Source: Paragordius varius (lineage: Eukaryota; Animalia; Nematomorpha). From it: a DNA stretch of 64,000 nucleotides. Where the stretch lies: positions 6,882,001 to 6,946,000 of the forward strand of contig OZ176056.1 in the NCBI GenBank assembly GCA_964247055.1. Direction: 5' to 3'. The position numbers and the translations under genes were made by a program. Positions 1 to 64,000 of the stretch are shown here, in pieces. Every line of letters begins with the position of its first letter. Position 1 is the first letter of the stretch. The notes under the pieces were generated by a model. That model did no database searches and was not told the origin of the DNA. It saw only the letters and a program-made list of their open reading frames with translations.

Positions 1-668
1 GTATTTTTTTTTAAATTTTTTTATCAGGACAGGTATTTTTCCAAATTTTCATACTCCTATAAAAGCTTTCTAGCGCTAAATCATTTTAGACTAAAGTAAA
101 CTTAGAATTTTTAATAAATTACTGAATGAAACGTTCCCAATTTAAATTTATGCTTCTAATATCTAAATAAAATTTTGTTTTTAAAAAAAAGTTCCATATC
201 AAACTACTTTGACGACTTTATTTTACAAAATTTTTGCATATCGTCTTCATTTAATTTTGAAGCTAAAATTACGGCTAATTTTTTATTTAAATTACATATA
301 ACATTGATAGAAATAGAAAAAGCGGTATATTTTATAATATTTTTATTTTACCATACACGTTGACTAAATCCTTACTTTTCGATTTTATCTTAAAATATCA
401 AGTATTTTTGAATAATTTTTTATATATTTTCGTATATTAATGTTATATAAGTGCAAATTGTTGCCATGGCTTTGTTTCCTTTTTTAAAGAATTTAATTTT
501 AAACAGGCCTGGTATATTTAATTACCCCAATTTGAATCGAAGGACTGAAATGAATGTGTTGTATCCAAGTGTTAAATAGAAATATCCTACCATTATATTT
601 TGGTATTGGTTTCATATTTAAATTTATTTAATGATTTAATTTAACAATTATTTTTTCGCTTATAATAG

Positions 669-2551
669 ATATCCTTCAAGAATTTAATGAATCCTTAGGG
701 CACAAAAATCTGTACTCCACTGATAATAACGATAAAAATTATGTTCACATAGAATCCAAAAATAGACGAATAATAACACCAAATGAGAAACAAATTGAAC
801 ACAGCCCAAAACTAAACTTTTGCGACATTTCTTTTAAGCACGAAAGTGACTTTCGTGCATATCTTTATAAACTTGGGCTATCTGACGGTTGTAGAGATCA
901 TATAGTTGGTCAATCTTTACCCATTGAATCGAATGGCGATCAATTGAATAAAAGTAATATGAAATTACGGCTATAAAACTTTACATGATTAACTTTTTAC
1001 ACACTTATTTATTTGGTTTTGTAACTCTTTACTAAAAATAATTTGTTTTTATAATATATCTATTGTTTATCCTATTTATTACTTGTGACTTCTAAACATT
1101 AATTTACTCTATTTTACCATTAATTTTAAATTAACGCTCTAAAATTTTATATGCATTCAAGATTTACAACAATATTTTGTGTTTCTCTTGACATAGTTTA
1201 TTATTTTACTCTATTATTAGAAAATTCATAAATGTTAAAAATTATACGTAATTTTCGATTGTGCGTGTTTCAATAATTTTTTAATTTTTATAACGGGTAA
1301 TTTTTATCCAAAGAATATTATTATATATATTGAAAGTCTTATTAAATTTTTTAATAAGCAAACTAAATTAACAAACAAAAAACATTGTTAAGAATTAATT
1401 TAGCACACATCAAATATTTTTTTGAGTAAATTTGAAGTTCAGAACAATATGAAGTATAAATAAGTGTATATTACAAAACCTTTGAAATTGATCCTGATAT
1501 ACTACAAACTAATTTTTCAGCTAAATTTTTTACCCTTTTATTTATCATCAATAATATATTTTTGTAATCTAAATATTCACTCCTTGGGGGAGTTTTATAT
1601 CTTAAAGCGATTTGAAATTTGAATATCTCTAAAGCATTTAAGGTATTTAGCCTAATTCGAAAATTTGCCTTTTAGGCATTATATAATTTTTTTTAAAAAA
1701 ATGTAAATATGTAAAAAATCCCCAGCTCAAACTTGCCACCATTTTATTCTCTAAAACATTTCAATTGCTAATGCAGCAGGAAAATAAATTTTATTATGGT
1801 AAATGTAAATATTTAACTTTGGAAAGCTTTCAGAGTGCATATTACCAGTAAAAACTTGATATATTTGGATTTCATGTTTTTTAGTTGTCCCAATATTAAA
1901 CCCTAGAATTCACAAAAGTGTAAAAATATAAGCTTTTCATCTTATCCATATAAACAATGTTGGATAATTAAATTTTAACTAAAATAACTTTTAATCTGTA
2001 GTTGATTTACAAAATTGAGCTCTGCTACCCCAATATGTAAACTGGGACGGAGTGAAAAGGTAATGAAAGTGTTAAAATTATTTGTTAATAATTTTTCCCT
2101 ATATAGTTAGTTTTACAAAGGGCTGCTATATTGGTCAAGAACTCACCAGCCGAACCCAAAATATTGGGGTAACCAGGAAACGTTTAATGCCAATCCACTT
2201 TTTATCAGAAGATAATTCAATCAACACTACCATTAAAGAGTAAAACATTTTGAATTTTTTTCAAAACATTCATATAAAAAAATTATAATTGATATATCAA
2301 TTAAAGAAGTAGGATGGATACATGTGCAAAATTATACGTTAACTTTTAACGTATGTATAATAAAAACATTGATGGATGAAAATCGAATATTTTTATTAAA
2401 TTTTGAGTTATATATACGGCATAATTTTTATATGTCATAAAGTAATCAGATCATTTTAATACATAATATTTTCTTTGCTTAAATTTGACTAACGTTATAT
2501 TTAAATGGATTGTTGTGTAATAATTATGTGAATCCACAATTTAATACAGAG

Positions 2552-2607
<56 letters not shown>

Positions 2608-3409
2608 AAACAATCAAATATTAATTTTTTATTTAATTTTCAAGGTATCCCAATATAACTCCGAATTCTATAATATATGGAACGCCTAAAAATATAAATA
2701 CAAATTCAAATGGCACACCTAATGCTCAGCGCATCAAATGTGGCGTTGCACGTTCCTGGCCACATTCAAATCCTTATGGTTTGGGCTTACTTAGAATTTT
2801 TGAGAGGTATTTTTACCATATAGAATTCTTTTATCGCAAAGGTAAATAGTAAATTCCCTCAAAACCTTACTTACAATATGCCTTTTACAGATATGATTAA
2901 ACCTATAAACAAAACATTTTATGCTAATTATCATGTAATTTAATTTTTTTAAACAATGTCCTACTTATTAAGTTGTGATCGTTTAAATTTGAGGATACTT
3001 TCCCACATAAATAAATTATAAAATTTATTTAAATATAATTTTGTATAATATTGAATATAATATATTATTATACAAACAGGAACTAAACTATAATTGAATA
3101 TTTATTATTTAATTTTTTCGAAAAAAATTATGATACGGATAATTAGCCAGCGATTTTTTTCAAAATGGCATTGGAAACAAAATCCACTCTATTTTAAAAG
3201 ATATGAATATTGACAAATTTTTATATCCGATTAGAATTTTTTAAAAAAGACAACTTTATTTTTCAAAAATTAATTTTTAAAATCGTCTATTTTATTTTTA
3301 TCAAATGTTTAGCCTTAACTGTGATTTGATCGTCGAAGATATAGAAACAAAACAATGTTATCCTATTGCTACACATATACCGGATTGGTGGACTATTAAC
3401 ATACCTTGA
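669..3409 (+). CDS. IBA57: IBA57/CAF17 (YgfZ-family) mitochondrial Fe-S cluster assembly factor, 5'-incomplete
   Basis: Exons 669-953, 2107-2239, 2645-2806 and 3313-3409 have GT-AG boundaries and consistent phases. They translate to ...[34 protein letters not shown]|[30 protein letters not shown]...YGLGLLRI...[20 protein letters not shown] is the YgfZ/IBA57 signature and PDWW is the typical C-terminus. Upstream exons were not resolved. Confidence 0.9.
2554..2604. repeat. (TA)n microsatellite in an IBA57 intron
   Basis: Uninterrupted TA dinucleotide run of about 50 bp. Confidence 0.95.
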
Positions 3410-5439
3410 TATTTAATTCAAATAAATTTATGAAACGATGAATGTTATTTTGAAGCTTATAAACACATAAATGCCTTTTATTAAACAATTTACCATTCAA
3501 TTATATTTGGAAATGCTACCTTTGATAACTAGTTTAATTTGAATAAAAATGATTTTAGAATTTAGGATAAATATTAAGTTATATCAGACAAAATTTTAAA
3601 ATATATTGAAATTAGTAATTATTTATATTTGTTAGCTGAGATAAGATAAGAATCCAAAATATAATAAAATGAACACAGGAGGATCGAAACCAATGTTTAG
3701 AAAACCAAAGAATATTTTGCATTTTAGAACTAACATTTATGAATTTTCAAAAATTTAAAATATACCATGCAAAATAATTGTCATTTACATTATATCAAAT
3801 TGTATGGATATGTATTTTTGCTAAATTTTCATTACTTTTCTGGGTTAAAAAAGCACACCGTACAAAATTAAAGGCTTTAAAATCGTAAGTAATGAGAAAA
3901 AATGCATCAGATTTCGCCGTTTATTTTGGGCTTAAGAGCCATTTAAGTTATTATTTAACTTGGCTGACATCAAAGGAAAAGTCGGAAAAAATCCTCATAT
4001 TATTAAATATTTTTGTAACTGAAGCCCAAGCCATTTTGTTATAATATAATTAAAAAAACAATATTTATACAAATGGAAATAACTCTCTTAAATGATTCAT
4101 AAGTCCCAAAAAACATCCTTAGTATCCTGTTATATATTAGTTATATCCCAAGGTTAATCATAGGTCATTACCGCTTTAACTAATAGAATGACTCACCAAA
4201 AAATACACACGATTATTTTCACGGACGCCATTTTATTTATCTCACATTATACGACAAACACATAAATGGCTCTGATGTCGAATATTATGTCTGACAAGCA
4301 AGATTTGCGGCAAGAAGAAACATATGATGTATCTATCGATTACAACATATGAAACGTGGTTTTGGAAAATTTAAAAGTTTTTTTAACCTAAAATGACAAT
4401 GGTCGCTCTGATGGACCACACAACAGCGAAGATAAAGTGTAAATGTTATTTGCAATAAACAGTTATCTTGTTTTGAATGCGGCCCCTGACATATTGGCAG
4501 AAGTAGCCCTTGTGAAAAATTACATAATTTGTTTTCAAATAAACGCATACTTTACCTCTTAACTTAATTCAACCCATTTTTTAATTATATTATACGCTAT
4601 TTTGTAACAATAAAACCGATTTAAACGCATAAAATATTATAAAAACAACTTATTCGACATACGATGCCAAGGATAAGTATATCAAATTTTTAAAAATTTC
4701 TTTCTTATAAATATTATATGTAATTGGCTTTTATATTTTAAGGAGAATAATGCTGAAAGTCTAATTTATTAACTAAAATGAAATTATTACTAATATAATG
4801 CTAAACAGTAAAACGAATAATATATGTATATCTATATTAATCAAAAAAATAAATAAGAACATACAAGATTAAAATTATAAAAATAGGAAGGAAATGTTAT
4901 TGGAAAAATAACACTGTTGTGCCATGCTAAATATGGAGGACAACTCTAAATATTTCAAATAAAAATCACAATAAAAATTTAAAGATACATCAGTGAAAGT
5001 TGCGCATATATATAATTATAAAAAAGATAGGTGCTATGCAAAACTGTTGGTTAGTAAACAATAAAATGTTCTTAATATATGTAAAGAATTGTTTGATTAT
5101 TATAAAATATGTAATTAATTAATAAAAACATGAAAATCGCAAACCATAATATATCTTTTTGCATAAAACATTATCGATGCGAATATCAAAAAGGTTAAAA
5201 TTTTGAGAAAACTGCAAAACATTTATTAAAAAACACCAAAAATACCAACACCATAAAAATTATTAACAATTTGCGGTTAAATTTCCAAGTGAACCAATAC
5301 ATTTTATAAATATATATATGGTGATGATGTTAAAAAAGTGTTAGTGTAAAAATATTGATAAACATATAAATTATAAATTTGAGTAACAAATGCAAAAATC
5401 AAATAATATGAGCAACGGACTACTTTCGAAGGATCATCC

Positions 5440-8400
5440 TTAAAACATCATAAGACTCAATTTGTTTTCTTCTAAGAAAATAATAAAAATTATATAACCA
5501 AATGGCACTTATCCTATTTAGGACCTTAACATAACTATTTTTTCCCGTGAATCATTTTTATTTTTAAAAATACGTCCTAGCAATATAAAATTAGTTCAAA
5601 TGGTAAAAAATAAATTTGAGGCGATTTTTGGCAAACTAATCCATATAAAAAGTATCCACCTAAAATGTGTAAATACTTAAAAAATTATATATTTTATAAC
5701 TAATTATTTAATAAATATCAACAATTTTGGTTTACTAATCATTTACTGTCATCGCAAAAAAATTATTTTTCCAACCCAAACACTGATAAGCATAGTATTA
5801 TTAAAAATTCTTACCTTTCCTCGCATTTCTCATGAGCGGTTTATGCGTATTTGTCATAAAACAGCCCGAATTGGGATCCTTGTTAGCTACTTCATGGTGA
5901 TAATACCAGCAACGTTCACAAAAATATTTGAAACACATCATATCGCGACAAAAATAATTCCCGGCCCTAACCTTACATATGCTGCAAAAGGCATCTTCGA
6001 GATACGGATCTATTTGAATCTACATAGCCCCCAAAAAAATGTATATACATATATACATATATAAGTAAAATATTAGATTTTTGAACAAACAATATAGTAT
6101 TTACATACATTACTCAATGTGACTTTAGCGCATAAATATGGATATATAAAAAGTGTTAGGGTACAAAGACATCTTTGTATCACACCAATAATTAACTTTC
6201 AATAATTGTTTAATTTTTTACCATAAGCTTTTATTAAAGTTCACAAATGCGCGTAAATTTACCATTTAAAATACATTCTACTGAACGAATTTAATACAAT
6301 CCATAATATAAATTATTTTATTAATCATACAACTTTACAAAAAACAAGATAAACAATATTTAGATATTATAAACTCATATCCAATTAAAAGTTTACTCGC
6401 TTAACAAATTTGGGTGTTTTGACTTCGACGAATGCGGCTGCTACGGCTTTCATATAACTTTTGTGATTACTAAATGTAACACGACCAGATCCTATGTAAA
6501 ATAAATATAACCAAAGCTATATAAAAAAATTTAAGAACAAAAGTATTTTAAAAATTAATTAATAATTCGTATTATTAATATAAATTAATTTAAATATAAA
6601 TCTTTTTGGATCATGATGATATTTTTACTATTTTGAAAATTTTACATTATCGATTTGTTTAACATAAAATTATTTTTGAATGCAAGTTATCAATCAATTT
6701 ATCTATACACTTGAACTAAACTCCAAGATAGATATATGTTTTAATTCATATTTCAATGAAAAATAGATATCTGATGGAAATAAAGTTTTCAATATAATAA
6801 TTTCCTTGTATAAACCCCCTTAAAATTTAAAAGCGTCTATTTATAATACCTATGGGGTATTTAAACTTATCCGTATCAACGCCAGCGTACACGACACCCC
6901 CAAACAAATCATTCATAACACAAGCCAAGCCCTCGGCATTAAGCAAGCCATGTAAAGCGCCCACAAAAACTGTTTTACAAGGATCAAGCCTTTGGGATGG
7001 TTGTCTTATGAAATTTGTATCACTAATTACCCATGGTATGACTTGAACCTAGAGGGATGTATTATTAGTTATAAATACAGTGTTTTTTAACCATTTTTAT
7101 TTTTTTCCATATTTTAATTAATTGCATTAGATTTATTTTTTTATCCATTAAGGATGTGTATGAATATAACAATATATATATAAATTTTGGAGAATTTAAT
7201 TTTTATAGCTATTACTATATTTTAAGTATATTTTTTTTAAAAAATCTTGACAATACCTGATACAAAAATCGAGTTTTAATAAAATTCATTTTTAATTCTA
7301 CTTTTTAACACATCTTCGCCATTACCCACATATGTTAAATAAGAACTAAAAAAATGGATTTAAGAATTTTTGAAAATACACATGCATGTGTGAAAAAAAA
7401 CATATAGTAAAAATAAAATTATAAAATATTAAAACAAAATGTTTTTTTGGGTTGTAAAGAATGAAAATAGAGTTAATCTTAACCTCTTTACAGCGCATCC
7501 GTTTGCTTGAAACCTTGTAATACCAATCACCACCGTTTGAAAAATCATGAGTGCAGGCCTGTAGCAAACCCTTAACAGATTTATCCGAATCGAAAATTAT
7601 GTACACATAACCTATAAAAATATAATAATACTATTTACAACTCATATTCACCCTTAAACATTTAAAATTGCCTCTCGAACAATTCAAATTAACCCTTAAA
7701 CAATTCAAATTTACCCTAAAATAAATTATGTTTTTGAATAATAAAAATTATATATAAAACTTTAGGTAAGTAAAACATAATACTGAAAAATTATTAAACT
7801 ATGCCATAAAAAAATTATTAATAATGAGTTATATTAACCCCAAATTATTTATTTTTAGGGTATGAATTGTTTAAGGTTGAATATATATTGTTTTATGTGC
7901 CGTTAAGGTTTAAATGACATATTTATATGATTATACCATTTAAAACTCAAATTAACCCTTAAACGTTTCCGATTTATTGTAAAAAAGTGCGTATTTTTGG
8001 GTTAATTCAACTCTTTATTGATATTCACTAATTCTTTATTACATAATTTATTATTTTTTTGTATTATGTAAAATTTTTATTGAAAAAATCATAAAATATA
8101 GGTATTTTTTTATATTTATAAAAGAAAAATTTATTTTTGAATAAAAATCAAATCTTCCAGGGTTTTGAAATATTCATAGGTAAATATGAGATGTAAAGGA
8201 TATGTAAAATATATAAGCATTGTTATAATTTATAAAGAAAAAACGACTTATGAAAAATTATGCACATTTGACCAGTCAACATTTCATACATATGTTGATC
8301 ACGCAGTATAACACATATATTATAATAAGATAATTAGTTTTAGATAATCATAGAGGAAGGGGTATTTTCCCTTAATTTAAACGCTAATGAAATTTTTTAA

Positions 8401-11400
8401 CTGCGAATTTTTATTCCAAATTCTGCCCCTATTAAACCCCAAATATTAAAATGCAGCTATCCGTGAAAACATTTTACGTTGGGCTGGTCACATCCACAAA
8501 GTCCAAGACTTAAAGTGGATAAAGCTATACAACAATCATATTCAACTAATAATAAAAATAAAAAAGTAGACCTCATAAAATTTGGCAATCCATTCATTAA
8601 TCAAAAAGAAAATAGTGTTTATATATCATTTCATTATTTGGCCTATATGATAGAAATATTTTTGAGTTTTTTTTAACTGCTCATGATGTTAAATCATTTC
8701 TTATTCACAACTGCCACTCCATTTTCCTTATTATTATCTCAGTAAATTTTTTTAAAAATTTCATAAAAGTTGCAACCTTTTGGCGGGTAACGCGGATGTA
8801 TAGTTTCCTTTCCTGGCCATTCCACCCGCAAATTTCCAAACGGTCTAAATGCCGACAACAAGCCAATTTCAGTAATGTCCCAGGGTACACCTCCCAAAAA
8901 TATTTTGGGCGAATAAATTGGATTCTTATACAAACGTGGTGGTAACTGACCGCTCCAGGTAAATGAGGCATCTGATATGGCTAATGATTGATTTTTATTT
9001 CAAATGTATGTATTGTTTAAAATAAGGGGCTATTAAAGTGAAAAAAAACGTATATTTTGAAGCTGAAGCTTTATAATTGAATTAAAATTGTGTTACCGAT
9101 ATCCTCGTTAGATTTTATGTGGTATCGCTTAAAGTTTTTAGCAAAAGTTTTCTTGAAGATTGAAAAAAAAATTGGATTTTATAAAAAGTTCAAAAAAATT
9201 CTTATTAATCCAATAAAAATATGGGAATTTCAGGCCCATTTTGTAGTATGTATATAGGATTTTTCTCTTATATCAAATGATATAGGATTTACATTTATGC
9301 CTCAAAATTCTTGAACAACTCATATTTACCCCAAAAATAAAATATGTGTTTTTGGGCTTAACTCATCATTAATTAAAAATATTTCTTTATGACATAATTT
9401 ATTATTTTTCTGTATTATGTTAATTTTAAACGAAATTTGGTTTTTAAAATTAAGGTGGATTCTAAATGTTTAAGGGTAAATTTATATTGTTCGAGGGTAA
9501 ATTTGACGTGTATAAATGGTATAAATTTAATTTTTTATACAAATATACATTCATAATATTATACCCGCAGCATTTTTATACAGTTTAGCAATTTGTTCAA
9601 CACCGTACGGGGAAGTTGGTTCACTCAAGTTGTTATTATTATTGCTGGTCATCATTTCATTATTAAGGCTAATATTATTAACATTATTATTGTTAAAACT
9701 ACTGTTTGTAACATTAGTTCCAGTGTGATTAATATTATCAAAGTAAAAATTTGAACCATTATTGTTACCATCTAACAAAGGATCAAAAGCGTTTTGAGCA
9801 AAAAAGGCCATCCCATCCACATTTCCTTCAAGTGCTTCATTAAAGGATTCTAACAAATTGTGAAAAAAATCGTAATTTTTTTTAAAAATAACTTAAAACA
9901 ACACAATTTTGGAAAAATATGTATAAATCCGAGCCTAGATAAATAATATTAAGTAAATATTATGTAATTTCAAGTTAAACAAATGGAGTAACATTCAATC
10001 TTATTGTCTCATTATGCGCTTAGAGTGCATGCATGAAAAATTTATTTTAGCGTTTATTTTTATGTATAAGTTAATCGGAATACGTAACAACACTTTAATT
10101 AAAAGACCCCTAATTAAAAAAGTTTAATCTGTGATTTTAACAAAAAATTAAAGCTCTAAAGTACTGTTATTGTTATGCGGAAAAACATTTCCAAAAATTT
10201 GACTAACGCATACCAAAGGCCTGGCCTTCATTCGCATAGTAAAATGGATTGGTTGGTGCAATTGTCGCGTTTGAGGCACCAAACGTTTGTACATTGGTAA
10301 AAACATCATTTTCCAAATCTGCCCCATCATTCACATTATTGTTATTATTGCTGCGATTTCTTATCGTCGCCATTTCTCCAATATACGGGTCATCGCCGCT
10401 CATGGTTTGTACGGCTTCATTAACACGGTCAAGTGAGTTATTACGGCCCGCTTGTGTGTGTGTTAACATAACAAAACGAGATTATGTTTTAATAAATTAT
10501 TAAAACTTTTGGAAAAAAATAGTGCAACGGCGTATACTTATGTAATTAATATGGTGCAAAATATGTGAAAAAGGGTAACCAATATAGACCAGTTCACCTA
10601 ATATTGCCCGATTGTGGAAATTATACATGGCACATTCACAAATGCTTTTAAATCATATACTATTAAATGATATTGTATTAGGGTTGGATTTTAGCATGAA
10701 AAAAATAAACGGTGAAACCGCTTAGAGTAAAATAACTTTTTTTTCAAATCTTTAATTATACCACGTGATAAACATGTTAATCATTAGTGGTCATTTAAAA
10801 GTGATCAGTCGCGTTCATTATTAGATGTTTTTATTCATGCATTTTAAATTTCAGTTGAAATTTGAAAATTGAATGTGCATTCTAATTAAGATGAATTAAT
10901 TCAGTTTATAGCTCTAATCACTGTAATTTATATCAAATAAATAAAAGAATTACAAACGGGCAAGGCCCCCAACCCAAAATTAAAACATTATATATAGTTA
11001 GACTTTTATTCTGCATGGTATGTTATGTAGTATAAGTTATCAATTTTTTTTGTAAAAAAAAGAATGAATAAATACTTGTAGTTTGTTGCCCTTTAGTATT
11101 GTGATCATTCATACGCATTTGAGACATAATGAGGGCATTTAAGAGGGCCAATTTTTTGTCTTGAACCATTTTATCATTCCATTGATTATTACTTCCGGGT
11201 GTCGTATTGCTGGCTGTGTCTAAAATATAAATTTTTTGATCATACACAGTAAAAATGGTATTTATATACAGACAAAATGTAAAAACATAAAGACAAACAT
11301 TTTTTTCCATACGGCAAAACGTAATTTTTATAAATAGAGCTCATTGTTTCATACTACAAAGTATGCAATAGAGATGTAAATTGAAAACACAATGAATATA

Positions 11401-14400
11401 TATATATATATTTCATATTAGTAATAGAATTTTAAGAATTGTTGCCTAAAAATAAAAATTGTTTTTATTTCTTACGTTTTGTCTGTATAATTTCAATTTT
11501 TACTGTAAAGATAAATATTTATCAATTTAAAAAATACTGATTTTTAGTTTTTCCATTTTTATAAATATACACTTTAAACTGAACTGTTTAAGATGCGGCC
11601 CTCTGAGACATTTAATACGCCCCACATAAATGCTATATTCCACAAGTTACAAAATTATAATAAAATTGATTTACCATTTACAGTTCAAATTCACCCTTGA
11701 AAAATTCAAAATCACCCTCAACTATTCAAATTCACCCTTGAATTTACCCTGGAACAATTTAATTTCACCCTTGAACAATTCAAAATCACCCTCGAACAAT
11801 TCGAATTCACCCTAAAAAGATTATGTGTTTTCGTAATATAACTCATTTGAAATATATCTTTATGGCATTGTTTATTATTTTTTTCAATATTATTTTTATT
11901 TTAAACAAAATTTTTATCTTTTGGAACTATAAAATATATTGATAATTTTTATTAAAAAACATATATTATTGAGGGTGACGAATTGTTCGAGCGTGAATTA
12001 GGATTGTTTAAGAGTGAATTTGAATGGTTAAAGGGTGAATTTGAATTGTAAATGGTGTATTGACGATATATATTGGTGATTAACGTTTGAGTCCAAAATG
12101 CGGCTACGAAACTCCTGATTTAAAACAATGTTTTGGTTAATATGTTGTGGTATATTTATTTCAATGTTATACATAACTTATAATAACTATTCAAAAAAAT
12201 TATTATTTAAGTAATAACAAAAAATAAAAGCAAATTAATTTTAATGTTTTCCCCCCATAAAAAGAACCATATAAAATAAATAACTTGAATTTAACATTTA
12301 TAAAATAACAAATCCCCGTTATTACATCTAACTTTTAGAATATAAGGTTTTACTTTAACTATTTATAATTATCCATTTATGTGCGAAGAATATCAAAATT
12401 TTCACTACTTACCTATATATCTTTTATGATATCAACTGGAAAATTTTTGCATTTATAAAATTATGTAATTAATTAATGTGAAAAATGTTAACTAAAATAT
12501 CCACTGACCAGATATACATTTCTTTAAATAGCTTAAATGTTTTCCCAATGAAAGATATATGCAAACTTTCAAAAACATACCAGAATTATTTGAAATGGGG
12601 GCCCAATTTGAAGGGCGGACATTGGCATACGTTATGGGTATGTTATAATTGGTGTAAGCCGATTTCTTTGATTGATGATTATTGGGTTGATAACAATTGT
12701 AATTGTTTGTACTATTGTTGGCTACAACATAGTTTTTATTGTACATGGCAGGTTTTTGCCCCATACTGTATTTCCTTGGAACTTTTGTAGCAGTAATAGA
12801 GTTGCCCTTATCATCCGTAAGGTCTCCGCTATCGTTAAGGGAGGACCAATTCGAAAATGAAGATGATTTGAGAGATAAGTTGTGCTGAAATTGAAATATT
12901 TAACATTTAAATATAAATGCAAAAGCCACAAAAAATTATAATACAGTAAATTAATTTCCCTCATAATAAACACATTTGTGTCAAGAAAAATATGACGTAT
13001 AATAAATAGTGACTCTTTTTATAATTAATTAATTGATATTTTTAATTTCAAACATTTAATTTAAAAGCCACAGAACTAATTTCAAAATCGGGGTATCGCA
13101 TGATCAGCATCTATTTATTTATCATAGGGATTTATTAGGGGGTCACTATAGGGGATCCATTGTGAACCCCTAATTACAAGCTCTGAGGATTATCATGATT
13201 TGATGATAGGACTTTGAATTTTGAAAATAAATGGTTAGACATAGGCGCTTTTCCTTTTGCATCAATTTTTTTTATAAATTTGGTGGGATATTCATTATTG
13301 AATATACTAATATGGGACAAATTTACAAGGTTTTTAAAACAGTTTAAAGGTAAATTTGACTAGGGGTTTTAAAATTTTCAAAAAATACCCATTATTTCCT
13401 TGAGATAAAACAATGTATGCTTAGTTCAATACGATAACGTAGAAAAAATGGATGGAAATAAAAAGTTTTCTTACCAAAATAGCGCACAATTCCTTATCGG
13501 ACACAAGTGAACTAGTTCCTGAACTTATAAAACTAGTTTCATCCTGCCCATTTGCGGGTGACATCTGCTTTTCATTTATTGAAACGTTTTTATCTTCGAT
13601 ACTGGAACTTTCGTCACCTAATACCATAAAAAATCGGTCCAATTACCATTTTTGTCGATCCATATATACTTTAAATACTTATTTTTTAAGTTAATTGAAT
13701 TAGAAAAATATTTTTACAGATAAACACAATACATTTGTTGAAACTCTGCATCTTCAATTAGAAATTCTAAATAAATGTGGGTTATAAAAAATGCCGCTTT
13801 ATAAAAATTGTTTTTCAATAAAAAAGGTGACTAAAAGTGAACCATTTATCTGAGCCGCAGAAAGTTTAGCACTTTTTGGTGTTAAAGGGGAGTTGCTATC
13901 CTTAACACTTTTTTGTTCGGGTTTCCCTAAATTGGCATTAATTAACAATTGTTCCAACAAAGTTTGAGCCAATGCTATATTATTATTGTTAATATCATTA
14001 TCAGTTTTATTTTCATTTGAATTATTTGAGTTTATGCCATTTCTTGTTACGCACCGGGAAGCTTTGTATTCAACATTTTTTTCGTCGCTTTTTCTGACTG
14101 CATTATCAGAGTGTATCGTTTTGGGACAAAGCTTGTTTGCACGCAATTTTCCTTGTTCGAATTCGTTTAGCAAAAAAGCCAACTTTGAGCTATCGAATTG
14201 ACTCTCCGAAGTTATGAGGGATGGTGCAGTAGCTGATCCTACTAGCTCCGTGAAAGAAAATCCCTTATTTAACCCATCCTTTTTGGCGTCGTTTAATGGT
14301 TCTCCTCCATTCTTTAATGCTAATGAATTTTGTCCCAATATGGGTTTCGATGCATTGCTTTGAATAGATTTTTTGGAGTCATACTCACTATCAGCCCTAT

Positions 14401-15198
14401 CAGATATTGGATGTTTGAAGCTTTTCAAAAATTCTTGCGTTATTTCATGGGGTTGATTGTTTGAAACGTCGGTAAATTGATTGAAGCTCCTTGTGATGTC
14501 TGGTAATTTGGATGACAAATCGTTTAAAAGTTTTTGCACATTTTCAACAGTATATGGTCCAGATGTAGGAGACAAATCATTTGTAAAACCCTTGACACTC
14601 GCTGGATTTGAGGTGTCTCCATTAAAAATGACGCCAGTATTTTTTGACCGTTGAGTGGATGTAGCTTTTATCAATTCATCTAAAATATAATCAGAATTAA
14701 TAAATTTGATAAAATATGATTACCTTTCAATTTTTCAATCAAATGGGTGTTGTTTAAGAGCTGGCATTCTAACATATCCGATGAAGAGGAGGAGGGAAAC
14801 GTTAATTTTTTACCCAAATTTTCAGTTTTTTTGCCTGTTGTGGTAAAATTATCCTTGTTGTTAGATAAGTCTGGAAAAGCGAAACGAGTTTGGGTTAATG
14901 GCATCGGCTTTCTAAGAACCACGACTTGATTTTTGCTCGTATCTTGAAGATTATGACTATTGTGACCTTTGGTAGAATCCTTTGGAGCCGGGGAATTCGG
15001 CGAGCCACCTCCCGAGCTTATGTTGGTGGATGTAGTTAAATCATTCAAAGAATGAGAAGTCGATTTAAAACTTTTATTGCTAGAGAGTGGAGATGATGAC
15101 GTATTTACGACCCAGGAATGCGAAGTAGTGGAAAGATCCCTGTATATATTCCATTCGGATTTCGTATCCGTCGTTATATAATTATTGCTGGCAGTTAA
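5440..15198 (-). CDS. CPEB1: Cytoplasmic polyadenylation element-binding protein, CPEB1/Orb type (long low-complexity N-terminus, 2 RRMs, ZZ zinc finger); start codon unresolved
   Basis: Exons 15198-14724, 14679-13843, 13617-13475, 12884-12581, 11219-11076, 10450-10214, 9849-9565, 8980-8777, 7610-7483, 7048-6850, 6491-6397, 6019-5815 and a tentative last exon 5471-5440 are all GT-AG and phase-consistent (3288 nt). Motifs: [94 protein letters not shown]. These are CPEB1-subfamily rather than CPEB2-4. Confidence 0.95.
7631..8199. mobile_element. Two adjacent degenerate copies of the CCATTT/21-bp-array foldback-like element (subfamily A) in a CPEB1 intron
   Basis: About 7631-7916 and 7936-8199. 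Left arms carry ttcaaattaacccttaaacaa-type units and right arms the inverted units. The internal segment is shared with the other copies. A third copy lies at about 9291-9519, ending aaatgg|tata. Confidence 0.7.
11247..11505. mobile_element. Tc1/mariner-type MITE with CAGTAAAAAT termini
   Basis: TIRs are cagtaaaaatggtatttatatacagacaaaatgtaa and ttacgttttgtctgtataatttcaatttttactg. A second full copy is at 62272-62548 (TA-flanked) and a right end at about 50790-50824. Confidence 0.7.
11674..12055. mobile_element. Foldback-like non-autonomous DNA element, subfamily A (best-preserved copy)
   Basis: Termini are ccatttacagttcaaattcaccc and gggtgaatttgaattgtaaatgg. About 6 tandem ~21-bp units (ttgaacaattcaaattcaccc) lie on the left and about 4 inverted units on the right. 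No coding capacity. Confidence 0.85.
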
Positions 15199-15924
15199 CT
15201 AATATTTCACATAACAATATATGGCCGATATCTAAAAATTATCCCTTTTTACACAACAAAACTAACAAAAATAGCAAAATATAACCATTATTCATTGATG
15301 TGTGGAATCGTCTGCCTCGTTTTTTCCTGTTTATATTATTGATGCAAAATAAATTTGAAAATAACAGGTTTCAAAGTTGAATTCGTTGAAAAGAAATAAC
15401 TATCAAGTATAAACCGTGTAGATAAACAGTTAATAGGAATCAATTAAGATCAATTTGTCGCAAATTGGGGACATTACATCTCTTAAATTGGTTAATTGTT
15501 TATATATATATATATATACTTCACAGTAGTTAAATATTGTTGACTTTAGAGCTAAATTGATGAAATATCAAATGAATAAAATATTTTTACCAACTTTACT
15601 AAAGGATTCAAAACAGTGAACCATCCACCAGTTATATTTTGTAAGGAAAAACAAGGTTAAAAAGCTTTATAATTTGACTATTCAAATGAGCCTAATTCTA
15701 ACTTACAACACGAAAATAAATTAATATAATATTGATAATTTATTTCTGAATATATTAATTAAAAAAATTATAATATATTCTAGTACTGAATTCTAATTTC
15801 TTTCCAAATTGATTATATATAATTAAAAAGATGGATATAATGAGCTAGAAGTAATAATGGAATATATTAAAAGATGTTCCCATATATAAGGTGGTCTTTA
15901 TTAATTATGTGCATATTGCCCCAT

Positions 15925-18900
15925 TTAGTTTTCAAAGTTTTGTTTAATAAGCCGTATAGTTTCTCGAGTATTTCGTAGCGCATTTATTTCTGTCCGGTAT
16001 GAAACAATGGCCATCCAAACGTGATAACATATCACTGCATACAAGTTTAATCGTACAATCTAAATTTTTATATGTAAATATTTATTAAAAATGAAAACCA
16101 AGTTAAAATCACAAATTTAACAGATATGGTGAATTAGTTTTTAATTTGGGTCAAAATAAACCTAATATTTTTATTTTCCTACATTTCGTCTAGAAGACGT
16201 CCCAAAATATGGCGGTAGAAATATTGTTTATGATATCGTTCGTTCAATTTTTTGTTTAACCTAGGGTATAAAAACAACAATTAAATAATTACAAGTTAAC
16301 TATTTTTTATATTTTTAAAGAGGAGTAGATAATAAATAGATAAACAAATGTGTAGATGTTACGCGAAAACAAATGTGTCCAATTAAGTAACTTACTAACA
16401 TTATTTCAATTTCTATTAATTGATCTCTGAAAGTTTGAGAATTTTTCAAAATTAAGTCCTTATATTGGTGTATTTTGCATAATCTATATTTTTGACCCGC
16501 AAATTGCAAAAGTGATATAAATCAAACCATTTAAAATGAGTTATAAATAAGAAAAAATTACTCATTTAACATAATAAATAATAATAATAAACTATAATAC
16601 CATTAATGTTATGTTACACGCCGTACGATTTAATTGATGTAGAAATACGTGTGATAAAATCCAAAAGATACAATCTTCATACACGAATGTAAGTAACAAG
16701 AGAACCAATAAACCCAAACCCCAACATTTGTAATGTAAAGTCTCTTGATCTGTGCGTTCCATAGCACGGCATAATATTTGATCGGTTGCATGTAAATACG
16801 GCATTTCATTTTCTGATTTAGTTGGGGAATTTACCTTATCTGTATAATTGATATAATATATCAAAAAAAATTTGGTATAAAATATAAATATTACTACTAA
16901 AAATTTGATCATTTGCATGTGTAAATGTAGCATTCATACATAATTTTCATTTTTTTATTTATAGGACTAACGTTATTTGTAATTAAACTAATTTCTGTTT
17001 TTTAAGCACATTTATATTAAAATTAAATATAAACCAATAAATTTTAAGGGTACAAATGTAAAACTATTTTAGACCACTGCAAAAAAAGTTAACATAAAGA
17101 GATGATTAATATATACCATTTGCACTTCAGGAGTTCCTTGAACACTTCAAATAGGTCCTTGCACATTCCTGTTGGTCCTTGAACAATTCAAGTTGGTCCT
17201 TGAACAGTTCAAGTTGGTCCTTGAACAATTCAAGTTGATCCTTGAACACTTCAAGTTGGTCCTTTGACTTTATTGTTTTGTTTTGAACTTTTATCAATCA
17301 AATCGTAAATAATTCATCTATTTTATTGTTTTTAACCTATTTTCTATTATTTAACATAAATTTTGTATCGATATCAATTTTTAATCTTTGATAAACCGTA
17401 TACCTTTATTAATTTCTTAAAATAATTTTGGATATTTCTAAGATTTTAGCATGAAATGAAAAAATATATAAGTTTTTTGGGTTATTAATTAAAATTTTTC
17501 ATTAAAAACATTGAAAATTTTTAAATGAATAAATATATAATAAATAAAAAAAATTAGGTTAATTAATAATAAAATAAATGCAAAAATTATGGTTAAATTA
17601 AAATTTATAAATTTTAAGGACCAACTTGAACTGTTCAAAGACCAACTTAAATTGTTTAAGGACCAACTAAAATTGTTCAAGGACCAACTTGAAGTGTTCA
17701 TGGACACTGTTGAAGTGCAAATGTTATATTTAAAAAAGTGAGATGATAATATATTAAATATATCACCCCCCCCCCCCCCCCCCCCCAAAAAAATAATTTT
17801 AAACAAATCATTATTTATAGGGTATTCAATAAAAGTGATCTACTACTATACCATTTACAATTCATTCACCCTAAAAATACATTATGTGTTTTCGGGCTAA
17901 TATAACTCATTATTATGAAATTTATCTTTATGGCTAAGTTTATTATTTTTTCAGTATTCTTTTAAGTACAAACAAAATTTCTATTTTTCAAAAGTATAAA
18001 AAATATAGGTACTATTTAATCTAAAAAAACACAATTTATTTTAGGGTGAATATGAATTGTTCAAGGGTGAACTTCAAGTGTATGCGAAAATATTTTTAGC
18101 GTAAATGTATACATAGACAAATATATACTGTTTAAATGTGTTAATTGATTCACATCGAGCGTGTGAAAGGTAGCTATGACCCCTTCATGATCTGATAAAC
18201 TAATGTTTTTGCCCTTAGTGTCGTGTTCACAACAAAATTTGGTGTCCAATATATGACAATCAGTGCAAACTAAATAAATCGTTGTAAATAAAGTTAAATT
18301 GTGAATATAACATACTATACCAAAATCATAAAAATCCTTTAAAACTGACTGTTAGTTAATATATTTATCTCCTAAAAATGACTGGGCCTTAACTTAAGAC
18401 CAGGAATCAAAAACCCGCAATTACAGCCTTTTTAAACTTTTAAAACAAAAATACCTAGGTTTTTGATTTTTTAACAATATTTTAATCTAAAATTCATTTT
18501 TACATATTTTCAAAGAGAAGAAATATGAAATTATTAATCCCCTTAATTAAGTTTATGTATTTAAAAATTAAAAAATTGAGATCCAGATTTAAAAAATATC
18601 ACTCAACTGGAAATATTTTTTTTTTACAAAATTATCAATTTGAAACCGGAGTAATAATCGAAAAAAATTGCAAAAACGATAAAATAGTTTTAGGTAATTT
18701 AACCCCTAATAATGCGTTCAAAACAGCTGTTAGAACAATTTTATTACTTAAAACTAAAAAAAACAGAATATCATTATTCGATAAAATCACATAAAAAACT
18801 CCAACATAAAATACAATATATAAATTTTTAGATAACCTAAATCATTTGGATGATACATGATATAATCAAGAATTTGTCCAAACTGTTCTCCCCTTTGAAC

Positions 18901-20931
18901 GGAAGAATTGGTATTAGAAAGAGAGCGAGGATTGAAAAACGACAACAACACCCGAGTTAAATATTGTCCTTTTATTCGATCAAATATACGCTGAGAATAC
19001 TTATCGTTATGGCCCGTAAAAGAATTCGATGGGTGTAAAAATGTTGACCAAGATTTACTCAATCTTAATTCATCACTGTAGTTAGTAGAGGAATCGGTTG
19101 AATGCAAAAATGGTCTATTGATTAATGTATATCAACGTGGTTTTAGATTTAAATTTTTAATATGTATATATAACCCGTAAGTCAATTAAAAACAACACTA
19201 ACAAAAATTTGAATCCTATCATTTTCAAACAATGAGATAATATTGATATTGTATTAAAATTTTATTAAACATTTATATGTGGATTTTATGCCATTCCAAA
19301 AAGGCATATTGTCATTTTTTGCGCAACAAAACTTACTAACCCATTTTCATTTATTTATAATAGTGCTTTCAGAAAAAAGTGATCAAACTTAAACTATTAC
19401 AATTCAAACCAAATAAAAAAATACTTTTCTTCTATTAAATTCGATGAAACATTTGAATGGTGATAATTATTTTGGTTATTATTATTATTATTGAACGTAT
19501 CTTGAAGTCCAGTCATCTCTTTAATAAGGCGTATGGGTAGTTCCCAAGGTTGAGAATTAAGATCACCAGCTAAAATTATATTAGGATGATGCTTAAGTGA
19601 TGATTTTTTATCAAATCCAACCGGTAGTGGTATGTTAAATGTTACACGTATAAAATTTGCAATCTCAAATGCTTGAACTAATCTATGTACGGCGTATATA
19701 TCGCATGAGCTCTCATAAACTTTTAACCAATTCATAACGACAGTAGTATTGATAGTTTCTAATACCAAAGGTTCACATTCGGACAAGCCAATAGGATTTA
19801 AATTGGCATCATAATTTGCTATGGTCTACAAATTCAAATGATATATAAAACGAATTTCAAAATAAAATTGTTAAAATTGCAAGTAACTATAATGTTTATA
19901 AGGAATGATATAACATTTAATTTATAACTATTATAATACTTCATAACTTTTTAACTTAATACCAAATTTCGCAATCTGGGAATGAAATAAAAATGGTATT
20001 CTGTTATTAATATCAATTGCTGACAATCTATACAAATAGGGTTAAAATTTGTCCATGATAAACAATTAAATATATTACTAAATTTAACACAATCAATATT
20101 TAATCATATTATCTAAATATTTTAAAATTCGTACAAGATTAAATAATTGAAAGATAAAGGGATATACTATTAATATAAAAAAAGATTTAAATTAGAAAAA
20201 CTAAATAATATTAAACATGCTTACATGAGTAAAATAAAAGTATAGCAATCGATTTTGTGGGAGTTGAATAATAGAAAGGGCTAAACATTTCCCCCCAAAC
20301 CAATCACCGTGCCATACTTTATGAGCGCGGCCATTCAGAGAAAACGTGTGCATAAGAGTATTTACGATTGGCCATCGTGAGAAAATACATAATCCACTTC
20401 CTATAACACCACTATTTTTATTTTCAATAATGCAAAAATTAACAATTAAAGAAGAGCGTTAAAATTGTAATATAAGATTAAACAATAAATTTTGATTTAT
20501 ATACACTAATACATATGGGACGTTTATTGTTTCAATGTGCTTGTTAAAAATTGTTTTTAACGAAATATATTTAATAATATACTTAAAAAATATTAAATAA
20601 AAAAATTCATCATTACCTCAAAAACTCTACCGAGTAAACGTTAAAATTTTAAGTATCTTACCTATAAAAATAATGGCAATATGGTAGGGAATCTTCACTC
20701 CATTGACAAAGAGCCTTATAATCTTCATTGGACCAAACCTTGTTAGTTAAAGAAATAATTACTTCTTGTAAAGCTACAACGTCATATTTTCCTGAAGCTA
20801 ATTCCTTACCAATACTTGTAAATCTTTCTTTTCGATAAAAACTAATATATGGTATCCCCCTAAAATTTTATATATAGTTTAAAAAAATTGGCAAAATACC
20901 AGCAATTTTGAGTTAAAATTTTGAGCTGCAT
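15925..20931 (-). CDS. SMPD2: Neutral sphingomyelinase, SMPD2/nSMase1 (Isc1)-like, ~528 aa
   Basis: Exons 20931-20900, 20859-20763, 20738-20662, 20411-20225, 19825-19425, 19114-18837, 18269-18129, 16839-16601 and 16059-15925 total 1587 nt. Motifs: MQLKILTQNCWGIPY, VVALQE|VWS, SGVIGSGLCIFSRWPI, HGDWFGGK, FTH, ILAGDLN, LDYIMY, SLSDHEGV, C-terminal hydrophobic helices and EINAL. Confidence 0.92.
17116..17724. mobile_element. Foldback-like element, subfamily B (21-bp unit ttggtccttgaacaattcaag)
   Basis: Ends are tata|ccatttgcacttca and tgaagtgcaaatgt|tata. About 6 direct units lie at 17125-17260 and about 4 inverted units at 17615-17700. It sits in an SMPD2 intron. Confidence 0.85.
17851..18107. 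mobile_element. Foldback-like element, subfamily A
   Basis: Ends are tata|ccatttacaattc and gtaaatg|tata. It shares the internal segment (gtgttttcgggctaaatataactcatt) with the other A copies. Confidence 0.8.
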
Positions 20932-21070
20932 CGCATGTTTTCATAAAATCACTCGCTTCAATTCCATCTGAATAACACACGGTTAAGTGATCTAATCGTA
21001 TTCTATTTTTGTGGCGCTGCATATAAATCCAATTTTTTTCTTTGACGAAATATTTTAATTTCATAAGTAT
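20932..21070. promoter_or_regulatory. Inferred compact bidirectional promoter between SMPD2 (-) and WDR1 (+)
   Basis: Divergent ATGs at 20931 and 21071 are separated by 139 bp. A catataaat TATA-like motif lies at about 21020. Inferred from gene geometry only. Confidence 0.6.
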
Positions 21071-24000
21071 ATGGCACTTTCTCGCAAACGTTACGAATTA
21101 GGTAATATTATTTTAATCAATTTTCCAAAAATTAAATCAAAATCATTGTCTAAATTTTATTTTTGCTACAAAATATATAGAAAAAGTTTTTCCATGCCTA
21201 CCTAAAACCACACGTGGTCAAAGTATTGTTCTTGGTGGAGATCCCAAAGGCAAAAATTTTCTATACACCTATGGGAACAGTGTTATTATTCGTAACATTG
21301 AGGTATTTACAATATGTTTTTATGTAAAAATTTTGTTTTTTTTTCTTTGAAAATAAATATCGATTTTTACTTAAAAACTTGTGTTAACCGCTATCCGCTT
21401 CCCGTTTATCTTACAGCTGCTTTTTTATGTATAATTTATATTATAAATTCAATGTAAAAAATATTCTTTGTTTAGAGATGAGGAATTTTGTCGAAAAAAA
21501 TGGTGACAAATAGGATATCTGATACTTATAGATTGTTTCATGTCTTATCTCTATAATTTGTTTTGATATTCAGTTTTATTCAAAATTCTTTTGTTCCAGC
21601 AAAATTATATTTATATTTCGTTTTATAGATACATACAGGTATTGTCGAGCAGAAAAATGACCTAAAACATAAAAAAATGTGAATCACAATAGCACACAAT
21701 TATTATTACTTTTTTATTGTCATTTAATTTTTTTTTAAATTTAATTATATTTTAATTTTTTAAATGATACATATGTTTTTTGATGAATCAAAATTTAGAA
21801 AATTGTTAATTAAAATAACAATGAATGAATATTTTCAAAAAATAAAGCCGGTTCGTTACGTATAAATAAGATGCTATAAAAGTTAGTTGTAATTAATTTT
21901 ATTAGCGTTTATTTAATAACAACAATTGATCAATATATTTATTATTATTATTATAGTGCTATTAACATCGAGATTTTAAGGAATCAAATGTTTTTACCTA
22001 ATTTGTAAGAGAGGCAGGCATCATATGAATTTTAAATTGAGTTTTAACCATTATAATTATTTATATTAGAGTCATTCTTACGCTAAAATTGCATTTATAT
22101 ATTGCATCATATGATTTATTCTACAATAAATCGTTACACTTCGATTTAATCAATTTGGGATATCTAAAGACCCAAAAAACTGCATTTAAGTTTTTATTTC
22201 TACGGAAAGAAACGGTTGAAATTTAAATACATGCTTCTATCCTAACAAAATTATATAAATAAGCCAAAATATCCAAATAAAATTTAGTTGGAAAAAAAAG
22301 TTATATATCAAATTACGTTGACGCCATTTTTATTTTGCAACATTTTAGCAACAAAATATCGTTTTCATTAAATTTAACCGCTAAAATTAAAGCTAATTTT
22401 TTTTGAATCACATCTAACACTGACATATAACAGCAAAGGTGATTTATTATGTATATTTATATTTAGCCGAATTTATCCATAAAATAAGTAAAATCAAATA
22501 TATTTTGGTGCATACCAATGTTATATAAATACAATTTTAATGGTATTAATTTGCTCCATATTTTTTAAAAAAATATTTGATTTTGAAAAGGCCCTGGGGT
22601 CCTTAAAGACCCTAATTTGAATCGGGAGAAAATTAATATAATGATTCAAGTTTTAATGGAATTGGAACCGTTTTCATGTACGGTTATTAAATAAAAAATA
22701 GGATAATTGGAAATTAAAAAAATAAAACCGGAATTAAACCGCTGGATAGATAAAATTTCTTCCTATTACAAAAACGGTCCTTGTTCCATTCCCAACTATA
22801 TAATAAGGTCGGTTAATTCTAGTATAAATCTTTCATTTTACCTTACTTTGTGGTTTATATCAGAAATGTCCAAAACAAATGACTTCACTGGCAGCCACAT
22901 TCGAATTATATATATGGACATTCATATGTAATTTATAAGATTTCAAACATAAAACTAGAAAATTCAAACATAAAGCGATTTAATTTTTGCCAATTAAATC
23001 AGACTTAAGAAAAATGTTTAGGAAAAATTAAGATTTTCTAAGCATATTTTTATGCTTGTGATTGATTTGTTATTGATTAATTAACACTTTTTACTAATGG
23101 TTTACGGAATCACGTGAAATTCATACACATATGTTCATTTTATTCAATATTTTATTTTTCATACACTACTGAGTTGCCAATTTGCCCAACTATAGTGTGA
23201 AATAAGCAACCATTCAAATGCATACTGTGTACACTACAATTAACGATATATTATTAACCATTTCAATATTTTAATTGGCTAAAATGGAAATTTATATGTC
23301 ATATATTAGCTACATTATTTTTTATAAATAGTGTAACTACAAAAAAATAAAAAATCCAATCTCATACATGACTAACAGACATGTAGGTTTAATAACTCTT
23401 TTAGCCATTTAAAATACGGATAGCTCTCTTGAAACATGATATAAAATTGGTACCTTAGACACTTATTAAAAATTAAACTGAGAACCGGGCGAGGTTTTTT
23501 ATCAATCTTAATTTTTAATTGAATATTCCCGATAAATGTAGCATCCAAATAATAAAATTAATATACCATTTTTTTCAGTCAAAAACAACATTTTTTCAGT
23601 TAAAAACAACATTTTTTCAGTTGCCCCTGCTTGAAAAATGTTGCATTTGATAAAGAAATATTGTGCTTGATTGTTTGCTTGAAAAAATGTTGCTATGTTG
23701 CTTTTGACTGGAAAATGGTATAACTATATAATTTTATGGTTAAATTTTTTAAGACTAGATTCCTTAACCAAAAACGAATTAATTAATTAACGGATTATTG
23801 AATTAAAAAACCCAAATTATAGCGGGTAAAACGCAAAAACAGTTAGTTTTATATAGTCATTAAGGTTGTTTCATAAAGCTAAAAAACCATTTACAATTCA
23901 AATTCACCCTAAAAATAAATTGTGTTTTCGGGCTAATATAACTCATCATTAACATTACACTATCCATAGGGTGGAGTGAATAAAAAAAAGGAAACACTCT

Positions 24001-27000
24001 TTCCTTAGCTTTTTTAAGAGATTCCTTAATTTGGAGTGAATAAAAAGCTAAGGAAACCCTAAAAAAATTAACATTAGATTTTTAAGGAAACTCTTGTTTT
24101 CAAGTGAATAAAAAAATTTATTAAAGGAAACCCTACATATTTTTTAGGATGCTAAATACCATCCTTAAATATTTATAAATTTTATAACAATCGATAGTAG
24201 AGGATCAAACAAGGCAATTAGAGCTAATACGGTTTTAATATTAGATTCGATAAGTTTAAATTTGAATTTTCAAAGTTATTTTTATACATTTTAGATTTTT
24301 CTAGTATATTTGGAATACAGCGTAGAAACTAAATGTTTGCTCAACGATCTTAGATAAGAAACAAAAAAAGATATAAGAGAATCAATTATCTATGAAACAA
24401 ATTCTACGATTTAATAATCAAACAATAAACTTCATGACAAAATACTTTTTCCTGATTTCGATTAACGAACAAAACTCATTTCTTAGTATATGCAAGCCTC
24501 AAAAATATTAAGTCAATCAGTTTCTTAGTTATTCTTGCTAAATGAAAATTTGTATACAAACTATTATTTTATCATAAAAAAATGTATAAATAAACTTTAA
24601 TCTATTTATTATTTAATATAAAATGTGAATTAGATTGTCATAATAATTTAAAAATTCTTCCGATTCTGTGCGATCTTAAGGATTTAGGAATATTTCCTCC
24701 GATTTCGTGCGATCTTTTATGACAACGTTTCCTGTATTATTTAAATCATATTTTTTTGATTGAAGTTTTCATATCTATCGCTATATCTGATCTATATCAT
24801 AATAATTCTTTGTTTCTGTCAACAAATCATTTTGTAGATTTTTATATTCTTTTTTTGAATTACAATATACGGTACCATAGATTTGTTAAAAACTATGGGA
24901 TATCTAAAATATTAAATATTAAGTTACTTTGCAAGAAGAAGTCTCAATTTTTCATTAGGTACATTTATATCGGTTTTAGGCATGGTTTAAGGAAACTCGA
25001 GAGTTAATCAGATGTGTTTTTTATATGAATTATAAGGAAACCCTTTCTTTGAAAAAGTGAGCATAGGAAACACTTAAAGGGTTTCCTTTTTTTTATTCAC
25101 TCCACCCATAGTCTATTATTTTTTTAGCATTAACTTAATTTTAGCCAAAACATTTTATAAAAATATAAAAAAAAGTATGTAATTAAAAAAAACAAAATTT
25201 ATTTTAGGGTGCATTTATTGAATAGTTCAAGGGTAATTTTAAAGCGTAAAAGGTATATTTTATGTTTTAAGTTATGTTATGGAAAATATTGAAACTTAAA
25301 ATATTAGTGCAAACAAATGATTTGATCTTTAAACTGTTTATGATGTTAGAATTGTAGTTGTTATCACAAAATCATTCATTTTCTTGTAATTTTGTTTGAT
25401 ATCATTTTAGCTTGTTTAACGATTATACATATTGGATTTCATTTTATTTTTTTAAAAAAGGCGGCATTTTAACTTCATATGGCTAACATTCTAACCTTTT
25501 TTTCCGATATACCATATGAAAAATAAGATTGTAAATATAAAAAGTCGCAATCCAAACCATTTTCACCATGAAAAAAAAAACATTGAACCGTTTCGTTTGA
25601 AATCGTCTTTTTTCCTAAAATGTCCCTGATATCTAAACTTAGAATAACTAAAATATATTAAAATCCGGAGCTGTTTCTACATTTATTTATTATATTTAAT
25701 GTTTCTTATACTATTTAGCTTTATATATTACGTACGCCTTTATAGTTATTTTTTTTACTGTTTTATATTAATAATAATTATTTCGGTTTGTATATTTAGG
25801 ATCCATCACAAGTTGATATATACACTCAACATTCAACGGCGACAACTGTTGCAAAATATTCCCCAAGTGGATTTTACATTGCTTCAGCGGGTTAGATAAT
25901 TGATTATTATTCCAGAAAAAAATAATTAAACTGCGTAAATATATTTGGAGTTCACACGATTTAACGTATAATAAAATTATTTTGCACTAAGGAGAGACGC
26001 GTATTTTTGTGCGCAAAAATGAAATTATAATAATTACTTAATTCACATGTAAAATGCATTAAAAATGTGAATTCTCGTAACAATAATTTACATCTAAACT
26101 GGTCTAAAATCCTTCTATGTATGGCAATATCTTTACAATCATGATTGGTTAATTATAATTATAAACATAATAAATTTTTTATGAAATACACTATGATAGA
26201 TCAGTCTGGGAAAGTTCGGATTTGGGATACAATAAACCCTACGCATGTGCTTAAAAATGAATTTCAACCCTTAGCTGGTCCCATCAGAGATTTAGCTTGG
26301 TCCCCCGATAGTCAAAGACTCGTGGTAGTTGGTGAAGGAAAAGATAAGTATGTTAATTTTATTATGTCTGACAAAAATTTATGCACTCTAAAAAAATGAT
26401 AAATTTGATAAAACAAAACTGATATATTTTAAATATTTGGTCATTTAAATACTGTAAAGTAAAGAAAAACTAGAGTACAGTAAGTATGCATATTAATCTT
26501 GGTTGATTCACGTTAGTGTTGGCCAATCTCTAATAACAGTAGCGTATGATATAAAATAAACTTTGACCCTTATTAAATCCAATTTAAATGTTGAAAGATT
26601 GGGCAAAGTTGTAATTTTAATCACTTGTTCATCTTTTTTAAGCATATGCTACTGTGTATTTCCAATAGGAAAATTTACATTGTATACAACCTTCTAGGTG
26701 AAGAGTCAGTATATTTAGAAAAAAAATATATGGAATAAAAACTGTATTATGGCATTCACCCTAAAAAAGAATTTGATAAAAAAAATTATTTTTGTTTTAA
26801 ATTATTGGTTATAGTTAGGATAATACAAATGATTTTTTTTAATTCAAGGATTAAATATATTAGGTATTGTGTATTTTTATTTATTAAAATACTTATGTTA
26901 TATTATTTATGAATATATCTTTTTTTTGCATTCATAAAATTCAGAATCAATGTCATTGGCTAAAATATATATAAAATAAATATTTATTAAAATAAGGTTT

Positions 27001-30000
27001 TGAACATAAAAAGTGTAGAGTTTGAATTGAAAAAAAGTGTAGAGATTGAATTGGATATTGTTGAGTTAGATTACAAAAGAGTACACATATATATTTTAAA
27101 ATCAATATTAAATCATAATGCCCAACCGAATAAAATTTATTTATAAGGTTTAAAGTCATTTTTAATGTCTGTATTTAAATTATTATGATTAGATTTGCTC
27201 ATGTGTTCAGTGCGGATACAGGAACATCGTTGGGTGAAATAATGGGTCATTCTAGGCCCATTAATTCTTGTGATTATAGACCTACTCGTCCCTTCAGAAT
27301 TATTTCAGGGAGTGATGAAGGGAATATAGCAGTGCACCAAGGACCGCCCTTTAAATTTCAATGTGCCATAGAAGTATGTTAAATATATATGTAAAAATAA
27401 GGGAATTGAGTTTTTATTTTATGATACTGGTTAAAACGATTAATAACCGGTTTTTGATGGCTTATGAATGCGGATTATTGTTTTAAATCAGCATTTTTGG
27501 TACTACAGCTTGAATAAACATATCCTAACCGATATAAGTTTTAATAGCAATAATAATAAGATATTTTCAAAAAACTTACTAACATTTGGTAAATTTTATA
27601 TAGAAATATAAGATTGTAACAATGATTTTTAAAATTTGACCATTTTTCTATCTCCGAAAAAAAATAATTAATAATGTAGATAAGTCAGTTTTAAAACTAC
27701 CATAGTAAAACGTTTATGAATTCTGGATACATTATGAATCATTCAAAAAATATGCTTTAATTTTTATATATTTTATATCTAATATTTTATTTAGACATCG
27801 CTATAAATATCCAAAATCTTAATTTTTGTTAAACGATATAAAATATTTACCATAATTTGTATAGGAGCACAAAAAATTTATATTTTGTGTCCGTTACTCA
27901 CCTAATGGTTCCCAATTCGCATCTGCCGCCGCTGATGGAAGGGTATTTAATAATATTTATTTTTTTAATCTATAATATATTTTTTGGTTAATAAAAATTT
28001 TTTCTTGATTTTTAAAAGTTTGGAATATAAAGAAATTTATAAAAAATTTTACAGTGGTTGAAAAATCTAAAGACATATTTTTTAAATTATATGCCTTGAT
28101 TTTTCCGGCATTTACCTGTTTAATTAAGTTTTTTTACATAATTAATTTTATGTCAACTTATATCTCTATTTTCTGTTTTCCGATCTAATATGATATATTT
28201 TTTAAAAATATATTTTTAATATATATTTATATTATAGTTGTTTTATTTTCAACATTCGACCAAAATTACTTGTCGCAATCGAAAATATTCACGTTTTTAA
28301 TAAATTTATTATACCATTTACACTTCTTCACCCTTAAGCAATTCAAATTCACCCTAAAATAAATTTACGTTTTTTGAGATTAAAATTTTTATATATTTCT
28401 TTATATTTTTAAAAAATGAAATTTTGTTTAAAATTAAAATAATACTAAAAAAATAATTAACTATGCCATAAAAATATATTTCATATTAATGATGAGTTTT
28501 ATTAGCCCGAAAACACATATTTTATTTTTGGAGTGAATTTGAATTGTTCGCGGGTGAATTTGAATTGTTCAAGGGTGAATATGAATTGTAAATGGTTTAT
28601 TTTTTTATTGAAATAATTCAATTAATAGTTGTATGTGGCTCTTACAAAAAATATTACCCTTTAGTTTTAAAATATTGTCTGTAAATTTTTTGTAAATATT
28701 ATATTTAGATTGTGATATATGATAGCGAAACGGATGAAAAATTATATGAACTTGGGAACCCGGCTCATGCTGGAAGTGTTTATTCGGTAATTTCCATTTT
28801 TTTTACTTATCATACACTGAAATCCAAAAAAATGTCTAATAAAAACTTACGATGAATACTCGCCTAATAAAATTATTAAAAATCTAATTTTATTATATTA
28901 AAGATTACACTATCGTATAATGCGTAATTCTCTAAATTTTGCCTATAAAAATGAATATGTTATGGGAATCGAAATTAAAAATTAAAAAAGAAACGCAATG
29001 GTTGAGTTTAATTTAACATCTAAAATGGATATGATATTTAGTAACGTAATAAGCCATTTCGGTATTTTAAATGGCTTAAAAGATAGTTAATTTTTATATG
29101 TCTGTTAACATCTATCGATAATCTTTTTGATTTTTACCAATTACAGATTTAATTTAAATTGTAGAGAAAAATACAGTGTTTGTTTGAATATGAGAAATTT
29201 CATACATGGCAAAGGAATGTCAATAAAATCCCCTTTTTAGTCATTTGAAATACCGAAATACTTTCGTTATTGTAGTTTTGAAAGAAAGGATCGCTGGTTT
29301 TTAAATACCCCTGTAATTAACATTTATATTAGCAGCATATATTTTTTGATTCACTTTAAAATTGTTTAAGGATCTTAAAATAATTACGAGTCTAAATTTT
29401 AAAAATATTTAACCATATTATTACCCTTACATTTGTATTAATCAGTAATTCTTTTGCATTTAAATTCGTATTTTTATTTTAGATAAGTTGGGATCCTGCC
29501 GGGAATCAAATTGTATCAGCTTCGGGTGATAAAACGGCCAAAATATGGGATGTACCAAATCAAAAGTTAATCAAGTAAATTCATTCGATTTTAAATTATG
29601 TTTGCTTTGTCTTTTCATTTTATTATATACGTCTCTTAACAATAGACTTAATTTATATCTTTTTGATATTTTAGAAATGAATGATTCATATATTTTAATA
29701 ATAGTTTGCCTGCTGCCCATATTATTTAAGGCATATTTTCGTTTTTCTTATTTAAGTTTTTTCATTACAAATTGAATGCTATTATTCATATAACAAAAAA
29801 TGATGGATGTGATTTAGGTTTAAAATTAAATTTTATTAAACATTCAATTTATAAAGTTTTATTACTGCAAAAGGTCATTCGAACTGGGTAAGGATGTGGA
29901 TGATATGCAAGTTGGTACCCTTTGGCAAGGTAATCATATTCTTAGTGTAAGCCTGTCAGGAAACATTAATTACCTCGATCCTGCACACGATAAACCCATT

Positions 30001-32778
30001 AAAATACTACAGGTAAACAGATATACATAAATCTTTTTAAATCACTTTTTGTTAAAAAACAGTCAACTCACAATCATAATTAAAGAAAGATGTATGAATT
30101 TTAATAATTTTATATAATATATGGTGCAAGTAACCAAGTTTTAGTAGTTAATTATTGGAAACGTGGGGCCTAACTAGATGATATCTACAAGGGGTTATAA
30201 TCAGTATATGTGTTGATTAACTTTGAAAAGAAATTTAATATATTTCACCCAAGCGTGTATTTTGGCTTTTTTATGATAATGTCAAAAAAATTATTGCGCT
30301 ATATATGCTAATTTTTAACTTATATTTTACTTTTAGGGTCATAATCGTTCAATCACAGCTATGCACATACTTAATGATGAACACTTTTTAACGGGTGCCG
30401 TAGATGGGAATGCAGATATCCTTTTTTACACATTTAATATTTTAATTTTTTTAGTAAATTAATTATTAGGTGAAGAAATCATTTTTTAATACACGCACGC
30501 ACTTTTTTTCCTTGACTGTTAAACTCTAATCTTTTTCCGACAATGTTTACTTCAATGGGACTTGAGTGGAAAAGATCCGGTAAGATTAACTGGCCCCGCA
30601 CATAAAAGCCAAATAAATTTTATTGCTTCAAAAAAGGATACAGTAGCAACTTGTAGCGTGGATGACACAATTAAATTTTCTACCGTCGGTTCAGGCAAAT
30701 GGGGGTATATTTACTCAAATTTTTATCTTTAAAATAAAAAATTATTCTTAAATTTTATAATTTTTATCATATAAAGAATAATCTACATTAAACCAAATTA
30801 GATATTGGCTAAGTTATTAAAAGGTTACATGGATTGAATGCGTAAAAATCCAAAGCTCGACAGAATTAATGTAACATCGTTTGTGTTTATTTAATTGTAC
30901 GCATTTGAATTAACTTTTTAAACGTCGTTTTAAATTTAAGTTCTTTGAGAGACAAGTATATTATTTAAAATAATGTCAATACTAAACGATCAAACGACGA
31001 TATTAAAAATCTATGTTAAGTTGTAGTTATTCTTAGGCTAAATTGATCTTGGTAAAATGAATATTGATTATAAATGGTCACACATACTTTTTGAATTTTA
31101 TTTTATACATTTTTTCTTTGCTTCTCAGAGAAAAATGGTTAAAAATGGAATCACAACCGAAATGCATAGCTTTCCTACATAACTCTGATTACCTTATGGT
31201 GGCTTGTTACAAATCTGTAAGTTTTATTAAGTAAAAATTACTCACTCGAATCACATAAAATTTATGTTCAATTTTATTTTCCCCTTAAAGGTGACGATCG
31301 TAGGTGTGGAGTCTGGAACGATTCAAAACATTGCAAAAGATTATGAACCCCTTTCCATCGCTGTTAATACCGATGATAGTATTGTCGCAGTCGGTGCTTC
31401 TAAAGTATGATAATACACATAATATTTTTGAGGCAAAAGTTGATTTTACAACAAATGTGTACAGCAACACGCAGGCCGCATACGTCCCCCCATGACTTAA
31501 TGGCCCGCGAAATTTTCAAAACTTTCACCATAATTTGCAAAAATATGTTCACCAAATCATGGCAAAATTGGTATTTCTCAAACAATTTTTCTGAATAAGT
31601 TTTCTAATGGGCAAGATCTGGAAAAAATGTTATATTGTATTTCGGCCCGCGAAGTCATTTGTCTTCACCCCTGCTTTACAATCTTTTAAAAAAATTTATA
31701 ACTTTGTTTAATATCCATTCCACCCATTTAGGATCACAAATGTCACATTTACAAACTCATTAAATCTGGCAATGATTTTAGCCTTGAATCTATGTTAGAG
31801 ATCCCACAATCTGGAAGTTTAATCTCGTTAGATTTTGCTCCTGATGGAAGTGCTTTTGCTACAGCAAATGCTGATAGACGCGTTTTCCTATACAATACCC
31901 AAGATTTTGCTGTAAATTTTGCATAAAAATTTGTTTTACATGAAATGTTTGCGTCATTTATATATATTGGCCTTAAAGCAAGTTTTCAGAAACTATGCAA
32001 GCCGCCTGTTTTAATACGATGCATATTTTATTCAAACATAAATGCTTTGATGGTGACCAAAACACTATTAAATTTATCGGTTTGATTTATATATGATAAA
32101 ATAATATAAATTATAAGCCTGTTTATGTAGCCATATTAATCAAGAAGAAAAAATAGTGCATGAATGGTAATCATTATTTTAACTAAGACTTTTTTTAATC
32201 CCAATCGTTTATTGCTTATTTTTTTTATTTTTAACAAAGTTACAGCGGCTGGTGGTGGGTATATTGAAGAATTATTAATCCAAAATTGTATCCATTGAAT
32301 GATTTGTGAATGGATTATATGCATATTAATTTTTTTAAATACAAGGTTAACATAATGCAATTAATATTTTACCTTTAGGCAAGTTGTAATAAATGACTTT
32401 AAAATTAAAGTTTAATTATTTTTAACAAATTTAAAATGCCATTTTAGAAAACTAATATGTTTGATTGGTGCTTCCATTCTTCCCGGGTGAATTCGATCAA
32501 ATTTGCACCGGATAGTAAGCATTTGGTTAGTGGTGGAGTCGATGGAAATGTTATGGTGTATTTGATGGAAAATCAAATCTCTGCCATTCAAATTTTAGGT
32601 AATAATTCTTTTTTTTGGAAAACTTTTATTTTAAAGTTTTATATATTTTTATTTCTCTACAGGAGCACACCCTTTAAGTACCGTTAACCGAGTCGAATGG
32701 TTAAAACCGGACGTAATTTTATCTGCTGGACATGATGCATGCGCTAAGATTTGGAAGATTTTTTATGATTCTCAATGA
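21071..32778 (+). CDS. WDR1: WD repeat-containing protein 1 / actin-interacting protein 1 (AIP1), ~613 aa
   Basis: Sixteen exons: 21071-21101, 21181-21302, 25800-25890, 26200-26347, 27193-27373, 27865-27942, 28709-28786, 29483-29574, 29874-30012, 30337-30415, 30551-30704, 31129-31216, 31291-31404, 31732-31911, 32448-32598 and 32663-32778 (1842 nt, phases consistent). Motifs: [10 protein letters not shown]...[73 protein letters not shown]. Confidence 0.97.
23566..23718. mobile_element. Foldback-like element, subfamily D (21-bp unit ttttttcagtcaaaaacaaca)
   Basis: Ends are tata|ccattttttcagtcaaaaacaac and gttgcttttgactggaaaatgg|tata. Three direct units on the left, degenerate inverted units on the right. 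Confidence 0.8.
23887..25253. mobile_element. Subfamily A foldback-like element interrupted by a nested insertion
   Basis: Left arm is 23887-23960 (ccatttacaattcaaattcaccc). Right arm is about 25112-25253 (…gcgtaaaagg|tata). The 1.14-kb element lies between them. Confidence 0.8.
23970..25106. mobile_element. 1137-bp non-autonomous DNA transposon with perfect 26-bp TIRs
   Basis: TIRs are ggtggagtgaataaaaaaaaggaaac and gtttccttttttttattcactccacc. CATAG is duplicated on both sides. An alternative reading is a 27-bp TIR with an ATA TSD. The gagtgaataaaaa/aaggaaac motif recurs 3-4 times near the left end. Confidence 0.9.
28314..28595. mobile_element. Foldback-like element, subfamily A, in a WDR1 intron
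   Basis: Ends are tata|ccatttacac and atgaattgtaaatgg, with 21-bp units on both arms. Confidence 0.8.
30416..30550 (+). other. U12-type (minor spliceosome) AT-AC intron in WDR1
   Basis: 5' end is ATATCCTTTT, the branch site is TTCCTTGAC at 30508-30516, and the 3' end is TTTAC. Removing it restores DGNAV-QWD in frame. No GT-AG pair does so. Confidence 0.9.
31450..31674. mobile_element. Probable hAT (Charlie-like) MITE remnant in a WDR1 intron
   Basis: Contains ggccgc/ggcccgcg subterminal motifs and a cacccctg right end. Similar fragments occur at about 39896, 40370-40630 and 61985. Confidence 0.4.
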
Positions 32779-33149
32779 GAAAACAAACGCCAAAAATCTT
32801 TATGTAATATTATAAAAACCACAATATGTTTTAGTAAATTATTAATATATCATTTTTACTGGCAATTTTCAATAAAACACATTGAGAAATCAACTCCTCA
32901 TTTAAACGCGATGCTATCTAGTTATTTATACTGATTCTCATCCAAATTTATATCAATTACACTTGGAATCTATAAATTATACGAATATTTAAATAATTTT
33001 TTTATAATGCACACATTTTACAATTTTCTTTAATTTCATAACTCATTTAATTTAAAAATGTTGTTTAGTCAATTAATCTTTAATGTTTTGTGAATAAATT
33101 ATTTTGGTATATTCTTTTATGAAATATGGGTTAAATTATTCGATATATC

Positions 33150-36100
33150 ATTGGCTGAGGCCAACAAAGTCCTATAAACACCTTCCCGCGGTGTTGGCTG
33201 GGGCATGAAAATGCGCTAACGGCAGCCAGTTTTCTAATGATCTGTAAAATCATTAGTTGTACACAAGGGCATGTGTTACGTAAAAAATTGCCTCAATAAA
33301 CCATGAAGTATTAATAATATGAAAGAAAGCTAAATACCAACCTTTTAAATAACAATAATAATCCAACTTATATTTATTTTGATAATATATCTTATTTGCT
33401 CTTTTATACACTATATTTTTTATATATATTTTGAATGATAATAATTACCAAAATAACTAGGGAAATAAATAATACACTATCAGTAATAATAATAAAACAG
33501 TTCTAAAATATGCCACATGGTATGTGGGTACCCTAGTAAACAAAATATTATTTTTTAGCCAAAACAATATGGATATATGTTGCATCCAGGAGGCCAGATT
33601 GAAGGGAGAGGGAGTGAAAAACCTTGACGAATACCCATTAATAAAGGAAATGACAAGGGTCAAAGTGGTGTTGCGATTTTTATAAAAAACAACTATCGTG
33701 ATAACATAATTGATGTAATAAGACATAATCCAAGAATGATTCAAATAAAAATTTTGATTAATGACAATGTAATAAATATTGTTTCAACTTAGCACCTCAA
33801 TCTGGTGTAAGCGAAAACGAATATTGGGATATAAATTGATGAACAAAACTCTAGTAAACAAACTTTTCTTGTTGGTGATTTTAATTGCCATATTAGTAAT
33901 GATAGTAAATCATAGCAGAAATCGTGTTGGAACTCTCGATAAGATGGGTGAGAGTTTACTAGACTTTTGTAATGCAAATCAACTTATAGTTGCAAATACC
34001 CATTTTAAGAAAAAAAACCAATTAGCATATAACATATAATTCTGGTGACCACTCATCTTTGATAAACCATATTAATTTTGAAAAACATTAAGAAACATTT
34101 AACCATCAAATCTTACCATCAATCCTCTTACCAACACATGCTAACAACAGCATTTATAATTATTGAAAAAATTCGTAAGACCGTATTTCAACCACAAAAA
34201 ATAAATATAGCAAAATTAAAGCATCCAAAATTATCCTATTATACTCAAAACACAGATTTAAATTTTTAAACAAAACAAAGTTGAAATTGTATGGAAAAAT
34301 TTTAATCCACAATTCTTACATCTGCTTAAAACATTGCGGCTTTACTACACCTACGTGACAACGGAAATGTTGGTGATGTAAACATGATATAAAACCATTG
34401 TTGCGCCAAAAATGCGAAGCTTATAATAAATGAAAATAAGGAATAAAAAAGTTTATAATGATAAAAAACGAGATGTTCAAAAGGCCATTCGACGCGCGAT
34501 TAATGAAAAATCTGTTAAAATCGCCGAAAGTTTAGAAAATGACTTTAAAAACCAAACGATGTTAAAAGACTCAAAAATCTTAACAATAGAAATAAAGATG
34601 TTAAAACCATAAAATATATTCAAGATGATAATATAATAACGAATCCCTCGAAAGTCAAAGAAATTTGGAAAACGTAGAAAAACAACTCAACCAAGTTAAT
34701 CCGACCAACCGATTTAGCAAGGTTACACCAGTAGCTGGTCCCATACAAGAAATTACCATAGATGAAGTCACAACTGCAATCAATAATTAAAAAGCAATAA
34801 AGCTCCAGGCCCAAGCAGCCTGTCCGTGTACCTCATCCGACCCATCAAAAACACTGCAGAGTATCTAAAAGTCTTTAAGCAAAAATAATTACAAACCGAA
34901 CTCCCAGCGATTGGAAGAACAGCATAACCTCCATTTATAAAAATAAAGGCGATCGACTAAAACATCGTCCTACAGACCTCTGAAACTTCTAGAACATACA
35001 CTTAAATTATCGAAATTATATTAGAAAACAGGCTGAGAAAACATATAAACATAGATTCGAATCAGTTTGCATTCCGTCCAAACAGTAGCACAATAGATCC
35101 CTTGTTTGTGCTAAGACACTTGCAAGAAAAATATCTGGAAAAACAAAAGCTATACCATGTCTTTGTAGATCTGGAACATACGTTGGATCAAATACCACGC
35201 TCCACACAATGGGCACTACTTAAAAACGGAATAGAGGAACATACTATGCAAATCTTTTTACTTCTTTATAAAAATACACCAACATTAGAACCAATGTCGG
35301 GAATACCAGCAACTTCCCAACTAACGCTGGACTACATCAAGGTTCAGTCCTAAGCCCACTCATTTTTATTGCTATAATGGATGCCGCAGCGCAAGACATA
35401 AGAACCGAGTGCCCTTGGGAAATGTTATTCGCCGACGACCTCGTTATAACGACGATCATGGGATCAACTGGTAAATAACTATACCAAGTGGAAAAAATGC
35501 CTAGATCATTATGGAATGATTATAAACCCGACAAAAACACAAGTAATTATAACGGGTGAAAGTGAAACACCCAGCCCCTGCTCCGTTTGCAGTAAGGAAG
35601 TACGTTCGAATTCCATTAAATGCATATCATATCCAATGTGGGACACAAAAAGTGCTCTAACATAAAAGGCAATTTAACAAATGCAATTAATTTTAAATGT
35701 TTAAATTGTTTAACCCCAATCCACTAAAGTTACTAAACATTGATAGTCATAATATCGAATTGGTAGACTCTTTTGTTAACCTAGGAGATGTCATATCATC
35801 TCAGGGATGCCTGCAAAAGACTATTGAAAGAAGAGTAAAACAAGGTTGGATAAAATATAATCAGTTAAAATATGTTTTCCAAAACAAAAATGTTAACAAT
35901 AATGAAGGGTATCCTCACAAAGCAGGAATAAGACCAGCTCTTACCTATGGTTCTGAAACTTGGGCATTAAACAAAACTAATCAAACAAAACTCCTAACTA
36001 GTGAGAGCCGAATACTCAAAAGCTGCTTTCGTACACCAAAAATACCAACTTACATTAAAACAAACAAATAGATTGCGTCTCTACCGTCATACTCAGAGAA

Positions 36101-36340
36101 GAGACGCCACCCATCCTTTAAAAACTGTTGAAAATTAATGTTGATGGCAAAAGAAGAAAGGGGCGGCCACTCTTTTCTTATAATGATAATGTAAAAATGG
36201 ACTTTAATCAACGTAGCCTTTCCACAGAAAGTAAAGATCGTAATTTATTGCGGGAATTACCGTGGACACAAACACTCCGAATCTGGAGTCCTAATAATCC
36301 GTCCATCATTGACTGAGTTTGAAAATATGTTTACCAATTT
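33150..36340 (+). mobile_element. Degenerate RTE-clade non-LTR retrotransposon (APE endonuclease, RT, PHD-like finger) with many frameshifts and stops
   Basis: APE motifs: ATWYVGTL, DICCIQEARLKG, LVGDFNCH, LLDFCNANQLIVANTHFKKK. RT motifs: IYKNKGD, NQFAFRPNSSTIDPLFVLRHLQEK, FVDLE, LHQGSVLSPLIF, MLFADDLVI. C-terminal motifs: IRPALTYGSETWAL, VDGKRRKGRP. The 5' boundary is approximate. Confidence 0.9.
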
Positions 36341-36479
36341 GGAAAAAGCAAACTAAAAATAATTTATGCATTTTAGATAAGTAGGATTTATATTTTTTGT
36401 TATCTATTTGATCTGAGGTTAGGTTTTTAACTAGTTAAAATATAACATCTTTGTCTATTGGCTTATGAATATAATTTAT

Positions 36480-37260
36480 TTGATTCATATGGATCGGTTT
36501 TTACACATTTCGTCCATCTCTCGGTAGTATATCAAAGGCCATGCAAGAAAAAATAATTATCTTTTGCGACAAACCATTTATTTAGCCTCTTTCCATCGTT
36601 TAAAATGAATAAACTACTGCTATTCGAGGTTGTGCTCCGTTGTTGCAAAGATGTTTTAATCAAGTGGCACAAGGCCAGGCGAGCAGCGGATGCGAAAGGA
36701 TTTCCCATTGAAGCGATTAGATGTATGTCATTGATTTTGCTGGGTGCGGAGCATTGTCATGTAACGAAATCACTTTCCCTTATCTCGTAGTTTATCGTCT
36801 CGTTTTCGATCTAAGCACGGTATATAATCATTTGTAGACAATAAGCGTAAAGGTGTACTTCTAGAAGCGTGGCCTTGATATTGATTCACCATTTGGCACC
36901 GTGAAAGCCCGCTTGGGATTTACAAAATATTGGTTATAACTCGTCCTAATTAGCTGCAAAGGGGATTTTTTGTTCAAGATTTAAGTCATTTTGCATCAGA
37001 TATAACTTTCATTCAAATACCATGGGACCTATTTATCGAGTTTTATTTCCATTGCTCATAGAGGTATATTTATTGTTTTTATACATGTATCACCAATTGT
37101 TGAAGTTTGAATTGGGTCATCATTTAACAACTCTTGCCTTTTAGTTTTCGTAGATGTGTGGCGCATTGGAACGTCTAGTTTTTAACATTGTTACAAAACT
37201 TTTGATGTGAACCATGTTTTAAATTTTTTAATCGATGGATGTCATCATTGCTACAAAACG
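36480..37260 (-). mobile_element. Degenerate mariner transposase relic (Mos1/mauritiana-like)
   Basis: Broken frames give VPWYLNE, YFVNPKR, KVISLHDNAPHPA, WEILSHP and LNKWFVAKDNYFFLHG...ERWTKCV, which are colinear with the mariner D,D34D transposase. TIRs are not recognisable. Confidence 0.8.
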
Positions 37261-38050
37261 ATAATTTTTAGCAGTTCTTCTGATGGCAATCGTGCCGAAA
37301 ATATACCTTTTAGGCCCAAAATACTACCTGATTACTGAATGATAAAACTAAGACTCTAGTTATTAGCCGACTCAGCTTGTATGTTTATCGTAAATGTCAG
37401 ATTTACTAAATGGGCTGTATCAAATTAATCGTCCGCTTACTTTCGCTGACGTATTCTTATAGTAAACCGGTTATGAATTATGACTACACCTTAATCGATG
37501 CAAAAGGTTTTACATTAATAAACATTAACATGTATTTAACGAAAAGCATTATACAATTTCAAAGTACACCAAAATATCTAGGTCCAATGATAATAAATAA
37601 TTCCGATACTAAGCCATCTAATTAAAAAGCGTTTGATTAAATATCTTATTGTATTCAAATATAAACCAGATATATTTTTGTAGATTTAAGACCCACCGGT
37701 TATCAAAAGAATTTAAAAAGTATCTGACTAGCATCCTCGAATTATATCGAAAAGTTCATCATTTCCACTTCTTTATATTAGGATAACACTGCAGCAATAT
37801 TATGAAAATTACATTGTTGAACAATGCGCCTTAATCAATCCTAAATTAAAAAAATTACCGCAAAATTTCGGAATTTTCGCTTTTTATTTGAAAAAGCTAT
37901 CCCATTTTGTAGGGAGGCAAAAATTTGAGACTTTAGGATCTCAAATCTAAAAATAAAATTTTGTAAATTAATTTTTCATAGTATTTTAAATTTATTATGA
38001 TATTTTTTGGAATGAAGTCTTTAACCACCAAAAAATTATATAATATAATT

Positions 38051-38305
38051 CCCGACATGTCATTGCTTGGAATGTCCATCCGCACCAAACCATCCTACTT
38101 TGGCCACATTATGAGATTTAATTCACTGGAAAAGTCTGGGTAAAGTTAGCGGTACACGTAAAAGGGGCCGAAGAAGGATAAGGTGGATGGGCTATATTCA
38201 ATAAGAAACCCACGCAACTTTGGCAGAACTTAACATTAAAACTAAAAACCGCAATTTATGGAGATGTTTATTTCCAATATTGCTAAAAGTCGACCTCGGC
38301 TGTAA
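38051..38305 (+). mobile_element. 5'-truncated RTE (BovB-like) LINE 3' fragment
   Basis: PSYFGHIMRFNSLEKS, then a frameshift, then LGKVSGTRKRGRRRIRWMGYI...NRNLWR...KSRPRL. This is the characteristic RTE C-terminus. Confidence 0.8.
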
Positions 38306-39208
38306 CAATACATATACACAATGGAAATATTGCGATTTTTCGATATGGAGCAATTACCACAAATAAATATTTTTAATATCACTTGTAAGCTCCAAAACCA
38401 AAACATATTTCCATAAGAATATATAATGTATTTATTTCGTCATATCTTTTATGTGGACTATATAAAAACTGTGTGCTAAAAATTTTTTTCATGTGATAGC
38501 TTATAACCAGTGAATTCATATGCCGCAAAAAATTTTTATTGACGACCTAGTCTACTAAAAATTGAAAGAAAATCGAAATTGGGCAAAACGTAAAGGATAA
38601 TTAATTACGAATAAAAAAATAATGATAATACTTGAGATAATAAAAATTATTATTATATTTTATCGGATCCCTATAACTTTTGTAATAAATCTCATAACAT
38701 AAAATAGTGATTTTGCTTTAATATACAAAAATTTTAAACTATATCAATAAATATCTAAACTATTTACTAGCTAAACTTTCTATTAAATTACCAATTATAT
38801 TTTATCCAGTAAAAACAATTTATATATCAAAATAAAACTAAAAAAATAGTGTCTTTTTTTGTATTTTTTGGTCATCTAGTTTATGAGTGTATAATAGATT
38901 TACTATTAATTTTGGAATCATATATGAGCGGAAATTACAAAGTATATAAGTTAATACAAAAAAGGATTTACAAGTAGTGGAATATCATCTATCAATTTGT
39001 TCAAATAAGTTTGTTTTAAAATTGATATTTTTGGATTTTTACGGATTTTCGGTTGATATTCCAATACTTGTAAATCGTGTTTTGTATTAAATACTTTGTA
39101 ATTTTCAATCTTGTAAGATTCCAAAATAAAACAGTTAATTTAAACACTCATGAACCAGATTAAGAAAGAATAAAAAAACAATATTTTTTGATCTATATGT
39201 TATTTATA

Positions 39209-40361
39209 CCATTTCCCAGTCAATCAAAACGTTTTCCCAGTTAATCGAAACATTTTCCCAGTCAATAAAAACATTTTCCCAATTAATAAAAACGTTTTTA
39301 TTTTTAATGACAAATATCAAAACAAGATATAAAAATAACTTTTAACCATTATCAGCGTAATATTCACTTTATCCAATTATATTCCAATGCACAATCAAAT
39401 ATGACTATTCTTTAAATGTTATATACCATTTACAGTTCAAATTCACCCTAAAAATAAATTGTGTTTTCGAACTAATATAACTCATTATTAATATGAAATA
39501 TATGTTTATTGCATAATTTATTGATTTTAATATTATTTTAATTTAAAACAAATTTTATTTTTAAAAATATAGGCACTTTTTTATCTTAAAAACATATATT
39601 TTGATTGAGAAATTGAATGTTCAGGGTTCAATTTGAATCGTTTAAGGGTGAATTTGAATTGGAATAATTTTTTATTTTGGTTCGCATTAATATTCGGGGT
39701 CAACTTATAAAATGTATATGGATGAAATAATAAAATCAATAAAAATATACCATATTTATCTCAAATTGGCCATTTGCTTCAAATTTTTAAACATGCCAAG
39801 TTTGTCGATAAAATCACTGTCGGGAAAAAATATATAAACAAAAAATATTTCTTAGACAACAAGTTTATGATTTAAAAAAGGACATTCGACTAAAACAGGG
39901 GTGTCCAAGACAAATATCTTGTGGGCCACATTTTTAACTCAAAAAGCACGGCGTTCCGCATATACGGGCATTCAAAAATAATTTATTCAATTTTAGACAT
40001 AAGAATGTAAAATACAAGCACAATACAACAATTTTCAAGTTCGTTGCCATAATAATGCGAACCATCGATAAAATAAAAAAAATGTTAATTATTTTCTTAA
40101 AAATACTCAAATTCCATAAAATATAACTTTTAAAGAATAAGTCATTAATGATGCATTGGAATATAATTTAAAACTGTCATTTAAAAATTGTGTTTTAAAA
40201 TTAATATCCTAATATTACGCCTTTAATGGTTAAAAGGTAATGTTATATCTTATTTTGATATTTATCATCAAAAATTAAACCGTTATTTTTTGACTGGGAA
40301 AACATTGGGAAAATGTTTCGATTGACTGAGAAAGCGTTTCGATTCACTGGGAAAACTACTG
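39209..40361. mobile_element. Foldback-like element, subfamily C (21-bp unit ttttcccagtcaatcaaaacg), with a nested subfamily A copy at 39426-39665
   Basis: Left end is tata|ccatttcccagtcaatc with 4 direct units at 39210-39295. Inverted units (gattgactgggaaaa type) lie at 40290-40355. Confidence 0.7.
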
Positions 40362-43300
40362 TATAAAAGGGTGTTCACCACGCGACCAAAATATTTTTGC
40401 AGCCCGCATTTTAAAAACGCAAAAATAATTTTTTAAACTAATTTTCTCAATAAGTCTTTACGGATTTGGCGATGAACTAACAAAATTGTTAAAATAAATA
40501 GTAGTTTTTAGAGTCTTAAATATAATAAAATAAAACATCAGTCAATTCTCATATGTTTTGCGAATGAGCCCGTCGAATTTTTTATATAAAAATGCTGCCC
40601 GCAAAGTTATTTTTGTTGAATACCCCTAGTATAAAATATGAGTGTTAAGATTTTAATAGTTAGTAGTGAATAATGATAAAAAATATTTTAATGTAGTTTC
40701 AAAAAAAATTGTATATTAAATATGTTAAGTGAAAACACGATTTTTTGATCGAGTTTTAATAAAAACCCTAACTATATGATTTTAGGCTATTAATTAGTAA
40801 AAATTCGATTCAATCATATTAAATCTTAACATCTTAAGTATTATCATTAATTTTTTGGTTATCTGTAACTATCCTTAATTTTAGTTTTGACCAATATCGA
40901 TTTTCTTTTAATGGTTAAAAGTACGTCCTTAACAAATCGAAAATTTTTCGGCAAATGAATTCGCTGGTAATAAGCTATCTGGTGAAAAAATATTTGTTGT
41001 TATATTTGCCCTCGTACACCTAGTGATAATAATGATTTTTGTCAGTTTTTCATTGGTCTATAATAATAACCCATTGTATATCGAATATGCTTTTTTTACA
41101 TTTCAACGTCTATTTTTTTAGATTGTGTTTATAACAGTGGCTACGATTGGGGTTGTGCTGGTTGGCTAAAAAATATTTTTTTAACCCCGGGCATTAAAAA
41201 CTGTTAAATTACTGTTATGTAAGGGTGTTTAATCAAAAATTTTACTGCTTTTCAGATAATTTCAAAATAATCAAAAATTATCAAAAGTACATCTGCGCAT
41301 TTAAAAGCTATAAGTGTAAAATCCTTTTTTGGTAAAGTTCTTACCATTTAAATGATTTGCGGCATCAAAGTTGTTTCTGAAAAATAAAGATAATATGAAA
41401 GTGCTCCAATATTTACGTAAAAAATTAAGTCATATAAGTTATATTTATTAATAAATTAATAACCTATCTCAAAATTTTTTATATGCAAATATAAAAACGT
41501 TATTAGATTTAAAATAATTTATTCATTTATATCACATATATAATATTTTGGGATTAATAAAAAGTTCTTCCTCTTGGTTGCCGTTGTCTAATTTAAACAA
41601 TATAATGGATACATTAAAAATCGAACTAATTTGGCACATTTTGTATGTATTGGGATATTTTAATATAATAAATAAGGAGGGCTTTCCAAAATTAAAATTT
41701 TAAAAAAATGTTTATAATGAAACCAAATCTTAAAACTTCATTTTATTACTTTAAAACTCAAAATTATTCAATTTAAAAATTAAATGTATGCATTCTTGAG
41801 CCTTTTGACTAATTAATAAAAAATTCAAAAAAAAACAAAATGCGGAAACTCTCTTAAACAGGTTAGCCTTCATTTTTTATGGATATTTTTGATTCTATTC
41901 AACAGGGAAATATTTGTAATATTATTATTTAAGAATGTAAAGAATTTAGTTGAAAAATCTATTATAGGGATAAGGTCAACTAATCAAATTCTTGACTCTT
42001 AGAAATTGCAAAAAGTTTAATTATTACATTTTTATCATAACAATTTTCAAAACAGTACTTTAAGTTTATTTGGGGTAAACCAATTATCACAATTATTCTA
42101 AGTTTAAATATCTTCCAATATTTTAAACAGGTATATAAATTATGAATAAAAGGCCCTTAAGACGAGAAAAAATATTTGAATACCATGTACCAAAGATTTT
42201 GCATTAATGTTGGGTATGACACAGTATAACTTGTATTTAGAATTTTTATATTGGGGAAAACAGTTATTACAAAATTAATCCAATAAAAGAGTATTTTACC
42301 GTGTTATTTCTAAACAAACATAATATAAATTATGCAAAATGATTAATGTTTCACATTATGGTCATGAAAATCGCAGTTTATTCATAATAAAAAAAATCGA
42401 AAGACCCCGAGATAATATGGAATAATAAATTTATTTTAAAAATATGACTATAAATAGATACACCTTATTTCAATCAAAACTAACTTAGTTTTTTTGTTAT
42501 ATTGTTTTTTTCTGAAGGCAAAATTTTAAAATCAATATATCTTTGTGAGCTTTAAGCTTTCTAGCTCTCATTCATAAATAAATATAGTTTGATTTTAAAA
42601 TTTAAATCAAATATTTAGTACAAATTTTTTTTTAAACATAAGGCTAAAATTTTATATAGCAATGTTTTACAGATATAAAGATGTCGTTTAAAGCTTGCCT
42701 CCAATAATTTTTATATTTTTATGTAACAATTAATGATAATTCATCGAAATGGCTTTGATAATTATAATATTTGAATGAAAATTCTATTGATTTGTATCCA
42801 AATGTAAAAAGTGGTCATAAATGAGAACATAGAATATAAATATCTATGTTGGAAAAAATTTAAGCGTAAATAGCCAATATAAGCATACTTGGTGTCTCTA
42901 AAACTAAATATATATTATGTTTAAAAATTAGTTCTGAGCAATACAATTATTATAAAATAAAAAAATTTTCCACCAACAATAGAAATATATAATTTATTTA
43001 TCAATTTTCATTAATTTTATATACCCAAGCTTGAACCTAAATTTTATATATGATAAAAAATATATTATGACGGTTTGACAACAGTTTAATTTTGTAAATT
43101 ACTAATAACATAATTATTTAAGCCGTATAAAAGGTAAAAACAAATTAATTATAATCATTTTCAAAGTCTTGTCAAAAGCATCGTCAAGATTTATTAAGAA
43201 TATAATAATACAAATTCAATTATTCATCAAAAATAATTATAAAAATACTTGTTAGATTTCCATTTGAATTACTTGCTACAAAAAATTATAAATTTCAAAA

Positions 43301-45059
43301 CACAAAAATGATAATAAATTATTTACAATTGAGATGTATGACATTGTTAGATTTAGGGGTGACACCTATATTTATTTAACAATTAAATAGAAAATAATTA
43401 TAATGAATAAACCTAAAATACCTGATAGAATTGAAACAATCAAAACTAGCCAAAAGAAAAAAATCATTTTGAAGGTTTGAAAAGTGGTTTATTGTAAAAA
43501 AGTGTAATATAAACCAATAAAATTAAGATAATTATTAAATGATATTGATATACCCATATTATATGATTAATATATTTTTGTGCTTAATTAATTTCTTAGA
43601 AACCTTGTAAGATTCTCGTAAAGGTCAAAATTTACCTTTTTTTATATATTTCATATATACAGGCTATTTATGGTAATTTTTCTTAAATATTTACCTTTCT
43701 CTATTTATAGAAAATTTAATTATACATGTACAATTTTATATAAAAAAATTTTTTAAGTGGTAATAAGTAGTAATTTGTTTCTACTGGTGTGCCGTACTCA
43801 TTGATAATATTGATAAATAAAATAATCTTATTTTATTTTATAGTGCTATTTGGCCAAAATCAGAATATCAAATTCTTCTATATTAAGTGGAATAAAAACG
43901 GTAAAGTTTGTTTGTTAAAGTGTATGTATGATTTTTGCAACTGTTAGAACAGATGGAGACGAACATGCAGTAAATACTACTAAATCCTGATGACATGATA
44001 TAATTGAAACTATTTTAATACAAATTTAAAATGTCAACTGTATATATAATAAATTGCTTGATATTTATTTTATTAAAAAAGCGGATATGAACACCTTTTT
44101 AATTCAAAATTCATTCAAACATTTCAATATAAAAAAATATATGTCATCCAATATAATTTAGAGAGTTGGTTTTAACGTTTTTTTTTTACCAAATATTATT
44201 ATCGATGCTTTATATTTTCTCAGAGACAATCTATACACAATTTTAAGGGAATATAAGGAAAACATTAAATTATCCAAATATTTTTGGCATTCATAATCAT
44301 TATAGTCTTCATTTCTTTAAAACTATAATAAAAGTATATTAGATATTTTGTACGCAGGCTATTTGCAAATTTTATTATTTCCAAAATCTCTTTCTATATT
44401 AAGCCTATAAACTTTTTTAAGCTTAAATTATGTGACCTTAATTATATTAAATATATGGGTGTAGAAATAAAAATAAAAAACTTATACCGCAGGTTTGTAT
44501 ATTTCATATTTTACCTCAAAGTTTTTTTACTTCATCTTCAAGGACTATAGAGAAGAAACTTTACCGATAATAATTTCGTTTAGGATTATCGCACATTAAC
44601 AATTTAAATGACGCGTTTATTTGTATTTAGTATTTAATGTGCAAAAAATGCGATTTTTAAAAATTGGCTAATAGAAAAATTTTAAATATAATTTTTTGGA
44701 AACGGCATTTATCTAAGTTGTGTTATCATACATATAAGTTTATTTTTTATCCCCCATTTCGCTGTTTAATGTGACAGATACCTAATTTTTTGAATTGATA
44801 ATTAATAATACGTAAATGCAATTGGTAATTCAAGTGTGTGCCAAATTGAGGGTCATGCTATCGATCAAAACTTTTAAAATAAATTATATTTTACCAGGTG
44901 TATTAATAGGTTACCGGTTAAAAGCCATATATTTCAAAGGAAAAAATTATTTATTTTAATTAAAATATTGTCTTTCCACATCCTCTGTACAATGCCCATC
45001 TCGTATGTAAAAACACAGCTTAAAAAACTGATTGCTTTTTGTCGAAAATTATTTGTCAA

Positions 45060-45420
45060 ATTTTCAGCGTTTTTCAAATTACTGAAAGGTGATCTGCACT
45101 CGTGTACCGCATGATGTGAGAATAGTTAGGTAGTTAGGTCAGGTTGTTATCGAGGAGAAGCTGCTTTCAGTTGGTTTTGCTATGCAAGAACGTTTCAAAT
45201 CCAGTAGTTTTTCAATTAATTCATGGTTAAATTTGTCCTTAGTTAGTCAGCGGGGACCGTCATATCCTACAAACATATAGGGCATGTGCTTTTAGCTGAA
45301 GCGTAACTTCGGTGCAAATGGAGTGGCTTGGCAAGGTCGGTATAACTTATTCTACTTTGGATTTCCACAACAAAGCCACTTCTCATCACCCATCGCATTT
45401 CGATGTTAAAATAATTTGCG
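45060..45420 (-). mobile_element. Second mariner transposase relic
   Basis: MGDEKWLCCGNPK...PCQATPFAPKLRF and LLLDNN correspond to the mariner GDEKWI.YDNPKR and LHDNA motifs. Confidence 0.7.
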
Positions 45421-46159
45421 TCTTGAAACTGAATTTATAGTAGATTTTCGATTTTACATTCATTTAATTTTTGTCGTTTACCATATTCATTTTCCCATTG
45501 CTCTTAAACGTCTATTGATTGTTTTTTATAATAAATATGATGCCTCTGATAATTCTGGTGGGTCATTTAATGTCAGATCTACAAATTGGCTTTTTTACTG
45601 TTCACTGACGTCTTCTCTTAGTTAACCCATAATAAATTATAAAAAGTTTTATTGTTTGGTTACGAGTGACATAAAAAAATTAATTGGCTTATATATTTAC
45701 TCATTGATCAAATAATGACAAATGCACATCATGCTATAAAATTCAATTCGATTTTATATAAAAATTACTCACGATTAAGTTAAAGTAACGACACAAACCA
45801 TACGCACATGAAAAGAAGTATACATTTTTTTCAGTTCATATCCCAGAGCGATTCAATATATGAATATTTTTAAAAGTATTTAAGGATTATAAGCCGAATC
45901 AAAATGTGCTTTCTTTAGCCCTTAAGCGCATACATTTTTTGAAAAATCCTCATCTTAAACCTTTATGCCGCTTTTTTGTATAATTTTTGAAATCGTTATT
46001 AGGCATATAAATGTATATTATGGCCTGAAAAGGTGAACAAATAACTCCTGATATATTTTTATTTAATATCAGTTGTTCAATTGTGTTGAAGCTGTCCCAA
46101 TTTTAGACTCTGGAGACAAAACAAAAAAATAAAGCCTTATCTGATACATGAGGACTATT

Positions 46160-46760
46160 GCCCATGTGAAGGTTGAAACAATGTTCATACATTCGTTCTT
46201 TTGGTGAAGATAAAAAGCTCATCCTACCTTCACTTGCGTGCTATAAAACGAGCATATAAAATTGAGGATCGTAGGATTTTTAATACTTAATAACTTTTGA
46301 ACTATATGGAATTTTTGAATTCTGAAAAGTGTTCCAAATAAAGTAAACACTATATTATAATATTTTAGCTGACAAAAGATTATTTGTTGAAAGTATTATC
46401 AAAAATTTTAGTTATATTAGAAGGCATTAAAACTAAATAAATACTTGGGTATTTATTAATTAGCTCTAATTTTTAGTCCAGTATAATTTTCGTTGGCAAT
46501 TAAAACTAAAAAATGCCATATAATTACTATCCATCAACATTCGACACTATAGGATAATCCTGGGTATATATCATATTTTAATCGTCCAAGTAAGTTTCTT
46601 AAATCTTTTTTTATCTATTATTTATAGGCTTGGTCCCATATCTCAGACATCATTCAGTCCGAGTCTGGCTACTTGTTCAGCCACTCAACATTCACATAAA
46701 ATAAACATATGATTTAAAACGAGCCCATTTCGGTGAAGGTAGAGACACCTTCACATGGGC
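46160..46760. mobile_element. ~600-bp putative MITE with 14-bp TIR
   Basis: TIRs are gcccatgtgaaggt and accttcacatgggc. The flanks ctatt and ctatg may be an imperfect TSD. Confidence 0.4.
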
Positions 46761-47635
46761 CTATGTTTAATTAAATTATAACCGAAATAACTTTCAAAAT
46801 AGTAGTTTATTTATAAAATTAAGCTCTGGTATACAAAACTAGCCCAAAAGGTAAATTAGGACAAAAAAATAAAAAGTTAATGAATTTTCAAATGTGACTG
46901 TGCTGTTTTGATTACTTTGAATGCACTTATGTCATTACTCTACCTATTGGTAAACTTTAATTAGATACATTTGCTTATAATTTAGATTACAGTATGCACA
47001 TTAATGTTAGCAAATTGACCATTTTGGCCATTAGGCAAGACAGTAGCGTATGAGTAAAAAAGAAATGGATAAAATAACATTTTTTTCTATCTTGCAACAT
47101 GGAATTATTTTATGGACTTAATTTATCATACGCCACTGTATTACCGATTGGCAAACGTGTGATGTAAATTACCACATACTTTATATATATGCATTGCAAA
47201 TTTACAAATATATATCATAGGTATATATAAATTAAAATAAGATTGATTAACTAGAAACATATGAAAAAATAATCGCCCAATGCTAAGGTTTTATGTTAGA
47301 AAAAATGCAAAAATTTGACTGGATTTTATGTTTTGGTTTCATAAAAAAATTATTTTCATCTCTTATATTACATAATATTTAATTTATTTAATTCTAAAAT
47401 CAAATTCAATAAAATTTAATAAAATCAGCTCCAATAAGTTTTATAAAAGAAATAACAGGGCGCTTTAACATAGTAAAATAAATCGTTACTTTTATAAACA
47501 TGGTCATTTCGCTAACTTATCGCTTTAAATCACTAATATTTTACAAATTAAATTTTATCCTCGTTTGATTTGATAAAACAGCAAAAAAATAAAAGAGCAT
47601 ATATTCATATTAAAGTTAATGGTAAAGTTAATTTA

Positions 47636-47807
47636 CAGTGGCGTATGGAGTAAAAGATTGTTAGTGCAAAATAGAAAAAAAAATGTTTTTTTTAAAAAAA
47701 CAAGGGGACATTATACATATGTGTATTTACAACTAAAATTGTTTTTTTAAAAAAAACATTTTTTTATTCTATTTTGCACTAACAATCTTTTATTCCATAC
47801 GCCACTG
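47636..47807. mobile_element. 172-bp hairpin MITE (Tc1/mariner type, TA TSD, CAGTGGCGTATG termini)
   Basis: ta|cagtggcgtatggagtaaaagattgttagtgcaaaatag...ctattttgcactaacaatcttttattccatacgccactg|ta, with arms of about 70 bp. Shorter relatives are at 47041-47138 and 26537-26654. Confidence 0.9.
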
Positions 47808-48333
47808 TATCTAATAAATATTTAATTTTCAGTTATATTTTATTTGGGATAAAGAAAAAATGTTAATGCACAAAAATATAAAATGGTGAAAATGATGTGT
47901 TGTAAAAGCATTTATAACTAGTGAAAAAAGCAGTAAAACCACACATTATTTTATATTTTTTAATTTTGTTTTATTTTTTACATTATCCTGAAAAAGGTTA
48001 TACAAATATAACCGAAAATTAAATATGTTTAAATATTTATACGCTTTTTTGCCATTTACTTTAACTATATATAAAAGTACTATTCATAGTAGTTTAATTG
48101 GCAAAAACGTATTTATATTGAAATTCAGTAACCCCCTTCGTCATAGAGTTTGATGCGAGAAATATACATGGCTATAAATTTTATGGAGATTGGTTTCAGA
48201 TTATTTATTAATCACTGGACTAATTGTTTGTGGGATGCGATTAATGTATTTCATAATATTACAAAATTAAATCACTAGCGCATAATTAATATTTAAAATT
48301 ATATTATAACCCAATGATGATGTATGTGTTTAA

Positions 48334-51300
48334 TTAGATGTTATAAGTACAATTTATGCTTGGAATTTTTACATGTTTTCCATATACATCACACTTGACC
48401 ACTGAACAATACAATGGTCTGTCATCATAGAGAATCATTTTAGTGGATAATTGATCCTTTCTTATGGTGGTTGGGATGTTATAAAAGCCTTGAGATACGT
48501 CCCATATCTTTGGAAAATCTATAACGCGTAAAAAACATAGGTTACTTATGTTTCTTAGAATGAATTTCTCAATTAAAATCAATTAATTTGGGACAGGACA
48601 CCCGATAACAAATTCTTATCGATAGAGTAAATTGGTTGCTATTTTATATGGAATTAATTATACGTCAACCAATAAATTCGGAGTGCACAACAACATAGGA
48701 TTGATTTGGTTTATTTATTAAAAAAATGAATAAAATGATTTATTTAAAATTGTTTAATAAAAATTTTAGAATGATTTTGAAAACTCAAACTAAAATTCCG
48801 TTTTTAAAAAGGATGTTTGAATACACATATGCATATGTTAAATATATGTTAAAATATATGGGAATATATAATACTATAAATATTTTTAAAGTTAAAAACC
48901 ACCATATACAAAATAAATGTATAGCCAAATGCGTTTGAATGCCCGAGGTATTTACAAATGTGTTCAAGTGATGGTTAAAATATTTTAATAATACCACTAT
49001 TTTGCCCTACGGTTGACCACCATATTTTTTTGGGCATTAAAAAATATTTAAAAATGTTAAAAAATAAAAAAAATGGATTTCAATCAAAAAGTTAGGATTA
49101 TTTGGAAGGTGTCTAAAATCGAACTTAAAGAAAAAACTATTAAAGCAGCCCGTGAAGATATTTGTGTTGGCACCTCTGTTTTACCTTTCTATGCCAAATA
49201 AACTTGATAATACATCAGTGTATATAAAATATACACTGAGATATATCATATAATATTTCATTACAAAAGGTAAACTAAAATTAATTTTTTAAAAAGTAAT
49301 GTCACACTGAGCTTATTCATGTTATATGTAGAAGTAAGTTAAGTTAATTAGTAAACAGACACATTCTCGTAAACTCAAAAGTTTAATTATTAATATAATA
49401 ACGCCCTAGTTAAATAATACTTATGAGTTAGTTTGTATTTTACCATTTATTTTATCTTTTAATTTTTTGGTTTCTCAGAAAAAGTTTATCTTCGGAACTC
49501 AGGAATAGGTACTTTAATTTGTTAAAAATAAAAAATAATATTAATAAATATATTTAAAAACAATTTATCACACATAACTTTTACCCTAGATAGTGAATAT
49601 TTATATTATAATAATCATCATTTCTTAAGTTTTCTATGGCTTGGGGCATAAATAAAAATATTTGATCAATTTGTAAAATACTAACTTAATAAGATTTTTT
49701 TAAGTCACTAGGAACAATAAAATAATTACTTAATAAATAAGTATCTAATTGCATGCCTTATTTTGTGTTAACAAAAAATTATTGGTTTGTGCCTTTTAAT
49801 ATTATAATAAATTATTAAAGTTGAAAAATACTGTGTGAGTCGCAATCTTTATTGGGTACATACGGTTTTAGCGTTATATTTACAATATTTTTCCTTTGTT
49901 TTACTATGATGTAGGATGGAGGATCATTTAAAAAGCTAATGGCAACTTCATCATTGTAATCCTTTATGTCATCCAATTGAAGTATATTCAATCCATCATC
50001 CAAAACAACTATGTCCTCAGTATAACTTAAAGGGACGTGAATAGTAATATAATCGTTTGCAACATATTCATATGCTAGGGATTCTAAATTAATAAATACA
50101 AAAAATAAACAATAGAAGTGTTTAGCTTATAATAATTTATATATCTTTCTAGATATTTCATTCATTATTTGTGAATAAATATGCCGTTTCTAATGATTAT
50201 TTTTTATTATAGGTAAATTTAGCAGTAAAATTTTTGCGTCTTTATAAAAATAGTTTATTTTGAAAAATAGGAGACGATTATATATTGACATATAGTAGAA
50301 TTACTACCGAAAATGCGTCTCTTTTAATATTTTATTAATAAAACATTTTATTAATAAAACATTTTATTAATTAAACGCAACATTGTTTCAGCAAACCCAA
50401 CATTTTTCAAGCAAAAGTAACTATTTTAATTGTAAACATTGTTTTTTTTCATTTTATGACAATATTAATTAAGGGTTTACTTGATTTTAAGTACAATTAG
50501 CGAATTTATATATGAATTTTATTGTTTCCCAGTTGGTCCTTATATTTTTTTCGTATACTCATAATTTTAGTGAGTGTTTACTAATTTTATTTAGCCTAAC
50601 TTTATTTAAAGTATTTTTCATCTAAAATATACATTAATTTAAATTAACTTTTTTTATATTGTACTTCCAATTCTATAATAGTATATTAACAATTTAATTA
50701 TAATTTTAAAATACATAATTGATTAGGTTATGGAATTACATCCCTATTCATTTGCAATATAAATAATAAGTAAAAATTTTTTGGCTTTATTGCGTTTTGT
50801 CCGTATAATATCAATTTAAACTGTAATAAGCTTGTATAGTCTCTTATTAATTCATTATTTTAATTCTCAACATTTGTTCAAATTTATCGTTAAAGTATAT
50901 TTTAAGTTGCTACTAAAAGTATAAATATTCATTTATAATTGCAGAAAGTTGTTTGTTTGACATATTGGCCAATTAAACAAGTGGCATATAATAAAAATGT
51001 GTTTTGTCCATTTGAAATTTAATGTTGCATAAATTAAATTGTATTTCAACTAATTCCTTTTTACCCATTAGTTACTGTATTAATTGGCTAAAAATAATTG
51101 CATTGACCAACATTATTGTACACACTGTGCCGGGGGTGTCAGGCCCTAAAGGACCCCAAAATGTTTCTGCAGCCAGCAGAAAATTGGAAAAATACCAAAT
51201 GCATTTTATAATTTAAAAAATGGTAATTACGAAAACTAATAATAAATCTTGGCAATGAAGTGGTAAAAACTGTTGAAATGAATCGTTATTTTGTATTTTT

Positions 51301-54300
51301 GGTATGTTTTTCAGTCTTGTGTGAAAATATTAAAAAATTTTGTTGTTGCCCACATATATTTTCGAATGCGTCCTGTCGGATTTTTTGAGATAAAAATGTC
51401 GCCTTTGAAGACATTTGTGTTGCACACCCCTGCTCGAGATTTCAGCAGGAACCGGTTTAGTTGTATTAGAAACAACTTTTTTCAATCCATTAGCAACTAC
51501 CACGATTTCGGTTCCAATATTTTAAATATACTCGAATTCTCAAATTTTTAGGAACCAGTTTGTTTCAACCACCTCCTTACGATGTTGTCAATTTTCTTAC
51601 ATATATATCTAGCTTTCACTTGAAAAGAATCACAATCATTATTATTTAGGTAATTTTTTTTAATTCATAGATTACCTTACAATATTTATTAAACTTCCAA
51701 ATATATGAAGACTTATAACTTAAGAAAAATGAAAATACTAAGCAAGGTTGTGTCTTCTTATATTTCCTTAAAAACTTAATTATAGCGTTTACCATAAAGA
51801 AAGGTGGTACTTAAATCCAGGTCCTGGGGCCGCATGAATTCCTAAAAAACTGATTTTTCTGGTCACAAAGATTGCAAAAACATTAAAATAAGGTTTTCAT
51901 TAGCGGTACGCTATAAGGCTACAACACTTTATTATGTATTAAATTAGTGCCATTTAGTTAAAATTACAAAACTATTATTATATTGAAATTTTTGATAAAT
52001 CTTATGAAAAGTCAGGGAGACCAAAATGGGATTGGTTCGGTTCCGGACATGCTTACGGTTCCGTTTCAAACATTTTAGAATACCTCGGTTCCGATTCCAC
52101 TGTTCTCCACCCAAATCGAAGTTCTGATTTCAACTATCCCGATCTTGTATTGCATAAAAGAAAAATTGACAAAAAATACAGCGCTGTATATCTTGGTTTA
52201 AGAAATAAATAAATTTTTATTAAACGAATAATCTTTTGTAAAAGCTCGATAGTAGTAACGAAAACTATCAAAAAAGATTTATGGATTTAGAAGCGAAGCT
52301 TGCATTTCTGGCGCCTGAAACATGAATCGTGATCTTCCACCCTCTCTTTAAGACCCCTTGCATTTTAAAAAATAATCAAATTCAAACCGTAGTCATGATC
52401 ACTCAAAAATGTATGTATTATTTAGAATAATAACTTTTATATTTTTTTTTTAAAAAAAAAAATTAAAATCCGACGCCCCTTCAACTATGACGCATGGTTC
52501 AGTCTCCCTTTTCCCCTCTAGCCACGCCTCTAGAAGCAGCTAATGGTAATTATTACCTTAAAAATTCATCCCGATTAAATCGCCTAATAAACGTTCAGAA
52601 TTATGTTTTCCGAAAACATCAGAGTTTTTGAGGGGCTTTTGGTTTTGTACCTTAAGACTTCATTAAGAAAAATTACATTTTTGTGGTAAAAATCGAAATT
52701 CGTTTACATTATGCTATATATTTTTTTTACTGAAGAACGCTTTATTATAAACAAACAATATCATTAAAATAATCATTAACTATTCTAGAAGGGAACAATA
52801 TTTTTTATTTTTTATGTTGAGAGTTTCGAATGATTGCCTCTCCCTTCTGAAATTATCTAGCATTTCTAAAACAAACGCAAAAATGCCGAGATTTCACGAT
52901 AATTAATATTTAGATTATGGCAACAAAAGAATATTTTTAAAATGACATTTTGATTAAAAATTTAATGTGAGTAAAATTTTGTAAAATCTTATTTCTCGCT
53001 TATTTGGAAACATAAACGTTAAGAAACGGCTTATAGGTATTTTATATGAAAGATAAACTTCTCTATCACCTCAAAAATTTTTTAGAGGTTTGTTTGCATT
53101 TAAATTCGGGTGAATTTCGGTGAAGAACACATATTATACCTCAACATAAATAAAAGAACAAAATTTATAGCTAAAATCCGAGAATAGTAATGTTTGCGCG
53201 ATAGAATTGGAAAAATGTTTATATAATGTCTTAAATTAGTGATTCCTACCCTTTTTTGTTTAAGGTCCACAATTGAAAAAAATTTGCATATATGTGTTTC
53301 ATCAAAATATTTTTTAAAAAAATGAGCCAAAAATGAGAATAGCTTTTTTAACCTCTAAATAACACTTAATTTTTTATTGGATATTTTTATAATTTCTGTC
53401 GTAGAAATTTTTAGCAAGGTAGCAGCTTTGTCTTTGCTTTTGGGTTCTAGCACCTTAATTTTAATGAAATTTTGAATAAGAAGATATATTATTTTTCAAT
53501 ATTTTATGTTTAATTAAAAAGTTAAAATAAATATACTTACTATTTCGACTATCTTCTTCATACACTATATTATATTGATATAAGAAATTATTTTTATTAA
53601 ATTCCTGCATGAGCAAAAATATTGAATAAAAAGATTAGAATGGACTCAAAAATTTTGACTGGTCTTCTCATTTTTGCGGCCTTGAACTCATACGGGGTGT
53701 GACATAAAAAGCTTAGCATGACAAATTTCCCAAAATATACGAGAATTTGTCAAATGTAGATTTTAAACATAAAATAGTAATTAAAAATATGATTAGTAAA
53801 TATTTATGAAATATCAATTATATTCAGATGTTAATAATCAAGTATTTGATTATTTTAGTTTGGGCCGCACATAATATTGAAAGGGTTACATGTAAGTGGT
53901 CAGTTGAACACTATAGTAACTTTTATTTTATCAAAAATTTATTTTTTTCGTTATATAGGTATAACTATTTGGTAATGAATGAAAAAAACAAGAGTATTGT
54001 AATTCTTATACTTTTTTGATGAATATGATATCGTAAATACTATAGAATTTGTTTTTATCCTTTTTTTATCAAATATTTATACTTATTTAACACTCAGATA
54101 CAACACTTTCTTTTAGTCCTTCTAATCAAATTGGTTGGATACCACAGGCCTGCTTAAAATTAAATACTTTAAAAATTAGAGAAGGAATTGAAATGGCAAA
54201 ATTTTGCTCTACTATAACTTTAATAAACCGAAATATATAAAAAACTTTTAAAAAAAATACTTGATATTATTTATTTTAAGGTAAAACCCAAAGGTAAAAA

Positions 54301-57300
54301 TTTAGTCAACGTGACATGTGTGCATTGGCTTAATTGACATTATCCAAATAAACCACTTTTTCTATTTATATCAATGTTAGATGTGATTTAAATAAAAAAG
54401 AACACGATATTTTGCAAAAATTATACAAAGTAAAAATGACGTCATGGAACTTTTTTTAAAACGAAATTTAATTAAGCTATTATATCTTATTTATATAATT
54501 ATTAGGATAGAAGAGTTTTTTAAAAGTTTTAACTTTAATTTTATGTGGGATAATTAGATACCCCAAATCGAATCGAAGTGTTAAGAAAAAAATAAATTTT
54601 TAATATGATGCATGACTGTATTTATTAATATGTTGATAAAAATTTTCTTTTATTTATACAAATCATTATTCTTATAATATCTAAATTTACAACGAATTAC
54701 AGAGTAGATTAAAATATATTGACTAAACTTAAAAATATAACAATTTTTTTAAGACATTTAATTTTTTATTAAAATTTAATTCAACATTGATATAAAATAA
54801 ACAATTGTGCTATTTATATTTTACAGTTTAAGAAGTATGTTTAAAAAAAAAATATTTCAATGTTTTTACGTTTGTTTGTTTAATTTTAATTTTAGTGTAT
54901 ATAGAATATGTATGCATTTTAATAGTTGCTTATTTCACACTATAGTTCGCAACATACTAATGTATGTAAAAAACTACATATTGAATAAAAAAAATTGTCC
55001 TTTCGTTTTTCCATGCATACTACTGTGTTAATTGCCCAACTTTAGTGTGATATAAGTCACCATTAAATTACACATACTAGACAACAAATTTTGGCTTTTT
55101 TTAAACTGCCATTCTTGTACATTTAAATTTATTTCATTAAAGTACATAATTAGTATATCTGAAAAAAAAATTGGTCTGACACCTAAGAATTTTATATTGA
55201 AGCTTATCAATAATTTTTTGGCCTTAATTTAATATTAAACCCGAATTTTTGAAATTTAAAAGTTTTAGATATGAAGCCATGTATTTTATATTATTCGAAA
55301 GAGCGTGAAAAACTATACAGTGGCGTATGCAGTAAAAGATTGTTAGTGCAAAATAATCTTAATGAACACAAAACAGGGGGACAATTTTCATATATTAATT
55401 ATCATTCAGTCCTATTTATAAACATATCCATAATATCCCCCTCATTAAGATTATTTTGCACTAACAATCTTTTACTGCATACGCTACTGTATCTTTCATT
55501 AGTGTCATTTATGTATATCACGGATGTAAAAGTTATTTGGGTTTATATGATCGAAATTTTCAACCCTTATATAGGTCAAAAATTTTCACAGTCAAACTAG
55601 CTTGAAAATCAGATAAATTATTTTAATATAATTATTAGGGTTATATTAGTATTTAATTTAAAAAAATGTTTGAAAAAGCTTTTGGTTTGCCTTTTTAATA
55701 AAAATTATTATTATTATAAATATTTTACCTAGTGACTAAAATGCATAGTTATAACTGTAAATTTATTACATAATGGCTATAAAAGATCAAAAATACCTTA
55801 AAGTTTGTTTTAATCCTTAAAATTTCCAAATTATTAGCCTCGTAAATAAAATAAATTAATATTGATGAGATGGTAATTTTTAATAAAACAAAAAACTTAA
55901 AAATGGCTGTTTTGAGTGACTTAAAAGCGATAAAAAAATGTCTTAATCAAAAGAATTTTCTTGTGTTATCTTTTTGGACATTCATCACCATTTGGACAAA
56001 GTTTGAGCTATTTTCATCCATTAGTTTTAAAAATCTATTAATTAAAAAAAATGCTCTCGCTTCGCGCGTTTGTCGCTCTCTGTGTCCAACTGTCGATGTA
56101 ATACATATTAGTATGCATTTTATAGAGTTTTGATTACTCTTTCGAATGATATATTACAAATGGGCATTACTTGTATATTTAAGAAAAACATTTATTAGTA
56201 AAATTTTGGTAAAGAGGACGCATAATAAAAAAAATAGTTATACAAAATTCTTACGTGGAGTTATAATTTTTATTTCCGATTTACGATATTAAATATCAGA
56301 AAATGCAAAAAACTCGAGTGGCAGAAAAATTTGTTGTCCAGTGTAATTCTGTAATTTTCAACATGCAAGAGTTTAGAGAGTACAATATTTGTGTTTTTCT
56401 GTTTTACCCAAAAAAATCGTTAATTTGATTTGAGTAACATTTTATATATAAAGTAATTTTAAACAAAAAAAATGAAATAACACGACATCAATTAGTTTCC
56501 ATTTGAAAGTTGGGTATCTTATAAATATCTTTAATATTTTGTCAGTTTTGAAAATTACACATAGTTTTATATAGAGAATGTATCACTAATTATTATTGTG
56601 GATAACTTATTGTGCCCTTGTAAGCTTAGTGCCGTTACATGTATATAAATAATCAAGGTATAAATAGAAAATTAATAATAATAAATATGTTATAAACTTA
56701 CAGGGAGATTTGGTAATTTCAATAATAAATATATTATAAACTTACAGGGAGATTTGGTAATTTCAATTTCTTCAATCATAATACCCTGATAAAATGCATA
56801 TAATTTTGTTTTAGCACCAATGGGGATATTTGTCATATTAATGACTCGACTTTTAGCAATATCTAGGGTATAATTTTGAAGCGACGAATAAAAATGTATA
56901 ATACATTTATCACGGTTGTTGCATAAACTGTCTAGATTATTACGAAAAATAAATTTGTCCCCATATATACTGAGTGAATACGTTTTGGCCGTTAATTTAT
57001 TTTTTATAATGTGAACCAATTTATCAGGACGATGTGCATTTCGGTATGATACATTAATATCTTCTTTTTCATCAATTAAGTAATTAGAATCAATAGTATA
57101 GGGTTTATTATTTATTATTACGAATGAGTCTTTCGTCAATACATGAAAATAATTGGTTAAATTGGGTTTCATAGTAGAGAATGAGTCGTAGTTTATATAT
57201 GAGGTTTCCGTTACAGCTAGTATATAGGTATGGTTGTGATTTATTATAGTGAATTGATGAAAAATGGATTGGAGAAATTATGTTTAATAATCTATTTAGT

Positions 57301-60300
57301 TTATATTTTACTAGCAACTATTATAGTTACTTTAACAAAATTTTTTATGGAATCTGCCAACCCCAAATAAATACAAAAGGTGATTTATTATAAACATTTT
57401 TAAGCTAAAAAAATAAATTACCTTCCAAAGTTACAATTCCATACGCTAATACTTCTCTATTCATACTCAAACAATAAGGGCCTTCCAAATCAACCTTCAT
57501 TAGGGGTTGTTTTTTCAATAAATTATCATAGTTGACATTGGGTATTTCAAACCGGTAATTATTAATTTTCAATTGGATATTCTTTTTGCCCTCAAATTTA
57601 GGAGCACCCATTAATACACCGTTGAAAAGATATGCTTTTAAATTCTTTTCCTGACTGCTATTTTTATCTGTTATATATATGAAAGAGAAAAAAAAACATT
57701 TAAAAAATTTAATGTTATAGTCATATATATTTTCATATAAATCCAATTAAAAAGTACTTATTGAAAAATAACGCTCTCCTAATAAAATGTCTTGGTTAAC
57801 AAGACCAATTGTTCCATTTACACAATTGTAAACTAAATTCAGATCCATTATCCTGACTCGTACAGCCGTACTATTAGGTTTCAATTCAAATCCTTGTGCA
57901 TAATTGTTCCCATTGATGCGTATATGACTTGTAGACAAATTTATTTGCATATTAGTGGGAGATAAATAGAAAATAGCGTCCATATTTTCACTCATATCCC
58001 ATGTTATGGTATTTGTTTCTACAACTAACAATATAAAATGATTACTATGGTTATCAATGCATGCATCAGCTAAATAAATAATGTATTCTGACCATTATCA
58101 GTATAAAGCAGTAATCCTTAGTCAAAAAATTTTACCATAAGAAAAAAAGTCGTTTTCGATCATCCCTGGTAAGTTAAAATATATTCTCAAAAATTAAAAA
58201 TTTTCAATTCATTTTTAAAATGTTTTTCCTACCAAGGGTTGCGATTCGTGTTCCAATTATTTTGTCGAAAAAAGTTTCTGATTTTGTTTATATTAAGGTG
58301 GTTCCCAAAAAGAGGAGGAGGGGACGACGCTTTTGGATATGTACTATTTTTTGATAATTGGTTTATTGAATATTATTTTTAAATCTTAATTATTAAGTTA
58401 TAGTTAAAGTATTAAGAAGTAATCATTGTTGTATTTTTAAATTTACACATATTGTATCTATTATTTTTCTCATGATGATTCTTATCATTTATTTAATTAA
58501 AAAAATAAAATAGCCTTAAAGCTAATAAATGGTTTTAAGTGTAAAGTATTTCTTAGTCTTGTCCATTCTGTAAAGTATATATTTTCTCAAAAAATGTATT
58601 TTAAACCTTTTGAACAAGTATTTATGAGATTGATTTAATTAAAAAAATAATTTAGAAACAAATTGAAGGTTATTGATCTCAGGTACAAATTATCAAGATT
58701 TGTCCCTGTTATGGAAAATATATTTTAACATTTGCAGATACAAGCATTTCATCGATTATTTCGAATACAATAATATTGCATTTTTTGCTTTTTTTGGGTG
58801 GAGGATCGGGGAGGGGGGAAAACGACAAATTTTTTTTCCATTTGATGGGGCCTGAAAAAAAATGGTTGAAAACCATTGGATTTATAGTTATAATATCGAT
58901 TAAATTAACGTATAATTCCAATTGAATTCAAATAATGGGTACAAGATTAAATATTTTAGGTTATAATTATTTATAAGATGTAAAAAACATTCTTTAATAT
59001 TTTTTTAATGCGTCGAACAAACCTTTTATTTACAGCAAGGTTTAACCTAATTTTATGTTTTTTCTCAGTTGGAGCCGGAACCGGCTCTATTGGGATGAAA
59101 CCAACCCGGTTCCGGTTCCAATCGTTCAGGAACCAGCCTGGTTCCTTTCCACCTCCTTAATTACTGGTTTCCATATGATATTTATTATAAAAATTTCATT
59201 AAAATTTGATATTCTTTAAACCTAAAACTAAGCCTCTATTATTTTATTAGTGATATTGTCTAAATTTTGGGCGATTCGGCTGTTTAAGGAAAAACCTATA
59301 TTCTTATCTTAAGTTCATTATAATACATAAGTTCGTATATATAGGTTTCTGCTGAAAGGAGTTTTTTTCACCCTTATTTTCGACCTGGGAAGCAGTTTGA
59401 CCACCGATTGGCTTAGTGCAATAATTAAAGTTAAATAAAAATTTTTTTTAGATGCCATACTTAATTTAACACTTACACTAGTCAACAAGGTTTTGCACCA
59501 TCCCATTATTTTTGCATTTTCTGATACCTAATGGCATGGAAAGGCCAAAACAAAAAAGAAAATTGAGGCCACCAATAGGATTTTTCCAAAATTTACTTTT
59601 TAAATTTGTATTTAATTCAAAAATAACAATCATTCCTCGTGTACATATGTTTAAAAATTCAAACAAGCAAGTCGATACAAGTAATATTCCATGCATGGAT
59701 AACAAATTCTAGGCATTAAATGAGATACTAAACAAGCTAAGAGCCAAAGTATTAAAAATTTAAAAGAGGCTTATGTATAGTGTGATAGATATGGGCGGCT
59801 GCACACGCTCTGCATATCCCCCAAGCGATCCTATAATTATGCCAGATATGGCAAAGATAACAATAAGTAATCGTAAAGTCCGATAAGAGAGACTTGCAAG
59901 CAAAATCTGGCAAATTGACATGTCCAATTAACCAATTTACAGAATAAAGTTAGATAAATTCTACAATTAAATTAAATATAAATTAGGTAAATACAAATGG
60001 TCCAACCCCATAACAGTAAATTCTACTAAAAGTGGCTACACAACATCTATCTGAAATTCAAAATACAAAACAACCAATAATTTCAAAAAAATAAGGTATA
60101 TCCACTAGGTATAAATAAAGGATTTTTTATAAGAACCAACTCAAGAGAAAAAGTCTAATAAGTACTCGAAAGAACGAAATCTAACAAAAAAAATATAGCC
60201 TATCTGAAAGCCGAAGGTTTAAACCATATAATGCCTTTTTTAGTATTTTGTTAAAAAAAATTTATATGTGTTAAAAATTCACTTGAAAAAAAAGACTAAA

Positions 60301-63300
60301 TTTTGACGTTTAAGTCTGTACTATTTTTTTCTCTCTGATATTTAAATGACATATTTATATTCAAAAGATAGAGTTTAAAACGCTTTATTAAATGATATTA
60401 GATTTATAATATAATAACATTTTATTATAAAGTTATATTTAATTTTTTCTCGATTTTCTCTTGTTTTTGAGAAATTGAAAAACCTATAAAATTTCAAATT
60501 CTGATTGGCGGGATCAAAAATTTTTTCAAATTCGGTTTTAAAACACTGAAATTAGTCATAATTTAAAATGTTTGAGTGGTGGTGCTTAAAAATGTCCAAA
60601 TTTGTCGACTAGTGTTATATATACCTTTGTACTTATACATTTTCCTATTATATTTTTATAATTTGTTTCATTTTCTCTACTATATTTTTTCCACTATATA
60701 TTTGGAATATAATAAATTATTTGATTAATAATTGCTAATAATTTGGTTGTATTATTATAATTATATTGTAAGGAAATCATTTTATCAAAAGTCAAGAACC
60801 GCAAATGGAACCAGTTCTAAATGTAAAGAACCAGTTCCGGACTTAATTTCTAAAGGACCAACGCGGTTCCGGTTCCACTCGTTTTTTTGTCCGGTTGCAA
60901 GCCCTTATTTTCTCTTTATTTTATTGCTTAAAATATTTGTACGTCACAACGGCAAAACTAAATATAAATCTTTTGGCCTAAAAATTGTTTATGCTTTACG
61001 TGATTTCTTATAACCAAAGTATGGATCCGAATTTTTAAATCAGATTTGTATTCAGCTTTTTATAATCATCAGTTAAATTTATATTCTAACTTAATATGAA
61101 ATTTTTTTAATTTAAACCATTCCATACTATTACAAAATAATTATTTATCAGCGTCAATTAGTTGTAATTATATAAAAAATGGATCCGTGTGCATAAAGAT
61201 CAAATGATTGATTATATGAAAAAAATAAATTACTATATAATTTATGTTCTCCTAATAATACATCTTTGAACTTGAGCTGAATGTCATAAGATTTATAGGT
61301 AGTTAAATTATGATTATTGATTTTGACTTCAACTCTTCCATTTTTTATATCCATATCAAATTGATGATTTTGGCCATTTATTATTAGATCACTTTTCGTA
61401 ATGTTTACATCAGGGATTGGTGTGCGTGGGAGGTGGAAATTGACCACGATATCCCTTCTATCTCTCCATATTGTATCTTTTTCTGTAACATTTAGTATTT
61501 ATTAAAGGAATCATAAAAAAATAAATTATATGAATGGTCGCAAGTTCGATTTGCGTCGTGTACGCACAAAATTAACTATTTAATTATTATTATTATTATT
61601 ATTATTTGATGGCTGAAACTATGGAAAGAATGGCAAAATGATAAATTTAGTGGAATTCATGAAAAATATTTAATTAATACACTAATAAGCGTAATCACAA
61701 AACTCCATTTTATGGCTTATTAAGCTAAATTTTATTTATGACTTATCATAATTATCCCAGCAAAACGAATTTATTAAGAGAAGCTCTTAAAGCAAACATT
61801 TAAAATAGTAAATATCGCTTTTTAAATGTTATATAAAGTTTCCAAAATCGGCGTCATTGGCAGTCGCATGACTTCTGCCATAATAAGCATTTGATATAAA
61901 TAAAACATCGTCCTTAAACTAATTATTAGATCATGTCTTTCTTTTCGTTAATGTTCATTTAATACCTTTAGAATAAAACTTTTAATGGGCCGCAAAACAA
62001 AATTTACTTATCTTAAGGGCCAAATACTGATAAAATTTAAATGGTGTTTGACATATTTGCATATGTTAAACTTCAAGTACGTTAGGGACACTTTAGTTTA
62101 ATAAACACTGTTTTAGAAAGAGAGAGACTTTATATTCTTACTACTTTAAAAATAATTGATTGTAGTGTTAAATTTTATAATTAATTTCAAGTTTTTTATG
62201 AGGATCATATGCAGATGCCATGTATCTTTTGATATCGCATTCATTTTAGGGGGTTAAATTTTTGTATATTACAGTAAAAATGAATTTATACGGACAAAAC
62301 GTAAAATAAATAATTTTATCTAAAAGACAACCATACTTTTTTAAACCTTGGTTTTTCTTACATTATATATTTAATGACCCCGGGTAAAATTGATTGTGTT
62401 ACCAATATACATGTCTAATAAATACTTTGCAAATTTTGAACAATGAGCAATAAAAAAAACAGATTTAAAAAATATGGTTGTTTTTTAGGAAAAAAAATTT
62501 TTGTCTTTATATTTTTACATTTTGTCCGTATAATTCCAATTTTTACTGTATATATTCTGATGTTTTCCGTAATCTAAAAATACACTATACAAAAATAATT
62601 CTGTTGGCAATCATTGTAAGCCTTTCCTCCCTAAAACATAAAGCCTTTTTGATGTTAGGGGTAGTCTTTACAAAAAAATTTGCGCTAACGTCAGCAGATA
62701 CATATATTTTTTATAGACTAGTGTGCGAAAAATTGCTATAGTTGTGTCTAGGCCTATTGGCTGAGATAAATTTGTTGTTTTTTATCTTGATATATTTTAA
62801 ACTGAAGCTCTGGGATATTGATATAACTACATGTTTTTATACTATATGTGTTTGGCAACATGTATGGAAAAACAACAAAATCTTGAAAAATTACATTTTT
62901 TCCTATGTCATAATACATCTACTGTATTACATTTTAACCATAATGTGAAGCCAGCATAAGTGTGCAAACTGTGCAATTATAGGTCACCACAGCAATTTTT
63001 AAGAAATGTTTTCTGAGTATAAACGATTTTTTACATATATTTTCTAATAATTTTTAAACTTAATTTAAAATTTGCATAATAACATTTTCTTATCATTTTT
63101 TAATGTTTTGAGACATTGCACATGCTCCTTTCCTATGAACCCAGTAATTACCGCAACTTAAGGGTCACATGTGGCAATAAGTTGCTAGGGTCTTCAAATT
63201 ATTAAATTTATGTACTAATTTAGGTTATAATATGCAAATGTGAAAAATAGTTATCAAGTTTTAATTAATATTATGGCCGGAATAATATTATTTGGTGAGT

Positions 63301-63884
63301 ACCATTGTATTAAGCTATTTATTTCAAAATAATCCAATCTTTTTGAGTTATTTGGGAAACTTCATTTATGAAGTCCCAATTTTTTAAAAAAAATTCTTAC
63401 ATATTTATAAATTTTTTGTTTAAAAACATAGGGTGTTAAGTTTAGATTAATAAATTACAATATTATTATATATTATACGGGGGGCAGTATCTGTTAATTT
63501 ATTAATTTAAACTGAAATATGAGGCTGTTCAGGTTATGCACTAAAAATTAAATTAATTTTTATAAAATTTTTTGTAATATATATATATATATATACAACA
63601 TAAAAATATAAAAAACCCGTTATCCAAATTTCATATTGGTAGGAATTGGTTGATGTATTACAGGTGTAATTTCCGCTATAATTCACCGCTCTGGGTATTA
63701 AAACTTCATTGTTAAAATTATTAATTTTATGATTCCACGATTGACAAAAATTAGCCTTAATGGGGATGTTTCTACCGTCGTAAGCGGAACGAAACAAAAA
63801 TATATATTTTTGTTCTGGTCCAATACCTAAAATTGGACTTAGGATAATAAATATTGGTATTAAAAAATAACGAATTTGAAACAT
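48334..63884 (-). CDS. Unrecognised secreted, N-glycosylated modular protein (~692 aa, 9 exons, all introns phase 1)
   Basis: Exons 63884-63617, 61482-61234, 58024-57758, 57667-57422, 57310-57122, 57063-56746, 55182-55078, 50083-49832 and 48518-48334 total 2079 nt. All boundaries are GT-AG, every internal exon length is a multiple of 3, and no junction creates a stop. The N-terminus MFQIRYFLIPIFIILSPILG looks like a signal peptide. Linking the last three exons to the first six is the least certain part. Confidence 0.7.
55318..55489. mobile_element. 172-bp hairpin MITE, second full copy of the CAGTGGCGTATG family
   Basis: ta|cagtggcgtatgcagtaaaagattgttagtgcaaaataatcttaatga...tcattaagattattttgcactaacaatcttttactgcatacgctactg|ta. 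Confidence 0.9.
56678..56765. repeat. 44-bp tandem duplication (43/44 identical) spanning an exon end and its 5' splice site
   Basis: The unit ataataaatat(g/a)ttataaacttacagggagatttggtaatttca occurs twice. Confidence 0.95.
59060..59160. repeat. Dispersed GGAACC/GGTTCC-rich repeat family (probable hAT-type MITE ends)
   Basis: Clustered ggaaccgg/ccggttcc motifs ending in ccacctcc. Related patches are at about 22655-22800, 51440-51580, 52030-52110 and 60795-60900. A VSAERSF-like hAT dimerisation motif lies nearby on + at about 59345-59365. Confidence 0.45.
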
Positions 63885-64000
63885 AAATTACAATCTATAA
63901 AACAATTCGTACAATAATATAAACATAAAAATTATATAATAATAATATTTACTTAATTTATTAGGCGTTTTATTACTACATATCTACGTGGCAGAATTCA

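Follow-up and report, generated by a model that had tools for sequence, protein, structure and literature searches.

The minus strand in the right part of the window (a 64,000-nucleotide stretch of the Paragordius varius genome; contig OZ176056.1, positions 6,882,001 to 6,946,000) carries a series of open exons with matching splice phases, which raises the question of what kind of protein they encode and of how many of them belong to one gene. Our analyses indicate that they probably represent a working gene whose product is a secreted and N-glycosylated extracellular protein built of modules, and that this gene belongs to a small family restricted to one genome as far as databases show.

The predicted gene occupies positions 63884-48334 of the window on the minus strand, from an ATG at 63884 to a stop codon at 48336-48334, and consists of seven exons (labelled 1, 2, 3, 4, 5, 8 and 9) and six introns. 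GT and AG dinucleotides were present at every definable exon border, all six introns are in phase 1, and the lengths of the internal exons (249, 267, 246, 471 and 252 nt) are all multiples of three. An earlier note on this DNA had described nine exons and eight phase-1 introns; the phase held throughout, but the number of exons did not, as a search of the stop-free stretches from 56746 to 50083 and of those in the remaining introns did not reveal two further exons, with no match to a module profile and no outstanding codon usage. The features of the locus are as follows.

63617..63884, minus strand: exon 1, with the ATG, a signal-peptide-like hydrophobic start and a putative short Ig-like domain; donor in phase 1.
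61234..61482, minus strand: exon 2, phase 1-1, 83 codons; old internal duplicate of the exon-3 module.
57758..58024, minus strand: exon 3, a phase 1-1 module; predicted eight-strand Ig-like beta-sandwich (AlphaFold2).
57422..57667, minus strand: exon 4, phase 1-1, 82 codons; common to both C8 paralogues.
56746..57216, minus strand: exon 5, phase 1-1, 157 codons; common to both C8 paralogues, with a consensus GTAAGT donor at its end.
56677..56764, minus strand: tandem duplication of a 44-nt unit, 2.1 copies, 97% identical.
49832..50083, minus strand: candidate exon 8, phase 1-1, 84 codons, with no Met and no paralogue.
48334..48518, minus strand: candidate last exon 9, 61 codons with three Cys, opening at a phase-1 acceptor and closing with the stop TAA.

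The support for these exons differs along the gene. For exons 1 and 3-5 there are collinear paralogues whose introns are at identical positions. The evidence for exon 2 is a 31% identity with exon 3 across 78 residues (E 2e-5); a counterpart of exon 2 was searched for in the paralogues and more distant relatives and was absent from them. Scans of the 64-kb window for tRNAs and Rfam families were empty. The suggestion that the gene lies in a compartment rich in transposable elements, unlike the left part of the window, was not clearly borne out, as both halves contain short interspersed repeats.

Only six genes, the one studied here included, came up in genome-wide profile searches, and the product is thus not the orphan that it had been taken for, having at least five related genes in the same genome. 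Two paralogues of four exons each are located at C8:5123233-5129431 (plus strand) and C8:5584485-5590637 (minus strand). Their module types are those of exons 1, 3, 4 and 5, in that order, the phase-1 introns interrupt them at exactly the same positions, and a signal-like start is common to all three genes. They differ from the gene in the window in sequence (22-42% identity), in lacking the duplicated exon 2, and in ending with a stop two codons past the position of the exon-5 end, with no exon-8/9 tail. The three longer relatives, which start near C7:6678054 (plus strand), C7:3836899 (minus strand) and C7:2241849 (minus strand), have only the exon-1 and exon-3 module types in common with the gene, with the first intron at the same W-I-x-G position. 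Beyond this head, those genes have six module types of another kind (M3-M8), whose profiles had no match to exons 4, 5, 8 or 9. Every intron of both C8 paralogues is in phase 1, as are the first two introns of two distant relatives. The family has a shared head, in which the module types of exons 1 and 3 are combined, and the body attached to it varies from gene to gene, a pattern that exon shuffling and duplication through same-phase introns would yield.

Comparison of the two C8 paralogues with each other provided data on how these genes are evolving. Their exons are 81-87% identical, against 74-88% for aligned non-coding stretches, and dN/dS is 0.77, so that by this measure the nearest pair is close to neutral. 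Together with the weak exon-1 donor of the gene in the window (GTTTTT), this value would fit a decaying or silent copy without present function. We consider that very unlikely. None of the seven exons is interrupted by a stop or has lost a splice site, the position of the weak donor is conserved in five relatives, and the conserved residues and every intron position have been kept despite paralogue identities of 22-42%. Moreover, neutral drift breaks frames quickly in so stop-rich a composition: for the much smaller divergence of the C8 pair, 9.6 stops were expected under neutral change, and none was observed (0 of 5000 simulations). Insertions and deletions in the exons of the pair also appear, from the sequences, to be frame-preserving: every exon can be translated free of stops, and its borders are kept. 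Exons that diverge as fast as introns while their frames stay intact form a pattern that belongs to proteins of binding or recognition on which selection keeps changing.

For a working gene, the start of exon 1 points to the secretory pathway. The sole hydrophobic 19-residue window of the predicted protein is at residues 4-22 of exon 1 (Kyte-Doolittle 1.99), and because the maximum in every other exon is no higher than 1.0, the protein is read as having a signal-like start and no transmembrane segment, as the earlier note had proposed. The same note had counted more than ten N-X-S/T sequons of eleven listed kinds and sparse cysteines, and both observations stood: we found 15 sequons, with all eleven kinds present, and 10 Cys in 639 in-frame residues. 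Shuffling within exons gave 7.4 ± 2.4 sequons (P about 0.003), and the number found is thus about twice the expectation. A hydrophobic N-terminal core behind a short charged start, no second membrane span and sequons above chance together describe a secreted glycoprotein, and we infer that the product is secreted and N-glycosylated and has an extracellular binding role.

The modules themselves gave little on direct comparison with known families. Pfam searches with the seven exons and eight paralogue exons found nothing above cut-off, and for the gene and its two paralogues the Ig, I-set, V-set, C2-set, fn3 and other sandwich families were unreported even at E values up to 1. A match of exon 2 to Pectate_lyase_5 (PF20585) scored 22.1 bits, below the cut-off of 24.3, and was rejected, as the homologous exon 3 models as a sandwich and not as a beta-helix. 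The earlier note had recognised no family motif; exon 1, however, carries the E-F strand motif of Ig domains, L-I-P ... N-x-S-G-x-Y-x-C. Its F-strand part (D/N-x-G/S-x-Y-x-C) reads NYSGNYTC, with Y73 and C75 invariant throughout the family. Upstream are Cys47 and Trp50, and both cysteines, Cys47 and Cys75, are invariant across the five aligned relatives, in which every copy of the exon is terminated by the same W-I-x-G donor. When the exon-1 profile was compared with the PDB, 22 of the 24 best matches were receptors of the Ig superfamily (IgSF), aligned on the E-F strand motif; individually, these weak matches to C2-type domains, Fc receptors and CEACAM among them, were not significant, the best having an E value of 0.009. 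A word-indexed search with the same profile found no relatives outside the genome.

The exon-3 module provided structural data. Its AlphaFold2 model (pLDDT 87.1, pTM 0.79) has eight strands in 88 residues, within the range expected of a Greek-key sandwich domain (7-9 strands, ~70-110 residues). Against the full set of PDB representatives (about 48,000 chains), the 50 best matches were almost all Ig-type domains of the I-set and V-set, the best of them with Z scores of 7.6-6.5 and 76-86 of the 88 residues covered, Z values of 7-8 being in the range that shows a common arrangement only. Foldseek was in agreement. The leading matches were Ig domains of titin, obscurin, TREM2 and gp130 (Z 7.6, rmsd 2.6-2.9 Å, 76-82 of 88 residues). 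Sequence identity to solved Ig domains was 4-13%, and the module has a single Cys and so lacks the Ig cysteine pair. Overall, the exon-3 module models confidently as an eight-strand beta-sandwich, which we read as a very diverged Ig-like domain.

The gene thus resembles I-set and C2-set members of the IgSF (titin, obscurin, Fc receptors, CEACAM, gp130 D1) in the size and topology of the sandwich predicted for exon 3, in the E-F strand motif of exon 1 with its upstream Cys followed by Trp, in its phase-1-flanked domain exons, and in its presumed secreted, glycosylated setting. IgSF genes classically devote one phase 1-1 exon to each domain, and the same layout is found here. The differences are considerable: no Pfam Ig model reached its cut-off, the exon-3 module has no disulphide pair, the two cysteines of exon 1 are 28 residues apart, which is short for an Ig domain, and identity to solved domains is very low. 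In addition, the Ig-like assignment is limited to exons 1-3, with the other four exons outside it.

These differences could be taken to mean that the protein represents a truly new fold or system, and that its Ig likeness is a generic resemblance among beta-sandwiches. The empty Pfam searches would fit such a reading, as would a structural Z score in the grey zone and the profile-profile comparisons among module types, which found no relation. We nevertheless regard it as improbable, as a generic sandwich would account poorly for the specific F-strand signature of exon 1, for a profile that picks IgSF receptors almost exclusively, for I-set and V-set domains dominating the top 50 structural matches at 2.6-2.9 Å, or for the IgSF-like exon layout. 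The null profile-profile comparison does indicate that the module types, with the exception of exons 2 and 3, are different modules and not repeats. The earlier note had proposed an undescribed system; the data point instead to a new family of the well-known secreted Ig-like kind. Its wider description, a lineage-specific secreted glycoprotein of diverged beta-sandwich modules on phase 1-1 exons, held in its testable parts, namely the exon-3 sandwich, the absence of relatives elsewhere and the excess of sequons. The note had named clear full-length homologues in a known family as evidence against it; searches, which like the fold predictions were made exon by exon, found none, nor any relative outside this genome. 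A literature search for secreted or Ig families of hairworms gave nothing relevant.

Exons 4 and 5 are less readily assigned. Exon 4 is 22-25% identical to its counterparts in the C8 paralogues, with a conserved Y-C-L ... A-Y-G, and its module occurs in only three copies in the whole genome. Exon 5 is 22-26% identical to its counterparts, and its AlphaFold2 model was unreliable (pLDDT 46) and was therefore excluded from the fold search. A HMMER search of 1.8 billion representatives with exon 5 gave one match (E 1.7e-5), to a bacterial-type protein of four-fold repeats in which a 24-residue stretch was matched four times; we took this to be a chance similarity boosted by repetition, and no credible relative was found in that set. 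The exon-5 profile had no relative in a metagenome scan either, and in the ESM Atlas the scores and recognition values of exons 5 and 8 did not rise above noise. The PDB, searched by sequence with exons 5, 8 and 9 and with the profiles of the exon-3, -4 and -5 modules, returned nothing significant.

Whether the gene extends beyond exon 5 depends on exons 8 and 9. Each of them found only itself in a search of the genome, with no paralogue, and none of the family-module profiles matched either. A likeness to the final module of the longer C7 genes, noticed by eye, was not borne out by BLAST or profiles, and the idea was dropped. These null results suggest a possible, though less probable, arrangement of two transcription units, in which the family gene ends just past exon 5, its donor being read through for 19 more codons to a stop at 56692-56690, and exons 8 and 9 are part of another, unrecognised gene or chance open stretches. 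Both four-exon C8 paralogues also end just past exon 5, with a stop two codons beyond the position aligned to the exon-5 end. The codon score of exon 9 is marginal (0.065), and about one chance open stretch of 82 codons is expected in the region at 25% GC, by an estimate from base composition. The splice signals argue for a single gene. Exon 5 ends in a consensus GTAAGT donor in phase 1, the acceptor of exon 8 is in phase 1, and its phase-1 donor fits exon 9. As exon 8 has no Met, it would be an internal exon that needs another upstream, and no other coding-like stretch lies between exons 5 and 8. Its codon log-odds (0.169 per codon) are also higher than those of any of the 41 open stretches right of 38 kb that are not exons. 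A tandem duplication covers the end of exon 5 with its donor: the 44-nt unit contains the final 19 bases of the exon plus GTAAGT, and phase 1 is preserved at the first copy only. Exons 8 and 9, supported by splice signals, matching phase and coding-like codon usage, are candidate members of the gene, since the paralogues do not extend beyond the exon-5 module.

Taking the seven exons as one gene, the product would be ~645 residues long, or ~500 if exon 5 were the last. Its hydrophobic N-terminus, from exon 1, would route the chain into the secretory pathway, where the many sequons would be glycosylated, and with no membrane anchor the product would be released. Exon 1 would contribute a short Ig-like domain with Cys ... 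S-G-x-Y-x-C, exons 2 and 3 one very diverged type of Ig-like beta-sandwich in duplicate, exons 4 and 5 two further beta-rich modules, and exons 8 and 9 a probable tail unique to this gene.

For annotation, these results provide a checked exon model and a caution that its last two exons are candidates. For the many secreted Ig-like families of animals, they add a lineage-restricted one of at least six genes, which is a clean, small example of how same-phase introns permit the duplication of a module (exon 2) and the joining of a head to varied bodies. It is tempting to speculate further that the family represents rapidly diversifying secreted Ig-like effectors of the parasite, released into the host and binding host molecules, although we give this little weight. 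If it were true, same-phase exons would let a constant two-module head recombine with different bodies, and the duplicated module and new tail of the gene studied here would be its own acquisitions. If the animal is a parasitic hairworm, secreted binding proteins that evolve fast would be obvious candidates for host contact.

The gene under study lies on the minus strand at 63884-48334 of the window, which is very AT-rich (GC 22-34%) and was placed at C7:6882001-6946000 in an assembly of 110.6 Mb and 44 contigs. Its exons were read directly from the minus-strand sequence and their borders were set by script. The earlier note had counted nine exons and eight introns; the reading gave seven exons and six introns, for which the original numbering is kept:

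63884-63617, minus strand, exon 1, with the ATG start
61482-61234, minus strand, exon 2
58024-57758, minus strand, exon 3
57667-57422, minus strand, exon 4
57216-56746, minus strand, exon 5
50083-49832, minus strand, exon 8
48518-48334, minus strand, exon 9, with TAA at its end

In this model all acceptors are AG and all donors GT, each of the six introns interrupts a codon after its first base (phase 1), and all five internal exons have lengths divisible by three. The predicted product of the joined exons is ~645 residues. The two further exons were sought in the introns, where the open stretches had no coding look, matched none of the profiles made for every module and did not stand out by codon-usage score.

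Several other elements were observed in the window. MITE-like elements occupy introns at 55315-55492 (51-nt arms, 98% complementary, 76 nt apart) and 62276-62543 (31-nt arms at 87%); copies related to the second lie at 11242-11521 and 47634-47812. At 56677-56764, a tandem duplication (97% identical) repeats a 44-nt unit that includes the final 19 bases of exon 5 and the GTAAGT donor behind them; no other junction of the gene has an array of this kind. The word CAGCTG is absent from all seven exons and occurs at most once per locus in the 10-kb loci with relatives, and twice in the whole window, against 2.7 copies expected. At 35697-36071 there is part of the reverse transcriptase of a non-LTR retrotransposon (motif "...YGSETW..."), with open stretches at 35006-35662; its GC of about 33% is above that of its surroundings. 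Neutral-sphingomyelinase-like coding sequence ("ILAGDLNSQP") was seen toward the left end, on the minus strand at 19397-19786 and about 20739.

The remaining protein features listed in the earlier note were borne out. The sole hydrophobic stretch is at residues 4-22 of exon 1, as in a signal-like N-terminus, no transmembrane candidate was found in the seven exons, and Cys is sparse (10 in 639 residues). N-X-S/T sequons are abundant: 15 were observed, whereas shuffling within exons gave 7.4 ± 2.4 (P about 0.003). The excess is thus more than an effect of the abundance of Asn that an AT-rich genome brings.

The gene had also been described as an orphan, and this did not stand, as relatives exist in its own genome. 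All searches and structure models were run on single exons rather than on the spliced full-length protein. Single-exon searches of the genome returned only the query exons themselves, but exon 1 alone, like an exon-2/3 profile, led to two loci on contig C8 (C8:5123233-5129431, plus strand, and C8:5584485-5590637, minus strand). Each of these paralogues has four exons, of types 1, 3, 4 and 5 in the same order as in the gene under study, with phase 1 introns at exactly aligned positions and 22-42% identity to it. Such collinear paralogues provide the strongest evidence for a single gene that comprises exons 1, 3, 4 and 5. Exon 2 is without a counterpart in the paralogues and resembles exon 3 (31% identity, E 2e-5), and so is an old internal duplicate of the exon-3 module; apart from this pair, the module types were not repeats of each other in profile-profile tests.

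Wider exon-1 profiles retrieved three further genes on contig C7 (near C7:6678054, plus strand, and C7:3836899 and C7:2241849, minus strand). These have only the exon-1 and exon-3 types in common with the gene under study, followed by six other modules whose profiles matched none of exons 4, 5, 8 and 9. The family therefore has a common two-module head and differing bodies, and a head joined to different bodies fits exon shuffling via same-phase introns. Genome-wide profile searches gave six genes and one broken fragment, both counts being lower bounds. The fragment (C8:5079776-5079868) matches exon-5 profile positions 104-134 with an internal TAA stop. Close to the first of the C8 paralogues, it is probably a decayed remnant of another member of the family. 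Just upstream of a distant family member, an open stretch at C7:6676713-6676922 has a Kunitz/BPTI-like cysteine pattern and seems to be an exon from the gene for another secreted protein.

No Pfam match above cut-off was found for the gene's exons; a weak match of exon 2 to Pectate_lyase_5 fell below threshold. A model of the exon-3 module, built from a four-sequence alignment, had eight strands (pLDDT 87.1, pTM 0.79), and its best Foldseek matches were Ig domains of titin, NCAM, Dscam and gp130 (TM up to 0.60). When about 48,000 chains were searched by a method independent of Foldseek, Ig-type domains made up nearly the whole top 50. The Z of 7.6-6.5 for the top matches (obscurin, TREM2, gp130, titin) by itself indicates only a common arrangement, yet coverage was complete and the match list uniform, with 76-86 of 88 residues aligned at an rmsd of 2.6-3.0 Å in most rows. 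Exon 1 has, in order, Cys, Trp and "L-I-P ... N-Y-S-G-N-Y-T-C", an Ig signature whose Cys pair and Tyr are invariant across five relatives. Among the best PDB matches of its profile, 22 of 24 were IgSF receptors, all aligned on the Ig motif and none individually significant (best E 0.009). The exon-5 model was unreliable (pLDDT 46).

Whether the gene continues beyond exon 5 was weighed separately. Both C8 paralogues stop two codons past the residue aligned to the exon-5 end, and no relatives of exons 8 and 9 were found in the genome, the PDB or, for exon 8, the ESM Atlas. Inclusion is favored by the donor at the end of exon 5, a consensus GTAAGT in phase 1, and by exon 8, whose phases match and which lacks Met and therefore requires an upstream exon. 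No other coding-like stretch lies between exons 5 and 8, and the codon score of exon 8 is the best of the open stretches in the right half of the window. We consider it reasonably likely that the seven-exon model holds.

The C8 paralogues are live, fast-changing genes. Their dN/dS is 0.77, and their exons, at 81-87% identity, are no more conserved than most of the intron and flanking sequence in the alignment (74-88%). They contain no stop codons, whereas the substitution spectrum seen between them would be expected to produce 9.6 (0 of 5000 simulations), and the frame is apparently kept through exon indels, with exons stop-free in translation and borders retained.

Outside the genome, exon 5 had one match among 1.8 billion representatives, which was repeat-boosted and unconvincing. 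Its profile found nothing in metagenome contigs, nor did the exon-1 profile in a word-indexed collection. The libraries searched also lack the gene's own product, and close relatives of the animal may therefore be unrepresented in them.

Overall, the predicted product is a modular protein that would be secreted and glycosylated and whose head is Ig-like but diverged. Its family is small, fast-evolving and genome-restricted. The protein most likely acts in extracellular binding or recognition. The family is new but of a well-known type, and does not amount to a new system.
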